From positions 7,321 through 71,320 of the forward strand of contig JALVWQ010000051.1 of the NCBI GenBank assembly GCA_027034975.1: a DNA stretch of 64,000 bases, read 5' to 3'. Each line of letters begins with the position of its first letter. The stretch's first letter is position 1. This document shows, piece after piece, positions 1-64,000 of this stretch. The position numbers and the translations under genes were made by a program. The notes under the pieces were generated by a model. It was not told where the DNA came from, did not search any database, and saw nothing but the letters and a program-made list of their open reading frames with translations. Origin of the DNA: Campylobacteraceae bacterium (GTDB taxonomy: Bacteria > Campylobacterota > Campylobacteria > Campylobacterales > Sulfurovaceae).

Positions 1-284
1 ATGTAGAAATTTGCTAATATATTCTCTCCCTTAGCAATATGAGCAATAGCTAAATTTGTTGCTGCATCGGCTATAAGTTGTTTATCCTCTGAAGAGGTCT
101 TTAGATCTATATAAGCATCATCCGCTGCATCAAGATTAGCTTTTTGGATATTTTCATATATTTTCTTATCACTTCTATCAAATACTGCTTTGGTAATATT
201 GCTATTAGTTTGTATATTCTTATTGGTTGTACAACTACTTATAAAAATTATCAATAACAAACTTAAAACTATTTGCTTAAACAC
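1..284 (-). CDS. Lipoprotein, N-terminal part, probably outer-membrane assembly factor BamD (ComL-like); runs off the window edge
   Basis: Reverse-strand reading from GTG at 284 gives VFKQIVLSLLLIIFISSC-TTNK..., a signal peptide with a lipobox Cys. The following ...AADDAYIDLKTSSEDKQLIADAATNLAIAHIAKGENILANFY resembles the TPR-like N-terminus of epsilonproteobacterial BamD/ComL as I recall it. It is absent from the ORF track because it is truncated. Confidence 0.5.
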   Translation of the reverse strand, partial: MFKQIVLSLLLIIFISSCTTNKNIQTNSNITKAVFDRSDKKIYENIQKANLDAADDAYIDLKTSSEDKQLIADAATNLAIAHIAKGENILANFY

Positions 285-460
285 TCTATTTTCCTTATCA
301 TAGAATATATAATGTAGCAATTATAGCATAAAAAGAGTAGTTACTTCAGATTATGCCAATTTGAATAATTTTTAATAATTTTTATTGTTTTTTAAAAATT
401 TATATAAATATTTAGAGCTATTATGTTAAATTTTGGATAAAAATATGCTATTTTATACCG

Positions 461-466
461 TATAAT
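461..466 (+). promoter_or_regulatory. Candidate -10 box (TATAAT) for the pilin-like operon
   Basis: Exact TATAAT about 55 nt upstream of the preferred ATG at 522, in a very AT-rich leader. No experimental support. Confidence 0.3.
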
Positions 467-521
467 CTGATTATTTTAATTTTTTATGTTAGAATATTGT
501 AATAAAAATAGAGGAATTAGA

Positions 522-3500
522 ATGAAATGGTCTTTCAAAAATATTTTATTTTTGATTTTAATCTTTATATCACAACTTTATGGCTTTGATAACAATGGTC
601 AACCTAATGACGGTAATGACAATTGTCCTGGAGAGACAATAAATCTTTCTCCTACAGGTCCTTCACCTTTTACGGGCAATGGAAATGTTCGTGAAGATAG
701 TGGTGATGACTGGGTTGATAGATTTAAATTTACTGTACCACAAAGTGGGCAAGTTACTGTAACACTTGTTTCAACTAACTATACAGATCTAGATTTTAAA
801 ATGTCAGCTCAGAGATGTGGCCAACAAGATTTAGCCAGAAAGGATGATTCTTATAGTGATACCAAAACTTTCACTTTTAATGCAGTAGCAAACCATACAT
901 ATTATTTAGCTATTTTTGATAATGATTGGATTCATCGTTCAAATCCTTATACTCTTACTATCGATTATCCAACAAATAGCGGGGGTGGCTCATGTGAAAA
1001 TTACGATAGCAATAATGATGGCTGTCCTGGTCGTATAATTACATCAATGGATCAAATTACATCAAGTAAAAGTACTTGTATTACAGGTATATCAAGAAAT
1101 AATGAAGGAAGACACAAAAAGGATTACTACCGTTTTCAAGTACAAACAAATGGAACATTGCGTATAAGAGGAACATCACCTAATAATCATAAATATCATT
1201 TAAGAGTTGGAAGTTCATGTGGGGGAACCCAGTATTATGGTGATACAAGAAGCAAAAATCACGATACTGGCGATATTACACTTCATGCTGGTGATACTAT
1301 ATATATCAGGGCAAAAGAGACCGGTAACGATGATGACCAATACAAATTGAATTTAAGTTTTAAAGCAGATGACAGTGGTACTCCACCAGTAATGAATAGT
1401 GTAGATGATTTAACTGTAGAGAGTGGAGATAGTGTATCTAGGGATTTCTCTTCATATGTTACTAAAACAGATGGTGATGATATTACAGAGTACCAATTGG
1501 GTGGTTCTCTACCTAGCGGCCTCTCTTTTGACAGCAGTACAGGTGTACTAAGCGGTAGTACAACAAGTATAGGTGATTATGACTTAACAATTAAAGCTAA
1601 AGATAAAGATGGATGGTCAAATACAAAGAGTTGGACACTACATGTCATCCAGAAAAGTAACACTCCACCTATAATGAACTCAATTCCGGATCAAAAACTA
1701 CAAATAGATAAAACTTTTAATTTTTCACTTAGTAATTATGTTACTAAAACCAATAATGACCAAATATTGCAGTATCATCTATCAGGGTCTCTGCCAGATG
1801 GTTTAAATTTTAATAAAAATAGTGGGCAAATTACAGGCAAAGTAACCAATACAAACTTAATAGGACAAACATTTACCTTAACGGCTTGGGTAACCGATAA
1901 AGACGGTGACTCTAATAAGCAGAGTTTTAAAATCCGTATTACCGCAAAAGACACTGACATTACTGAAGGTGACAAAGATTTCAAAATAGTCAACTCTATG
2001 GATAGTAGGTTTATAAGAGGTAATTACCTTATTACTGGAAACACTATAATGTGTAATACGGATAATAAAAATCATTTATTCACTCTAAAACCAATACCGT
2101 TTTTCAAAGATTACTACAAACCAAATAGCTATTGCTCAGATATAACAAAAAGTAACCAAGGACGAATAAATAATTATATAGATATCGATAATAACCCTAA
2201 TACATGGAACTCATCTAGTGCCAACTTTACATTACCTCAAAATGCTAGGATTTTATGGGCGGGACTTTTTTGGCAAGGAAACCTAAACAATAGAGGAAAC
2301 TATATTGCACCTGATGGTTATGTTATGCAAAGAAGAGCGGTACCAAATGATAAAAACAATCTTCTCTCTGGTTGGCATTGGGTGTATAATGATGGAAATT
2401 ATGGAGATGAATTTAAGGTACAAGACAGTACTGCAAATCTAATTCTTATAAAAATAGATGGAGAAAGTAGCTACCATCAAATTAAAGCTGACACATTAGC
2501 TGCAAACAATATTTATTATCATGAAACAATTGGTGGACCATATGGTGCTTTTGCAGATATTACGAGCTTAGTAAAACAAAAGAATATTCATCCTGGAAAG
2601 CATAAAATCACTATTGCTAACTTATCTGCAACAAATGGTCAAGATGGTGATTGGTTAGGAAACTGGGGTGGATGGTGTGTTGTGGTTGTTTATGAGAGTA
2701 AAGATGAAAGTATAAAAAATATATCTATCTATAATGGATTTACTAATGTTTTTTACAAAAAAGGGGTTAGTCACAAGAAAGAGATTACAATTTCTGGATT
2801 TAAGCTACCTAATTATCATGATGTTAAAGGCTATATGAGTATTTTCTCTGGTGACGGGGAGATTGGCAATACTGGTGACTTTATATCATTGGATAATAAG
2901 GGTATGCCAGGGGTAAGTGATCCATATAATGTTCTTGATGGTGTAAGTAAAAACTTAGATAGAGACAGTACACCTAGCTACAATAATCTAACAAATATGA
3001 ACACTATAGATATTGATCATTACGATGTTGGTAAAATTATGACTGAACTAAGAGATAGAAATAAAGATGCTCATGAGGTAAAAATTCAGCTTGAAACAAA
3101 AAAGATGCCAAATGGTGGACACGATGCCTTTTTCCCTTCGATGATTGCATTTGCTACAGACCTATATGTACCAAAGGTTTGTTACGATTACGACTTAAAA
3201 GTTGGAAAGTATTACGATTTACCAAGTGACGAAAGGAAATTTAATGCAACAGCTATGGGTAACGAACCTTTAACAACCAAAATAATGTTAAAATCTGAAG
3301 AGGCAGATTTTGATCTTGTAGATGCCAAAATGAAGTTAAAATTTACACCTGGTAATGTGTTTGGATATATTCCAACTATAGCTCAGACAACATATCCAAA
3401 CACTTATGAGTATCATAAAGCAATAGAGATCGACCCAAACGAAGGAGAGATTGCAGTAGGTGCGAATGCAACCACTGAGGGTGGAACAATAGCACCTTTG

Positions 3501-5948
3501 GATTTCTTATATTCAAAACTCTACTATAAATTTAATAAAGCAAGTTTTAATGGGAAATTTGATATTTATTTAGATGCAAAAGTCTCTTTTGATGGTGTGC
3601 ATAAAATCCCTTACACACTCTCTACCGATGAACCGGCTGACTCTATTTTTAATATACCACGATGTGCAGTAAACCCTGTTTATGATCCAGTATATGGAAT
3701 GTTTAATATAGAAAGAGGCGATAGTGATTTTGGTCAAACTGAAGCCGATAGATACTCGCTCTATACTCAAGTTGTTGGCGTCCCATACGAAGTATCTATT
3801 GCAGCATATAAAAAAGACTCTAATGGAGAATATAAATCTAAAGGAAAGGCAACGGCAACGGTTGAATTAGAGTTAATAGATGCAAGTACTTTTGAAAATA
3901 ACAGTAGTAGTGGTTTTGATTCTATATGTAGAGACCCTGATACATACAGTATGGGTAAGTTTGTTAGGTTTAATAATAAATCAAGAGTAAAAGTCAAAAT
4001 TCCAAATGATTTTCCAATTGTTAATGGTCAAAAGACTTATCCTGAAAATCTTGCTTTAAAAAATGCTGCATTTAGGGTATGGGTATTAACAAAAAAAGTT
4101 GGTAATAATAATGTTATAGTTAATCATAACTGCTCGTCTCAAGCCGCAAGTAGCTGTTTTGATAATGTATATGCTCAAAATTATGCATCAACTAATAAAT
4201 GCTCTAGTGAGTGTACAAATAGCACTGGCACAACTTGTTATGACTGTTTAAGAAGACATTTTGCTATCCCTTCTTGTTCTAGAGATAACTTTGCAATCAG
4301 ACCAGAGAGTTATCATATTGCATTAAGCGATAATAATCAAACTTATTCTAATAAAAATATCCTCATTGCACAAAACCGTTCCAATACTGCTGCAAATCTA
4401 GCCGCTGGGTATTTATACCATTTAGACATTAATGCAACTAAATTTAATGATACTATAAATCGTGCTGTAGGGTACTACTTAAATGTAGTAGGAGATAAAA
4501 CTACTAAAAAAGCACAATCACTATTTAATGACTCTTCAAATTGTAATGATCGAGCAAATTATGACTTAAGTGTCTATATGTATGATGGCAAAACATTAGG
4601 TTTTGAAACTTTAGCAGAAAACAAAAATACACCAAAGAATGGTATGTTGCTAAATAATAGTGGAAAGTATAAGCTACATATCGAAGATAATGAATGGACA
4701 AAAGTTGACCAGAAAAACTACCCATATAAACCATTTAGAAACCATGCTGATTGTATTGATAAATCCACATCAATAAATAGTGATATGAAAGGTTGTAGTA
4801 TACAAAGTAACCTCTCTAATAACTATTACGACTTAAATGTAAATATGCATCCATATAGATTTAAATTAGTTTCAATTAGAAGCTCTTCTGCTCCAAATGG
4901 TTCACACAACTATGTATATATTAATGATTTAAGTAGCACTACAAACTTAATTAAAAATAATAGAGATATGGCAATTAAAGTGACTGGAGATGTTGTTGCT
5001 TTAGGGAGAAATGGAAAAACCTTAAGTAACTATATAAATGGATGTAGTGCAAATGATTTAACGCTATCACTTGGCTTTAATACTATACCATCAGATGTAA
5101 AAGATTCTACTGGAAATAGTTTAACACTAAATTATGCACTTTACGATAGAAATGCCGATGGTAATAATGTGGTAGTAAATAGTAGTAGCAGCAATATAGG
5201 ATCTGTTAACTTAAATTTTAAAAAGAGATATTTTTATACACCATCAAAGGGAAGTTTAAATAGTTATTTTAACTTTAAAAGAGAATATAATAATCCAATC
5301 AATCCATTTAAACTCCATTTTGGTACTTTAAATGCAAAAAGTATAAATGAAAAAATAACTGTTGATCTACAAAAGAATTATATTCCAAGTGGTAGTAAAA
5401 ATATTAATAACACGAAAACACTCTATTATGCTAAGCTAAAGTCTGAAGCAGATATTTATGATGATATCTATAAAGATAGAGTCAAAACACCACTTTATGT
5501 TGCAATATTCTGCGATAAGTCGTTAAGTTATTGTGCAAATTATGGAATAGATACGACAAAATCTCTAACAAATGAATATAATTGGTGGCTTAGTTTAAAT
5601 CATGATGGTAATAACGAAGGAGAAGCAATTTTAAAGACAAACCCTAGCAATAAAGCATCAATTAATCCAAGTACTATTAATAATTTTACAGATGGTGTCG
5701 CAAAAGATGTAACTGTAATTTCAAACGATAGAAATAATTTACCATACCTTGTCTTAATTGAGCCTGATACCCAAATGATCAATAGATTCCCTTGGTTGCT
5801 CTATAATAGTTATCAAGATAACCCACCAGCATATATATATAAAGTTCGTTTTGTTAAACAGCCACCAGGATGGTCTGGTCATGGGAAAACTGGGCATACA
5901 ATCAATGTAACAAATAGTGGCCGAAGAACGAAAAAGGTAGATTGGTAA
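522..5948 (+). CDS. Giant secreted multidomain protein (about 1808 aa): 2 PPC-like modules, 2 He_PIG/cadherin-like Ig repeats and about 1300 aa unassigned; putative pilus-associated adhesin (PilY1/MshQ-like role)
   Basis: The track ORF is 486..5948. I prefer ATG 522, which has AGAGGA upstream and gives a signal-peptide-like MKWSFKNILFLILIFISQLYG. Two modules opened by ND-x-CPG carry PPC-like strands (DWVDRFKFTV..., DYYRFQVQTNGTLRIRG...DTIYIRA). Two ~90-aa repeats carry LPSGLSFDSSTGVLSG and LPDGLNFNKNSGQITG. The stop overlaps the next start (TAATG). Confidence 0.85.
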   Translation: MKWSFKNILFLILIFISQLYGFDNNGQPNDGNDNCPGETINLSPTGPSPFTGNGNVREDSGDDWVDRFKFTVPQSGQVTVTLVSTNYTDLDFKMSAQRCGQQDLARKDDSYSDTKTFTFNAVANHTYYLAIFDNDWIHRSNPYTLTIDYPTNSGGGSCENYDSNNDGCPGRIITSMDQITSSKSTCITGISRNNEGRHKKDYYRFQVQTNGTLRIRGTSPNNHKYHLRVGSSCGGTQYYGDTRSKNHDTGDITLHAGDTIYIRAKETGNDDDQYKLNLSFKADDSGTPPVMNSVDDLTVESGDSVSRDFSSYVTKTDGDDITEYQLGGSLPSGLSFDSSTGVLSGSTTSIGDYDLTIKAKDKDGWSNTKSWTLHVIQKSNTPPIMNSIPDQKLQIDKTFNFSLSNYVTKTNNDQILQYHLSGSLPDGLNFNKNSGQITGKVTNTNLIGQTFTLTAWVTDKDGDSNKQSFKIRITAKDTDITEGDKDFKIVNSMDSRFIRGNYLITGNTIMCNTDNKNHLFTLKPIPFFKDYYKPNSYCSDITKSNQGRINNYIDIDNNPNTWNSSSANFTLPQNARILWAGLFWQGNLNNRGNYIAPDGYVMQRRAVPNDKNNLLSGWHWVYNDGNYGDEFKVQDSTANLILIKIDGESSYHQIKADTLAANNIYYHETIGGPYGAFADITSLVKQKNIHPGKHKITIANLSATNGQDGDWLGNWGGWCVVVVYESKDESIKNISIYNGFTNVFYKKGVSHKKEITISGFKLPNYHDVKGYMSIFSGDGEIGNTGDFISLDNKGMPGVSDPYNVLDGVSKNLDRDSTPSYNNLTNMNTIDIDHYDVGKIMTELRDRNKDAHEVKIQLETKKMPNGGHDAFFPSMIAFATDLYVPKVCYDYDLKVGKYYDLPSDERKFNATAMGNEPLTTKIMLKSEEADFDLVDAKMKLKFTPGNVFGYIPTIAQTTYPNTYEYHKAIEIDPNEGEIAVGANATTEGGTIAPLDFLYSKLYYKFNKASFNGKFDIYLDAKVSFDGVHKIPYTLSTDEPADSIFNIPRCAVNPVYDPVYGMFNIERGDSDFGQTEADRYSLYTQVVGVPYEVSIAAYKKDSNGEYKSKGKATATVELELIDASTFENNSSSGFDSICRDPDTYSMGKFVRFNNKSRVKVKIPNDFPIVNGQKTYPENLALKNAAFRVWVLTKKVGNNNVIVNHNCSSQAASSCFDNVYAQNYASTNKCSSECTNSTGTTCYDCLRRHFAIPSCSRDNFAIRPESYHIALSDNNQTYSNKNILIAQNRSNTAANLAAGYLYHLDINATKFNDTINRAVGYYLNVVGDKTTKKAQSLFNDSSNCNDRANYDLSVYMYDGKTLGFETLAENKNTPKNGMLLNNSGKYKLHIEDNEWTKVDQKNYPYKPFRNHADCIDKSTSINSDMKGCSIQSNLSNNYYDLNVNMHPYRFKLVSIRSSSAPNGSHNYVYINDLSSTTNLIKNNRDMAIKVTGDVVALGRNGKTLSNYINGCSANDLTLSLGFNTIPSDVKDSTGNSLTLNYALYDRNADGNNVVVNSSSSNIGSVNLNFKKRYFYTPSKGSLNSYFNFKREYNNPINPFKLHFGTLNAKSINEKITVDLQKNYIPSGSKNINNTKTLYYAKLKSEADIYDDIYKDRVKTPLYVAIFCDKSLSYCANYGIDTTKSLTNEYNWWLSLNHDGNNEGEAILKTNPSNKASINPSTINNFTDGVAKDVTVISNDRNNLPYLVLIEPDTQMINRFPWLLYNSYQDNPPAYIYKVRFVKQPPGWSGHGKTGHTINVTNSGRRTKKVDW

Positions 5949-6673
5949 TGAGAAGAATGAAAAAAGGAATCGCACTTTTAGAACTGATTTTCTCGATAGT
6001 TATTATTGCTATAGCTCTTGTATCTGTGCCAAATTTAATACAAACAACTACAAAAGCAACCAACAAGGTAATTACACAAGAGTCTATCTCAAATGCAGCT
6101 TCGTATGCAAATAAGATAATGGCAGCATTTTGGGATGAAAACTGTACGGATCCATCATATGAAAACCCTATACTCTATGTTCAGAATCAACATTCGAATC
6201 TTCAAGAGCTGAAAGTTAGTGGAATTTTTATAGGAAGAAGAGTTGGTTCTCCCAAGGAGACTTCAAGACGCTTTCGAAATGGTCCAACTGGAGTGCGATT
6301 AACTGCATCGCAAAAATTACAAAAAGAGCCTGGTGAAACTGTGCCTGATGATATAGATGACTATAATGGTACCGTTAGTACACTAAACTTTGTAGATAAT
6401 TCAACAGCTAGTATTAATGATTATAAAGATACACAAGTGTATTTAAGTACTACTGTAGATTATTTAAATGATAATGTAACTAATTATGATCAGTCAACTG
6501 TCACTTTTAACCAACCATTTAATGAGGCTAAAATAAATAAATCGCAAACTACAAATATTAAATTAATAACCATTACATTAACTAGTCTACAAGACAACGA
6601 TAAAAAGGTTGTTTTAAAAGCTTTCTCATGCAATATAGGAAGCAGTAAGTTAAGAGAAAGATTACTCTTTTAA
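5948..6673 (+). CDS. Prepilin-type N-terminal cleavage/methylation domain protein (minor pilin / pseudopilin-like)
   Basis: N-terminus MRRMKKG|IALLELIFSIVIIAIALV has a class III signal (Gly -1, Glu +5, hydrophobic helix). The start overlaps the upstream stop; the track used TTG 5942. Confidence 0.8.
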   Translation: MRRMKKGIALLELIFSIVIIAIALVSVPNLIQTTTKATNKVITQESISNAASYANKIMAAFWDENCTDPSYENPILYVQNQHSNLQELKVSGIFIGRRVGSPKETSRRFRNGPTGVRLTASQKLQKEPGETVPDDIDDYNGTVSTLNFVDNSTASINDYKDTQVYLSTTVDYLNDNVTNYDQSTVTFNQPFNEAKINKSQTTNIKLITITLTSLQDNDKKVVLKAFSCNIGSSKLRERLLF

Positions 6674-6702
6674 TTAACATTAAGAGTATTGAAAGGATAG
6701 AG

Positions 6703-7605
6703 TTGAAAAAAGCATTTACATTGATTGAGCTTGTATTAACAATTGTAATTCTCTCAATTGTTGCATATATTTCTAGTGACCTTATTGCAAGAACCTACAT
6801 GGGATACAATAGAGTGAATAATCTACAACGGGCAAATTTACGTGTTGAGATTGCATTAAACTCTATTGTAAATCGATTAGAGAATGCAATAGAAGGTACA
6901 ATTGTTAAGAGGGTAAGTGAAACAGACACAACAATGACTTCTATTGATAATGCAACTCCAGAATATAATGTATTAGAGTGGGTTGGGAACGATATTGATG
7001 GTTTTGAAGCTCATAAAAATAGCTCTGGAACTGTAGCCACAACTCTTGATACACCAGCATGGAGTGGTTTTTGTGATGTTGCAAAAAGTACAAAAACTAA
7101 GATTGTAACACCTGGTTCCAATTTAGACTTTGCAGAAAATATTATTTTCCATCTTTCAAATGCAAATGTTACTTTTACCAATAGTCAAGCTGCTCTCTTT
7201 TTCCCTGGAAATTACAATTTTAGAAATATTGGTTATGGAGGAAGTACGAACAACGGTGTGGCTATAATCTCTGGGAAAAACTCAACTGAACCCTCTTTTT
7301 CTCTTTTAAATCCAATTAGTCGAGTGACAGAACACTATAAGTTAGCTTGGAGTGCTTATGCAGTTGTACCAGTCAACTGTAATGCCGATGGAGTGTGTGA
7401 TTTAGAGCTACGATACAATTTTAGACCGTGGAGAGGTGTAGATTACAATTCCGCAAATGTCTCTAAATCACTCTTAACAAAAAATGTAAAAGTCTTTAAG
7501 ACTTATGCTACACAGAATAGAATTCATATTAAACTTTGTGTTCAAGAGAGACTTGGGGTAAATAGCAAAACTACAGTTTGCAAAGAGAAGGTGGTATTTA
7601 GATGA
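6703..7605 (+). CDS. Prepilin-type protein, PilW/MshO-like in size (300 aa)
   Basis: MKKA|FTLIELVLTIVILSIVAY is the canonical FTLIE motif. TTG start is preceded by AAGGA. The stop overlaps the next ATG (ATGA). Confidence 0.8.
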   Translation: MKKAFTLIELVLTIVILSIVAYISSDLIARTYMGYNRVNNLQRANLRVEIALNSIVNRLENAIEGTIVKRVSETDTTMTSIDNATPEYNVLEWVGNDIDGFEAHKNSSGTVATTLDTPAWSGFCDVAKSTKTKIVTPGSNLDFAENIIFHLSNANVTFTNSQAALFFPGNYNFRNIGYGGSTNNGVAIISGKNSTEPSFSLLNPISRVTEHYKLAWSAYAVVPVNCNADGVCDLELRYNFRPWRGVDYNSANVSKSLLTKNVKVFKTYATQNRIHIKLCVQERLGVNSKTTVCKEKVVFR

Positions 7606-8093
7606 GAATGAGAGATGGTTTTTCACTACTAGTTGCAATTTTTACAATTGTTTTAATCTCTCTTGTAGGAGCTTATATTTTTCATGCAAGTAGTGCTACA
7701 GTAAAAGAGGGTGAACTGCAATACAAAAAAGAGCAAGCAATGTTGCTGGCTAGAAGCTATACTGAGTATGCAGTTATGGCAATTACTGCAAATAAGCGAA
7801 ATGGAGCGAGCAAGGATTGCATTGATAAAATTAATGGAAATATAGGTAGCAATCCAACTCTTGGACAAGGGTATAGAGTGCGAGTAGAGATTACCTATAT
7901 TGGTAATCAACGCTATGTCAATAAATGTACAAATATAGCTGCAACACTAAGTAATAGCGATGTTGATACATTAAGTGCAATTATCGATGTTTATGTTGAG
8001 TATAGAGAGATTACACACCCTGATCTTTATAATGGGAATATTAATTTAGTACCTTGGCAAACCTACCATAAAAGGAGTATTCAAAAAATATGA
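7602..8093 (+). CDS. Pilin-like protein lacking Glu5 (PilX / GspK / MshP-like), 163 aa
   Basis: MRMRDG|FSLLVAIFTIVLISLVGAY has a pilin-type hydrophobic N-terminus with Val where Glu5 normally sits. It is translationally coupled on both sides. Confidence 0.75.
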   Translation: MRMRDGFSLLVAIFTIVLISLVGAYIFHASSATVKEGELQYKKEQAMLLARSYTEYAVMAITANKRNGASKDCIDKINGNIGSNPTLGQGYRVRVEITYIGNQRYVNKCTNIAATLSNSDVDTLSAIIDVYVEYREITHPDLYNGNINLVPWQTYHKRSIQKI

Positions 8094-8788
8094 AAAGAAA
8101 AGCCTTTAGCCTTATAGAACTTCTTTTAGCAATAGTTGTATTAGGAATTTTAGCCACTTACTCTACTCAAATGCTCAATAGAGATACACGTACAGAGGCA
8201 ATGAACCATATTCTAGCTATGATAAGGTATACACAAAATTTAGCACTACACGATAAAAAACACGATAGAAATAATGCTTATTGGCAACGATCCTTTTGGA
8301 GAATTGAGTTTTGGGGATGTCGTAACGGAACAGGGTTATACTATAAAATTGGCACAGATGCTGACTATAGTGGTGGTACAGATGGTATTAGCGAAGATGA
8401 AGTAGCTATAGATCCTAGTAATGGAAAGTATCTCTACTGGACAGGATTAACAGAGTGCTTAAAAAGTACAGATGATCCCCTGAAACAAGATGTTAGCCCT
8501 AATGTTTTCTTAACACAAAGATATGGAATTGATAGGGTAGAATTTATAGATTGCGATATACAAAAAGATGGATCAAGAATTAGTGATGATGGTCACCATA
8601 TTGGCTTTGATAACTTTGGAAGACCAATTAAAGCTAATTATTCAACTACGGCACCGGATTACTCAGGTCACATGGTAGGAGATTGTAAAATTAAATTCAG
8701 TTTCACAGATAGCTCTATAGATCCTTTCACAATTGTAGTAAAAGCAGAAAGTGGCTATGCATACATTAAAGAGAAACCTAACTTATAG
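8090..8788 (+). CDS. Prepilin-type protein, GspH/FimT/FimU-like (232 aa)
   Basis: MKRKA|FSLIELLLAIVVLGILATY is followed by ...TEAMNHILAMIRYTQNLAL, resembling the helix after the pilin N-terminus in GspH/FimT-type minor pilins. ATGA overlap with the upstream gene. Confidence 0.8.
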   Translation: MKRKAFSLIELLLAIVVLGILATYSTQMLNRDTRTEAMNHILAMIRYTQNLALHDKKHDRNNAYWQRSFWRIEFWGCRNGTGLYYKIGTDADYSGGTDGISEDEVAIDPSNGKYLYWTGLTECLKSTDDPLKQDVSPNVFLTQRYGIDRVEFIDCDIQKDGSRISDDGHHIGFDNFGRPIKANYSTTAPDYSGHMVGDCKIKFSFTDSSIDPFTIVVKAESGYAYIKEKPNL

Positions 8789-8797
8789 TGAAGGGTA

Positions 8798-8947
8798 TTA
8801 CTTACGATCTCTCTTCTCTTTTTCGACTAAATCTTTTCGTTCGCCATCCTCGTTAAATTTACTTTCGAAATTTCTTTTAATTATTAAAAAGGTCATAAAA
8901 GCAAAAAGGATAGCAACAATAATATAGAGGTAATCAAAAAATCCCAT
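8798..8947 (-). CDS. Small membrane protein (49 aa), hypothetical
   Basis: My own translation, too short for the track: MGFFDYLYIIVAILFAFMTFLIIKRNFESKFNEDGERKDLVEKEKRDRK. One TM helix and a charged tail. It starts 10 nt after the trmL stop on the same strand. Confidence 0.4.
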   Translation of the reverse strand: MGFFDYLYIIVAILFAFMTFLIIKRNFESKFNEDGERKDLVEKEKRDRK

Positions 8948-8956
8948 TATGAGCCT

Positions 8957-9445
8957 TTACGATTTAAAGTCTATAGTGATCTTTTTAAAATCACTCTGAG
9001 AGTAGTTTTGTCGTAGAGCTTCGTAGGTAACAATACCGGTACTTGTGGCAAGATTGAGGCTTCTGCCCTTTTCGCCCATTGGTATTGTAATGCATTTATC
9101 TAAATTAGCTTTCAATAGATCTTCTGGTAACCCTTTTGTTTCGGCTCCAAAGACTAAGTAGTCTCCACTCTTATACTCTGCTTCCCAGTAGATTCTATCT
9201 ACCTTTGTTGTGGCAAAGTGCATCTTCTCTATTGGGTTATTGGCTAAAAATACTTCTAGACTCTCCCATACAGTTAAATCTAACTCATTCCAGTAGTCTA
9301 AGCCTGCTCTTCGAATCGCTTTTTCATCTATTTGAAAGCACATAGGCTCAATAAGGTGCAACTTAGCACCCAAGTTAACACACATTCTACCAATACTACC
9401 TGTATTTTGTGGAATCTGAGGCTCTACTAAAACGATATTAAACAT
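8957..9445 (-). CDS. trmL: tRNA (cytidine/uridine-2'-O-)-methyltransferase TrmL (SpoU family)
   Basis: MFNIVLVEPQIPQNTGSIGRMCVNLGAKLHLIEP...RRAGLDYW aligns closely with my memory of E. coli TrmL/YibK. Confidence 0.85.
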   Translation of the reverse strand: MFNIVLVEPQIPQNTGSIGRMCVNLGAKLHLIEPMCFQIDEKAIRRAGLDYWNELDLTVWESLEVFLANNPIEKMHFATTKVDRIYWEAEYKSGDYLVFGAETKGLPEDLLKANLDKCITIPMGEKGRSLNLATSTGIVTYEALRQNYSQSDFKKITIDFKS

Positions 9446-10281
9446 TAAAAAATCACCGTTTTATTATTGTGTACGAATACTCTATCTTCAAGTACAAGTT
9501 TAAGTGCTCTTGAGAGTACAATCTTCTCTACATCTCGCCCAGCTCGCTGCATATCTTTCCAATCAAAGCGGTGGTTTACACTAATGACATCTTGAGCAAT
9601 GATTGGACCTTCATCAAGATCGTTTGTAACAAAGTGTGCGGTTGCTCCGATAATTTTAACCCCTCTATTATAGGCTTGCTTATAAGGGTTTGCACCAATA
9701 AATGCTGGCAAAAAAGAATGGTGGATATTGATTATCTTTCCCTCATAGGTAGCAACAAATTTTGGTGTTAAGATACGCATATATTTTGCTAAAACAATAT
9801 AATCAAAGCTATATTTAGCAAGCTCTTGCATAACAAGGTCTTCGTGCTCTTCTCGGCTTATTCCATCGGCACTTATGGTTATAAATGGGATTCCAAAGCG
9901 TTCGACTAAGCTCTTTAGATTATCTCTGTTGCCAATAACTGCAACAATATTTGCCTCGAGCTCGCCATCGATATAGCGAATTAAGAGATCTCCAAGAGCA
10001 TGTGACTCTTTTGTAACCATTAAGATAATGTTTTTCTTTGCAGGGGTAATTACTTTAACATCAGCCCTACCCCCAAGCTCTTTATTGAGTGTATTCTCTA
10101 GGCTTTTTGCATCAAAATCGCCGGCTACTACGCTGCGCATAAAGAAGTGCTGATCCTCTTTATCAACAAACTCACGGTTGCTTATAATATTGAGATCATG
10201 CTCATAGAAGACCTTTGAGACTCGATAGACAAGACCCTTTTGGTCGTTGCAATCTATTAATACCCGTGCTCTATTTGCCAT
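9445..10281 (-). CDS. purU: Formyltetrahydrofolate deformylase
   Basis: N-terminal ACT-like region plus a formyltransferase core (IINIHHSFLPAF, GATAHFVT..LDEGPII); 278 aa. Confidence 0.9.
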   Translation of the reverse strand: MANRARVLIDCNDQKGLVYRVSKVFYEHDLNIISNREFVDKEDQHFFMRSVVAGDFDAKSLENTLNKELGGRADVKVITPAKKNIILMVTKESHALGDLLIRYIDGELEANIVAVIGNRDNLKSLVERFGIPFITISADGISREEHEDLVMQELAKYSFDYIVLAKYMRILTPKFVATYEGKIINIHHSFLPAFIGANPYKQAYNRGVKIIGATAHFVTNDLDEGPIIAQDVISVNHRFDWKDMQRAGRDVEKIVLSRALKLVLEDRVFVHNNKTVIF

Positions 10282-10285
10282 CTAC

Positions 10286-11359
10286 TCAACTTTTAGCAAC
10301 ATAGTTAGCAATAATACTACCCATTTCACTACATGAGACAATCTCTTTTGCATCGTATGCACTTAAATCTCCTGTTCTGTAACCATCTGCAAGTACCTTT
10401 TTAATGGCACTCTCAATTGCATCTGCAGCTTCTGTTTCGTTCAATGCATATCTTAGCATCATTGCAGCACTTGCAATTGTAGCAATTGGGTTTGCGATCC
10501 CCTGCCCTGCAATATCTGGTGCACTCCCATGAATTGGCTCGTAAAGCCCTACTTTATTTCCTACACTTGCACTTGGCAATAATCCAATTGAACCACTTAA
10601 CATACTTGCTGCATCTGAGAGAATATCGCCAAAGATATTGCCCGTAACAATAACATCAAACTGTTTTGGCTGGCGAATAAGCTGCATTGCTGCATTATCA
10701 ACATACATATGGCTTAACTCTACCTCTGGATACTCTTGAGCAACCTCTTCTACTACTTCCCTCCAGAGTTGGCTTACCTCTAGAACATTTGCTTTATCGA
10801 CAGAGCATACTCTCTTATTTCGCTTCATAGCGATATCGAAAGCAACTTTTGCAATTCTTACAATCTCTTCTCGTGTATAAACCATAGTATTATAGGCTTT
10901 TTGAGGTGTATACTCACGAGGTTCTCCAAAATAGATACCGCCAGTAAGTTCACGAACAACCATAATATCTACACCCTCAACTACACTTGGCTTAAGCGTA
11001 GAAGCATTTACAAGCTCGTCGTACACAATTGCGGGTCTCAAATTTGCAAATGTGCCCATCTCTTTTCGAAGCTTCAAAAGTCCTGTCTCTGGGCGTAAGT
11101 GTCTCTCTAGATTATCCCACTTAGGGCCCCCAATTGCACCAAAGAGTACTGCATCTACACGGTTAACACCATTAAGTGTCTCTTGAGGAATTGGTGAACC
11201 GGTTTCATCAATGGCTGCACCACCTAATAGAAATTCTTCATATTGGAGCTCAAAATTAAAGTGGCTAGCAGTTGCATCTAACACTTTCATTGCTTCATCT
11301 ATAATCTCAGGACCGATACCATCGCCTTTAATGATACCTATTTTATATGATTTACCCAT
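10286..11359 (-). CDS. leuB: 3-isopropylmalate dehydrogenase
   Basis: [14 protein letters not shown]..., NLFGDILSD-type motif ([25 protein letters not shown]); 357 aa. Confidence 0.95.
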
Positions 11360-11362
11360 TAC

Positions 11363-11857
11363 TTACGCTCCCTTATTAGCTATCTCTTTTTTTGCAAACT
11401 CTATGAGTCCGCCACTCTCTACCAACTCTTGCATAAACTCTGGAATAGGAGTGAATTTATAGGTTTTTCCAGTAGTTTCGTTAATTACCTCTCCTCTATC
11501 CATATCTATCTTTACAATATCACCTTCGTTGATCTCATCGATCTCTTTAAGTTCAAAGATTGGAAGCCCCATATTAAACGCATTTCTGTAGAAGATTCTT
11601 GCAAATGTTGGTGCAATAACTGCAGCTACTCCAGCTGCTTTCAATGCAATTGGAGCATGCTCTCGGCTACTTCCACATCCAAAGTTTTCATCTGCTACGA
11701 TAATGTCACCTGGTTGCATCTTTTGTGAAAATTGAGGATCAGCATCTTCCATGATATGCTTTGCTAACTCTTTTGGATCACTCGTATTTAAGTACCTTGC
11801 GGCAATAATAATATCTGTATCGATATTTTTACCAAATTTCCAAACTTTTCCTTGCAC
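11363..11857 (-). CDS. leuD: 3-isopropylmalate dehydratase small subunit
   Basis: [21 protein letters not shown]..., [11 protein letters not shown] moved the start to GTG 11857 (AAGGA 6 nt upstream). The track start 11896 would include a TATAAT box. Confidence 0.9.
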
Positions 11858-11885
11858 AAGATATCCTTCGAAAAAAATTTTGGCT

Positions 11886-11891
11886 ATTATA
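11886..11891 (-). promoter_or_regulatory. Candidate -10 box (TATAAT) for leuD-leuB-purU-trmL
   Basis: The reverse strand reads GGGTATAATAGCC about 30 nt upstream of the preferred GTG start. Confidence 0.3.
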
Positions 11892-12115
11892 CCCAACTTT
11901 TTACAATCTGTAGCTTGGATGTTAAGAAATATGCTCTAATTTCACTGCTTCTGATACAATCATCTATACATTATCATAATTTTTCATAAAAAAATAGAAA
12001 TTTCATACGAAATCGAAAAAATTTCGGTATAATATAACTCATTTTCTTACAGGCTAAAACCCTAGTCAGTTAAATTATTACAATAGTGAATATATGCTTA
12101 TAGGAGCCCCTTTCA

Positions 12116-13975
12116 ATGTCTTCAAAAAAAACATCCGATCCAATTGCAAAAATAGAAAAAAGCTTTTCAAAACTCAAAAAGAACTCATTGGCAACATACG
12201 AAGGTATTGTCAAAGAGTTCGATAAAGCACCAACAGCGGCACAAGCCAAAAAGATTAAATCGCTAGCAAAGAAGTATAATGTTAGTGTTGTCTCTGCATC
12301 TGAATATGCAAAAGTTGTTAGCGATAAGAACGAGCAAAAGCTTGAAGCTCAGCGAGAAGCTGCAAGCACTCAAGAGATAGATGATGAGTTCGATATCACC
12401 AAAGATAAAGAGCTCCTAGAGTGGAGCCGTAGTGACTCTCCTGTGCGAATGTATCTTCGTGAAATGGGAAAAATCCCACTCTTAACAAAAGAGGAAGAGG
12501 TAGAGTTAAGCCAACGCATCGAAGAGGGTGAAGATATTATTATCGATGCAATCTGCTCTGTTCCATACCTTATTGATTATATTCTCAACTATAAAGAGCC
12601 ACTGCTTAATAGAGAGCGACGCGTAAAAGAGCTCTTTAAGAGCTTTGATGATAGCGACGAAGAAGAGGTTGATGAGGTCGAGGAGAAAGAAGGAGAAGAG
12701 AGTACAGAAAACCCAAAGGTTAATAAAAGGGTCTCTCAAGTTGTAGAACGCTTTAAGGCACTCGAAAAGGCCAAGAAAGAGTGGATGAAAGAGAAAGAGA
12801 AGTTCGATAAACTCTTAGAAGAGGGTGAAACAAATGAAGATACCCTTTTTCATATGCAGCTAAAAGTTGCCTATAAGAAGCATCTTCTTAAAAATGCCCT
12901 CTTGGCTCTTGGTCCAACAAGTAAGCTTATTAACGAGCTGGTAAAAGCAATCGAGACAGCACTCAAAAGCGATGATGCTTTCGATAGAGAGTTAAAGAAA
13001 CTAGAGTATAAACTACAGCTCTTTAACGACCAGCTGCGAGCAGAGCACCAGAAGATCTTAGATAATATCGTTAATATGAGCAAAGAGGATATTGCTAATG
13101 TTGTTCCAGAGGCAACAATGGTAAGTACCTATGTGCAGATTAAGAAGCTCTTTGAGACAAAAGAGGCGAGTAAAAATAGTTTTAACCTTGATCCTAAAAA
13201 ACTCGAAGAGATCCTCCAGCAGATCCGTATAGGGAAGCAAAAGAGTGAAACGGCAAAGACACGAATGGCAAAATCGAACCTTCGTTTAGTTGTCTCTATT
13301 GCAAAACGCTACACAAACCGTGGTCTGCCTTTCTTAGATCTTATCCAAGAGGGTAACATTGGTCTTATGAAAGCAGTAGATAAGTTCGAATACCAAAAGG
13401 GATATAAGTTCTCTACCTATGCAACATGGTGGATTCGTCAAGCAATTAGCCGTGCAATTGCTGACCAAGCAAGAACTATTCGTATTCCAATCCATATGAT
13501 TGAGACAATTAACAGAATCAATAAGATTATTCGTAAGCACCTCCAAGAGAGTGGAAAAGAGCCAGATTTAGAAGTGATAGCAAAAGAGGTTGGACTTACA
13601 GTTGATAAGGTAAAAAATGTTATTAAAATCACAAAAGAGCCTGTGAGTCTTGAAGCTCCTGTAGGAGACGAAGATGATGGAAGATTTGGTGACTTTATCG
13701 AAGATAAAAACACACTTAGCCCTACAGATGCGGTTATGAATGACGACCTTAACCAGCAGATAGATGAGGTTCTAGAGCAACTCAATGAGCGAGAGCAAGC
13801 AGTTGTAAGAATGCGGTTTGGTCTCTTAGATGATAAGAGTGATAGAACTTTAGAAGAGATAGGTAAAGAGCTTAATGTAACAAGAGAGCGTGTAAGACAG
13901 ATTGAGAGTAGTGCTATTAAGAAGCTTAAACACCCTAAGGTTGGTAGAAAACTTAAAAACTACATTGAAGAGTAG
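12116..13975 (+). CDS. rpoD: RNA polymerase primary sigma factor (sigma-70)
   Basis: Regions 1.2 to 4.2 are recognisable ([70 protein letters not shown]); 619 aa. Confidence 0.95.
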
Positions 13976-14003
13976 TAGAATCTAGCCATAGAGGATTTTT
14001 AGA

Positions 14004-14753
14004 TTGAAAGATTACAACTTTTATGCACTCATTATAGGTACAGAGCTTTTAAACGGCAGACGCGAAGATAAGCATTTTGGCTTTTTAAGAGATACTTTAA
14101 AAAATAGAGGTTTAAAATTTAGTGGCTCTTTTATAATAGATGATACTCCTGAGCTAATTGCCTCTACAATCTCTTATATTGCAAACCTACCTGATTCTGT
14201 GCTCTTTAGTTTTGGAGGTATTGGCTCAACGCCAGATGATCACACAAGGTTGGCTGCCGCAAAAGCTTTAAAAGATGGCAAACTCTACCCAAACAGAGAG
14301 TTTGAAAAACTTATAATTGAACGACTTGGCAAAAAGGCTTACCCACACCCTATCAATATGGCAAAGCTCCCAATTGGTGCAAAGCTACTGCCAAATCCAG
14401 TAAATAAAATGCCAGGTTTTTCACTAGATGATAGATTCTTCTTTATGCCAGGCTTCCCAGAAATGAGCCACCCAATGGTTGAGTATGCTTTAGAGAAATA
14501 CTTTAAAGAGAGTGGCAAAACAGAATATCGCTACACACTAACAGCACTTTGTAGAGAGAATGAGTTTATAGAGTTAATGCAAAATAGTCCAAAGGGTGTA
14601 GAGGTCTCCTCTTTGCCAAAACTCTATAGCGATGGGGCAAGAACAACTATCTCCGTTGCGTCATATGATCAGGAGAAAGCCAAAAGAGAGTTTGATAAGT
14701 ATATAGAGTATTTAGAAAATAAAAGTATTCCATACGGTTTAGGAGAAGAGTAA
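14004..14753 (+). CDS. CinA-like / MoCF-biosynthesis (molybdopterin-binding) domain protein
   Basis: ALIIGTELLNGRREDKHFGFL... and GGIGSTPDDHT are typical of the CinA N-terminal/MoaB-like fold. Confidence 0.7.
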   Translation: MKDYNFYALIIGTELLNGRREDKHFGFLRDTLKNRGLKFSGSFIIDDTPELIASTISYIANLPDSVLFSFGGIGSTPDDHTRLAAAKALKDGKLYPNREFEKLIIERLGKKAYPHPINMAKLPIGAKLLPNPVNKMPGFSLDDRFFFMPGFPEMSHPMVEYALEKYFKESGKTEYRYTLTALCRENEFIELMQNSPKGVEVSSLPKLYSDGARTTISVASYDQEKAKREFDKYIEYLENKSIPYGLGEE

Positions 14754-14878
14754 TCAAACTGCAACTTAACGCTACCATTCTCCCTATCAAAGTAGTAAAA
14801 AAAGATATTAAACACCTCTATTATCAGATACATGATGAGTATATAGAGGTTCGATGCAATAGAAGCTACAGTAACTCA

Positions 14879-15439
14879 ATGATACTCACACTTTTAGAGA
14901 ACAATATTGCAAAAATTGCAAAGATGCACGCTAAATTACTTGCAAAAAGAGAAGATAAAGAGGAGCTTTTTGAACTTTACTATTTAGGCAAAAAGTTAAA
15001 GATAGTAGTAGATATAGATGCCAATAGAAGTTTTGAGAGTGCTAGAGTTGAAGATAATAGTTGCTTTGTAGAGCTTATAGCTCCATTAAATATCGAAACA
15101 AAAGAGCGAATAAGAGAGCATATCTATAAAAATTGTGCCCCTACTCTCTTTTTAGATCGCGTAGAGAAATTTGCTCATCAGATGCAACTCTTTCCAAGCA
15201 GAGTCTCTTTTCGAAAAGCAAAAACAAGATGGGGGAGTTGTTCGAGTAAAAACTCTATCTCTCTTAATATTGCTTTAACTGCACTTCCTAGGTATTTAAG
15301 TGACTATATTATAATTCATGAATTAGCTCACATAAAAGAGAAAAACCACTCAAAGGCCTTTTGGGCATTGGTTGCAAAGTACTACCCAAATCATAAAGAA
15401 GCAAGAGAAGAGTTAAAGAAATTTGCAACAATTTTGTAA
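14879..15439 (+). CDS. YgjP/DUF45-family metal-dependent hydrolase (M48-like HExxH)
   Basis: TRWGSCSSKNSISLN and IIIHELAHIKEKNHSKAFW motifs. The frame is open, and looks like family N-terminus, back to 14723, but without ATG/GTG/TTG (see findings). Confidence 0.8.
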   Translation: MILTLLENNIAKIAKMHAKLLAKREDKEELFELYYLGKKLKIVVDIDANRSFESARVEDNSCFVELIAPLNIETKERIREHIYKNCAPTLFLDRVEKFAHQMQLFPSRVSFRKAKTRWGSCSSKNSISLNIALTALPRYLSDYIIIHELAHIKEKNHSKAFWALVAKYYPNHKEAREELKKFATIL

Positions 15440-15499
15440 AACCTTATGCGAACAAGAAAAAATATGATAGAATTCTAAAAATTTTTTATGGAGAAGAAG

Positions 15500-16021
15500 A
15501 TGGATATTAGTAAAATTGGTCACGGTAAATGCCCAGATGAGGTAAAAGCAATCATTGAGGTTCCTTACGGATCTAATATTAAGTATGAGCTCGATAAAGA
15601 GAGTGGTGCAATTGAGGTCGATAGAGTAATGTTCTCTGCAGTATACTACCCTGCAAACTATGGTTTTGTTGCGAATACTCTCTCAGACGATGGTGACCCA
15701 GCAGATGTTTTAGTACTTGGAGAGTATCCACTTGTTCCAGGTAGCTTTATTAAGTGTAGACTTATCGGTGTGCTTTTAATGGAAGACGAGAGTGGTATTG
15801 ATGAAAAACTTCTTGCAGTACCACATGAGAAGATAGACCCAAGCTTTAAAGCAATTCAAGATATTAGTGACCTTCCTGAGCACACACTCAATAAAATTAA
15901 AAACTTCTTTGAGACATATAAGATGCTTGAGCCAAACAAATGGGTAAAAGTTACTGGATTCAAAGGGAAAAAAGAGGCTGCAGAGATATTAGAGGCTGCA
16001 ATTAAGAATTATAAAGGTTAA
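15500..16021 (+). CDS. ppa: Inorganic pyrophosphatase
   Basis: NIKYELDKESGAIEVDRV...YPANYGFV..TLSDDGDPADVLVL. ATG 15500 has GGAGA upstream; the track start 15488 is the alternative. Confidence 0.9.
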   Translation: MDISKIGHGKCPDEVKAIIEVPYGSNIKYELDKESGAIEVDRVMFSAVYYPANYGFVANTLSDDGDPADVLVLGEYPLVPGSFIKCRLIGVLLMEDESGIDEKLLAVPHEKIDPSFKAIQDISDLPEHTLNKIKNFFETYKMLEPNKWVKVTGFKGKKEAAEILEAAIKNYKG

Positions 16022-16024
16022 ATT

Positions 16025-16195
16025 GTGCTTAAAATAGTCACATTAATTACCTTAATAGTTTTTATTACAGGATGTACACAGGTGGTTACAGCACCAATTG
16101 CTGTAGCTGGCAAGGTTGTAACAACTACTATTGATGTAGCAGGTGCTGCTGGTGGTGCAGTCGTTAATACAATAAGTGGTGGGAGTGACAATTAA
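16025..16195 (+). CDS. Small Gly/Ala/Val-rich lipoprotein (56 aa), hypothetical
   Basis: My own translation from GTG: VLKIVTLITLIVFITGC-TQVVTAPIAVAGKVVTTTIDVAGAAGGAVVNTISGGSDN, with lipobox ITGC. Below the track length cutoff. Confidence 0.5.
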   Translation: MLKIVTLITLIVFITGCTQVVTAPIAVAGKVVTTTIDVAGAAGGAVVNTISGGSDN

Positions 16196-16336
16196 CACCA
16201 CTTATTATTAGCCTCTCAGTAAAATATCAAATTAATATCCTCTTTTTATTTTCTATTAATTAATATTAGGTTATAATCTAATAGCTTTGTTCTAAGGGAT
16301 ACTATATCCACAAAAACATTAAAACGAGGATTTTAC

Positions 16337-17563
16337 ATGCTAAGATTTACCACCTCTTCTACCAGTAGTTTAGATATAAACACACTAAGGGTGGCACTCT
16401 TAAACTATATTAAGTCTCATCAAGAGAGTACCGGTTTTCTCCTTCGAATTTATGACATAGACTCTTCTGTAGAGGGAGAAGAGCAAATCACTATCGATAT
16501 CCTCAAAAAATTTGCAATTGATACCGAAAATATATTTTACCAAAGTAAAAATCTCTCTATCTACCAACAGATGGCAAAACGATTAGTAGATGAAGATAGA
16601 GCATTTGCTTGCTTTTGCAATAACTCGCTAGAGTGTAGTTGCGAATCAATTGCGAAAGAGACTCTTCAAGGTCGTATAGCAAATGGCGAAAAGTTTAAAC
16701 TCTGCATAAAAAAACCTCTTGCGGATATTTGCTTTAAAGATAATATACAAGGGGAGATAACGCATAAAGCTGACGAAATTGGAAGTTTTACAATTCTAAC
16801 TAGCGATGGTAAACCCACAACACTCTTTGCATCTGCAGTTGATGATATGAGTAACGGTATTACAACTGTAATTGAAGAAGTAAAAAATAGCATCTCTACA
16901 GCAAAGATCCTCTACCTACAAGAGCAGTTTGGATATAAGAGTACAACTCAATACTTTCATATCCCTACTCTTGATAATAGCAAGAGTAAAGCTCCAACAA
17001 TTAAATATCTTCTGCAAGAGGGCTATTTACCTGATGCAATTATTGAGTATCTACTCTCTCTTACTGCACCAATAGAAAAAGAGATATACTATCTACCAGA
17101 TGCAATAGAGAGTTTTGATTTCAGTAAAATAGCTAAAAAAAGCAATAGAGATTTTTCTCTTGAAGAGCTTAGAGAGTATAACCGAAAACATCTAAAGAAC
17201 ATGGATGCAAAAAAGCTCTCTTCTATATTTGCTTTTGCAGATAACGATATAGGAGAACTTCTAAAACTCTATTTAGAAAATGCAGCTACAATCAATGAGT
17301 TAGAGGAGTACTTCAGACCACTCTTTAAAAAGAAAAAGTGCAACGATGTAGAAAAAGCACTTTCAAGATTAATCATAGAGTCACCCTACTTTAAAGAGTA
17401 TGAATCATTTAAAACTTATCTCCTTAAAAAAAGCAATTTAAGCGAGAAAGAGTTAGAACAAGCTCTTCGAAAGCTACTGACAGGTAGAGAAAAGGGCCCT
17501 AATTTAGATATAATATATAACTATTTAAAATCTTATATATTGGAGGTAGCACAATGTCACTAA
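16337..17563 (+). CDS. Glutamyl-tRNA synthetase family protein with degenerate catalytic motifs
   Basis: Clear GluRS-like backbone (MLRF...LRVALLNY...FLLRIYDID...YQS...AFACFC...GYLPDAIIEYLLSL). The HIGH, RIEDTD, ITHVIRGEDH and KLSKR positions read SLDIN, RIYDID, ITTVIEEVKN and NSKSKA. Confidence 0.85.
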   Translation: MLRFTTSSTSSLDINTLRVALLNYIKSHQESTGFLLRIYDIDSSVEGEEQITIDILKKFAIDTENIFYQSKNLSIYQQMAKRLVDEDRAFACFCNNSLECSCESIAKETLQGRIANGEKFKLCIKKPLADICFKDNIQGEITHKADEIGSFTILTSDGKPTTLFASAVDDMSNGITTVIEEVKNSISTAKILYLQEQFGYKSTTQYFHIPTLDNSKSKAPTIKYLLQEGYLPDAIIEYLLSLTAPIEKEIYYLPDAIESFDFSKIAKKSNRDFSLEELREYNRKHLKNMDAKKLSSIFAFADNDIGELLKLYLENAATINELEEYFRPLFKKKKCNDVEKALSRLIIESPYFKEYESFKTYLLKKSNLSEKELEQALRKLLTGREKGPNLDIIYNYLKSYILEVAQCH

Positions 17564-17826
17564 TTATCAATAGTCTCTTAAGTGTTGCAATTCTTGTAAT
17601 TAATATCTATATTTGGATTGTAATTATTGCAGCCCTTATCACTTTTGTTAATCCCGATCCATATAACCCAATTGTACAGTTTCTTCGTAGAGCAACAGAG
17701 CCAGTTTTTGGTTTTATACGACAGAAAATGCCATTTGTAGTGATTAATGGTATAGATTTATCACCTATTGTAGTGATTTTTGCACTCAATATCTTAATTA
17801 GTATACTCTCTGGTCTCTATATCTAA
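17554..17826 (+). CDS. YggT family membrane protein
   Basis: 90 aa with two TM segments and NPIVQFLRRATEPVFGFIR typical of YggT. Overlaps the upstream gene by 10 nt. Confidence 0.8.
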   Translation: MSLIINSLLSVAILVINIYIWIVIIAALITFVNPDPYNPIVQFLRRATEPVFGFIRQKMPFVVINGIDLSPIVVIFALNILISILSGLYI

Positions 17827-17832
17827 AAAAGG

Positions 17833-19350
17833 TTGCACTTGTTCATTCAAAGATTGGTTTTCATTTTAGTTTTGCTCTACTCTTTTGGGTGGAGTCTTAC
17901 ACTCTCACAGCTGCAAAATATGCCAAGATCGGTTGAGAGAGACTTCTATATTTGGCAATACCTACTGCAAAATAACACGAGTAGAAACGATGCTATAGCT
18001 GCGGCAAAACTTGTCTATCGGATCAACTCTAAATTAGATAAAGCTCTCTATATAAAAAGTGGACTCCACTTTAAGAAGAGAAAAAAAGATACTCCACAGA
18101 AAAAAATAGCCTACTATAGAGATTTAATAAATAAACTCCATAAAAAAGGAGATTTTTTTAATGCTTGGTTACAACTTAGCGATAAAGATAAGCTAGCAGT
18201 TTTTAATCTAGCAGGTACAGCAAATAGAAAGTTACTTAATAAAAAGTTAGACAAAGAGCTCTACCAAAGATTAACAAAGTATCACTCTATCAATGAATTT
18301 CTCTTTCGTATAAATAAAGAGCACTTAAAGAATTTACAAAATATTTCACTAACGACCCCTCCTGTTAGAGGTAATAGAATTACCTACAATAACTTGTTAA
18401 AATTGGGATTTGATAGTATCAAGAGAAGAAACGATAGCTTGGCTGCTCAATTTTTTAAGAGTGCAATTTGGAAAGCGAGTGAAAGATTCTATAAAGATAA
18501 AGCAATCTTTTGGTACTACATGACAAGCAAAGATGGAAAATATCTTAAATACCTTGCTAAAAGTGTAGATTTTAATATCTATAAATTGATCGCATTAGAT
18601 CTTTTAGGACTCCCCTACCCACATCCAGCTAATGCACCTATAGATATGAGCAGAAAATCCCCTATTAAAGTTGACGACCCAATCGCTTGGGCACGACTAA
18701 AGCAAAAGATCTTTTCTCGAAAGACAAATCTCTATCAACTAGCAAAAAAGTATAACAGCAAAGAGAGTGCAGCTTACTACTACTACATTTTAAACAAAGC
18801 CTCTAAAGATACTAAGCAGTACTTTCCCCTACTCTATAGAGAGCTTTTGAGTAACTATTCGATTGAGAGACAAGCACTTATTTTGGCACTTGCAAGACAG
18901 GAGAGTCGCTTTATACCTGCATCTGTTTCAAGATCGTTTGCACTAGGGATGATGCAGTTTATGCCATTTCTTATTCGCCACATAGCAAAAAAGAGGGGTG
19001 AAGCTGTAAGTTACACAGATATCTTCAACCCTAAAAGAGCCATTCGATTTGCAAACGATCACTTAAATTATCTCAATAAATATCTCCACCATCCACTCTT
19101 TGTTGCCTATGCCTATAATGCTGGGATTGGATATACAAGAAGAATGTTACGCAAAAATCTCTTTAGAGGTAACGGCAAATATGAGCCCTACTTAAGCCTT
19201 GAAATGGTAGATAACGAACAAGCAAACCACTACGGAAAGAAAGTCTTAGCCAATTATGTAATCTACAGAATGCTCCTAGGGAGTCCTGTTAGAGTTTCGA
19301 CACTTCTCAAACAGTTAGATAAGCCAGAACTTACCGATAAGTTCCGCTAA
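17833..19350 (+). CDS. slt: Soluble lytic murein transglycosylase (Slt family)
   Basis: C-terminal SLT domain with catalytic ARQESRF and GMMQFMP, AYNAG motifs. N-terminal signal and superhelical region. Confidence 0.85.
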   Translation: MHLFIQRLVFILVLLYSFGWSLTLSQLQNMPRSVERDFYIWQYLLQNNTSRNDAIAAAKLVYRINSKLDKALYIKSGLHFKKRKKDTPQKKIAYYRDLINKLHKKGDFFNAWLQLSDKDKLAVFNLAGTANRKLLNKKLDKELYQRLTKYHSINEFLFRINKEHLKNLQNISLTTPPVRGNRITYNNLLKLGFDSIKRRNDSLAAQFFKSAIWKASERFYKDKAIFWYYMTSKDGKYLKYLAKSVDFNIYKLIALDLLGLPYPHPANAPIDMSRKSPIKVDDPIAWARLKQKIFSRKTNLYQLAKKYNSKESAAYYYYILNKASKDTKQYFPLLYRELLSNYSIERQALILALARQESRFIPASVSRSFALGMMQFMPFLIRHIAKKRGEAVSYTDIFNPKRAIRFANDHLNYLNKYLHHPLFVAYAYNAGIGYTRRMLRKNLFRGNGKYEPYLSLEMVDNEQANHYGKKVLANYVIYRMLLGSPVRVSTLLKQLDKPELTDKFR

Positions 19351-19730
19351 TAAACCTTTACTGTTTTCTTAATAATCGAGCCATCGCTGAGTTTACACTC
19401 GATTTTTGCTTTTTTCACTACTTTATCAAGTGTGATTATATAGTTGTTATCCCAATCTTTACTACTATCTTCAGTTACAGCAACTGCTTTTTTATTAACG
19501 CTACATGCAACTATCTTATTCTCACTTAAGCGATCTTTATTGATTAATTGAATCTCAATCTGATTACCGCTCAAAGTAAAATAGACAATCTCTTTATCAT
19601 CTATCAAATAGGCACTATTTGAAAAATCATTAAACTCTTTTGCATTTGCCTCTAGATTTTCCAAGCTTGCATTTTTAGATGTGCATGCAGTAAAAAGAGG
19701 GATAAGAATCATTAAGTGGTAATATTTCAT
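19347..19730 (-). CDS. Lipoprotein, hypothetical
   Basis: MKYYHLMILIPLFTAC-TSKN lipobox; 127 aa. Convergent 4-nt overlap with slt. Confidence 0.6.
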   Translation of the reverse strand: MKYYHLMILIPLFTACTSKNASLENLEANAKEFNDFSNSAYLIDDKEIVYFTLSGNQIEIQLINKDRLSENKIVACSVNKKAVAVTEDSSKDWDNNYIITLDKVVKKAKIECKLSDGSIIKKTVKVY

Positions 19731-19843
19731 ACTATCTCCATTATTATTTTATCTATCTTAGAGGGTATTAAGAAAGTACAATATACCTCTCTATTGTAAT
19801 AGATAAATTATAGTATAATTTTACTAAAGAGCACCTCTATAAA

Positions 19844-20365
19844 ATGTTCTTAAAGGAAAAGAGTGTGAAACAGTTAGCAATCGCAATAACAGGTCCATCA
19901 GGGAGTGGCAAAACAACGCTTATAGAGAAACTTGCAATAGAGTTAGTTAAAAAATATAAAGTTGCAATTATTAAGCATGATCCAAAAGATAAAGCAATTT
20001 TTGATAATCCAGCAAAAGATAGTGGTCGCTTTTTTCAAACTGGAGCAGATGTTGCTGTTGTATCCGATAGACGAACAACACTCTTTAAACACCAAAGCTC
20101 TACACTCGATGAGCTAGTAACGCAGCTCTCTCCTTTTGATCTTTTAATTGTAGAGGGGTTGAAAACTTGGGATCTTCCTCGTATTGCAGTCTTTCGTAAC
20201 GAAATTGAAGAGAGTTACCTTCCCTATGTTTCGGCTATAGCAGTTGATTGTTCTATTTCACAAGAGAAGTTAGCAAAGCTTGATAAAGTTGTTTTAGATT
20301 TAAACAATACCAAAGAGATAATAGATTATATTTTTAAGATTGCAAAAGAGATAAAAGGGGCATAA
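19844..20365 (+). CDS. mobB: Molybdopterin-guanine dinucleotide biosynthesis adapter protein MobB
   Basis: [21 protein letters not shown]-loop and IIKHD motif. The start may be GTG 19865. Confidence 0.85.
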
Positions 20366-21216
20366 TGGAAGCAATATTTAGCAAACTAGAAGAGATTGCA
20401 CTCAAAATAGATAACTTAATAAAAAATGGCGAGACCGGTTATAGCAAAAATTGCAATGCTACAGGTGACCAACAGCTAAAACTCGACATTCAAAGCGATG
20501 CGATTATAGAAGAGGAGTTAAAAAAACTCTCAAGCGTACACTCTATTATTAGCGAAGAGAAAGAGGATATTGTCGCAATTAATCCAGATGGAGAGTATAC
20601 CATCTGCTACGATCCACTCGATGGCTCTAGTATTGTAGACTATAACCTCTCAGTTGGGTCAATTTTTGGTATCTACAAAGGTGGGCTCAATGGTGAAAAT
20701 ATTGTTGCCTCTTACTATATAGTCTATGGCCCTCGTGTTGAGATTGTAAAGACAATAAAGGGCAAAAAACCAGAACACTTCCGTCTTTTAAATGGAAGTT
20801 TTCTAAAGATTGCAGATATCTCTATGGATGAGAAAGGAAAGCTCAATGCTCCAGGCTCTACACAGAAGAATTGGTATCCACACCATAAAGCCCTTATAGA
20901 GTCACTCTTTCAAGAGGGGTATCGTTTGCGTTATAGTGGTGGAATGGTGCCAGATCTCCACCAAATCCTATTAAAAGGTGGTGGGCTCTTTAGTTACCCA
21001 GGAACTACCGATAAACCAAAAGGGAAACTAAGAGATCTCTTTGAGGTTATCCCATTTGCTCTTGCTTTTATCGAAGCAGGTGGCTATGCTATTGATGATA
21101 AGGGCAAAAGTCTATTGGAGTTAACTCCAGAACATCCGCACGATACTTCTCCATGCTTTTTTGGATCTCGTTATGAGATAGAGAAGGTAAAAGAGGCATA
21201 CAACAATGAGCAGTAA
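20365..21216 (+). CDS. fbp: Fructose-1,6-bisphosphatase class 1
   Basis: SEEKEDIV..., [29 protein letters not shown] motifs; 283 aa. Confidence 0.85.
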
Positions 21217-21412
21217 TCCACAAAAAGAGAGAGACCAATGGGAGAAAGCACTCGATGCGAAGCTTTTAGAGCTTCAGGCGTGCCAAAAAGAGCAGAATTT
21301 ACAAAGCTGCTTCCCTTGCGATAAGCTCTTAGAGTGTCAATTAAGAGCCTCTTATGTTAAAGCTGTCTACGAGAGTATGAACAAAGGCAGCGGCGGTGGA
21401 TTTGAATTTTAA
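21206..21412 (+). CDS. Small Cys-containing hypothetical protein (68 aa)
   Basis: ORF overlaps the fbp end by 11 nt and contains C-x9-C-x2-C-x5-C ([19 protein letters not shown]). No family recognised. Confidence 0.5.
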
Positions 21413-21426
21413 ATCGAGGAGAGATA

Positions 21427-21963
21427 ATGGATAGTAATACATTAGCACTAATAAAAGACTCTATTCGAGTAATACCAGACTTCCCAAAACCTGGAATTAA
21501 CTTTAAAGATATTACCACACTTTTGAATAACCCTACTGCTTATAAAGCTTTAATAGAGCACTTGGTAGAGCGGTATAAAAGTTATAATCTCGACTTTATT
21601 GCCGGAATCGATGCACGAGGATTTATCTTTGGTGCGGCTCTCGCTTCGCATCTTGGGATTGGATTTGTGCCAATTCGCAAAAAAGGGAAGCTTCCATATA
21701 CAACTGTTTCAGAGAAATACTCTTTAGAGTATGGCTATGATGAAGTAGAGGTACATATTGATGCCTTTGCCCAAAAAGAGAGTGCTAAGGTGCTCTTAAT
21801 TGATGACCTTTTAGCAACTGGCGGTACTGCATCTGCAGCGGCTAGATTGATTGAGAGAGTTGGTGCTGAGTGTGTAGAGGCTTGCTTTATTATCGAGTTA
21901 GCTTTCTTGAATGGAAAAGAGAAGCTCGATGTACCAATATACTCTGTAATACAAGAGGTTTAA
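21427..21963 (+). CDS. apt: Adenine phosphoribosyltransferase
   Basis: [13 protein letters not shown] and the PRPP-binding [14 protein letters not shown] motif. Confidence 0.9.
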
Positions 21964-21968
21964 CCTCT

Positions 21969-22778
21969 TTATACTTTTAGTAGCACTTTATCGAGCCACG
22001 CACTACTTAAAATCCGTTTTGCAAAGCCTAAAATATAGGTTGCTTTTGTTATATAGTAGCGTGGTTTTGGCTTATCAGTTAAAATTATTTTATGCACCAC
22101 CTCTGCAACTGAAGATGCCGGTAGTGAAAATGGTACTTTTTTTGCGTTTCCACTCTTTGCTCTTTCGTAATACTCTTTATAGTTTGATTGAGTGTAATCG
22201 ATTGCATCAAGTGTGGCAATTGCATTCTTTCTAAACTTGCTCGCTACAGGCCCTGTATTTAGTAATACAGGATAGATATCTGTTCCTACAAGCTCTAATC
22301 GTAGAGTATCGGTTAAACCCTCTATGGCATATTTACTTGCATTATAGACACCCCTAAATGGTAGAGCAACTATACCCAAAACTGAACTATGCTGAATAAT
22401 CTTTCCATAGCCCTGCTCTCTCATCACTTTAAGCACCTCTCTAGTAGCCTCGTGAAGTCCAAAAACATTTGTCTCAAACTGTTTACGCACTAGATCTGTT
22501 TCGATATCCTCTAGTGCACCAATTTGTCCATAGCCTGCATTATTAAACCACACATCAATCTTGCCATCTTTCTCTAGAACATAGGCAATAACATCTTGAA
22601 TACTCTGATAGTCGCAGACATCTAAATATTGTGCATCTTCAAAGCCAAGCTCTTTTAACTTTGCGACATCTTCTAATTTTCTAGCAGTAGGATAGACCTT
22701 TACCATTCGCTCTTTAAGATAGAGTGCTGTCTCTAACCCAATTCCACTACTACACCCTGTAATTACAATATTTATCAC
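21969..22778 (-). CDS. Short-chain dehydrogenase/reductase (SDR) family oxidoreductase
   Basis: ITGCSSGIG, NNAG, YNASKYAIE catalytic signature. Confidence 0.85.
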   Translation of the reverse strand: MINIVITGCSSGIGLETALYLKERMVKVYPTARKLEDVAKLKELGFEDAQYLDVCDYQSIQDVIAYVLEKDGKIDVWFNNAGYGQIGALEDIETDLVRKQFETNVFGLHEATREVLKVMREQGYGKIIQHSSVLGIVALPFRGVYNASKYAIEGLTDTLRLELVGTDIYPVLLNTGPVASKFRKNAIATLDAIDYTQSNYKEYYERAKSGNAKKVPFSLPASSVAEVVHKIILTDKPKPRYYITKATYILGFAKRILSSAWLDKVLLKV

Positions 22779-23296
22779 TATTTACTCCTCAATAGATGGT
22801 TAGCATCTTTTATAAAATAAGTTACTGCATACTTTTCAAAAAACTCTTTAGCAGCTTCTGCATCTATAATTTTATCCTTCTCTCCAAGAACAACTTCTAT
22901 TGAAATCCCTCGTTGCTCTAATCTCTTCAACTTTTCCCCATTCCACTGATAGTAGAGCAACTCCTCTAAATCTTTAGCTGGTGGAGATGGCATAATATAC
23001 TTTTCTAACGAAATATCACTTCCTGATGCTATATTTTGCAGAAAGTTCTCTCTATACTTTTGGGGATCTTTCTTGTAATAGAGTAGTTGCATCTTCTTAA
23101 AAGCCTCACTTTTATTATTAAAGTAAGCTGGTGAGAGAAGTAGCAATCTATCGACTCTTCTATCTGTTTTGAGAAGGTACTCTACTGCCTTTATCGCACC
23201 ATAGCTAAAGCCAACAACACTATATTGACTCTTCGGCAACCAAAACGCAAATAGTTCCGCTTCATTTTGAAGCGAAAACCCACTAAAGTAGTGCAT
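22778..23296 (-). CDS. Small alpha/beta-hydrolase, possibly pimeloyl-ACP methyl ester esterase (BioV/BioG-like)
   Basis: GFSYGA nucleophile elbow (GxSxG), 172 aa. Sits next to the ftsH-like/mtaB pair, as I recall for H. pylori bioV. The functional call rests on position and recollection only. Confidence 0.45.
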   Translation of the reverse strand: MHYFSGFSLQNEAELFAFWLPKSQYSVVGFSYGAIKAVEYLLKTDRRVDRLLLLSPAYFNNKSEAFKKMQLLYYKKDPQKYRENFLQNIASGSDISLEKYIMPSPPAKDLEELLYYQWNGEKLKRLEQRGISIEVVLGEKDKIIDAEAAKEFFEKYAVTYFIKDANHLLRSK

Positions 23297-24926
23297 TCAA
23301 CTCCTCTTTTATATACTCTCGTGTTACTACCTCTTTACTATTTAACTCCTGAGAGATTCGCTTTATTACAACAACAAGTGTTACTAAGAGCGAGTTTACC
23401 TCTTCTTGAATCTCTTTAACTAAACTGCTCTGATTTGTCGACTCAAGCATACTATAGTTACTAATAATATTTTGAGTAATATCAAGTACTACTTTTCTAT
23501 CATCAATGGCAATATTAAAGCTCTCATTATACTTTTGCGATAGATAGACAATCCCTGCCATATAGACCTTTGCACTATTGAGCAGATCACTCTTAGAGAG
23601 TAGCAACCTATCGCTACTAAGTGTAAATGGCTGAGAGAGGTGCACTTTCATAAAGTCAAAACCAAGCCATGTTGCTACTGTAGCCTTGGCTGCTTGGTAA
23701 TCTGCCTCTATCTCTCTCTCCTGTTTAGAGAGTATTGCAACCCGTTTTTTACCATAGATTACTCTATCTTTGACAGTATAAATATCATCTATAGTTATTT
23801 CACTCTTTCGCGTTCGTAAACAGTGAAGAGCCGCTTCATTAATAAGTGTCTCTATTGCTGCTGGGCTAAAACCTGCAGTAAGTTTTGCAACCTCAGTAAT
23901 ATCGAGAGAGTGCTGCTTATTCTTTAAATAGAGTGTAATAATCTTTTTCCTCTCTTCGATATCTGGTAGTGTAATAAAGATTCGTCTATCAAATCTCCCA
24001 GGTCTTAAGAGGGCACTATCTAAGACATCTATTCTATTTGTAGCTGCAATTACTACCACACCACTATTATTGCTAAAGCCATCCATCTCTACTAAAAGCT
24101 GATTGAGTGTTGCTTCTCTTTCGTTACTATCAAGACTATTTCTATTTTTTCCGACTGAGTCTATCTCGTCTATAAAGATAATACTTGGAGCCATCTCTTT
24201 GGCTTTTGTAAAGAGCTCTTTTACTCTTTTGGCACCCATACCAGCATAGATATGGACAAAACTCGATCCACTATGGTAGAAAAAAGGAACCTCTGCTTCT
24301 GAAGAGATAGCTTTTGCAATAAGTGTCTTTCCTACTCCTGGAGGTCCAATAAGTAAAACCCCCTTAGGCATACGCACACCAAACTTCTTATACTTATATG
24401 GATACTTTAAAAAAGAGATAATCTCCTCCAAATCCTCTTTAATATCTTGAATTCCTGCTATAGATTTAAAGTTAATATCATCAGTAAATTCTGGTTTTAT
24501 CTCATGGTTAAGCTCGAGACTCTCTTTTGCCATTCGTGCATGACTTAATCCTGTGGTTCTCTCGAAACTTTTTCGAAGTATCATTATTAACACAACAAAG
24601 ATTGCTAAAAGTATAAAAATGGCAATAGAGATAAGTATATTCCCATTTTTACTATAGATCGCTACTGGATATTCTGCTTGAATTTTACTGATATTAACTG
24701 CACTTTTAGGTGTCTTATAGGTAGCTCTCTCAGTTACAGCAGTTATATATTTATCGCGAATATATATCTCATTAACTTTTTGATTCTCTAAGACTTTTGT
24801 AAACTTTTTCCCACTCACAAAGAGCGTATTACTACTACTCTTGAGTGATATATAAAAAATAAGTGAAACTGCTATAAGAATAGATACGATAATAATCGGT
24901 TTTGCTTTTTTATTCAAGCGTAGCAT
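23283..24926 (-). CDS. FtsH-like AAA+ ATPase lacking the zinc-protease HExxH motif
   Basis: Walker A GPPGVGKT, Walker [31 protein letters not shown]. The position of HEAGHA reads [10 protein letters not shown]. Confidence 0.85.
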
Positions 24927-26163
24927 AATTGCCCCTCTCCTCTACTTCACTCTTCTCTAAGAATATCCAATTATGCTTAAGATCTCTACTACTCTTTACA
25001 AACACTTGATTGTAGTATTGGTCATACCCCCTATAGAGTCCATCTCTCTCATTCTCTACAAGCACGGTTAAATTGTTGCTATGCTCTCTTCTAAACTCTA
25101 AATTCTTCTCTTTCACAAGGGCTGTTAACTCTCTGTGTCGCTCTTTTGCAATTTTACCATTGATTCGCTCTTTAATTAAAGCTGATGGCGTATTGTCTCT
25201 AGGAGAGTAGGTAAAGGCGTGCATATGTGTAAGAGGAAGCTCTTTTACTCTCTCTATCGCCTCTTTCCATAGTGCATCGCTCTCACCAGGATGCCCTACT
25301 ATAAAGTCGGTTCCAAGTGCATAACCATAAGATGCTATCTTCTCAAAGAGCTTCAAGTCTTCTCTATAACGATTGCGTCTATTCATATAAAGCAACATCT
25401 TATCTGCAGTATGTTGCAAGGCTATATGGAGATGGCGTGCCATAAATGGCTCGTTAAGAAGCTCCATAAACTCATCATCTATCTGTAATGGCTCTAAGCT
25501 TCCAATACGAACTCTCCGTACTCCTCGAATCATTGAGAGCTCTTTTATTAATTTTGCAATAGATAAGCCTCTATCTTTTCCATAGCTCCCTACATTTGTA
25601 CCTGTTAAGATAAATTCTCCAAAACCATTAGCAGCTAAAACCCTTACTTGCTCTTTAATCTGCTCAAGTGGTAAAGAGCGTGCATTCCCACGAACATATG
25701 GGATTATACAGTAGCTACAACGAAAGTCACACCCCTCTTGCACCTTAATAAATGCCCTACTCTTGCCTAAAAACTCTGTTACTACACTACTATCGATATG
25801 GTCAAGATCACCAATCTCATAAAAACGGTTATTACTCTTTAAAAGAGTATTAATATTCTCTTTCTCAGAGTGTCCTAAAACACCAAAGAGATCCCCTTTT
25901 TCAAAGAGCTCCTCGCCTTTTGAGTGGGCTCCGCAACCTGCTAAAATTACCTTTCCTTCTCTATTCTTTCTCTTTACACTATTTATATAGCCTCGAACAG
26001 AGCTATCGGCACCATTTGTAACAGTACATGAGTTTACAACGACAATATCTGCTTCACTCTCATCTTGCGTTAACTCAAAATCATTCAGTTTGCTTATCAT
26101 TATCTGGGTGTCAAACTGGTTTGTTCTACAGCCAAATGTCTTAAAATATACCTTTTTACTCAA
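24910..26163 (-). CDS. mtaB: Radical-SAM methylthiotransferase, MtaB/MiaB family
   Basis: N-terminal FGCRTNQFD, radical SAM CDFRCSYCIIP, C-terminal TRAM-like region. Confidence 0.85.
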   Translation of the reverse strand: MSKKVYFKTFGCRTNQFDTQIMISKLNDFELTQDESEADIVVVNSCTVTNGADSSVRGYINSVKRKNREGKVILAGCGAHSKGEELFEKGDLFGVLGHSEKENINTLLKSNNRFYEIGDLDHIDSSVVTEFLGKSRAFIKVQEGCDFRCSYCIIPYVRGNARSLPLEQIKEQVRVLAANGFGEFILTGTNVGSYGKDRGLSIAKLIKELSMIRGVRRVRIGSLEPLQIDDEFMELLNEPFMARHLHIALQHTADKMLLYMNRRNRYREDLKLFEKIASYGYALGTDFIVGHPGESDALWKEAIERVKELPLTHMHAFTYSPRDNTPSALIKERINGKIAKERHRELTALVKEKNLEFRREHSNNLTVLVENERDGLYRGYDQYYNQVFVKSSRDLKHNWIFLEKSEVEERGNYATLE

Positions 26164-26214
26164 AAAAATAACTCCTTAGGAAATAGGGCAATATTCTAGC
26201 ATATTTATCGCACA

Positions 26215-27846
26215 CTATGACAAATTATTCTCAATAGACTTCTCTAGCTCTTTAATGGGCTTTGGAATAGTTCGATCTACATAGAGCGACTGTGTTGGGT
26301 AAGCTATCTTTATATCATCTTCTTGCTGAATCTCTTCTATAATTTTCGTAGATATAGTGCCTCTTAAAGTCAAAGTTGCATAGGCATTTGTTAAATACCA
26401 AACACTTATTTTCATACCATACCCCTCAATAAAGGCAAAGACGCGTGGCTCAACATTGGTATTTTTTAACTGATATTTACTTCTAAGCTTATTAAGCTGC
26501 TTTCTCGTAATATCTGTATACCCTTTAGAGTACTGCTTCGCAATATTTTTAGCTATTGTTGTAGCTTTTGTAATATTAGAGTCAAATGTAATATAGAAAT
26601 CTATTCCATCCCATACTGTCTTTAAACCTGAGTGGGAATAGTTTGCAACCATATCGGTAAAAATATAGTTATTGGGAATAAAAATAATTCTTCCTGCCCT
26701 TCTGTTGTGCATATATGTTGTTAAGGTTACATCCTCTTGAATTGTCATTCTAAGTAGTGAGATATCGACTATATCACCAACATACTCAACATTGCCACGA
26801 ACAAATTTAACCCTATCGCCAACATGAACCGCTCCACCTAAAACAATTACAAACCACCCCATTAGCGACATAAACCAATCTTTCATCGCAATTGCAATAC
26901 CAGCAGAGGCAAATCCTAAAATAGTTATAAGATAACTTACATTCTCTAAATAGGCAAAAAGTATAACTAAAATTAAAATTGTAATAAATGTAATATTGAT
27001 AACCTTATTTATTGTATAAAAGCTATCTTTATTAGAGAAGTACTTACGCGTCAAATATTTTAAAAAGAGATATAAAATTAAAAAGAATCCAACAATAATG
27101 CCAATATAAACTACCTTTTGTAGTTCTTGCTTTATCCCCTTTTCAATGCTGATTTTTATCTCATCAGCTTTTTTTAGATATACCTTTTTAGTTGTTGTGA
27201 AAATATCTTGAATTGTTTGTAGATAACTAATCTCCTCTCTTAACTCTTTTAGTTTACTCTCCAACTGCGTATTATTTGTATCTACTATTACTTCAGCCAC
27301 TACTCTCTCTTCATTTTTTAATTTATTAATAGTTTCATTTAATGTTTTATATTTATTAATATATAAGTCACTTCTATTTTTTAACTCTTTTAAGTACGAG
27401 AGTCCACCAATAATTGCAAATGGGTTGCTTATTTTTGGTGCATCACTCAAAAGAGGAGGTGCAATTAACTTTTTAAATGGATCTTTTTCAAAATCTTTAA
27501 TTAAATTTATTTTATCATTAATAACAGAGAGCTCTTTTTTAAACTTCTCTACTCTATTCTCTTGCATCTTGGTGAGGGAACGAAGAGATTTATACTTTTT
27601 GATTTTAGCTTCAAGTTCTCTTTCCCTATTCAATAAAGACTTATGGGTAATATAGGCACTATATGTTTTTGTCCACTCGTTATCTAAACTTTTGTCTTTT
27701 TCAATCATCTCTAACTTTTTACTGACAACTTCTGTTGCAACACTCACTTTTTGACTACTATTAACCTCACTACTATTTTTATCTCCTGCATAAAGAGCAA
27801 TAGAAAATAGTAGCATCAATAGCAAAAAGCATCTTCTCATTTTCAA
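26215..27846 (-). CDS. Mechanosensitive channel (MscS family) with a long N-terminal coiled-coil periplasmic domain
   Basis: Signal peptide, K/E-rich coiled-coil stretch, TM helices, then MscS beta-domain (VHVGDRVKF...GDIVDISLLRMTIQ). Confidence 0.8.
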   Translation of the reverse strand: MKMRRCFLLLMLLFSIALYAGDKNSSEVNSSQKVSVATEVVSKKLEMIEKDKSLDNEWTKTYSAYITHKSLLNRERELEAKIKKYKSLRSLTKMQENRVEKFKKELSVINDKINLIKDFEKDPFKKLIAPPLLSDAPKISNPFAIIGGLSYLKELKNRSDLYINKYKTLNETINKLKNEERVVAEVIVDTNNTQLESKLKELREEISYLQTIQDIFTTTKKVYLKKADEIKISIEKGIKQELQKVVYIGIIVGFFLILYLFLKYLTRKYFSNKDSFYTINKVINITFITILILVILFAYLENVSYLITILGFASAGIAIAMKDWFMSLMGWFVIVLGGAVHVGDRVKFVRGNVEYVGDIVDISLLRMTIQEDVTLTTYMHNRRAGRIIFIPNNYIFTDMVANYSHSGLKTVWDGIDFYITFDSNITKATTIAKNIAKQYSKGYTDITRKQLNKLRSKYQLKNTNVEPRVFAFIEGYGMKISVWYLTNAYATLTLRGTISTKIIEEIQQEDDIKIAYPTQSLYVDRTIPKPIKELEKSIENNLS

Positions 27847-28892
27847 CCCTTAAACTTTTCTAATACTTCAATAACAATCTCTTTAGGGATATCTTTACGA
27901 ATTATATTTGTCCCAATTTTACCATTTGGCAAGATAAAGGCAATATTCCCTTGGGAACTCTTTTTATCTAAGTAGAAGTGCTCATAGAAATCCTCTATAG
28001 ACTCTATAGCAAATGAAGTAGGTAGATTATTTTTCTCTAATAAAGTTTTAACCTCATCAGCTTCTGTTCGACTTAAGAGCCCTAATTTAACTGCAAGCTC
28101 ATTTGCCATGACCATACCAATTGCAACTGCCTCTCCATGGAGATATCTACTATAATTTGTTAAATTCTCAATGACATGTCCAAAAGTATGCCCATAATTT
28201 AATACGGCTCGAACCCCTGACTCTTTCTCATCTTGATTCACCACATTAGCTTTAAGCTCTACCGATTTTGCAATTAACTCTACAACATTTTTTGGCTTGC
28301 TAAGATCACTCTCTTGAATAGAGTTATAAAACTCTCTATCGAACATTATAGCCATTTTAATAGCCTCTGCAACTCCTGCGGCAAACTCTCTTTTTGGAAG
28401 TGTTTCTAAAAACTCAGGATCGATATATACCGCTTTAGGCTGGTAGAATGCCCCAATAAGATTTTTACCATATCTATTATTTACACCAGTTTTGCCCCCA
28501 ACACTTGCATCTACTTGTGCTAAAAGAGTTGTTGGCATCTGAATAAAATCGATCCCTCTTTGATACATGGAAGCAGTAAATCCAGTCATATCACCAATTA
28601 CTCCACCGCCAAGAGCTATAAGAGTAGATTTTCTATCAAATTTTGCCTGAAAAAGTTTATCGAGTATAAACAATACGGTATCGATACTCTTATACTCTTC
28701 GCCATCTGGGACCTCTATTATCTCTAAAGATGGTGCTTTAATCTTTTTTGCAACACTCCCTAAATGGTACTTCGCAACCGTTGGGTTTGTAACAATCGCC
28801 ACTCTGTTATTAAACTCTAATTGTGGCAATTTATCAATATAAATATTATAACTTACACTCTCTGGTTGGCATATTTCTATTGGAATTATCAT
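27843..28892 (-). CDS. aroB: 3-dehydroquinate synthase
   Basis: GGGVIGDMTGFTAS, GKNLIGAFYQP, NYGHTFGHVIE motifs. Confidence 0.9.
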   Translation of the reverse strand: MIIPIEICQPESVSYNIYIDKLPQLEFNNRVAIVTNPTVAKYHLGSVAKKIKAPSLEIIEVPDGEEYKSIDTVLFILDKLFQAKFDRKSTLIALGGGVIGDMTGFTASMYQRGIDFIQMPTTLLAQVDASVGGKTGVNNRYGKNLIGAFYQPKAVYIDPEFLETLPKREFAAGVAEAIKMAIMFDREFYNSIQESDLSKPKNVVELIAKSVELKANVVNQDEKESGVRAVLNYGHTFGHVIENLTNYSRYLHGEAVAIGMVMANELAVKLGLLSRTEADEVKTLLEKNNLPTSFAIESIEDFYEHFYLDKKSSQGNIAFILPNGKIGTNIIRKDIPKEIVIEVLEKFKG

Positions 28893-28965
28893 CTATCTTC
28901 ACCTAAATATTGTTTCTATAATAATACATAAAAAAATATTAGAGATAGCCCCAAACTAAGAGCCT

Positions 28966-30381
28966 TTATCCCTCTACAACTGGAATTAAAAGTTTTGGAT
29001 GGTTATTTGTTCTAATTAAGAGACTATCGATATCTCTTTTGAAAAAGACTTTAAAACTTTGAAAATCGATATTTTCACTAAATGGAATAACCAGAAGAAT
29101 TTTTTTTACTTTCTTTATCGCTTTAATAGGGTTTTTTCGCTTTTGAATAATCTCGACTTTAGTATTATGCACATGTGAGAGTGTCTCAAAATGTTCTACT
29201 GCAAACGAACTCTCATTAAATTTACCTTGTGGATCGTAATCTCTTAAAGAGAGTTTTACTTTTAAGATTTCACTTATATAAAAAGCAACAGACGATATCT
29301 CTTCTATACTCTTTTTATGGTTATAAACTACCACAGCTTCGCGAATATCTTGCAGTTTAGTGTTACCAAAAAGATAGATAAGCTTTTTATAAGCATAGAG
29401 TCTTTTATTGCAACTACTCGATTTTAGAGTATCAAAAGAGAGCAGCATTAAACCTATTTCATGTTCTAAAATATCATTAGCTATTGTACCCTCCTCTACC
29501 TCTTCAAACGAGAAGTAAATAAATATTTGATCACTCTCATACTCTTTTATCTTATTCACAACCTCTAAATCATTTGGGTGTGCAACTCGAATAATTAACT
29601 CTTTATTATCAAACTTATTCAATAGATAGATAGCCTCTTCTATAAACTCAATAGCTCTTTTGCCATCATTATCAATATCGATATAGAGATAGAAGTTCTT
29701 TCCAAATGGCTCAGGAAATACTCCATTCTCACTCCGAATGCGTCTATAGACATTTTGTAAAATTTGTGGTTTTCCAATAATAAGCAACATATCTCGTGGT
29801 CGAATCATTGTAGCATTATTTGGGAGTAATAGCTTATTATCTCTATATATTGCAGCAATCTTCCACTTAATTTGAGGGATTGAGCTAATATGCCTGAATG
29901 CATAAGTACTTGAGAATGGAACTATAACCTCCATAATCTCCCCCTCATGCAAACCAACATTTTGGGCAACAACAGGCACATTTGGCAAGAAATCATAGAG
30001 TCGATTTGCCAAGAGGTTTATTGAGTCGATAATATTTGTATATCCATCAGATTTAATATCCCTAAATCTACTATTTTTATCAAGTATGACAATCCGCACC
30101 TTTTCATTAAAGCTTCGAATATTATCGTAGATAGCTTTTGTCTCATCCATATTCTCATAAATAATAAATGCAGATTGGAATTTATGGTGCAAACAGAAGC
30201 TTTTAAGGCGAAAAAGACTTGTTGGGTCAAATGATACAAACTCCAAATGGCGTCTCTTCTCTATACCTAGCTTCTCATTTGTCAATACTGTATAGTGGTG
30301 TCCTAAGCCATCTTTATCGGCTACTTTGTTAATAAAAGCTTCTGCAACTTTCCCCTGTGCAATAATTAAAATATTACTCAT
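28966..30381 (-). CDS. Conserved RCK/TrkA-C domain protein of unknown function
   Basis: Rossmann-like N-terminus (ILIIAQGKVA) and an RCK_C-like segment (GEIMEVIVPFSS...IRPRDMLLIIGKPQ). Sits between aroB and tgt. Confidence 0.55.
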   Translation of the reverse strand: MSNILIIAQGKVAEAFINKVADKDGLGHHYTVLTNEKLGIEKRRHLEFVSFDPTSLFRLKSFCLHHKFQSAFIIYENMDETKAIYDNIRSFNEKVRIVILDKNSRFRDIKSDGYTNIIDSINLLANRLYDFLPNVPVVAQNVGLHEGEIMEVIVPFSSTYAFRHISSIPQIKWKIAAIYRDNKLLLPNNATMIRPRDMLLIIGKPQILQNVYRRIRSENGVFPEPFGKNFYLYIDIDNDGKRAIEFIEEAIYLLNKFDNKELIIRVAHPNDLEVVNKIKEYESDQIFIYFSFEEVEEGTIANDILEHEIGLMLLSFDTLKSSSCNKRLYAYKKLIYLFGNTKLQDIREAVVVYNHKKSIEEISSVAFYISEILKVKLSLRDYDPQGKFNESSFAVEHFETLSHVHNTKVEIIQKRKNPIKAIKKVKKILLVIPFSENIDFQSFKVFFKRDIDSLLIRTNNHPKLLIPVVEG

Positions 30382-30466
30382 ACTACTCTTTTTAGTCTAT
30401 TTTGATACAATTTTATACCTAAATTCAATAAACCAATTATAACATCGAACTAAGGTAGAAAAATAA

Positions 30467-31603
<1,137 letters not shown>

Positions 31604-31625
31604 GATAGAGTTTAAAGCTATTTTA

Positions 31626-31898
31626 ATTACCGCACCTATACATAGTCTTAACTTTTGAGAGAACGAGACGAGGTGAGATGTGCATAAAAAAATCTGTAGT
31701 ACTAGCGACGTAGCTAATGCAAAGATTTTTTTATGTGCAGATTGTCTCGTCTCGTTCTCCCCAAAGGGTGCTATACTTTCGCCCAAATACTGCGTTAGAT
31801 TTTCTTGAATTAGCCTCCGGCTAGTCCTGCGAAAATCTGCCTTGTCTTTGAACGAAATTATAGCATCAAAAATTAAGATTATTTATTGGTGCGGTAAT
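31626..31898 (+). other. Highly structured convergent intergenic region: two ~100-nt imperfect hairpins bracketed by an 11-bp long-range inverted repeat; candidate structured RNA or 3' UTR element
   Basis: ATTACCGCACC (31626-31636) pairs with GGTGCGGTAAT (31888-31898). Hairpin 1 is 31659-31695 with 31723-31759; hairpin 2 is about 31769-31865. G-U wobble pairs favour the + strand. Confidence 0.4.
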
Positions 31899-33997
31899 AA
31901 ACCCAGCTCCACTCTTTTATTCTGTTGCGACATCACTACAACCTCTACTGAATCACCCTCATTAAGTGTACCTTGTAGGTGCGAAGGTATTTTAGAGTTG
32001 TGTAAGAGTGCATCGTAGCCATCTGGCATCTCGATAAAGTAACCAAAATCGACAGACTTTTTGATAACCCCTCTATATGTTTTACCAATTTCATACTGAG
32101 TAACTGGCTTATTCTCTTTCTCTATCAGCTCTTCGATAAATGCTTTTGCACCTTCAAGAGAGCCCTCTTCGTTTGCACTGATTTTTACAATACCATTATC
32201 TCTATCTAAATCTATCGAAACATTAAAACGATCAATAATATCACGAATAGTAGAACCACCCTTCCCTATTACTAACGATATATTAGAAGGATCGATCTCA
32301 AAAGTCAACTGACTAGGTAGTGCTCCACTTGGAACAATTGTCCTCTTTGCTTGCTCCATTAACTCTAAAATATGAGAGAGCCCCTTTTGAGCCTGCTCGA
32401 GTGCCTCTTGTAGAATCTTTAAGTTAAGTCCATCAAGTTTAATGTCTAACTGCATTGCAGTTATACCATCTTTAGTACCAGCAATTTTAAAATCCATATC
32501 ACCATAGTGATCTTCTGCACCCATAATATCACTTAAAATGGTATACTTATCGCTACTCTCTACTACAACACCCATAGCGATACCAGCAGTCAATTTTTTA
32601 ACATCAACATTTGCACAAACTAACGCCAAAGAACCTCCACAAACTGTTGCCATCGAAGATGATCCATTACTCTCAAGTATCTCAGATACAACTCTCACTG
32701 TTTGGTTTGGCTCTAAACAAACCGTTGGTTCAAGTGCTCTTTTTGCCAAGTTACCATGCCCTAGCTCTCGTCTACCTGGTGCACCTATTGGCTTAGCCTC
32801 TCCAACACTATATGGTGGAAAGTTATAGTGAACCATAAAGTTTTCATTCATTGTCTTTTTACTCGTTAAGAGCTCATACATTTGAGCATCTTTGTTATCG
32901 CCAAGCGTTGCAGTTACTAATGCCTGCGTCTCACCCCGTGTAAAGAGTGTTGAACCATGAACAGATGGTAAAAGATTCGTTTCAATCTCAATTGGACGAA
33001 CCTCATCAACTCTCCGTCCATCTATTCTTGCTCCATTTAAAATAAGTGATCGCACCTTCTCTTTAACAACTCGATAGAATGCATCTTTAAGAGCTGCTTC
33101 ATCAAAATCAGCATTCTCACTCTCAAGATTTGCAGTAATATCTTTTAGAATACCTTTAAGAGCATCTGTACTTTCAGATTTAGACATATTCTCAATTGCA
33201 TGATCAATTTGTGTAGTAAACTTATCGAGAATAAAAGTTTTGAGTGATGCATCAATAACTTTTTGCTGCATCTCAAATTTGAGATCAGACTTTAATGCAG
33301 TAAACTCTTTAAAGTAGTTTTCAGATGCACTCTCAATTTTTGATAGAGACTCATTAAGGATAGCTATAAGTTCACTATCACTTAGCTCATTAGCTGAGTG
33401 AACTCCCTCTTTATAGGATGCGATGGTTCGCATCTCTATCATCGTTATATCTCTTTGGCTGCCAACAAGCAATAGATCAAGCTCACTCTTTTCAAACTCA
33501 CTATTTTTAGGGTTATAGAGTATTGCATCACCCACTTTTGCAACTCTTAGAGCTGCAATAGATTTCTCTATTGGCAGTGGAGAAACTAGGAGTGCTGCAT
33601 TTGCAGCATGAAGAGCAGCAATCTGTAGATCTACTTCTGGATCACTACTAACCACAGTAACCGTAATAACTACATTGTTCGAAAAATCATCAGGAAAGAG
33701 AGGGCGAATAGCACGGTCTATAATTCGTGAAGTCAAAGTTTCAAAATCGCCTGGTTTTGACTCTCTCTTAATAAACCCTCCAGGAATCTTCGCTGCTGCG
33801 TACGATTTCTCTATATACTGCACAGTTAATGGCAGAAAATCTTCGCTACTACAATCGTTATCATAAACAACAGTAGCAATAAGTACTGATTTCCCTTGTC
33901 TATAGAGAACTGATCCATCAGCCTGCTTTGCAACTTTATTGAACTCAAAAATCTCATTCAGATTATTTGTTTCAATTTCAACTATACTACTCTTCAT
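31883..33997 (-). CDS. pnp: Polyribonucleotide nucleotidyltransferase (PNPase)
   Basis: Two RNase PH domains, KH (GKGGSTIRDI) and S1 C-terminus; 704 aa. Confidence 0.95.
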   Translation of the reverse strand: MKSSIVEIETNNLNEIFEFNKVAKQADGSVLYRQGKSVLIATVVYDNDCSSEDFLPLTVQYIEKSYAAAKIPGGFIKRESKPGDFETLTSRIIDRAIRPLFPDDFSNNVVITVTVVSSDPEVDLQIAALHAANAALLVSPLPIEKSIAALRVAKVGDAILYNPKNSEFEKSELDLLLVGSQRDITMIEMRTIASYKEGVHSANELSDSELIAILNESLSKIESASENYFKEFTALKSDLKFEMQQKVIDASLKTFILDKFTTQIDHAIENMSKSESTDALKGILKDITANLESENADFDEAALKDAFYRVVKEKVRSLILNGARIDGRRVDEVRPIEIETNLLPSVHGSTLFTRGETQALVTATLGDNKDAQMYELLTSKKTMNENFMVHYNFPPYSVGEAKPIGAPGRRELGHGNLAKRALEPTVCLEPNQTVRVVSEILESNGSSSMATVCGGSLALVCANVDVKKLTAGIAMGVVVESSDKYTILSDIMGAEDHYGDMDFKIAGTKDGITAMQLDIKLDGLNLKILQEALEQAQKGLSHILELMEQAKRTIVPSGALPSQLTFEIDPSNISLVIGKGGSTIRDIIDRFNVSIDLDRDNGIVKISANEEGSLEGAKAFIEELIEKENKPVTQYEIGKTYRGVIKKSVDFGYFIEMPDGYDALLHNSKIPSHLQGTLNEGDSVEVVVMSQQNKRVELGLLPHQ

Positions 33998-34011
33998 TCA
34001 ATTCCTTAATT

Positions 34012-34266
34012 TTATACTTTAAATTTATCATTATGTGCCATGCTCGGCATCTGTTTTGTTATTTCGTTGCTATCAAATGAGTATCTAAAATTCTCTATAT
34101 ACTCCATAATCAACTTATAGGCTTCATTAATCTCTACCATTCTTTCAGACTCTTTTGAGCGGTCAGGATGGTATTTCGAGGCTAACTCTTTATACCTCTT
34201 CTTTATCTCACCCTTTGTTACATAGGGTGGAATATCTAAAATTTTTAGAGCCTCTTCTATATGCAT
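34012..34266 (-). CDS. Small J-domain protein
   Basis: IKKRYKELASKYHPDR carries the HPD J-domain signature; 84 aa. Confidence 0.75.
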   Translation of the reverse strand: MHIEEALKILDIPPYVTKGEIKKRYKELASKYHPDRSKESERMVEINEAYKLIMEYIENFRYSFDSNEITKQMPSMAHNDKFKV

Positions 34267-34275
34267 CTACTTCAA

Positions 34276-36348
34276 TTATTTACCATATGAGATACCAAAT
34301 GGTAGAATTGTAAAGTTAAAAGAGAAGTAGTTGTTCTTAATCGAACTTTGACCACTCGATTTTAATACAGGACGAATATCTTGCCCAAAACTAAATCGAA
34401 CAGCCCAACACTTTCTATTAAAATCTGTCGTAACATTCCAATTACTCACTTTTTTATAGCTGAAATCATAGTCAGCACTAGCAGAAAATTTAAGTCTATT
34501 GCTATATTTATAATAAGAACTAAAAGTCAACTGCTTAGATAATGTTGCAAAGCTTTGGTAATCTCTATTCCATAAATAGCCTAAAGAGAGCCCATATTTA
34601 CCATTACTATAGCCAATTGTATTATGTATCTCTCTTAATTTTTTCGCATCAACTGAGTAGTCTAAGAAAGAGTAAAAAGACCAATTTTCATATTTTAAAT
34701 AGAATGTATTTTCAATATTTTCAAACTTCTTATTATCTAAGTTATAACTACTCTCCAATATATGATCGATACTTAATTTACTACCAAAAGAGCTCCAAAT
34801 CTGATGGGCTCTAAGTGCAATTTCATGTCTATAGGCAAGATCATCAACAAAGTCCTCTTTTAAATCAGCTGGAATTTCATCATACTTCATCCAACTTTCA
34901 CTCAACTTATTACTTTTTGTATAAACAGCACTCAACATTAAAGTGTGAATACCACTATCATAAACTTTCGTTAAATCGGATGAAAGTGAGACTTTATGAT
35001 TCAGGCTAACTCTTTCATACTTTTTATTTTTAAGTGGCACATTGATAAATCTATATGCACTCATTTGCAGCTCTTCTGAAATATCTAAATTTAAATAGTT
35101 ATTCAACAGAGAGAAGTGAGCAAAAAGTGGAGCCTTAATAACTGATTTTCCAGCCTTTGTCCCTTTATTTCTAGTTAAATTAGCGTTTGTTGCATCCAAA
35201 GAGTAAGAGATACTATTCCCTACTAAACTTGTAAATGGCATATGAAACTGTATCTGTGGTAAAATCTGAATAGTATCATCATTATGCTCTTTTACGGTCG
35301 ATTTATAAAAGTCTGATGTTATACCAACATAAAAAGAGTCACTCTTTTTAATATAGTAGTTTAACCTTGAGTCATAGTACGAACCAACTCTATAATGACT
35401 AAGAGGATTTGCACTTAAATTAAAATAGTCACCATCATTAAAATAGGTTCCATTAATATAGAGTTTATTTTCATAACCATTGTTTGCAAGGCTATCTAAA
35501 AGAGAGCCATTCAGGTAATTAAACTCAATACCATAGTGTTTACTATGCAATAAGTTTTCTTTCTCTACATAACTCTTTTTATCTTTATAATATCCAGCAC
35601 GGATTGCTCCAAAAGCATCTTTTGCATGATAGAATCTATATTCAGCACTAACACCATATCCTCTTTTTGCCATTATTTGTGCATCTATTGTTAAGTCTTG
35701 ACTACGACTTATATTCCAAAAGTATGGCTGTCTATATGAAAAACCATCTTTTCCTCTTATGCTAATTTCTGGATAGAGAAAACCGCTTCTTCTCTCATTT
35801 GATAGAGGTATATAGAGATAAGGGAAATAAAAGACAGGTACCTTTTTCACATAGACTTTAGCATCATAAAACTTAACTACTTCCGATTCAGTATCATAGA
35901 TCGCTTTATTAAACCCTAACATCCAGTCAGGATCATTGACATCACAGCTAGAGAAAAGAGCATTTTCAACTTTTATCTTATTCTCTTTTTTCTCTCCATC
36001 TGTACTACTAATCCATATATGGTCTCTCCCCATTGTAAAGAAGTCCTTAAAGACTACATGATTGTCATCTAAGTTTACTGTTAACTCTTTAGCGCGAATG
36101 CGTTTTCCACTCTTTTCAATTAGTGTTACATCTCCTTGCAAGAGTATCGAGTTTTTAGCTTTATTATACTTCGCACTCTGGGCACGAAATAGTGAGCCAT
36201 CATGCTCTACAACAACACCATCATTAGCAATCAAATTGCCTTGCTCTTGATGTACCTCTTTTGCATATACTGCAACTTCGCTTGTCTCAGCATGCACTAG
36301 TGTAAGTGCCAAAACCGTACTTAGTATTATTCTATCTATTTTCAACAT
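34276..36348 (-). CDS. lptD: LPS-assembly outer membrane protein LptD (OstA)
   Basis: Signal peptide, OstA N-terminal domain, aromatic/Tyr-rich beta-barrel ending in ...FGISYGK; 690 aa. Confidence 0.85.
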   Translation of the reverse strand: MLKIDRIILSTVLALTLVHAETSEVAVYAKEVHQEQGNLIANDGVVVEHDGSLFRAQSAKYNKAKNSILLQGDVTLIEKSGKRIRAKELTVNLDDNHVVFKDFFTMGRDHIWISSTDGEKKENKIKVENALFSSCDVNDPDWMLGFNKAIYDTESEVVKFYDAKVYVKKVPVFYFPYLYIPLSNERRSGFLYPEISIRGKDGFSYRQPYFWNISRSQDLTIDAQIMAKRGYGVSAEYRFYHAKDAFGAIRAGYYKDKKSYVEKENLLHSKHYGIEFNYLNGSLLDSLANNGYENKLYINGTYFNDGDYFNLSANPLSHYRVGSYYDSRLNYYIKKSDSFYVGITSDFYKSTVKEHNDDTIQILPQIQFHMPFTSLVGNSISYSLDATNANLTRNKGTKAGKSVIKAPLFAHFSLLNNYLNLDISEELQMSAYRFINVPLKNKKYERVSLNHKVSLSSDLTKVYDSGIHTLMLSAVYTKSNKLSESWMKYDEIPADLKEDFVDDLAYRHEIALRAHQIWSSFGSKLSIDHILESSYNLDNKKFENIENTFYLKYENWSFYSFLDYSVDAKKLREIHNTIGYSNGKYGLSLGYLWNRDYQSFATLSKQLTFSSYYKYSNRLKFSASADYDFSYKKVSNWNVTTDFNRKCWAVRFSFGQDIRPVLKSSGQSSIKNNYFSFNFTILPFGISYGK

Positions 36349-36754
36349 TGATCACCACACAATTAGTTAATTTATCATGTAATGTTTGTCTCTTTGGGCT
36401 AAAGAGAGCAAACAAAAATGTTATATATAAAAGAGATTCACCAATAACTCTTATAATGGCTCTTAAAGCAGCCATTGACCAACTAAGCTTCTCTCCACTC
36501 GTCTCATCTACTGCAACAATTTTTGCAACATACTTTCCTACAGTTGCCCCACTGTAAGCTATAAAAAAAGTATGATAGATAACTTTTAACAAAATCAAAA
36601 CCCAGCTATTTGTTGTCACAAAAAGAACCATTGCTTCTTGTGATGCAATTGCTGTAATTTGATCAAAAAAAATTGCAATAAATAAAAAAGAGACCAATAG
36701 ATCGTCAATTATAAATGATAATGATCTACGACCTATAGAAGCGTATTCTAACAT
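36332..36754 (-). CDS. RDD family membrane protein
   Basis: IGRRSLSFIIDDLL N-terminus, three TM helices, C-terminal RQTLHDKL motif. Confidence 0.75.
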   Translation of the reverse strand: MLEYASIGRRSLSFIIDDLLVSFLFIAIFFDQITAIASQEAMVLFVTTNSWVLILLKVIYHTFFIAYSGATVGKYVAKIVAVDETSGEKLSWSMAALRAIIRVIGESLLYITFLFALFSPKRQTLHDKLTNCVVINVENR

Positions 36755-36777
36755 CTTTACCCTTTAAGTTAAAAAAC

Positions 36778-38055
36778 TTACTGCTTTAATGCCTGATAAG
36801 CAATATCTGTTCGACACTTCTTCCCATAAAAGTGAACCTGTCCTACTAACATATAGGCTCTATCTCTAGCTTCCCTAATTGAGCTACCTAAACCAACACA
36901 TACAAGTACACGACCACCAGTAGCAAGCAGCTTTCCATCCTCATCTCGACTTACACCAGCATAAGCAATATAGGAGTTCTCTTTTAAATCTTCGTGCACA
37001 ATCTCATCGACAATAATCTCTGCAGGTTCACTGCTGCTATATGGATAGTTCTTACTTGCCAATACAACACCAACAGCATATGTATCTTCTTTAAACTTCA
37101 CCTCTACATCTTTTAAGTTACCAGTTGCTGCTTTTAAAAGCATATCGCTTACAGGAGATTCAAAAAGAACCATCAACTCTTCGCACTCAGGATCTCCAAA
37201 GCGAACATTATACTCTAATACATATGGTTCATTATTTACAATCATCAAACCAATAAATAGTACCCCACTAAAAGGCATTCCATCCTCTTCTAATCCCTTT
37301 AGTGTTGGCTTAATTACTCTATCTTCTACCTTCTTGTAAAGCTCATCATCAATTAATGGTGTTGGTACATAAGCACCCATTCCACCAGTATTAGGACCTT
37401 CATCATTATCGAGCAGCCTCTTATGGTCTTGTGCAGCTGGGAGCACCACATAATCTTTTCCATCACACACAGCAAAGATAGAGAGCTCATACCCATCTAA
37501 ATACTCTTCAACAACAATTTTAGTACCGGCATCACCAAAGCTCTCTCCACTAAGCATTCCCTTAGCAGCCTCTATAGCCTCTTGCTTTGTTTGAGCAATA
37601 ATTACACCCTTTCCAGCACAAAGCCCATCAGCTTTTACAACAATTGGTTCACCCATTTGGTTAATAAAATTAGTAGCTTCCTCTAGGCTATCTGTCTCTA
37701 TATACTTCGCTGTTGGAATACCATATTTCTGCAGGCAGTTCTTCATAAATACTTTAGAACCCTCCAACTGAGCCGCCGCTTTACTTGGGCCAAAAATAGT
37801 AAGCCCTTGCTCTTGGAAAATATCGACAATACCATTTACAAGTGGATCTTCTGGGCCAACAACTGTTAAATCAATATTTTTCTCTTTTGCAAAATTAGCC
37901 AACTCATTAAAATCTTTTATAGCAATATTCTCACCTAGCTGATCTGTTGCCCCATTTCCAGGTGCAAAATATATCTTATTAACACTCTCATCTTGCTTGA
38001 GAGCATACCCAATAGAGTACTCTCTTCCCCCACTTCCAACTATTAATACATCCAT
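36778..38055 (-). CDS. purD: Phosphoribosylamine--glycine ligase
   Basis: [14 protein letters not shown]..., ATP-grasp motifs. I prefer ATG 38055 (GGAG upstream) over the track TTG 38070. Confidence 0.95.
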
Positions 38056-38201
38056 CTTTACTCCAAACAATTAAATTATAAAATTATAGCAATTCAACGC
38101 TTCTAATTAGGCAAAAGAGTACTTAGTTCTGAAGTATAATTCTAAAATGATACGAAAGAGAATAGAAGTGCAAGAAAGAAGAGAAAATTTGGGTTAAACT
38201 C

Positions 38202-38357
38202 AAATTTTGCAATAGAATTAGCAAAGATTTGGCAAATGCTTTAGTTATGGGTGTTTGCAAAAATCTTGAGGTTAACCCATAGGTTAATTGATGGATTTTT
38301 GTAAATACCCATAGCAAAATGATTTGCTAAAGGTTGTTAATCTCTAATGCAAATTTT
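38202..38357. repeat. Inverted pair of a ~64-nt repeat unit (arms 38202-38265 and 38294-38357) forming a long imperfect hairpin
   Basis: The core TATGGGTGTTTGCAAAAATC pairs with GATTTTTGTAAATACCCATA (two G-U pairs). The arms continue to align outward with a few mismatches or indels. A third copy lies at 45758-45812. Confidence 0.6.
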
Positions 38358-38360
38358 GGG

Positions 38361-39284
38361 TTAAAACTTTCTAAACTTCCCAGGTGCATCTACAATTGCT
38401 TCTTGACAGTTAGAGCGGATCGGTTTTGCCCCTTTTATTAAATCTTTTAGCTTGTCACCTTTGCCTTTTATCGATACCCAAATTTCGTTTAGAATACCTC
38501 TTTTACACTTCATGACAATTTTATTTTTTATATCTTTAGATATTAGACGCTGGGCTATCTTTTTTATATTGATTGTTTTTACTCTTTTACCAATATTTAC
38601 ACGCAGATATTCACCTATAGTTTCGTCAACTCTTTTTGTTAATTTAAGGGCATCTAAAAAGTATCTATTTGCATCTTTAGAGTAGCAGCTTCCGTGCTTA
38701 TAGTATTCGTGTCTTTGCAGATTACTTTTAAAGCCTGGCATATACTTTTGCATTAGCTCAATTACTTCTGGCTTTAAGTTTAGTTTAGGTAGTGCATTCC
38801 ATCGTTTTGACTTATCTAGATTAATAATCTCTCGATCTAGTTCACAATAGACATTGTTTCTAGGTTGTGGCCAAAGACCATGTAGTACTAGATGGTTCTT
38901 AGCTTCGCCTCCATCTCGCTTGCACTCTCTTTTATTGCTATGTGTTTCGCAAAAAGAGTTGTGCCAACTTAAAACCAATACAGAGTCTAAATTGCCACTC
39001 TCTTTACTACTACTGTTTTGAGTTGCACTATTTGCACTACTGCTAGAACCATTAAAACAACCAACACTTACCCAACGCATGGTAGGTTTTGCATTTGGCA
39101 CCTTTATATAGTAGTTCCCTTTTTGTTCTCTTGCAACTTCGTAACTACTATTTGGCTCTAAAACAATATGCCCATAGTTTTTGTTATGTTTTAAATCGTT
39201 AAAGGCTTCACACGCTTTGGTTGCAGTAACACTTTTTGAAAACAAAGCGACAGTTGTAAGTGTAATTAGTGCTAGTTTTTTCAT
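38361..39284 (-). CDS. Secreted ribonuclease T2 family protein with an extra ~100-aa N-terminal domain
   Basis: Signal peptide. RNase T2 CAS I-like LHGLWPQ and CAS II-like EYYKHGSCYS. Ser-rich linker (SSSSANSATQNSSS) after the N-terminal domain. Confidence 0.8.
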   Translation of the reverse strand: MKKLALITLTTVALFSKSVTATKACEAFNDLKHNKNYGHIVLEPNSSYEVAREQKGNYYIKVPNAKPTMRWVSVGCFNGSSSSANSATQNSSSKESGNLDSVLVLSWHNSFCETHSNKRECKRDGGEAKNHLVLHGLWPQPRNNVYCELDREIINLDKSKRWNALPKLNLKPEVIELMQKYMPGFKSNLQRHEYYKHGSCYSKDANRYFLDALKLTKRVDETIGEYLRVNIGKRVKTINIKKIAQRLISKDIKNKIVMKCKRGILNEIWVSIKGKGDKLKDLIKGAKPIRSNCQEAIVDAPGKFRKF

Positions 39285-39298
39285 AAAATCCCCCTATT

Positions 39299-39427
39299 GA
39301 AGCTAAGAGCCTAAAGCTTAGAGCTAATTGTGCAACTTCGTTGCTTATTATATTTGCGGCTTTGCCGCATAAAAAAGCGAAGCCAACTTTGTTAGCTCCA
39401 TGCTCTTAGCTCTCCGCTCTAAGCTAA
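39299..39427. repeat. Structured intergenic region built on four copies of the 10-mer AGCTWAGAGC (two per orientation) with inner hairpins
   Basis: AGCTAAGAGC 39301-10 and AGCTTAGAGC 39315-24; GCTCTTAGCT 39402-11 and GCTCTAAGCT 39416-25. Inner GCGGC-TTT-GCCGC at 39356-39368. Confidence 0.45.
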
Positions 39428-39454
39428 ATTTTTAGATTTCTAATCTAAAAATTT
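39426..39454 (-). terminator. Perfect 13-bp AT-rich hairpin immediately 3' of the purL stop (possible terminator)
   Basis: AAATTTTTAGATT-TCT-AATCTAAAAATTT abuts the TAG stop at 39455-57. The stem is almost all A/T and no separate U-tract follows, so the call is weak. Confidence 0.3.
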
Positions 39455-41668
39455 CTACAAATCTTGCTCTATAACCTCTTTAAAGGTGTTAAAGTAGATA
39501 TCTTTTAATTTATCTAGCGAAATGGTAACATCATCTACCTCTACGCTTTTCCCACCAACAACTCCAATCTCTTTTGCTTCTATGCCAATCTCTTTTGCTA
39601 GGTTAAGTAGCTCTTCTAAATTCTCTTTTTTTACTGTAACAATTGCTCTACTTGGGCTTTCATCAAAGATATTTACGCCTAAATCGCTATTTACTTTAAC
39701 CCCTTTGTTAGAGATTGCTGCAACTTTTGCTAGTGCTATTGCTAAACCACCTAAGTTTAAATCTTTTGCACTCTGTAGTAGCTTTTTCTCGTTGGCTTTA
39801 ATTACAAAATCCCAAAGTTTTAGCTCCTCTTTATAGTCTAAATCGCTCATTTGCCCTTTAATTTCGCCAACTACCTCTTTTAGTGCCAAAGAGCCGCCAA
39901 ATTCGCCTTTTGTTTTACCAACTAATACTACCACATCGCCATCTTCTTTAAATTCGCTTCTAAGAACATTTGTAGCATCATCATTTACACCAACCATAGC
40001 TATTGATGGCGTTGGGAAGATGCTTACACCATTTGTCTCGTTATAAAGCGATACATTCCCACTCACTACTGGAGTATTTAACTCTTTACAAGCCTCTTTT
40101 ATCCCCTCGCAACCTTTTGCAAACTGCCACATAACCTCTGGATTTTCTGGGTTGCCATAATTTAGACAATCTGTAATTGCAAGTGGTCTAGCCCCACTCA
40201 TAGCAACATTTCTACCACTCTCCATAACCGCCATTGCAGCCCCTTTAAATGGGTCTATGTAGCAATATCTTGGGTTACAATCGCTACTCATAGCTAATGC
40301 TTTACCATTCTCTTTTACGCGAATTACGCTAGAATCAAGGCTACCTGGGTGTTTTTCGGTATTTGTTTGTACAGTTGAATCGTACTGTGTATACACCCAT
40401 GCTTTATCTACAACATCAAGTGATTTAATCAGTGTATCAAAAATCTCTTGGTTGTTTTTTGCTTTTAGGGCTTCTACGTTGGCATCTTTTATCTCTTTTA
40501 GGTACTCTGGTTCTTTTGTTGGTCTATCTAAAATTGGAGCCTCTTCGCTAACTGGGTCTACTGGAATATCTGCAACCTTCTCTCCATGCCAGAATAGCTC
40601 CATTCTGCCTGTATCTGTAACCTCTCCAATAACCTCTGCATCTAAATCCCACTTTTTAAAGATTTCGATAACCTTATCTTCGCTCCCCTTTTTAGCACAA
40701 ATTAGCATTCTCTCTTGAGATTCGCTTAACATAAACTCATAAGGTGTCATACCCTCTTCTCTAGCTGGTACTTTATCTAGGTGCATTACCATACCGCTAC
40801 CGCTTCTTCCTGCCATCTCAAAGCTTGAACTTGTAAGCCCTGCTGCACCCATATCTTGAATACCAACAACATAATCAGTCTTAAACAGCTCTAAACAAGC
40901 CTCTAATAATAATTTTTCTGTAAATGGGTCTCCAACTTGTACTGTTGGGCGAAGCTTCTTACTCTCTTCTGTAAAGCTATCACTACTCATAACAGCACCA
41001 CCAAGCCCATCTCTACCAGTTTTAGAGCCAACATAGATTACTGGGTTTCCAATACCCTCTGCTTTTCCATAGAAAATCTCATCTGATTTAGCAAGACCTA
41101 AAGAGAATGCATTTACTAAGATATTACCATTATAGCAGCTCTCAAAGCTCATCTCTCCACCAATTGTAGGTACACCCATACAGTTACCATAGCTACCAAT
41201 ACCATCTACAACACCACGAACTAAGTGTCGCTGATATCGCTCGGTATCACCCTTGCCATCTACATCGCCAAAGCGAAGAGAGTTTAAGTTCGCAACAGGT
41301 CTCGCACCCATTGTAAAGATATCTCTTAAAATTCCACCAACACCAGTTGCAGCCCCTTGGAACGGCTCTATGTAACTTGGGTGGTTGTGGCTCTCCATCT
41401 TAAATACAGCTGCCATACCATCGCCAATATCAATCACACCAGCATTCTCACCAGGACCTTGAATTACCCACGGTGCCTTTGTAGGAAAACCATTGAGATA
41501 CTTCTTAGAAGATTTATAAGAGCAATGTTCACTCCACATAGCACTAAATATACCAATCTCTACTAAATTTGGCTCTCTGCCTAAAATTTGTTTAATATGC
41601 TCATAATCAGCGTATGATAGCTTATGTGCAGCTAAAAGCTCTTCTATATTTTCAAGTTGCTTTGACAT
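39455..41668 (-). CDS. purL: Phosphoribosylformylglycinamidine synthase subunit PurL
   Basis: 737-aa small-type PurL: [16 protein letters not shown], duplicated AIR-synthase-like domains. Confidence 0.95.
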
Positions 41669-41764
41669 TCAATACCTTTAGAGAAAAATTTAGCTTATTT
41701 TACTAAAATTGCTATAAAGGTTGGGTAAAACTATTTTCGGTACTATTTTATCAAAGGATAATAT

Positions 41765-42262
41765 ATGAAGAAGTGGATAAAAGAGCTTATTGTTATGGGG
41801 CTCATACTCATTATAACCTCTAGTATTATCGGATACTATAGAAGCAGTAATGTTCATACAGACTTAAAATTAATAGAAAATCTAAAAACTATCGATAATA
41901 GAACCGTAAAAGATATTCTTGCAGAAAAAAAGCCTCTTATACTGAACTTTTGGGGGACATGGTGCCCTGTATGTAACCAAGAGGTCTCTACACTCTCTCA
42001 ATTGGCGAAGCGAAGGGATATTACACTCCTTACGATCGCTTCGAGCAGCGGGAACAATAGCGATATTCAAAGCTATATGCAAAAAAAGGGAATATCTTTT
42101 CTTGTCATAAACGACCAAAGCGGTAGCTTAGCAAAAGCTTTTGGCATATCTGTCTTTCCTACAACTCTTTTTTATAATTCAAAAAGAACTAAAACCATAA
42201 AAGATAGCGGATACACCACCTATCCAGGCTTTTTAGCACGCATAAAATTAGTGGAGCAGTAG
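41765..42262 (+). CDS. TlpA/ResA-like membrane-anchored thiol:disulfide oxidoreductase
   Basis: N-terminal TM anchor and thioredoxin motif FWGTWCPVCNQE. Confidence 0.8.
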   Translation: MKKWIKELIVMGLILIITSSIIGYYRSSNVHTDLKLIENLKTIDNRTVKDILAEKKPLILNFWGTWCPVCNQEVSTLSQLAKRRDITLLTIASSSGNNSDIQSYMQKKGISFLVINDQSGSLAKAFGISVFPTTLFYNSKRTKTIKDSGYTTYPGFLARIKLVEQ

Positions 42263-42264
42263 AT

Positions 42265-43422
42265 ATGAAAGAGTCACAAATTACAGAAGAGATACTCCAA
42301 GCACTCCCCTCCCCTTGCTGGCTTTTAGAGGAGAAGCTACTCAAAGAGAACCTTAATATATTAAAAAATATAAAAGATGAAACGGGGGTAAAGATTCTCT
42401 TAGCACTCAAAGGGTTTGCTCTTTGGAAATCTTTTCCACTTGTAAATGAGTACCTAGATGGCTGCTGTGCAAGCGGCTTACACGAAGCCCTCTTAGCCAA
42501 AGAGGAGTTTCAAAAAGAAATACACACCTACTCACCAGCCTTTAAAGATGATGAGATAGAAGATATTGCAAAAATCTCAAACCATTTAGTTTTTAACTCC
42601 AGCAACCAAATGCAACAATTTGCAAAAAAAGCAAAAGCAATCAATCCAACAATCTCTTTGGGGCTTAGGGTAAACCCAGAAAGCTCAGTTGCACCAACAG
42701 AGCTTTACAATCCTTGTGGACTCTACTCAAGATTAGGCATTAAGTCAGAAGATTTTAGCGAAGATCTCTTAAACGATATAGAGGGGCTCCACTTCCATGC
42801 CCTTTGTGAAGAGTCTGCTAACTCACTCCAAATAGTTCTTAACGCCTTTGAGGAGAAGTTTGGCAAATACCTCCCAAAATTAAAATGGGTCAATTTTGGC
42901 GGTGGGCACCACATTACTAAAGAGGGATACGATAGAGAGCTTCTTAAGCAAATAGTTACCGACTTTAAAAGCCGCTACCCTCACCTCGAAGTCTATTTAG
43001 AACCAGGAGAAGCAGTCGGTTGGGAGACAGGCCCACTTATAGCAACTGTTTTAGATATTGTCCACAATAAAATAGATATTGCTATTTTAGATACCTCTGC
43101 CGAAGCCCATATGCCAGATACTATAATTATGCCTTACCGTGCAGCAGTAAGGGGTGCTAAAGAGGCAAATACCCTCCCCTACACCTACCGCTTAGCAGGG
43201 AATACTTGCTTAGCAGGTGACATAATGGGAGATTATAGCTTTACAAAGCCACTCAAAATTGGAGATAAAGTAATATTCGAAGATCAAATGCACTACACAA
43301 TGGTAAAAGCTACAACATTTAATGGCATAAAGCTCCCATCCATAGCCATTTTAAAAGAGGATAGCAGCGTAGAGATAGTTCGAGAATTTGGCTATAACGA
43401 CTTTAAAAATCGACTCTCTTAA
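42265..43422 (+). CDS. nspC: Carboxynorspermidine/carboxyspermidine decarboxylase
   Basis: 385-aa alanine-racemase-fold decarboxylase (LPSPCWLLEE..., ILLALKGF, NFGGGHH, EPGEAV), matching my memory of Campylobacter/Vibrio NspC rather than LysA. Confidence 0.75.
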   Translation: MKESQITEEILQALPSPCWLLEEKLLKENLNILKNIKDETGVKILLALKGFALWKSFPLVNEYLDGCCASGLHEALLAKEEFQKEIHTYSPAFKDDEIEDIAKISNHLVFNSSNQMQQFAKKAKAINPTISLGLRVNPESSVAPTELYNPCGLYSRLGIKSEDFSEDLLNDIEGLHFHALCEESANSLQIVLNAFEEKFGKYLPKLKWVNFGGGHHITKEGYDRELLKQIVTDFKSRYPHLEVYLEPGEAVGWETGPLIATVLDIVHNKIDIAILDTSAEAHMPDTIIMPYRAAVRGAKEANTLPYTYRLAGNTCLAGDIMGDYSFTKPLKIGDKVIFEDQMHYTMVKATTFNGIKLPSIAILKEDSSVEIVREFGYNDFKNRLS

Positions 43423-43425
43423 AAC

Positions 43426-44178
43426 CTACCTCTTCATCACAATGAAATTCATAAAACGCCCACTACACCCTTTCTCTACCCGGTAACTAAAAAACTTATC
43501 GGTTGCACACCCTGTGCAAATTGGGCTCACTTCAATATTCTCATCTTTAAACCCAAGCTCTAAAAGTTTCAAATAGTTTAGTTTTGCATTATCAAACATA
43601 TATTTACCATTGCTCTTTTTTCTAAATGTAGTCGGATACTCCAAAAAGTGCTCTATCACTTCCGCTCCAACCTCATAGCAGCAGTCACGAATTCCAGGAG
43701 TTATTACACAAAGCAGACGATCTGCTTTTGCCCCTCGCTTTTGCATAACCTTAAAGAGCTCTTTTGCCATATTTTGTGCACTGCCTCGCCAGCCAGAGTG
43801 TGCTGCCCCTATAACACCTGCTTCTTTGTCGTACATTAAAAGCGACAAACAATCCGCCCCTAGTGTAGTTAATACAATACTCTTTTGATTTGTAACAATC
43901 CCATCAGCCTCTATGCTATTTTCGTACCAGCCATTAAAAGTATCGTAATCACTAATATCCAAAACCCTGTTACTATGCACTTGATGCAATGCAATAAACC
44001 CATACCCATCAGGAAAAAACGATCGAAATCGCTCTCTATTCTCTTTGATTTTCTCTATAGGATCACCAGAGTAAACAGATAAGGAAAAATCGCAACAATA
44101 CCCATTTTCTCTTTGTGTTGCACCAGCTATAATCTCTTTTTCAGAGTTAAATATGTCAAATATTTCCCATTTTTTCAT
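43426..44178 (-). CDS. pgeF: Peptidoglycan editing factor PgeF (YfiH/laccase-domain family)
   Basis: LHQVHSNRV, GADCLSLL, HSGWRG motifs. Confidence 0.85.
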   Translation of the reverse strand: MKKWEIFDIFNSEKEIIAGATQRENGYCCDFSLSVYSGDPIEKIKENRERFRSFFPDGYGFIALHQVHSNRVLDISDYDTFNGWYENSIEADGIVTNQKSIVLTTLGADCLSLLMYDKEAGVIGAAHSGWRGSAQNMAKELFKVMQKRGAKADRLLCVITPGIRDCCYEVGAEVIEHFLEYPTTFRKKSNGKYMFDNAKLNYLKLLELGFKDENIEVSPICTGCATDKFFSYRVEKGCSGRFMNFIVMKR

Positions 44179-44256
44179 TCATAATACTTTTTTAGATATA
44201 ATCTTATCATAGAAAAATAAAGTGCACCTCTTTTGTGTCCATAAGGTAAGTGAAGA

Positions 44257-45399
44257 TTGACATTGAGTAAAATTATATTCGATTATTTTCGACAAATAAC
44301 AAAGAATTTTAACTATATACTTATTTTACAGATAATGCCACTTCTTTTTATCTCATCTACCTTAATAAAAGAGATAAATCCAGCACTCTTCCATAAACAG
44401 ATGACCTATTACACACTCTCTGCTATTGTATTTATTATTGCTGCATACATTCCATGGAAGTATCTTCTCTGGCTGCTTGCACCAATTGCTTATATTGTAA
44501 ATATCTTACTCTTGCTGGCTGTAGAGTTTGCTGGTAAAACAATTTTAGGTGCTAAACGATGGCTTGTTATTCCAGGGCTTGGAACCATTCAACCCTCAGA
44601 ATTTGCAAAAATGAGTGTTGTACTCTTTTTGGCGTTCCTTATTGCGAAATACCCACCGAAAGAGAAAGGATATGGATTAATACCCTTAACTGGATTAACT
44701 ATTGTAATTCTAATTCCATCTTTTTTAATCCTTAAAGAGCCCGATTTAGGAACAACACTCCTCCTTATCTTAGGTGCATTTGGTGCACTCTTTATTGTGG
44801 GAATCAATTGGCGTATTACCATTACAGTCGTAGCTCTCTTAGCCTTTTTAATCCCAACAAGCTATACCTATATTCTTAAACCCTACCAAAAAAAGCGTAT
44901 CGAAGACTTCTTAGGAAAGCCAAGTTACCAAGTACAACAAGCCCTCATTGCAATTGGTTCAGGCGGTATCGAAGGTAAACCAAAAGATCAAGCGACGCAA
45001 ACACAATTAAAGTTCCTCCCTGTATCGAGTACAGACTTTATATTTGCCTACTTAGGCGAAAGATACGGCTTTAAAGGGATGGTTATCGTTGTAGCACTCT
45101 ATATCCTCTTAATTCTGCACCTTCTTTTGATCTCAAAAATCTATAGCAAAGAGTACGAAATTGTCACAATCGCAGGAGCACTCTCGATACTCTTTTTTGT
45201 CTATATGGGGGTAAATATCTACATGGTTATAGGGATGGCACCAGTTGTAGGTGCCCCTCTGCCTATGTTTAGCCATGGGGGAACATCATTTATAATTTTT
45301 GCATTTTTGTTCGGTGTTTTAGAAAATTTAATCTCTTTTAAAGCTTACAAGCCGTATACTTCCGACACCAAAATTGAGATGATAAAAAAAGAGTCTTAA
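44257..45399 (+). CDS. rodA: SEDS-family peptidoglycan glycosyltransferase (FtsW/RodA/SpoVE), RodA-like
   Basis: About 10 TM helices, SEFAKM, PVSSTDFIFAYLGERYGFKG. The N-terminus resembles epsilonproteobacterial RodA. RodA versus FtsW is not certain. Confidence 0.75.
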   Translation: MTLSKIIFDYFRQITKNFNYILILQIMPLLFISSTLIKEINPALFHKQMTYYTLSAIVFIIAAYIPWKYLLWLLAPIAYIVNILLLLAVEFAGKTILGAKRWLVIPGLGTIQPSEFAKMSVVLFLAFLIAKYPPKEKGYGLIPLTGLTIVILIPSFLILKEPDLGTTLLLILGAFGALFIVGINWRITITVVALLAFLIPTSYTYILKPYQKKRIEDFLGKPSYQVQQALIAIGSGGIEGKPKDQATQTQLKFLPVSSTDFIFAYLGERYGFKGMVIVVALYILLILHLLLISKIYSKEYEIVTIAGALSILFFVYMGVNIYMVIGMAPVVGAPLPMFSHGGTSFIIFAFLFGVLENLISFKAYKPYTSDTKIEMIKKES

Positions 45400-45413
45400 T
45401 TTGGTTCTTCGTA

Positions 45414-45490
45414 GGGTCTTTAGCTCAGTTGGTTAGAGCTCTCGGCTCATAACCGAGCGGTCCCGAGTTCGAGTCTCGGAGGACCCACCA
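45414..45490 (+). tRNA. tRNA with anticodon CAT (elongator tRNA-Met or lysidine-modified tRNA-Ile2), CCA encoded
   Basis: Manual cloverleaf: acceptor GGGTCTT/AGGACCC, D stem GCTC/GAGC, anticodon stem CTCGG/CCGAG with loop CTCATAA, T arm CCGAG-TTCGAGT-CTCGG, then ACCA. The G1-C72 pair argues against an initiator. Confidence 0.95.
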
Positions 45491-45494
45491 CTTA

Positions 45495-45524
45495 GATAGA
45501 ATTCTTAATTCTATCACTTTTATT
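45495..45524 (+). terminator. Rho-independent-type terminator after the tRNA
   Basis: GATAGAATT-CTT-AATTCTATC is a perfect 9-bp stem followed by ACTTTTATT. Confidence 0.45.
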
Positions 45525-45757
45525 AGTTTGAATAAAAATAAGAATATCTACACTTTTTTTGCTAAAATACCCAAGTATATCTAAAAGAAAATTCTTTATT
45601 GTGAAAAGAAGTTTTTAATGTCTGACATATAGGCTTTATTATCAGCTTTATAATACTCATTGTTATTTATGGATATATTTCATCAAAATTATCAAATTAT
45701 CGTAAAAATAAACTGAGATGTAAAACCATACCTTTAGTGCCAAATAGTATAAACACA

Positions 45758-45812
45758 AGTTTTGCATTAGAGATTAATAATCTTTAGCAAATCATTTTGT
45801 TTAGGGCATTAA
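45758..45812 (+). repeat. Third copy of the 38.2-kb repeat unit
   Basis: 45761-45799 matches the reverse complement of 38315-38353 at 37 of 39 positions by eye. Similarity decays over the next ~15 nt, and TATAAT follows at 45814-45819. Confidence 0.6.
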
Positions 45813-46035
45813 CTATAATATACACTTATCCGATGGTCGAAAATTTGTAGATATGAAAATAATTGGAAGCATTGAAGGCGAAGAAGCAGAAGTATCATTT
45901 ACAGGCTGGGAAGGTATCCTAGTATTGGAGAAACAAAATAAAAAGAAAACTTACATAAAGAAATCATCGATTAGATTTATTGAAGAGGTGTAAAAAATCT
46001 CAATTAATTTACTAAACCGACTCTAAATTTCTGTT

Positions 46036-46075
46036 TTTAAATTACAAAAGGGGTTAAACTAGCTACAACAACCCC
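46036..46075 (-). terminator. Candidate terminator of the suf operon
   Basis: On the minus strand, GGGGTT-(14 nt loop)-AACCCC is followed by TTTTGTAATTT. The stem encloses the sufT stop codon. Confidence 0.4.
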
Positions 46076-46431
46076 ATAGCTAGTTTTGCTTCGTCGGTCA
46101 TTTTGCTTTGGTCCCATGGTGGGTCGAATACTAGGTCTACATCTAACTCTAGTAAATCACCATCCATTCTACTTGGGATTGATTTTACTAAGTCTACTAT
46201 CACTTCGCTCATCGAGCAAGTTGCTGATGTTAGGGTCATTGTGATTTTGCATTTGTTTAGTTTGCTAACTTCATCTTTCCAGCAATCTACATCGTAGATT
46301 AGCCCTAGGTTATAGATATCTACAGGTAGTTCTGGATCGTAGATTTTTTGTAGCTCTTCTATTACACGCTCTCTTGTTTGTTCTGGGGTTACATCTCTTA
46401 AATCTGCCATTATAGGGTTCCCTCTTTGCAT
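46063..46431 (-). CDS. sufT: DUF59/MIP18-family Fe-S assembly protein (SufT-like)
   Basis: VIEELQKIYDPELPVDIYNLGLIYDV and the TLTSATCSM motif are typical of DUF59. Last gene of the suf cluster. Confidence 0.8.
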   Translation of the reverse strand: MQRGNPIMADLRDVTPEQTRERVIEELQKIYDPELPVDIYNLGLIYDVDCWKDEVSKLNKCKITMTLTSATCSMSEVIVDLVKSIPSRMDGDLLELDVDLVFDPPWDQSKMTDEAKLAMGLL

Positions 46432-46835
46432 CTTTTTGCGTAACTATATACTTTTTCTAAGAATGATTGTAGGCTTTGCTGTCTTACAGGAGATAGCAAC
46501 TCTACAATTCCTAACTCGTTTAGTTTTTCTGGGTTAAAGTTTAAAATATCGTCTGCTTTTTTGTTGCCAAATATATCCATAAGTAGAGTTATCATACCCT
46601 TAGCCATTTCGCTACTGCCCTCGCCTCTTAGAATTAGCACTCCATCTTTACACTCGCCAACAAGCCAAGCTGGAGAGGCACAGCCAACTATAAATGTACT
46701 ATCGTTTTTCTCCTCTTGGGGCAAAGTTGTATGGCGTTTGCCTAAATCGAAGATATACTCTAATTTAGAGTTTGCATCTTCAAAGAGTTCAAAATCGCTT
46801 TTATACTCTGCTAATACTTCATCTATCGTTTTCAC
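46410..46835 (-). CDS. sufE: SufE-like cysteine desulfuration (sulfur acceptor) protein
   Basis: GCASPAWLV active-site Cys context, and GEGSSEMAKGMITLL in place of the SDA..vkG motif. Confidence 0.8.
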   Translation of the reverse strand: MKTIDEVLAEYKSDFELFEDANSKLEYIFDLGKRHTTLPQEEKNDSTFIVGCASPAWLVGECKDGVLILRGEGSSEMAKGMITLLMDIFGNKKADDILNFNPEKLNELGIVELLSPVRQQSLQSFLEKVYSYAKRCKEGTL

Positions 46836-48079
46836 TGCTCATCCTTTAATACTAACTCTTCGCACCCATCGCAAGTTTTTATGCAATCTAGCTCGTAGTT
46901 ACCGTAATATGCTCTCTCAAACTCTGCGTATATTTTGTTTGCTAGGTATTCATCATCTACTGTTGCAACAATTTCGTGTGCAAATGCTAATATTAGCATC
47001 TTTCTAGCATCGCTCTCTTTAATCCCACGAGACCTTAAGTAGAATAGCTGCTGTTCATCTAACTGCCCTGTTGTAGAGCCATGGCTTGCCTCTAGATCAT
47101 CTATATAAATTTCTAGTTGTGGCTTACTTGCCATATATGCACCGCTCTCTAGCAAAATTGCTTTTGAGTTTTGGTGAGCTTTAGTCCATTTAGCAGAGTG
47201 TTGCACTCTAATTAAAGCATCAAAAATCCCTCTAGCACCACTATCTAAAATAGACTTTGCCTTTTGGCTAGAGGTAGAGCTTTTGCCCTCATGCACAATC
47301 TCTGATACTATGCCATATTTTGCACTATTCGAAACATATAGCAGATGCGATGCATCGATATTTGCACTCTCTTTTAGCTCTACTCTAATGATATTTAAAC
47401 CATTTGCAAAAGAGAAATCAAAACTGCTTAGCTTTAAATTCGCATTACTATCTACTTTGTATCTGCTAGTAAAGATTGGTGTATATTGTGTTTGCTTTAG
47501 GGTATGGCTTTTTATAAATTTTAGCGACGCATCTCTTGATACAAAGATATCGTATCCACTTAAAACAAAGCTCTCTTTAGCATCTCCACTAAAGCTTTCG
47601 TATGCTTGAACATGGGTATTTGCATCTACCAAAATAACAACTCTATAGTTAATTAACGACTCTTCTTTGCTAAAGATGTGCTCTATCTCAAAGCTGCTAT
47701 CTTTGCTACAACGAATAACAATAGCCTTTTTTGCCATTAGGTGGCTTAAGAAGTATAATCCATCAAAGTGTTCGCTATCTATATCGCTAAACTCAGCTAG
47801 CTCTACAGAGAGACCCTCTATATCACCACTATTAACTAAAGCACCATCTTGAATAACAATTTTTTTGCCCTCGCTCCTTGGCTCTGCCTCTGCAATATCA
47901 GCAACTTGCCAATCTTTAGTTACTAAAGGCTCGATATCGAAATATCTATACTTCTCTGTCTTCTTATTTGGCACCTTTAGCTTTGCAAGAGCCGAAGCAG
48001 CAACACTTTTAGAAGAGCTGCTTTTAAGCTCTTTTAGTAAAGAGTCGCTATCGAGTGCATTTAGAATATCTAACTTCAT
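46832..48079 (-). CDS. sufD: Fe-S cluster assembly protein SufD
   Basis: C-terminal SufB/D beta-helix (PQLEIYIDDLEASHGSTTGQLDEQQLFYLRSRGI). Confidence 0.9.
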   Translation of the reverse strand: MKLDILNALDSDSLLKELKSSSSKSVAASALAKLKVPNKKTEKYRYFDIEPLVTKDWQVADIAEAEPRSEGKKIVIQDGALVNSGDIEGLSVELAEFSDIDSEHFDGLYFLSHLMAKKAIVIRCSKDSSFEIEHIFSKEESLINYRVVILVDANTHVQAYESFSGDAKESFVLSGYDIFVSRDASLKFIKSHTLKQTQYTPIFTSRYKVDSNANLKLSSFDFSFANGLNIIRVELKESANIDASHLLYVSNSAKYGIVSEIVHEGKSSTSSQKAKSILDSGARGIFDALIRVQHSAKWTKAHQNSKAILLESGAYMASKPQLEIYIDDLEASHGSTTGQLDEQQLFYLRSRGIKESDARKMLILAFAHEIVATVDDEYLANKIYAEFERAYYGNYELDCIKTCDGCEELVLKDEQ

Positions 48080-48831
48080 TACTTCTCCTCAAAAGAGCTA
48101 TAACCCTCTTCTTCTAGCTGCTCTACAAGCTCTGGTCCACCGGTATGAACAATTTGCCCATCTTTGAGTACATGAATGTAATCTGGCTTAATATAATCTA
48201 AAATACGGCTATAGTGGGTAATTACTAAAAAGCTTCTTTTGCCATCTTTCATCTTATTAATACCCTCACTTACAGCTCTAAGTGCATCAATATCTAGCCC
48301 AGAGTCGATTTCGTCTAAGATTACCACATTTGGCTCTAGCATCATCATTTGTAGAATTTCGTTTCTCTTCTTCTCTCCACCACTAAAGCCCTCGTTTAAG
48401 CTACGGTTAATGAGTTCTGGCTTCATACCAAGCTCACTAACTAATGCTTTCATCTCTCTTAAAAACTCTGCTGCATTAAGTTCTGGCAACCCTAAGTGCT
48501 TGCGTCTTGCATTTACTGCTGTTCTTAAAAAATAGGCATTATTAACCCCTGGAACCTCAACTGGATTTTGGAAACTTAAGAAGATTCCATCTAATGCTCT
48601 CTCTTCTGGCTCCTCTTCTACTATATTTTTACCATTGTAGATAATTTCGCCATCAGTTACCTCTACATTGTAATGCCCAACAATTGCTTTAGACAAAGTC
48701 GATTTACCAGCCCCATTAGGACCCATAATAGCGTGTACTTTGCCCTCTTCTAGAGCTAAATTTAAACCTTTTAAAATATTTTTATCGCCAATTTTTGCTT
48801 TTAATTCTTTAATTTCTAATACTTTGCTCAT
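48079..48831 (-). CDS. sufC: Fe-S cluster assembly ATPase SufC
   Basis: [34 protein letters not shown]. Confidence 0.95.
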
Positions 48832-50261
48832 CCAACGCTTCCTTCTAATGTTAATTCTAATAATGCTCTAGCCTCTACTGCATACTCCATAGGTAGTTGC
48901 GAAAATACCTCTTTACAGAACCCATGTACAATCATACTTACTGCATCCTCTTCGTTTATACCTCTTTGACGCAGATAAAATAGCTGCTCGTCGCTAATTT
49001 TTGTAGTTGTAGCTTCATGCTCAACTTGACCTATATTATCTTTACTCTCTAAATATGGAAAAGTATGCGCCCCACACTCGCTACCAATTAGCAGGGAATC
49101 ACACTCACTATAGTTTCTAGCACCATCTGCATTTGCACCAATTTTAACTAAACCTCTATAGGTATTTTGCCCCTTCATTGCCGAAATACCCTTAGAGATA
49201 ATAGTAGAGCTTGTATTTTTGCCAAGATGTATCATCTTTGTACCGGTATCTGCTTGTTGTGCTAGGGTTGTAACTGCTACAGAGTAGAACTCTCCAACCG
49301 AGTTATCGCCCTTTAAGATACAGCTTGGGTACTTCCAAGTAATAGAAGAGCCTGTCTCTACCTGAGTCCAAGAGATTTTAGAGTTTTCACCCTCGCAAAT
49401 CCCTCGTTTAGTAACAAAGTTATAAATGCCACCTTTACCCTCTTCGTCGCCTGGGTACCAGTTTTGGATAGTAGAGTATTTAATCTCTGCATCTTTCATA
49501 GCAATTAACTCTACAACCGCAGCGTGGAGTTGGTTATCATCACGCATTGGTGCAGAACACCCCTCGTTGTAGCTTACATAACTGCCTTCGTCTGCAACAA
49601 TTAAAGTTCTCTCAAACTGCCCAGTATTCATTGCATTAATTCTAAAGTAGGTACTAAGCTCCATTGGACATCTAACACCCTTTGGAATATAGACAAATGT
49701 ACCATCTGTAAATACAGCAGAGTTTAATGCTGCAAAGAAGTTATCTGTCATAGGGACAACACTATACATATACTTTTTAATAAGCTCAGGGTAGTCACGA
49801 ATCGCCTCAGAGATTGAGCAGAAGATAATTCCATGCTTTTTAAGCTCTTCTGTATATGTAGTCTTTACAGAAACTGAATCAACAACTGCATCTACCGCAA
49901 TACCTTGTAGCTGCTTTTGCTCTTCTAGTGGAATACCTAATTTCTCATATGCCTCTAATATCTTTGGATCAACTTCATCTAAAGACTCAGGAGCCTTTTT
50001 AGGTGCAGAGAAGTACGAAATCGACTGATAATCAATTGGTTCATACTCTACTTTCCCCCATGTTGGCTCTTCCATCTCTAACCACTTATGGTACGCTTTA
50101 AGGCGTAGCTCTAGCATCCACTCAGGCTCATCTTTTTTTGCAGATATAAATTTAATTACATCTTCGTTTAGCCCCGGTGGTACTGTATCTTGTTCGATAT
50201 CTATCTCGAAACCAAGATTATACTCACCTGCTATGGCTTTGTTTACCTCTTCTTGTGCCAT
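48828..50261 (-). CDS. sufB: Fe-S cluster assembly scaffold SufB
   Basis: 477 aa with highly conserved SufB blocks ([43 protein letters not shown]). Confidence 0.95.
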
Positions 50262-50290
50262 TCTTAACCTTCTTTCAATAAACTTTTAAC

Positions 50291-50319
50291 TTTATAGCAA
50301 AGTTTATACTCTATGTCAA
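50291..50319 (-). promoter_or_regulatory. Sigma-70-type promoter for sufB: TTGACA-17 nt-TATAAA
   Basis: The minus strand reads TTGACA (50319-50314), an exact 17-nt spacer, then TATAAA (50296-50291), about 30 nt upstream of the sufB ATG. Confidence 0.5.
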
Positions 50320-50416
50320 GGATTTTAGCAAAAAAATTATTAAATAGGAGTAAATTTGTCTTAATTGGTAATATCCCAGCCACAAGGAGCCCAAAAAGTC
50401 TCAAATTATCAGTAAA

Positions 50417-50719
50417 TTAATAATTTTTTGCGTTTTGGAACTCTGCGACTTCTGTATCTACCATTGCATCTATCATTCTTATATAGAGATCATTTATCAA
50501 GTTAGGGGAGAGATCTAAATCGATAGCTCGAGATCGCATTCTATTAATAACATCATCTATTCTATCTTTTGCTTTTATCTCATCTATCGAATTTTTAAAG
50601 TGTGCTAACTCTCTGATATACGCATTTCTTTTTGCAATTAACTCTACAATCTGATCATCGATTTTATCGATCTCTTTTCTGACCTCTTCTAAACTATTAC
50701 ACTTCTTGATTTCCATCAC
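50417..50719 (-). CDS. Chorismate mutase (AroQ class, monofunctional)
   Basis: LEEVRKEIDKIDDQIVELIAKRNAYIRELAHFK is the classic AroQ helix 1; 100 aa. Confidence 0.8.
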   Translation of the reverse strand: MMEIKKCNSLEEVRKEIDKIDDQIVELIAKRNAYIRELAHFKNSIDEIKAKDRIDDVINRMRSRAIDLDLSPNLINDLYIRMIDAMVDTEVAEFQNAKNY

Positions 50720-50836
50720 TATCCTCTCCTACTCTGAAACTTTACACTCTTGTTGTATTATACCATTTTTCTTTAAAGAGAGTTTGTGCCTTTTTAGATA
50801 AAATTATAGAAAAATATCTCCTAAGAAGGTTTTTCA

Positions 50837-52774
50837 ATGAGCGATAGTTGCAAAAAAACTTATATAACCACTCCTATATACTATGTAAATGATGTTCCAC
50901 ATATTGGACACGCCTATACAACAATAATAGCCGATACTTTAGCAATATACTCAAGAATGGTAGGTTACGACACATTCTTTTTAACAGGTACAGATGAGCA
51001 TGGGCAAAAGATTGAGCAAGCTGCAAAGCAAAGAGGTAAAACCCCACAAGAGTATGCAGATGAGATTAGCTCCTATTTTAAAAATCTCTGGGATGAGTTC
51101 GATATCACATACGATAAATTTATTCGAACTACAGACGAAGAGCACAAAAAAGGTGTACAAGTAGCATTCGAGAAGATGCTTAAAAATGGCGACATCTACA
51201 AAGGTACCTACAAAGGGCACTACTGCATTAGTTGCGAAACATTCTTTACCGAAACACAAATAGTAGATGGCGAACTCTGCCCAGATTGTGGCAAAGAGAC
51301 AACTATAGTTGAAGAGGAGAGCTACTTCTTTAAACTCTCGAAGTATCAAGAGAGACTCTTAGCATGGTACAAAGAGAATGAGAAGTGCATTATGCCAAAG
51401 ACAAGAAGAAACGAAGTGATGCGATTTGTAGAGGGTGGTTTAGAAGATCTCTCAATTACAAGAACAAGCTTCGATTGGGGTGTGAAATTACCAGAGAGTG
51501 TAAATGACCCTAAACATGTTATCTATGTATGGCTCGATGCTCTTATGAACTATCTAACTGCACTAGGGTATGGAACAACAGAAGAAAAGATGGACTACTG
51601 GCCTGCAAAGGTGCACTTAATTGGTAAAGATATTCTCAGGTTCCATGCTATCTTTTGGCCTGCATTCTTAATGAGTTTGGAGCTTCCATTGCCAGACCAT
51701 ATTGCAGCTCATGGTTGGTGGACAAGAAATGGCGAAAAGATGAGTAAATCAAAAGGGAATGTCATTAACCCAAAAGAGGTTGCAGATGCTTATGGCCTAG
51801 AGAACTTTAGATACTTTATGCTACGCGAAGTACCATTTGGTGGCGATGGTGACTTTAGCCAAAAGGCACTTATTGATAGAATCAACTCTGACTTAGGGAA
51901 CGACCTAGGAAATCTCCTTAACCGACTTATCGGTATGAGCGGCAAATATAGCGATGGCAAAGTAAGTAGCCAAAATGTAGTAAAGTACTACAATGCAGAA
52001 CTAGAGGAGATGAACGCTTCGCTCGATAAACTAGAGCCACTCCTTTACGATATGCAACTCCACCGCTACCTCGAAGAGCTTTGGAGACCTCTTAGCATTG
52101 CAAATAAAGCGATAGATAAATACCAACCTTGGAACCTTATGAAAGAGGGTAAAGAGGAGGAGGCTTTAGCACTCAATGGCTTAATTGCAAATATCTTAGC
52201 AAAAGTTGCTATTATGCTCCACCCTGTAATGCCAAAGACAACGAATAAAATTGCAGAGGCTCTTAACTTTACAATCGATGTATCAAATTACAACACTTTA
52301 GTTAAAAATAGAGATCTCTTAGCAGACTTTACTATTAGTAAAATTCCGCCACTCTTCCCTAGAATCGAAGAGCAGCTCTTAGAAGAGGCTAAGCCACCAA
52401 AAGAGGAACCTAAAACAAAAAAAGAGAGTAAAAAAGAGCCAACAGCTGGTGTTATAACAATCGATCAATTCTTCCAAACAGAGCTTAAAATTGGAACTAT
52501 CGTAGAAGCCGAAGAGGTGCCAAAGAGTAAAAAACTCTTAAAACTCAAAGTTGACCTTGGCGAAGAGCAACCACGACAGATTATTGCAGGAATTAAAGAG
52601 TGGTATAAAGCAGAAGATTTAGTTGGCACTCAAGCGTGTGTAGTAGCAAACCTTAAACCAGCTAAATTAATGGGAATGCTCAGCGAAGGGATGCTACTAG
52701 CAGCCAAAGATGAGAGCGGCTTAAGCCTCCTTCGTCCAGAAGCACCAAAAGTTGCAGGAACTAAAGTATCGTAA
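50837..52774 (+). CDS. metG: Methionine--tRNA ligase
   Basis: YYVNDVPHIGHAYT (HIGH), zinc knuckle CxxC...CPDC, KMSKSKGN, C-terminal EMAP/tRNA-binding domain. Confidence 0.95.
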   Translation: MSDSCKKTYITTPIYYVNDVPHIGHAYTTIIADTLAIYSRMVGYDTFFLTGTDEHGQKIEQAAKQRGKTPQEYADEISSYFKNLWDEFDITYDKFIRTTDEEHKKGVQVAFEKMLKNGDIYKGTYKGHYCISCETFFTETQIVDGELCPDCGKETTIVEEESYFFKLSKYQERLLAWYKENEKCIMPKTRRNEVMRFVEGGLEDLSITRTSFDWGVKLPESVNDPKHVIYVWLDALMNYLTALGYGTTEEKMDYWPAKVHLIGKDILRFHAIFWPAFLMSLELPLPDHIAAHGWWTRNGEKMSKSKGNVINPKEVADAYGLENFRYFMLREVPFGGDGDFSQKALIDRINSDLGNDLGNLLNRLIGMSGKYSDGKVSSQNVVKYYNAELEEMNASLDKLEPLLYDMQLHRYLEELWRPLSIANKAIDKYQPWNLMKEGKEEEALALNGLIANILAKVAIMLHPVMPKTTNKIAEALNFTIDVSNYNTLVKNRDLLADFTISKIPPLFPRIEEQLLEEAKPPKEEPKTKKESKKEPTAGVITIDQFFQTELKIGTIVEAEEVPKSKKLLKLKVDLGEEQPRQIIAGIKEWYKAEDLVGTQACVVANLKPAKLMGMLSEGMLLAAKDESGLSLLRPEAPKVAGTKVS

Positions 52775-53763
52775 TGACTATAGAGAATCTACTCAATATC
52801 ATAGGTGGCAAGCCTATGAACCAAGCGAAGGTGAAAAAGGTAGAATCGGCTACAATCTACCCAAGCAAGGTAGAGTTAGGTGATCTCTTCTTTGCCTACG
52901 AACATGAGGGAATAGAGAGAGCCATCGAAAATGGCGCCTATGCAGTTGTCTACGAGGGGGAACACCCAAAGATTAGCGACGAAGAGATCGCCTATATTCA
53001 TGTAGACTCTATAAAAGAGGCGACTATTAAATTTCTGCGTTACATACTGATACAAAAAGAGAGCCAAATCTACTACTTTAAGAGTATAGAGTACTCTCTA
53101 CTAAAGCTAATTTCACACCGTAAAAGTACACTCTTTACAATACTTCCAAACAATTGGCAAAAGAGCTTTGAGACAATCTTAAATAGTGACTACCAAATCT
53201 TTATTACCAACAATCAAGAGGATGCCCAAAAGCTCTCGCCGCAATTTTTAGAGTTAAGTAAGAAAGCAGATGGTTATATCGTAAATGATACACTCTTAAA
53301 ATCTACTTTTAAAATCGACAAATTTATCTATCAGAATATGGATCTTACACCACTCTTTTTTAACGACCTTTTACGCGTTGTTGAGTTTTGTAAAGCTAAC
53401 GAGATAGATTATGATATCCATAGGGTCCGTTATACAAAAGAGTTTCTCCCCTACTATGTAGAAGATGACTTAACACCAGTTACTCGTGGCAGTAGCGAAA
53501 AGGTTCTCATTTTTACACAAGACACCGCAACGATCGATAGAGCAATAGAGTATCTCCGCCACCAAAGTAAGTGGATTAAGAGTATAGCACTCACTCCACC
53601 AAAAACAAAGTTAGAGAATATTGCAAGACCAATATGGTACGAAAACTTAGAGTATGCAAAAGAGATACTTAAAAACGAGTTTTATAACTACGCATTTTGT
53701 TACAATTTAGACCCAAAAGATATTCTTAATAGAGATGGCAACCAAGAGAGTACACTCTTTTAA
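52774..53763 (+). CDS. Hypothetical protein with a MurF-like N-terminal domain but no P-loop
   Basis: LLNIIGGKPMN...VELGDLFFAYEHEGIERAIENGAYAVVYEG resembles the Mur-ligase N-domain. Where MurF has TGSxGKT the sequence reads YYFKSIEYS. ATGA-coupled to metG. Confidence 0.6.
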   Translation: MTIENLLNIIGGKPMNQAKVKKVESATIYPSKVELGDLFFAYEHEGIERAIENGAYAVVYEGEHPKISDEEIAYIHVDSIKEATIKFLRYILIQKESQIYYFKSIEYSLLKLISHRKSTLFTILPNNWQKSFETILNSDYQIFITNNQEDAQKLSPQFLELSKKADGYIVNDTLLKSTFKIDKFIYQNMDLTPLFFNDLLRVVEFCKANEIDYDIHRVRYTKEFLPYYVEDDLTPVTRGSSEKVLIFTQDTATIDRAIEYLRHQSKWIKSIALTPPKTKLENIARPIWYENLEYAKEILKNEFYNYAFCYNLDPKDILNRDGNQESTLF

Positions 53764-53774
53764 TTTGGTATAAC

Positions 53775-54977
53775 TTACTTGTTGCTACTATTCTCAAGGA
53801 GTATCTCTCTTGTTGGGTATGCAAACTCCAACTCTGACTCATCTATTATCTCTATAATCCGTTTAAGTACATCTTGTTTCACACGGAGCCACTCCTCCCA
53901 ATTTACAGAAATCGAAAAGGCATAAACTAAGATATTCATGGAATACTCCCCAATCTCATCGAGATAGACTAATAGTGTTCTTCTAACACCATACTTATCT
54001 TCTATATTAAAGAGTCCATCATCAAAAGTCTTTTTCATCTTTACGAGGTAGCGAATTTTATTGAGGTTCACTATATCAGTGTGCGAATGAAGCATCTCGT
54101 AAATCTCAAAGATAACACGATCGATCTCTTGAATATTGGTAGTATATTTAATCGGTAGATGAAACTTAATCCGCCTACCAATAACCCTTTTGCTCCAATT
54201 CTTTATATAGTCATTTGCTATTTTAGAGTTAGGTATAGTTACCATCGCATTATCAAAAGTTCTAATCTTAGTAGAGGTTAATCCAAGCTCTGTTACAAAC
54301 CCCTCTACATCTCGAGTCTGCACCCAATCACCTTGCCGAAAGGCATCTTCGCTTATTAATCGAATCGAATCAAAAAAGTTAACAAGTGTATCTTTTGCAC
54401 TAAAACCAATAATAACCCCACCAATACCCAAAGAGGTAATAAGAGCCGTTATATCCACGCCAAATTTAGAGAGTATCGCAATAATTGCGATAAATAGTAT
54501 TGCAATTTTTGTTACATTCAAAAGTAAATTAAAGAGCTCTCTTCTCGCCTCTTGCTGCATTTTAATTCTTTTTCTAAGCGTTGCATAGATTAAAAACTTT
54601 ACTATCTCATAGAAGAACCAAAGCAGCAAGAAGAGATTGATAACATAAAAGAGTATATCTATATCACTTCCACTCTTAATACTAAAGATATAACTCACCA
54701 AACGCTTAAAGAGGTAAAAGTTTACTAAATACAGAAAGGGCTTAAGTATCTTATCTATCCTATAGTAGAGAAACCTATAAAATACATCCACTCTTTTAAG
54801 AAAAAGAGAGTATTTGAGAGGCTTTTTAATGAATCGAACTAACTTCATAGTGGCAACTACTCCAATAAGATAGAGAAGTATCAGAAGAATATCTTCTGGA
54901 GTTAGTCGAAAAAACCATAAAAACTTCTGAATAACAATCGGTGTTTTTAGTTCTAAAAATTGTGATAATGTTTCCAT
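53775..54977 (-). CDS. Mechanosensitive ion channel (MscS family)
   Basis: Multiple TM helices followed by FRQGDWVQTRDVEGFVTELGLTSTKIRTFDN, the MscS beta-domain. Confidence 0.85.
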   Translation of the reverse strand: METLSQFLELKTPIVIQKFLWFFRLTPEDILLILLYLIGVVATMKLVRFIKKPLKYSLFLKRVDVFYRFLYYRIDKILKPFLYLVNFYLFKRLVSYIFSIKSGSDIDILFYVINLFLLLWFFYEIVKFLIYATLRKRIKMQQEARRELFNLLLNVTKIAILFIAIIAILSKFGVDITALITSLGIGGVIIGFSAKDTLVNFFDSIRLISEDAFRQGDWVQTRDVEGFVTELGLTSTKIRTFDNAMVTIPNSKIANDYIKNWSKRVIGRRIKFHLPIKYTTNIQEIDRVIFEIYEMLHSHTDIVNLNKIRYLVKMKKTFDDGLFNIEDKYGVRRTLLVYLDEIGEYSMNILVYAFSISVNWEEWLRVKQDVLKRIIEIIDESELEFAYPTREILLENSSNK

Positions 54978-55067
54978 AAATAGATTATATCTTATTTATT
55001 TTGATTATGGTAATTTCATAAGATAAATAGTTATTTTTATCCATTTCTCAACTCAAATTAAAAGAGC

Positions 55068-55092
55068 AAACTTAAATAATTTATTTAAGTTT
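55068..55092. promoter_or_regulatory. Perfect 25-bp palindrome in the divergent promoter region (candidate operator)
   Basis: AAACTTAAATAA-T-TTATTTAAGTTT lies 71 nt upstream of the TAXI-TRAP binding-protein ATG and 91 nt upstream of the divergent mscS start. Confidence 0.3.
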
Positions 55093-55162
55093 AAATTTAA
55101 TATAATTTATGTATTATAATGTATCCTAATAGGAAAACTATTATCAAGAAGGAGATAATAAA

Positions 55163-56131
55163 ATGAGTAGTTTCGACAGACTAATAAAGAGTACAGTTGT
55201 AGCAGGTATGTTAGCAGGGACAAGTGCTTTTGCGACAGAGTTTATTACAATTGGTACAGGCGGTGTAACAGGAGTTTACTATCCAACTGGTGGTGCTATT
55301 TGTCGTATGATGAATAAAGTTAAAAAAGATACTGGCATTAAGTGTACAGTTGAATCTACTGGTGGTAGTGTTTACAATATTAAAACTATTAAAGCTGGAG
55401 AGTTAGACTTCGGTATTGCACAGAGTGATGTTGTTTATCAAGCTGCAAATGGTACGGGTAAATTTAAAGATGCTCCTTATAAAGATTTAAGAGTTGTTAT
55501 GTCTATTCACCCAGAACTATTAACTTTAGCAGTTAGAAAAGATAGTGGTATTAAGGCATTTGCTGACTTAAAAGGCAAAGTTATCAATATAGGTAACCCA
55601 GGTTCTGGTAACGAAGCAACTGTTAAAATGCTATTAGAGAATAGCAAAACTGTAAAATTAGCAGATATTAAAGCAGAGCAACTTAAAGCAGCAGAGTGTC
55701 CAAATGCTCTTAAAGATAAAAAGATTGATGGTTATTTCTATATGGTTGGACACCCAACAGCAAACTTTAAAGATGCTGCAAACTCGACTGATATCGATTT
55801 AATCTCACTCAAAGATGTTCCAGCAGCTCAAAAGTTAGTAGAAGAGAAGAGTTACTATGCATGGGGTACAATTCCAGCTGGTATGTATAAAGGTGTAGAT
55901 CACGATACTGTAACATATGGTGTTAAAGCTGTTCTTGTAACAAGCTCTAAAGCAAGTGAAAAAGCTGTTTATAGTATGGTTAAATCTATCTTAGATAACT
56001 TTGATAAATTTAAAAAACTTCACCCAGCATATAAAAACTTAACTAAAGAGGATCTTCTCAAAGGTTTCGATCATAAATTACTCCACCCAGGTGCAGTAAA
56101 AGCATTTAAAGAGGCTGGTGTTTTAAAATAG
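55163..56131 (+). CDS. TAXI-family TRAP transporter solute-binding protein
   Basis: Signal peptide, TIGTGGVTGVYYPTGGAIC hallmark; 322 aa. Confidence 0.85.
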   Translation: MSSFDRLIKSTVVAGMLAGTSAFATEFITIGTGGVTGVYYPTGGAICRMMNKVKKDTGIKCTVESTGGSVYNIKTIKAGELDFGIAQSDVVYQAANGTGKFKDAPYKDLRVVMSIHPELLTLAVRKDSGIKAFADLKGKVINIGNPGSGNEATVKMLLENSKTVKLADIKAEQLKAAECPNALKDKKIDGYFYMVGHPTANFKDAANSTDIDLISLKDVPAAQKLVEEKSYYAWGTIPAGMYKGVDHDTVTYGVKAVLVTSSKASEKAVYSMVKSILDNFDKFKKLHPAYKNLTKEDLLKGFDHKLLHPGAVKAFKEAGVLK

Positions 56132-56138
56132 TAGCCCT

Positions 56139-56157
56139 AAAGAGCCTTGTGCTCTTT
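56139..56157 (+). other. Intercistronic hairpin between the TRAP binding-protein and permease genes
   Basis: AAAGAGC-CTTGT-GCTCTTT, a 7-bp stem 8 nt after the stop. Such hairpins commonly tune binding-protein to permease ratios. Confidence 0.35.
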
Positions 56158-56286
56158 CAACTAATTTTCTATAGGGTACCCATTAGGTTCCCTTACTTCT
56201 TGTATATTCGTTCCAAGTTATGGAGTATCTACTTCTTAATCTATAGGTATCTTATAGAAAATCTTTCATATATTAAAGGATAAACT

Positions 56287-58380
56287 ATGAGCTTAGATAA
56301 AGATATTAAAAAAGCCGAAGAAGAAGTGCTACATGGTATGCATGTAGATAAAAATCTCGAAGAAGAGATTATAACCGAACTAGAGGGGCAGAGAAACTTT
56401 AAAGCAGGTTTCCAGTATTGGCTTATCGCTATAATTGCTTTTAGTTGGTCTATCTATCAACTCTATGTCTCTTACTACCCTGTAAACTCAACTATTGTAA
56501 GAAGTGTTCATTTAGCCTTTGCAATGGTATTAGCATTTTTAATCTATCCTACTTTTAAAAAGCCTAAGTTACTTGAAAAGATAACAATTCCAGATTATCT
56601 ACTAGCTATTTTGGGGGGATTTGGTGCTGCATACATTGCAGTTGACTATGTAGGTATCTCTAACAGAATGGGAGATTTTCTACAAAGAGATATTATCATC
56701 GGAGTGATCTTCACAATTATTCTATTAGAAGCTGGACGAAGAGTAATTGGTATAGCTTTAAGTATTGTTGCTATTATATTTTTAGCATACGATATGTTTG
56801 GTCAATATCTACCAGATCTCATTTCACATAAAGGTGCATCAATCACTAAGATAACCTCTCAAATGTATTTAACAACAGAGGGAATCTTTGGTGTTCCACT
56901 AGGAGTTTCAGCTGGATTTGTCTTCTTGTTCGTACTCTTTGGGGCACTTTTAGAGCGAGCTGGTGCAGGAGAGTACTTTATTAAATTAGCCTATGCAATG
57001 CTAGGTCGTCATAGCGGTGGTCCAGCAAAAGCGAGTGTTGTTGCAAGTGGTCTAACTGGTATTATTAGTGGTAGCTCTACTGCAAATGTTGTAACAACGG
57101 GTGTATTTACAATTCCACTTATGAAAAAAGCAGGTTTTCCAGCAGAAAAAGCAGCTTCTGTTGAGGTTGCAGCATCTACTAATGGACAATTAATGCCACC
57201 AGTTATGGGTGCCGCTGCATTTATTATTGCTGAATTTCTAGGTTTAGCATATACCGATGTTATTATTGCAGCAGCAATTCCAGCTATCATTAGCTACTTA
57301 GGACTCTTTTATATTGTACATTTAGAATCAAAAAAGCTTGGCTTAAAAGGCGAAGATCCTTCTAAACTACCACCTAAGTGGAAAACATTTATAAGTGGAA
57401 TCCATTACCTAATACCCGTAACCTACCTGATGTATGTTCTTATTGTCCTTAGAGAGTCAGCTCAATCAGCTGCATTTAGTGCTATCTGGATGTTAATGGT
57501 TATTATGATTATTCAAAAACCATTTACAGCTTTAGCTATTGAAAAAAAAGGTGTTAAAGCTAGTGATTTTATTGAAGGATTTATAGATATCTTCCATGGT
57601 ATGGTCAATGGGGCAAAAAATATGGTTCCAATTGCACTAGCAACTGCGATTGCAGGTATTGTTGTAGGAAGTATCACGCTCACAGGTATTGGACAAGTAC
57701 TTCTTGATGTTATCGATACACTCTCTAATGGTAATATTATGATTGTACTACTCCTTACTGCCTTAATCTCATTAATTTTGGGAATGGGCTTACCAACAAC
57801 TGCAAACTATATCGTTGTCGCTTCACTTACTGCACCAATTATGTTACAACTTGCAGGTGATAATGGTTTCTTGATTCCAGCCATTGCGGCTCATCTCTTT
57901 GTATTCTATTTTGGTATCTTAGCAGACGATACCCCACCAGTTGGAATTGCCGCCTACGCTGCAGCAGGTATTGCAAAATCTGACCCCGTAAAAACAGGAC
58001 TACAAGGGTTTGCATACGATATTAGAACAGCAATATTGCCATTTATGTTCTTCTTTAACACAGAGTTGCTTCTCATTACAAAAGTCGATCCAAGTGACCC
58101 AAGTCAAATAACATTTATGACCAACTTTTTGGATATAACAGTAGTATTTATAGTAGCACTTTTAGGAATGTTTAGCTTCTCGAGTGCAATCCAGGGCTAT
58201 TTTATAAAACATAATAATGCAATCGAGAGACTCCTCTTCCTCATAGCAACACCACTTTTCTTTATCCCAAATATAGTTTTAGACTATATTCCAGCATTAG
58301 GAAGTAAATATGTCTGTTATGCAATAGGTATAGCTATCTGGGGAGTAATTTATTTTTGGCAAAAAAGTAGAACAGAGTAA
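56287..58380 (+). CDS. TAXI-type TRAP transporter fused permease
   Basis: 697 aa, about 17 predicted TM segments, DctM-like core with an N-terminal DctQ-like part. Confidence 0.9.
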   Translation: MSLDKDIKKAEEEVLHGMHVDKNLEEEIITELEGQRNFKAGFQYWLIAIIAFSWSIYQLYVSYYPVNSTIVRSVHLAFAMVLAFLIYPTFKKPKLLEKITIPDYLLAILGGFGAAYIAVDYVGISNRMGDFLQRDIIIGVIFTIILLEAGRRVIGIALSIVAIIFLAYDMFGQYLPDLISHKGASITKITSQMYLTTEGIFGVPLGVSAGFVFLFVLFGALLERAGAGEYFIKLAYAMLGRHSGGPAKASVVASGLTGIISGSSTANVVTTGVFTIPLMKKAGFPAEKAASVEVAASTNGQLMPPVMGAAAFIIAEFLGLAYTDVIIAAAIPAIISYLGLFYIVHLESKKLGLKGEDPSKLPPKWKTFISGIHYLIPVTYLMYVLIVLRESAQSAAFSAIWMLMVIMIIQKPFTALAIEKKGVKASDFIEGFIDIFHGMVNGAKNMVPIALATAIAGIVVGSITLTGIGQVLLDVIDTLSNGNIMIVLLLTALISLILGMGLPTTANYIVVASLTAPIMLQLAGDNGFLIPAIAAHLFVFYFGILADDTPPVGIAAYAAAGIAKSDPVKTGLQGFAYDIRTAILPFMFFFNTELLLITKVDPSDPSQITFMTNFLDITVVFIVALLGMFSFSSAIQGYFIKHNNAIERLLFLIATPLFFIPNIVLDYIPALGSKYVCYAIGIAIWGVIYFWQKSRTE

Positions 58381-58405
58381 AGATACGCTTTAGTAGTTAT
58401 GGTAT

Positions 58406-58421
58406 TCCCGCACTTGCGGGA
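58406..58421. terminator. GC-rich hairpin between convergent genes (possible bidirectional terminator)
   Basis: TCCCGC-ACTT-GCGGGA. No strong U-tract on either side. Confidence 0.3.
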
Positions 58422-58444
58422 TTCTAAAGAAGAGAATAGTTGAG

Positions 58445-58651
58445 TTATATATCCACTCCATCCCAAAACTCATCATTAGTGAAAGTTGTTAATCTATTTT
58501 CGCTCTCCATGCCTTGTTCAAGCATTGCTTGTTCTACTTCGGCAAAGTATTTTTCTAATGCTTCTTTAATAATTTGGCTTGGTTCTTTTTTAAGAATATT
58601 ACTATAGAGCTCAAGTTGCTCTATAGTACTTTGAGGAAGAGTAAATTGCAT
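58445..58651 (-). CDS. Small ribbon-helix-helix-like protein (68 aa), hypothetical
   Basis: QFTLPQSTIEQLELYSNILKKEPSQIIKEALEKYF fits a beta-alpha-alpha RHH pattern. The start overlaps the yebC stop (TAATG). Confidence 0.5.
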   Translation of the reverse strand: MQFTLPQSTIEQLELYSNILKKEPSQIIKEALEKYFAEVEQAMLEQGMESENRLTTFTNDEFWDGVDI

Positions 58652-59394
58652 TATGCTAAATTTGTATATACTTTTTGGACATCATCGTCCTCTTCGAGTT
58701 TTTCAATAAGTGATTCTATCTCTTCTAACTGCTCTTCATCTGTCATCTCTACAGGTGTATTGGCTATATACTCGATATTGGCCTTATTAAGGGTAATCCC
58801 TCTGTCTTCAATCGCTTTTGAGAGCTCTCCGAAACTCGTAAACTCCCCATAGACACGGATAATCTCTTTATCCTCTCCATGCTCTTGTGGCTCTACATCC
58901 TCTTCTATCTCTTCTAAACCGTAATCGATTAACTCAAGCTCTAACTCTTCTAAGTCGATAGAATCACTTTTATCAAACTCTAAAACCGCTTTTTTAGTAA
59001 AAATATAATTTAGAGATCCAGAAGTGAGCATCTCTGCACCACCCTTTTTAAGGATTGCACGCACATTTGCAACCGTTCTCGTATTGTTATCTGTCGCACA
59101 AGCAATTATCATCTGTACCCCATGTGGTGCCTTTGCTTCGTAGATAATCTCTTTAATATCGGCAGCATCTTTATTAAATGCTCTTTTAATGGCTGCTTCG
59201 ATATTATCTTTTGGCATATTTTGTGCTTTTGCATTCGCAATAGCAGTTCTTAACTTCGAGTTCATCTCAGGATCTGGTGAACCACCCTCTTTTGCTGCGA
59301 TAGTAATCATTTTTCCTAATTTAGGGAAGAGTTTCGACATTGTTCCCCATCGCTTCATCTTTGCAGCTTTTCTATACTCAAATGCTCTACCCAT
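58651..59394 (-). CDS. yebC: YebC/PmpR family transcriptional regulator
   Basis: [16 protein letters not shown]...[16 protein letters not shown] canonical N-terminus. Confidence 0.9.
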
Positions 59395-59433
59395 CTTAAC
59401 TCCAATAAACTTTTTTTGTAATTATACTCAAAA

Positions 59434-59853
59434 TTACAAAATATCATCTTTTAAGCGTTCAAAAGCCTCTTTTAAATCATCTACAGTCGGCTTATGTGAT
59501 AAATCTTTATAGTAGCTATAAAGCAGTCTCATACCATTTCGCACCTCTAGTTTTATGTATGCATTAGGAAAATTAGTTGTATTTTTTAAAGCGGCATTAT
59601 AGGGACTTGTGCAGACTATATCCGATTTATAGGAGAGTTCTAGGTTATATTTACATCTATTGTTAAAGTGATAAAGCTTCTCTAAATTTTGCTCTAAATT
59701 GGAATTATTTTTTGGGTTAAACTGTAAGCATTCAAGTGACTGCTCCTTTAAACTTTTATCATAAAAATTTACCTCTGCCTCTCTTCCACAACCACTAAGA
59801 AGAGCTGCAAACAGCAAACTAGATACGATCTGGACGATACTCTTTAAATGCAC
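59434..59853 (-). CDS. Lipoprotein, hypothetical
   Basis: LLFAALLSGC-GRE lipobox; 139 aa. Overlaps the hemC end by 35 nt. Confidence 0.6.
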   Translation of the reverse strand: MHLKSIVQIVSSLLFAALLSGCGREAEVNFYDKSLKEQSLECLQFNPKNNSNLEQNLEKLYHFNNRCKYNLELSYKSDIVCTSPYNAALKNTTNFPNAYIKLEVRNGMRLLYSYYKDLSHKPTVDDLKEAFERLKDDIL

Positions 59854-60772
59854 TCTCTTGGGCCTCTTTAAGAAGTTCTAAAGCACCTTGTGTAATCATA
59901 GAATCTGCAAGTTCTACTCCTAAGTTACGTGCCTCATCTACGGGGACACTCTTACTCTCTTCTAAAATTTTAGAGCCATCAACTAAGCCTATTAAGGCTC
60001 GCATTGTAAGGGTATCACCTTTAATCACTGCATTTACTGCAACCGGTGCCGAACAACCTGCACCAATTTTAGCGATAAAATCCCTCTCTAACTGGGTACA
60101 GAGAAATGTCTCTTCGTCATTGAGAGCAGCTGCAACCTTCTCTAAGAGTGGATCATTCTCTAAAATCTCTATACCCAAAGCAGCTTGACCCATTGGGGGT
60201 ATCATAAATTCAAGCTTTTGTGTATATGGAATATCTTTTATTAAGTCAAGGCGATGTAAACCAATATAGGCTAATATAATCGCATCATATTGCCCCTCTT
60301 TGAGCTTACGAAGTCTTGTATTTACATTCCCTCGTAGATCTTTTACATTTAAATCTGGGCGTTTTGCTAAAAGCTGCATTCTACGACGCAAACTTGTCGT
60401 GCCTACCACTGCACCTTCTGGTAAAGCTTCAAAACTCTCATAGTTATGAGATAAAAAGAGATCACTTTGATCCTCTCTCTTTGTAACAGCTGCAAGTTTT
60501 AACCCTTTAGGAATGAAGCTAGGAACATCCTTAAGTGAATGCACAGCAAGATTTGCCCTTCCTTCAAGCATTGCATCTTCTAACTCTTTTGTAAAGTGTC
60601 CTTTCCCTCCAATGAGTGCTAAAGGCTTATCTAGAATTTGATCACCTTTACTTGTCATCTTGCTAATAACAACTTCTACTTTGGGGAATAGGCTCTTTAT
60701 TCTAGCTTCTATATGGTATGCTTGCCAAAGAGCCAATTGGCTCTCTCTTGTTGCTATTACTACTCTTTCCAC
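59819..60772 (-). CDS. hemC: Hydroxymethylbilane synthase (porphobilinogen deaminase)
   Basis: IATRESQLALWQA, SLKDVP, GTTSLRRR, GNVNTRL, cofactor Cys in GAGCSAPV. Confidence 0.95.
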   Translation of the reverse strand: MERVVIATRESQLALWQAYHIEARIKSLFPKVEVVISKMTSKGDQILDKPLALIGGKGHFTKELEDAMLEGRANLAVHSLKDVPSFIPKGLKLAAVTKREDQSDLFLSHNYESFEALPEGAVVGTTSLRRRMQLLAKRPDLNVKDLRGNVNTRLRKLKEGQYDAIILAYIGLHRLDLIKDIPYTQKLEFMIPPMGQAALGIEILENDPLLEKVAAALNDEETFLCTQLERDFIAKIGAGCSAPVAVNAVIKGDTLTMRALIGLVDGSKILEESKSVPVDEARNLGVELADSMITQGALELLKEAQESAFKEYRPDRI

Positions 60773-60776
60773 AAAA

Positions 60777-61607
60777 CTACTTTTTTATGAATTTTTTATA
60801 ACTTGTAATATCTGGATCATACTTACCATCTAAATAGACTGTAGGTGTCCCTTTAAGCATTACTCTTGTTGCTTTTTCTGTATCATCTTTAATAGCTTTT
60901 TTAATATCATCAGCATCTATCTGCTCTTGTTTAATTTCAACATTATATTGCTTTTTAACTGCCTCTAAAACCTTTTTAGGGTCTTTCTCTGTAATTGGTA
61001 TATTAAGGTCATACATCTTCATTGCCTCATCAAACTTCCCTTGCTTTTGTAATACCTCCATTACTCGTGTTAAAATAGGAGAGACTGGATGTATTCTTGC
61101 AAGTGGCATATGGTAATAATAAAGTGCAAATGTATCTGGATGCTCTTTTACAGTTTTATAGATATTTGGAACATATTGTTGACAGAATGGACACTTTGGA
61201 TCAGAGAAAATAACAATTTTATGTGGAGCATCCTTTTTCCCAGCAATTAAATGTGCATCGTTATAGTAATCTTTTGTTACATCTGGTCTAAAGTTTTTAC
61301 CAACCATCTTATGTGTTTTAAGATTATAAAGGTTCATTGAAACTAGATTATCTTTCTCGTTTACAAATACCATCTCTGGATATTTACCATCTTTTCCTTT
61401 TACATTCAGATCCATTACAAACATATATGCAACCCAGTTACTAGCATTTGTGTCTCGCTTTTCAAGCAACTCAACACCATTTACCTTTATATCTGGATTT
61501 TTTATTAAATCTCTCTTTACATAATTCTCTAAGTTAAACTCAGCACTAGCTACGAATGTCGTCGCTATGAGTGCTGTCGATAATTTCAACATCAATGACA
61601 TCATCAT
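60777..61607 (-). CDS. Periplasmic DsbC/DsbG-like thiol:disulfide interchange protein
   Basis: Signal peptide and thioredoxin motif SDPKCPFCQQY. The start is uncertain (three consecutive Met, then Met6). Confidence 0.75.
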   Translation of the reverse strand: MMMSLMLKLSTALIATTFVASAEFNLENYVKRDLIKNPDIKVNGVELLEKRDTNASNWVAYMFVMDLNVKGKDGKYPEMVFVNEKDNLVSMNLYNLKTHKMVGKNFRPDVTKDYYNDAHLIAGKKDAPHKIVIFSDPKCPFCQQYVPNIYKTVKEHPDTFALYYYHMPLARIHPVSPILTRVMEVLQKQGKFDEAMKMYDLNIPITEKDPKKVLEAVKKQYNVEIKQEQIDADDIKKAIKDDTEKATRVMLKGTPTVYLDGKYDPDITSYKKFIKK

Positions 61608-61959
61608 CTCCTTCTTTTTTAAAGTTTTTTTTGTGGGGTATTTTAGTAAATATTCTTAGATAAATTGTGTACCCAAGTAGAATAATACCTAAAATATCAC
61701 TAAATACACCAGGGATTATCAATAAAATAGCACCCAATACATATGAAATAGCTGCATTTTGTGCATTCAAAATATTAAATCGCTCCACTCCAAGCCTCTG
61801 GAAACTATCCATAATTGCATAAGGTGAGAGTCGCAGCAATAGTGCACCAACAAATGAGGTAACTAATACCCATACAACACTCCACCCAAAACCAATGGTG
61901 ATACCCAGTTTAATAGAGGCCAAAAGCTCTATAATAAAGTATCCAAGCAGATATAACAT
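61546..61959 (-). CDS. fxsA: FxsA family membrane protein
   Basis: IIPGVFSDILGIILL motif, three or four TM helices, acidic tail. Confidence 0.75.
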   Translation of the reverse strand: MLYLLGYFIIELLASIKLGITIGFGWSVVWVLVTSFVGALLLRLSPYAIMDSFQRLGVERFNILNAQNAAISYVLGAILLIIPGVFSDILGIILLGYTIYLRIFTKIPHKKNFKKEGDDDVIDVEIIDSTHSDDIRS

Positions 61960-63693
61960 TTAGGCTAAATACTCCATAATTTTTGGAACAACACTCTCTA
62001 AAGCAATCTCCTCTTTTTCGAGTGTTCGTCTATTAACAATCTCGACTACTCCATCACCTATCTTTTTACCAACAATAATTGCATATGGAATTCCTATAAG
62101 CTCAAAATCGCTCATTTTAAATCCAAATCGCTCTTTTCTATCATCTAAAAGAACATCTACACCCTTTTCTTTTAGCTCTTTATAGAGCTGTTCACCAGCT
62201 TCTAACTCTTGCTCTTTTTTAATGTTCGAAACAATAATCTCTAAATCAAAAGGTGCTGTTGTTTTTGTCCAAATACACCCCTTCTCATCATGGTTTTGCT
62301 CAATAATTGCTGCTAAGAGTCTAGAGATACCAATACCGTATGTTCCCATTACAAATGGTTGCGATTTACCATTCTCATCTAAAAACTCAGCTTTGAGTGG
62401 TTCACTGTAGCGAGTACCTAGTTGGAATATATGTCCCACTTCAATACCTTTAGTATATTTCAATTTACCACTACATTTTGGACAACTATCACCCTCTTTT
62501 ACCTCTACAATATCTTTATAAACTAGATCTAAATCATTTAAATTTAAACCAACATAGTGGTAATCTTTCTCATTTGCACCAGCAATTGTAGAACTCTCAC
62601 CTTTTAATAGGTTATCCGCTATAAAGAGAGTATTTTCTGGTAGACCCTTAGGACCCATAAATCCAGGAGTAAGTCCTAAGCTTTCTAACTCTTCATCCTC
62701 TACATCAATCAACTCATTTGCATCAACTGCATTACACGCTTTAACCTCTTGGAGTTGGTCGCTCCCTCTAATACCAAAAAGCACAACTTTTGCAACTCCA
62801 TCATCATAGAGTGCTTTTTTCGCTACTACTTTGAGTGTATAGTATGGATCGATTTTAAAGAACTCTGCCAATGCTTCGATTGTCTTTATATCTGGAGTTA
62901 AAAACTTTCCAAAAGTCATCTCCGGTTTCTCATATTCGCTATCGAGCTCATGTGGAGCCTTTGGAGTCGCTCTTGTTGCTGCTTCGATATTTGCACCATA
63001 ATCGCAAGAGTCACACACTACTATAGTATCCTCTCCGCTCTCTGCTAGCACCATAAACTCTTTACTCCCACTTCCACCAATTGCACCGCTATCAGCCTCT
63101 ACAATTCTAAAATCTAAACCCAATCTTTTAAAGATACGACTATAGGTTGCTTCCATTTTTTTAAAACCATTCTCTATCATATCTGCTTCATCTTTATGGA
63201 AACTATAGCCATCTTTCATCAAGAACTCTCTCCCACGCATCAAACCAAATCGTGGTCTAATCTCATCTCTAAATTTCGTCTTTATCTGATAGAGGTTTAT
63301 AGGCAATTGCTTATAACTCTTTACATACTGACGCACAAGATTTACCATCATCTCTTCGTGGGTCGGACCAAGAACAAACTCTGCATTTTTTCTATCTTTA
63401 AAGCGAAGTAGCTCTTTCCCATACTTCTCAAAACGGCCACTCTCTCTCCAGAGTTCACTAGGTGTTACAAAAGCTAAATCGACCTCTTGACAACCTGCCT
63501 TATCAAGCTCCTCTTTAGCAATCGCTCGTACCTTATCTAAAACCTTCTTTCCTAGCGGTAAAAAGTTATATAAGCCTGCTCCAACACTCTGTATAAAGCC
63601 ACCGCGAACAAGATAGATATGACTCGGTAAAACTGCATCGCTTGGTGCCTCTTTTGATGTATAGATAAAAGATTGTGAAAACTTCATTCTCAA
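61960..63693 (-). CDS. proS: Proline--tRNA ligase (bacterial type with INS editing domain)
   Basis: Class II motifs ([27 protein letters not shown]) with an insertion domain; 577 aa. Confidence 0.95.
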
Positions 63694-64000
63694 TTTTCCT
63701 TTTGTTTATATTTTTTAGGGTCTACACTATCGGTATTAAGTGAGAAAATCTCTTTTACAGCGTCTATCACATATGATTTATCGCTCTCTTTCGAAAGTTT
63801 TCGCATCTGCTTTGTTGGAAGATGTAAAAATTTATCAAAGAGCTGCATACCCATATGCTCTAAATTCTCTCTATACTTTTTTGGAATATATCCTTTTTTA
63901 ATAACCCTTTTTACCTCGGCATCTACAATCTCTTGAATGCTAAGACGCATCTGCTTGATAACCGGCTCAACAGCTAACGCCTGAAGCCACTTTAAAAAGT
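63690..64000 (-). CDS. hemA: Glutamyl-tRNA reductase, C-terminal part (continues beyond the window)
   Basis: The frame stays open to the window edge upstream of the track Met. The C-terminal dimerisation-domain-like sequence has a 4-nt overlap with the proS start. Confidence 0.8.

What the first reader, a model, noticed from the sequence alone, without database searches (positions are those of the whole stretch)
522..8788. Orphan five-gene operon: giant secreted multidomain protein plus four prepilin-type proteins, with no assembly machinery nearby
All five ORFs are on one strand with overlapping or near-abutting stop/start codons: TAATG at 5946-5950, ATGA at 7602-7605 and at 8090-8093, and a 29-nt gap with AAGGA before 6703. 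This argues for a single co-translated unit. Three of the four small proteins have canonical class III signal sequences ((G/A)|(F/I)xxxE followed by a hydrophobic helix), and one lacks Glu5. One large non-pilin protein plus a GspH/FimU-like, a PilW/MshO-sized and a Glu5-less PilX/GspK/MshP-like pilin mirrors the priming/tip complexes of type IV pili (FimU-PilVWXY1) and MSHA pili (MshD-O-P-Q). The large gene comes first here. Its N-terminal half is built from PPC and He_PIG modules that I do not associate with PilY1. The flanks are a divergent bamD-like gene and a housekeeping operon (trmL/purU/leuBD). No major pilin, PilB/PilT-type ATPase, platform protein, secretin or prepilin peptidase occurs in the other 55 kb. 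Classical type IV pili are not a well-known feature of this phylum, where Campylobacter uses a T2SS-like Cts system for DNA uptake. The filament this module serves, and its function (adhesion, DNA uptake or secretion), are therefore open.
Basis: partly seen in the sequence, partly recalled or inferred. Interest (0 to 1): 0.72.

Follow-up and report, generated by a model that had tools for sequence, protein, structure and literature searches.

The report
Pilus-tip module with giant adhesin
This is a conserved five-gene unit of sulfur-oxidising Campylobacterota encoding four pilin-like "starter" proteins and a giant sticky surface protein; together they most likely form the adhesive tip that starts a type IV pilus, and the giant protein belongs to a large, undescribed family.

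Summary
Five same-strand ORFs (522-8788) overlap or nearly abut, and they carry the only three GFxxxE-type prepilin signals in the 64-kb window. A fourth prepilin-like N-terminus lacks Glu5. The rest of the window is housekeeping.

The block is not a remnant. The core A-B-C-D is contiguous in about 60 related Campylobacterota genomes (Sulfurovum, Nitratifractor, Sulfurimonas, Hydrogenimonas). It always sits between lon/bamD and hpf/recG, and no pilus machinery lies within 10 kb.

Weak but consistent HMM hits, Glu5 status and gene order suggest B=PilV/GspI-type, C=PilW/GspJ/ComGF-type, D=PilX/GspK/MshP-type and E=FimU/GspH-type. None reaches a curated cutoff, and no Pfam minor-pilin globular domain is detected.

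Protein A has shuffled N-terminal adhesin modules and a conserved core of about 1300 aa with no Pfam family. The two AlphaFold2 models covering that core are all-beta, without a PilY1-like propeller. A ends in a disordered but conserved tail, [RK]-hydrophobic-x-W. This fits the 2026 model in which a tip adhesin donates its last strand to the K-type minor pilin.

Best reading: the initiation/tip complex of an MSHA- or T4aP-like filament whose motor is encoded elsewhere. This is a new variant of a known kind. The filament and its function remain untested.

The parts
291..521 (+). AT-rich divergent intergenic region between the bamD-like gene and gene A. It holds a TATAAT at 461-466 and GAGGAA (511-516) before the ATG at 522. 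It is the presumed operon promoter and 5' UTR.
   Evidence: Sequence read directly. The consensus promoter scan is no better than shuffles, so the promoter is inferred only.
522..5948 (+). Gene A: a 1808-aa exported non-pilin protein and putative pilus-tip adhesin. It has a Sec-type signal peptide, variable adhesin modules, a conserved core of about 1320 aa and a conserved C-terminal tail.
   Evidence: ORF. Full-length homologues. Always followed by B-C-D.
522..584 (+). Signal peptide of A (MKWSFKNILFLILIFISQLYG). It is not of the prepilin type and has no lipobox Cys.
   Evidence: Sequence. Family consensus. The cleavage site is inferred.
714..914 (+). PPC-like module 1 (aa 65-131). A second, weakly similar module follows at about 966-1370.
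   Evidence: Pfam PPC E 8.8e-4, below cutoff. 8 of 18 family members hit PPC, best 5.4e-6. Internal similarity E 1e-4. Module 2 is absent from some orthologues.
1383..1946 (+). Two He_PIG (Ig-like) domains (aa 288-475).
   Evidence: Pfam He_PIG E 4.5e-22, two stretches. PDB sequence hit to the SraP adhesin.
1986..5840 (+). Conserved family core of A (aa 489-1773). It comprises a lectin-like jelly-roll region (WAGLFWQG...GGWxxVVVY), a CYDYD-containing beta region, a Cys-rich helical linker (C..SRDNFAIRP) and an array of Ig-like beta-sandwiches. No Pfam or NCBIfam family matches it.
   Evidence: Length-conserved in all 18 aligned homologues. Profile search gives 5106 cluster representatives. AF2 models have pLDDT 81.9 and 86.8 and are all-beta. 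Foldseek gives generic beta-sandwich hits only, TM<0.2. No Pfam hits in the core.
5841..5945 (+). C-terminal tail of A (last 35 aa: ...WSGHGKTGHTINVTNSGRRTKKVDW). It is disordered in the monomer model but conserved. It is the proposed beta-strand donor to pilin D.
   Evidence: pLDDT <50 for the last 25 residues. Motifs W-[SA]-G-x-G-x-T-G-x-V-V and [RK]-[MLIV]-x-W-COOH; 155 of 164 family members end in W. Mechanism by analogy to PMC13533445.
5948..6673 (+). Gene B: a 241-aa prepilin-like protein (G|IALLE, Glu5 present). Putative PilV/GspI/MshD-type minor pilin.
   Evidence: Start overlaps A's stop. Glu invariant in 35 orthologues. PilV is the top NCBIfam hit in 18/35 orthologues, best 7.2e-6, all below cutoff.
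6703..7605 (+). Gene C: a 300-aa prepilin-like protein (A|FTLIE, TTG start). Putative PilW/GspJ/MshO/ComGF-type minor pilin.
   Evidence: N_methyl/TIGR02532 above cutoff. F5/E9 invariant. ComGF hit in 31/35 orthologues, best 5.4e-6. 1482 homologues, all annotated only as generic prepilin/T2SS protein.
7602..8093 (+). Gene D: a 163-aa pilin-like protein without Glu5 (G|FSLLV). Putative PilX/PilK/GspK/MshP-type tip pilin and proposed acceptor of A's C-terminal strand.
   Evidence: ATGA overlap with C. Position +5 is T/V in the family consensus, never conserved Glu. GspK is the top NCBIfam hit in 27/35 orthologues, best 8.7e-6, N-terminal region only, far below the 130-bit cutoff.
8090..8788 (+). 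Gene E: a 232-aa prepilin-like protein (A|FSLIE). Putative FimU/GspH-type linker minor pilin. Its position varies between genomes.
   Evidence: ATGA overlap with D. N_methyl/TIGR02532 above cutoff. GspH hit in 35/35 orthologues, but PpdD/GspG/PilA hit too. Found after D, divergent upstream of A, or absent within 10 kb.

Best explanation
The five genes encode the initiation/tip complex of a type IV filament, most likely an MSHA-like or T4aP-like adhesive pilus. Its ATPase, platform, secretin, prepilin peptidase and major pilin are encoded elsewhere in the genome. Shown: the genes form one tightly coupled, conserved unit; three products have Glu5 prepilin signals and one is Glu5-less; A is a Sec-exported, all-beta, modular protein with a conserved unstructured C-terminal tail. 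Inferred, step 1: B, C, D and E are processed by a prepilin peptidase and sit in the inner membrane. Step 2: the last 10-25 residues of periplasmic A (...[RK]-hydrophobic-x-W) add a beta-strand to the small Glu5-less pilin D, as shown for PilC/PilY1 with PilK/PilX and predicted for MshQ with MshP. Step 3: the A-D pair is recognised by a B-C (I-J type) heterodimer, and E (H type) links this cap to the major pilin. Step 4: the complex licenses polymerisation, rides out through the secretin at the fibre tip, and presents A's interchangeable N-terminal adhesin modules (here PPC-like x2 plus He_PIG x2) to a surface ligand. The function is therefore surface, particle or host attachment by vent and sediment Campylobacterota.
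For: Operon structure with overlapping stop/start codons. These are the only prepilin motifs in the 64 kb. A-B-C-D is contiguous in about 60 loci from Sulfurovaceae, Nitratifractor, Sulfurimonas, Hydrogenimonas and others, with intact ORFs at 25-60% identity. Glu5 is invariant in B, C and E and absent in D across 35 orthologues each. The leading specific HMM hits fit PilV for B, ComGF (=GspJ) for C, GspK for D and GspH for E, matching the canonical I-J-K gene order (order rule and equivalence table in PMC13533445). D is too small (163 aa) to be a T2SS GspK that supplies the strand in cis. A has variable N-terminal adhesin domains (He_PIG, Big_9, cadherin-like, Calx-beta, PA14, LamG, F5/8C, CUB) on a constant core. 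This is the same layout logic as PilY1 (variable N-terminus, conserved C-terminus), a comparison I make from my own knowledge of PilY1. A's tail is disordered yet conserved, with an invariant terminal W. Tandem extra copies of A and of B-C-D occur in one genome; from my own knowledge, Myxococcus carries multiple interchangeable PilY1/minor-pilin clusters in the same way. Type IV filament machinery is reported in the phylum.
Against: No protein reaches a curated family cutoff beyond the generic N-terminal methylation domain. The informative HMM hits cover only about the first 60 residues. Pfam finds no GspH/I/J/K, PilW or PilX domain in 124 orthologues. PDB profile searches hit only the alpha1 helix. 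A has no PilY1/PilC domain, no beta-propeller and no DUF6701 hit. The gene order is adhesin-first, unlike pilVWXY1 and mshDOPQ. I could not model the complex or inspect the rest of the genome, so neither the A-D contact nor a cognate machine in this organism is shown. E's N-terminus matches major pilins as well as it matches GspH.
Confidence: 0.68

Rival explanations
1. It is a dedicated T2SS-like pseudopilus set (GspH-I-J-K equivalents), and A is its secreted or surface-anchored cargo rather than a fibre-tip subunit. The pseudopilins would push A through a secretin, and A would then act as a free or cell-bound adhesin.
For: NCBI names orthologues 'type II secretion system protein'. The best specific hits include GspK and GspH. 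Gsp genes and GspD are reported in relatives. A has a Sec signal and adhesin domains.
Against: D is 163 aa, about half the size of the GspK model (307 positions), and matches only its first ~67 positions. T2SS GspK supplies the terminal strand in cis (PMC13533445), whereas here a conserved tail sits on A. No gspG-like major pseudopilin or other gsp gene lies within 10 kb in 81 loci. From general knowledge, cargo genes are not normally translationally coupled to minor pseudopilin genes.
Confidence: 0.12
2. It is the minor-pilin set of a Cts/Com-like DNA-uptake (competence) pilus. A would act as a DNA or surface receptor at the tip.
For: C, D and E orthologues hit ComGF, ComGE and ComGD/ComGC models weakly. 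From my own knowledge, Campylobacter uses a T2SS-like Cts system for transformation. PilC/PilY1-type tips are needed for DNA uptake in Neisseria and Acinetobacter.
Against: Com and V. cholerae competence pili lack a large tip protein, and their K-type pilin carries the strand in cis. A's domains are adhesin and lectin types with no recognisable DNA-binding module. The Com hits are limited to the N-terminal helix region.
Confidence: 0.1
3. It is a decayed or non-functional remnant of a lost pilus system.
For: No machinery in the window or within 10 kb in any related locus.
Against: All five ORFs are intact and translationally coupled. The block is conserved at 25-60% identity across many genera, with invariant functional residues: Glu5, many Cys, and the terminal W. 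Modules are duplicated in some genomes. The family has thousands of cluster representatives.
Confidence: 0.03

Closest known systems
FimU-PilV-PilW-PilX-PilY1 (Pseudomonas/Acinetobacter) and PilH-I-J-K plus PilC (Neisseria): the T4aP priming/tip complex
   Same: Four minor pilins, one of them Glu5-less, plus one large Sec-exported non-pilin protein in one operon. I-J-K gene order. The operon is separate from pilBCD/pilMNOPQ. The large protein has a variable N-terminus, a conserved C-terminal part and a functionally critical extreme C-terminal peptide (PMC13533445).
   Different: A has no PilY1/PilC beta-propeller or vWA domain; its core is a string of beta-sandwiches. The adhesin gene comes first, not last. 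The globular pilin domains match no Pfam PilW/PilX/GspH family.
MshD-MshO-MshP-MshQ of the Vibrio cholerae MSHA pilus
   Same: Three I-J-K-type pilins next to a non-PilY1 protein of about 1200 or more aa, which is predicted to donate its C-terminus to the K-type pilin. MSH-type systems were detected in Epsilonproteobacteria, and MshL is annotated in Sulfurovum indicum. D (163 aa) and C (300 aa) are, from memory, of MshP- and MshO-like size.
   Different: In Vibrio these genes lie inside a complete msh locus with mshQ last. Here the module stands alone and A is first. No detectable sequence match to DUF6701, the domain I recall as MshQ's C-terminal family. Homology between A and MshQ could not be tested directly because no MshQ sequence was at hand.
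Myxococcus xanthus minor-pilin/PilY1 clusters 1-3
   Same: Several alternative minor-pilin-plus-large-adhesin cassettes per genome that presumably serve one machine. Compare the tandem A-B-C-D / A / A-B-C-D-E in L020 and the two modules in one Sulfurovum MAG.
   Different: The Myxococcus large proteins are PilY1 homologues. This comparison rests on my knowledge of Treuner-Lange et al. 2020 and was not checked here.
T2SS GspH-I-J-K pseudopilus tip (E. coli GspIJK, P. aeruginosa XcpVWX)
   Same: Same four functional classes and the same order of I-J-K. The K-type lacks Glu5. GspK and GspH are the best specific HMM hits for D and E.
   Different: No large partner protein. GspK is about 300 aa and carries the terminal strand itself. 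gspG and the rest of the gsp operon are adjacent in T2SS loci. All hits here fall far below the equivalog cutoffs.
Verru_Chthon cassette proteins A-D (TIGR02600/02598/02599/02596)
   Same: An uncharacterised cassette of one large protein plus prepilin-type proteins that recurs away from assembly genes. C and E orthologues hit cassette proteins C and D weakly (13/35 and 31/35).
   Different: Scores are far below cutoff (18 bits against 256 bits). The cassette belongs to a different phylum and its function is unknown too. Its description is from my memory of TIGRFAMs.

Membership tests
Type IV pilin-like proteins (class III signal; PF07963 N_methyl / TIGR02532) | HMM match to the N-terminal cleavage/methylation domain above the curated cutoff | tested here: met
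   C: 24.7 bits (cutoff 21.2) and 23.2 bits (16.3). E: 27.4 and 26.7 bits. B is below cutoff (16.9 bits) and D has no hit. TIGR02532 hit in 35/35 C and 35/35 E orthologues.
Type IV pilin-like proteins (class III signal; PF07963 N_methyl / TIGR02532) | (G/A)|(F/I)xxxE followed by a ~20-residue hydrophobic helix; Glu at +5 | tested here: met
   B G|IALLE, C A|FTLIE, E A|FSLIE. Glu is invariant in 35 orthologues of each. D has the helix but not Glu5.
Type IV pilin-like proteins (class III signal; PF07963 N_methyl / TIGR02532) | Cleavage and N-methylation by a prepilin peptidase (PilD/GspO) | not testable with these tools
   No peptidase gene in the window.
GspK/PilX/PilK/MshP-type (K-type) minor pilin, for protein D | Pilin-like N-terminus lacking Glu5 | tested here: met
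   Position +5 is V in the window and T/V in the consensus of 35 orthologues.
GspK/PilX/PilK/MshP-type (K-type) minor pilin, for protein D | Match to a K-type family model (NF037980 GspK; Pfam T2SSK/PilX/PilX_N) at the curated cutoff | tested here: not met
   GspK 14.3 bits against a 130-bit cutoff. 27/35 orthologues hit it (best E 8.7e-6), but only model positions ~2-67. No Pfam K-type family in the orthologues.
GspK/PilX/PilK/MshP-type (K-type) minor pilin, for protein D | Encoded immediately after I- and J-type genes | tested here: met
   B-C-D order in the window and in about 60 loci. The I/J labels themselves rest on weak hits.
GspK/PilX/PilK/MshP-type (K-type) minor pilin, for protein D | Beta-sheet completed by a terminal strand (in cis, or in trans from the tip adhesin) | not testable with these tools
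PilY1/PilC tip adhesins (PF05567 Neisseria_PilC) | C-terminal PilY1/PilC beta-propeller domain | tested here: not met
   No PF05567 hit in A or in 17 homologues at E<=1. The AF2 models of aa 483-1808 are beta-sandwich arrays. Foldseek finds no propeller or PilY1 structure.
PilY1/PilC tip adhesins (PF05567 Neisseria_PilC) | Large Sec-exported non-pilin protein co-encoded with core minor pilins | tested here: met
PilY1/PilC tip adhesins (PF05567 Neisseria_PilC) | Essential extreme C-terminal peptide that inserts into the K-type pilin | tested here: inconclusive
   The tail is conserved ([RK]-[MLIV]-x-W, 155/164) and disordered in the monomer model. Insertion was not modelled or tested.
MshQ (MSHA pilus large protein) | Sequence homology to MshQ (C-terminal DUF6701, as I recall the Pfam assignment) | tested here: not met
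   No DUF6701 hit at E<=0.1 (A) or E<=1 (18 homologues). Caveat: the DUF6701-MshQ link is from memory, and no MshQ sequence was available for a profile-profile test.
MshQ (MSHA pilus large protein) | Located last in mshD-O-P-Q within a complete msh locus | tested here: not met
   A is first, and no msh assembly genes lie within 10 kb in 81 loci.
T2SS minor pseudopilins GspH/GspI/GspJ | Equivalog HMM score above cutoff (TIGR01708, TIGR01707; Pfam T2SSI/T2SSJ/GspH) | tested here: not met
   E against GspH 14.5 bits (cutoff 80). B against GspI 13.2 bits (44.35). No GspJ hit. No Pfam family in 124 orthologues.
Verru_Chthon cassette (TIGR02596/02599/02600) | Subfamily HMM score above cutoff | tested here: not met
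   C against TIGR02599 18 bits (cutoff 256.5). The best orthologue E-value is 4.3e-6.

The most novel reading that the evidence does not exclude
Protein A founds a third class of type IV filament tip proteins, unrelated in fold to PilY1/PilC and not detectably related to MshQ. It has a ~1300-aa all-beta stalk and a terminal [RK]-hydrophobic-x-W peptide that plugs into a miniature Glu5-less pilin. Together with its own divergent H-I-J-K pilins, it would be the main modular attachment organelle of chemolithotrophic vent and sediment Campylobacterota (Sulfurovum, Nitratifractor, Sulfurimonas). Swapping the N-terminal adhesin cassettes would retarget cells to sulfur, mineral or animal-host surfaces.
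Probability: 0.4. Interest if true: 0.68.

Novelty: new variant of a known kind. Interest (0 to 1): 0.55.

Why it matters
Sulfurovum, Nitratifractor and Sulfurimonas dominate hydrothermal-vent chimneys, sulfidic sediments and animal epibiont communities, yet how they attach is largely unknown. If this module is a pilus tip, it gives a concrete, widely conserved genetic handle on that attachment: at least 230 species-level genomes, and thousands of protein clusters for A's core. The shuffled N-terminal domains would be a direct readout of ligand specificity. It also extends the newly proposed "beta-strand addition" licensing rule (PNAS 2026) to a tip protein with a different fold and to a phylum where type IV filaments are barely studied, and it supplies a testable prediction: deleting the last ~12 residues of A should abolish piliation. 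Finally, A's core and the globular domains of B-E have no Pfam or NCBIfam model, so they are currently annotated only as 'putative Ig domain-containing', 'hypothetical' or generic 'type II secretion system protein'.

Tried and rejected
1. Direct family assignment. Pfam and NCBIfam on the five proteins, Pfam on 18 A homologues and on 124 pilin orthologues gave nothing beyond He_PIG, weak PPC and N_methyl. No DUF6701, PilY1, GspH/I/J/K, PilW or PilX.

2. PDB sequence searches with single proteins and with profiles gave only the SraP Ig-like region for A and alpha1-helix matches for the pilins.

3. Foldseek of the two AF2 models against PDB gave only generic multi-beta-sandwich proteins at TM<0.2. 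This rules out a PilY1-like propeller but names no fold relative. Whole multi-domain models are poor Foldseek queries, and I could not split them into domains.

4. tblastn of A's core against plasmids, hoping to land on an annotated mshQ, matched only the lectin-like domain in Thermus/Deinococcus 'DUF11 domain-containing' proteins.

5. The first homologue search with full-length A made the family look rare (18 members), because He_PIG word matches swamped the candidate list. The exhaustive profile search and the genome scan corrected this.

6. I looked for pilus machinery next to the module by clustering all ORFs in 81 loci within 10 kb either side. There was none, only lon, bamD, hpf, a recG-like helicase, M16 peptidase and similar genes.

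7. Organism identification by exact protein look-up returned unnamed MAG and metagenome records only.

8. The phase-variation idea failed: no homopolymer tracts of 7 or more G/C in 1-9000.

9. A large alignment of 71 long sequences failed in the tool, so I used 32.

10. I rejected reading 'GWSGHGKT' in A's tail as a Walker A motif: the first Gly is not conserved and the protein is exported.

Full report
OBSERVATION. The five ORFs exist as described, all on the + strand. They are A at 522 (or 486)-5948, B at 5948-6673, C at 6703-7605, D at 7602-8093 and E at 8090-8788. I read each junction directly. A's TAA and B's ATG share a base (TAATG, 5946-5950). C/D and D/E overlap as ATGA at 7602-7605 and 8090-8093, each preceded by a Shine-Dalgarno-like motif. 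B and C are separated by 29 nt, with AAAGGA five bases before a TTG start at 6703. GAGGAA precedes the ATG at 522, and TATAAT lies at 461-466. This favours 522 over the 486 start used in one database gene call. C and E pass the curated cutoffs of PF07963 and TIGR02532. B carries the motif (G|IALLE) but scores below cutoff. D (G|FSLLV) has the hydrophobic helix without Glu5. A six-frame scan of the whole window finds only these three GFxxxE-type sites. He_PIG x2 in A is solid, whereas PPC is sub-threshold. A second N-terminal module resembles the first weakly. These modules occupy about the first 480 of 1808 residues, a quarter rather than half. The truncated upstream gene belongs to the BamD/YfiO cluster. 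Pfam on 40 other large ORFs of the window gives only housekeeping functions. The window holds one tRNA and no other Rfam hit.

THE BLOCK IS A CONSERVED UNIT, NOT A RELIC. The first word-indexed search made A look rare, with 18 full-length relatives. That was an artefact of He_PIG matches crowding the candidate list. A profile of A's C-terminal 1161 residues, searched exhaustively, finds 5106 cluster representatives at E<=1e-3 and 1306 at E<=1e-30. The best 150 all match the profile end to end or nearly so (E<=1e-199), behind N-terminal extensions of 0 to about 1970 residues. A scan of one genome per species with the invariant motif C[SA]RDNF[AS][IV]R gives 230 confirmed loci. Of the 80 listed, 79 are labelled by record title as Campylobacterota and one only as an uncultured bacterium: Sulfurovum/Sulfurovaceae, Nitratifractor, Sulfurimonas, Sulfuricurvum, Hydrogenimonas and Sulfurospirillum MAGs, plus the complete genome of Sulfurovum sp. 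CS9. tblastn of B-E against these loci shows A-B-C-D contiguous wherever the contig extends far enough. E lies directly after D, or divergently upstream of A next to bamD, or is absent within 10 kb. I clustered all ORFs within 10 kb in 81 loci. The recurrent neighbours are lon, bamD, hpf, a recG-like helicase, an M16 peptidase, a menaquinone radical-SAM gene, nusB and ribH. Type IV filament machinery never appears among them. 'Orphan' is therefore the ancestral, stable arrangement in a core-genome neighbourhood. One Sulfurovum MAG carries A-B-C-D, a second A, a split third A and B-C-D-E in tandem. Another has two modules on separate contigs.

THE FOUR SMALL PROTEINS. In alignments of 35 orthologues each, Glu5 is invariant in B, C and E. 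In D the +1 Phe is invariant and +5 is Thr/Val. I scanned every orthologue against NCBIfam. For D, GspK is by far the commonest hit (27/35, best 8.7e-6). For C, ComGF hits 31/35 (best 5.4e-6), and Verru_Chthon cassette protein C hits 13/35. ComGF is the GspJ/PilW/MshO equivalent in Table 1 of PMC13533445. For B, PilV hits 18/35 (best 7.2e-6). For E, GspH hits 35/35, but so do PpdD, and nearly as many GspG and PilA. These hits fit the near-universal I-J-K gene order, with an H-type pilin of variable position. They are nonetheless weak. All lie far below the curated cutoffs and cover roughly the first 60 residues. Pfam finds nothing but N_methyl in 124 orthologues. PDB profile searches hit only the alpha1 helix. 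The 1482 homologues of C are annotated only as generic prepilin or 'type II secretion system protein'. The H/I/J/K labels are thus inferences from N-terminal similarity, Glu5 status, size and synteny. The globular domains are novel at the sequence level.

THE GIANT PROTEIN. A starts with an ordinary Sec signal. Its N-terminal region is modular and shuffled between relatives. Proteins 47-58% identical to A in the core carry Big_9/cadherin-like/Calx-beta/DUF11 modules instead of PPC/He_PIG. Others have PA14, LamG, F5/8 type C or CUB. Whole modules come and go between close orthologues. The following ~1320 residues are length-conserved in all aligned members, with many invariant Cys, Trp and Gly. 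AlphaFold2 models of residues 483-1233 (pLDDT 81.9) and 1223-1808 (pLDDT 86.8) are essentially all-beta. They show a lectin-like jelly-roll region, further sandwiches, a short Cys-rich helical linker and an array of Ig-like domains. Foldseek against PDB returns only generic multi-sandwich proteins at TM<0.2, and no PilY1 propeller. No Pfam or NCBIfam model covers the core in any member. The lectin-like part alone resembles Thermus/Deinococcus 'DUF11 domain-containing' proteins. The last 25 residues are predicted disordered (pLDDT <50) yet conserved. The motifs are W-[SA]-G-x-G-x-T-G-x-V-V, then a variable spacer, then [RK]-[MLIV]-x-W at the carboxyl end. Of 164 family members, 155 end in Trp.

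MECHANISM. Ellison et al. (PNAS 2026, PMC13533445) showed that the last ~10-12 residues of PilC/PilY1 complete the beta-sheet of the Glu5-less PilK/PilX pilin. This step licenses recognition by the PilI-PilJ dimer and hence fibre initiation. In T2SS, GspK carries that strand itself. They also predicted that MshQ, a non-PilY1 protein of ~1200 aa, does the same for MshP. The module here has the matching ingredients. There is a very small Glu5-less pilin (D, 163 aa, half the length of the GspK model). There is an I-J-K-ordered trio. There is a large exported partner whose only unstructured conserved element is its extreme C-terminus. I therefore propose that A's tail docks into D, that B-C recognise the pair, and that E links the cap to a major pilin encoded elsewhere. 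The cap would then be carried to the fibre tip, displaying A's adhesin modules. The operon, the conservation, the signals, the fold class and the tail conservation are shown. The contacts, the processing, the identity of the machine and the adhesive function are inferred.

WHICH FILAMENT. I could not search the rest of this genome. Published work shows that type IV filament machinery is present in the phylum. MSH-type systems were detected in Epsilonproteobacteria (bioRxiv 10.1101/576694). Scattered T4P gene sets occur in all Thiovulum genomes examined (PMC9938260). MshL and Gsp genes are annotated in Sulfurovum indicum, and mshL is induced on elemental sulfur (PMC10045233). Nautilia has two PilQ genes and a GspD (PMC10092268). 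An MSHA-like or T4aP-like pilus is therefore the likeliest host. The small D and the trans-tail argue against a classical T2SS and against Com/Cts-type competence pili, whose K-type pilin has the strand in cis.

COMPARISON AND NOVELTY. Functionally the module works like FimU-PilVWXY1, PilHIJK-PilC and MshDOPQ. It fails the membership tests for PilY1/PilC (no domain, no propeller) and for the GspH/I/J/K equivalogs. It also fails for DUF6701, which I recall as MshQ's C-terminal family. The adhesin-first gene order and the stand-alone position also differ. It is best filed as a new variant of a known kind. I found no paper on it: the one hit for 'Sulfurovum' plus 'minor pilin' was unrelated, and every source name seen is generic.

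LIMITS. I had no multimer modelling, no access to the whole genome and no MshQ sequence for a profile-profile test. Foldseek was run on whole multi-domain models. The taxonomic breadth beyond the 80 listed loci is unknown.

Noticed in passing
L020:2-19718 (Sulfurovum sp. MAG D100SM.bin.10, JAKIUE010000022.1): Tandem amplification of the module: A(partial)-B-C-D, then a second full A (1942 aa), then a third A split into 778- and 947-aa ORFs, then B-C-D-E and hpf. This points to alternative tip sets for one machine, or to recent duplication and decay.
   Followed up: partly
L030 and L034 (both Sulfurovum sp. S141_75, WFYB01); L013 and L041 (Nitratifractor MAG CAZCOI01): Some genomes hold two separate copies of the A(-B-C-D-E) module on different contigs.
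   Followed up: no
L038:7140-8370: Two E-type (GspH-like) pilin genes lie in tandem after D in one MAG.
   Followed up: no
window 5865-5888 (A residues ~1782-1789, GWSGHGKT): The tail of the window's protein A happens to match a Walker A pattern (GxxxxGKT). The first Gly is not conserved in the family and the protein is exported, so this is most likely coincidental.
   Followed up: yes
window ~2540-3220 (A residues ~673-900): The lectin-like domain (WAGLFWQG...GGWxxVVVY) is shared at 23-31% identity with 'DUF11 domain-containing'/hypothetical proteins on Thermus, Deinococcus and Kitasatospora megaplasmids. It is therefore a more widely used surface-protein module without a Pfam model of its own.
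   Followed up: partly
window 486-521: One public gene call starts A at ATG 486 (1820 aa). The ATG at 522 has the ribosome-binding site and yields a proper signal peptide, so the deposited product is probably 12 residues too long.
   Followed up: yes
window 1-290 and related loci L001, L002, L008-L087: The module sits in a strongly conserved housekeeping neighbourhood: lon - bamD - [E] - A-B-C-D - [E] - hpf - recG-like helicase - M16 peptidase. In the window's lineage it sits next to trmL/purU/leuBD instead. The constant adjacency to bamD is unexplained.
   Followed up: partly
window 52774-53763 (+): A 329-aa ORF directly after metG with no Pfam match at E<=1e-5.
   Followed up: no
window 34276-36348 (-): A 690-aa ORF with only marginal LptD_N/LptC hits. 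It may be a divergent LptD-like outer-membrane protein.
   Followed up: no
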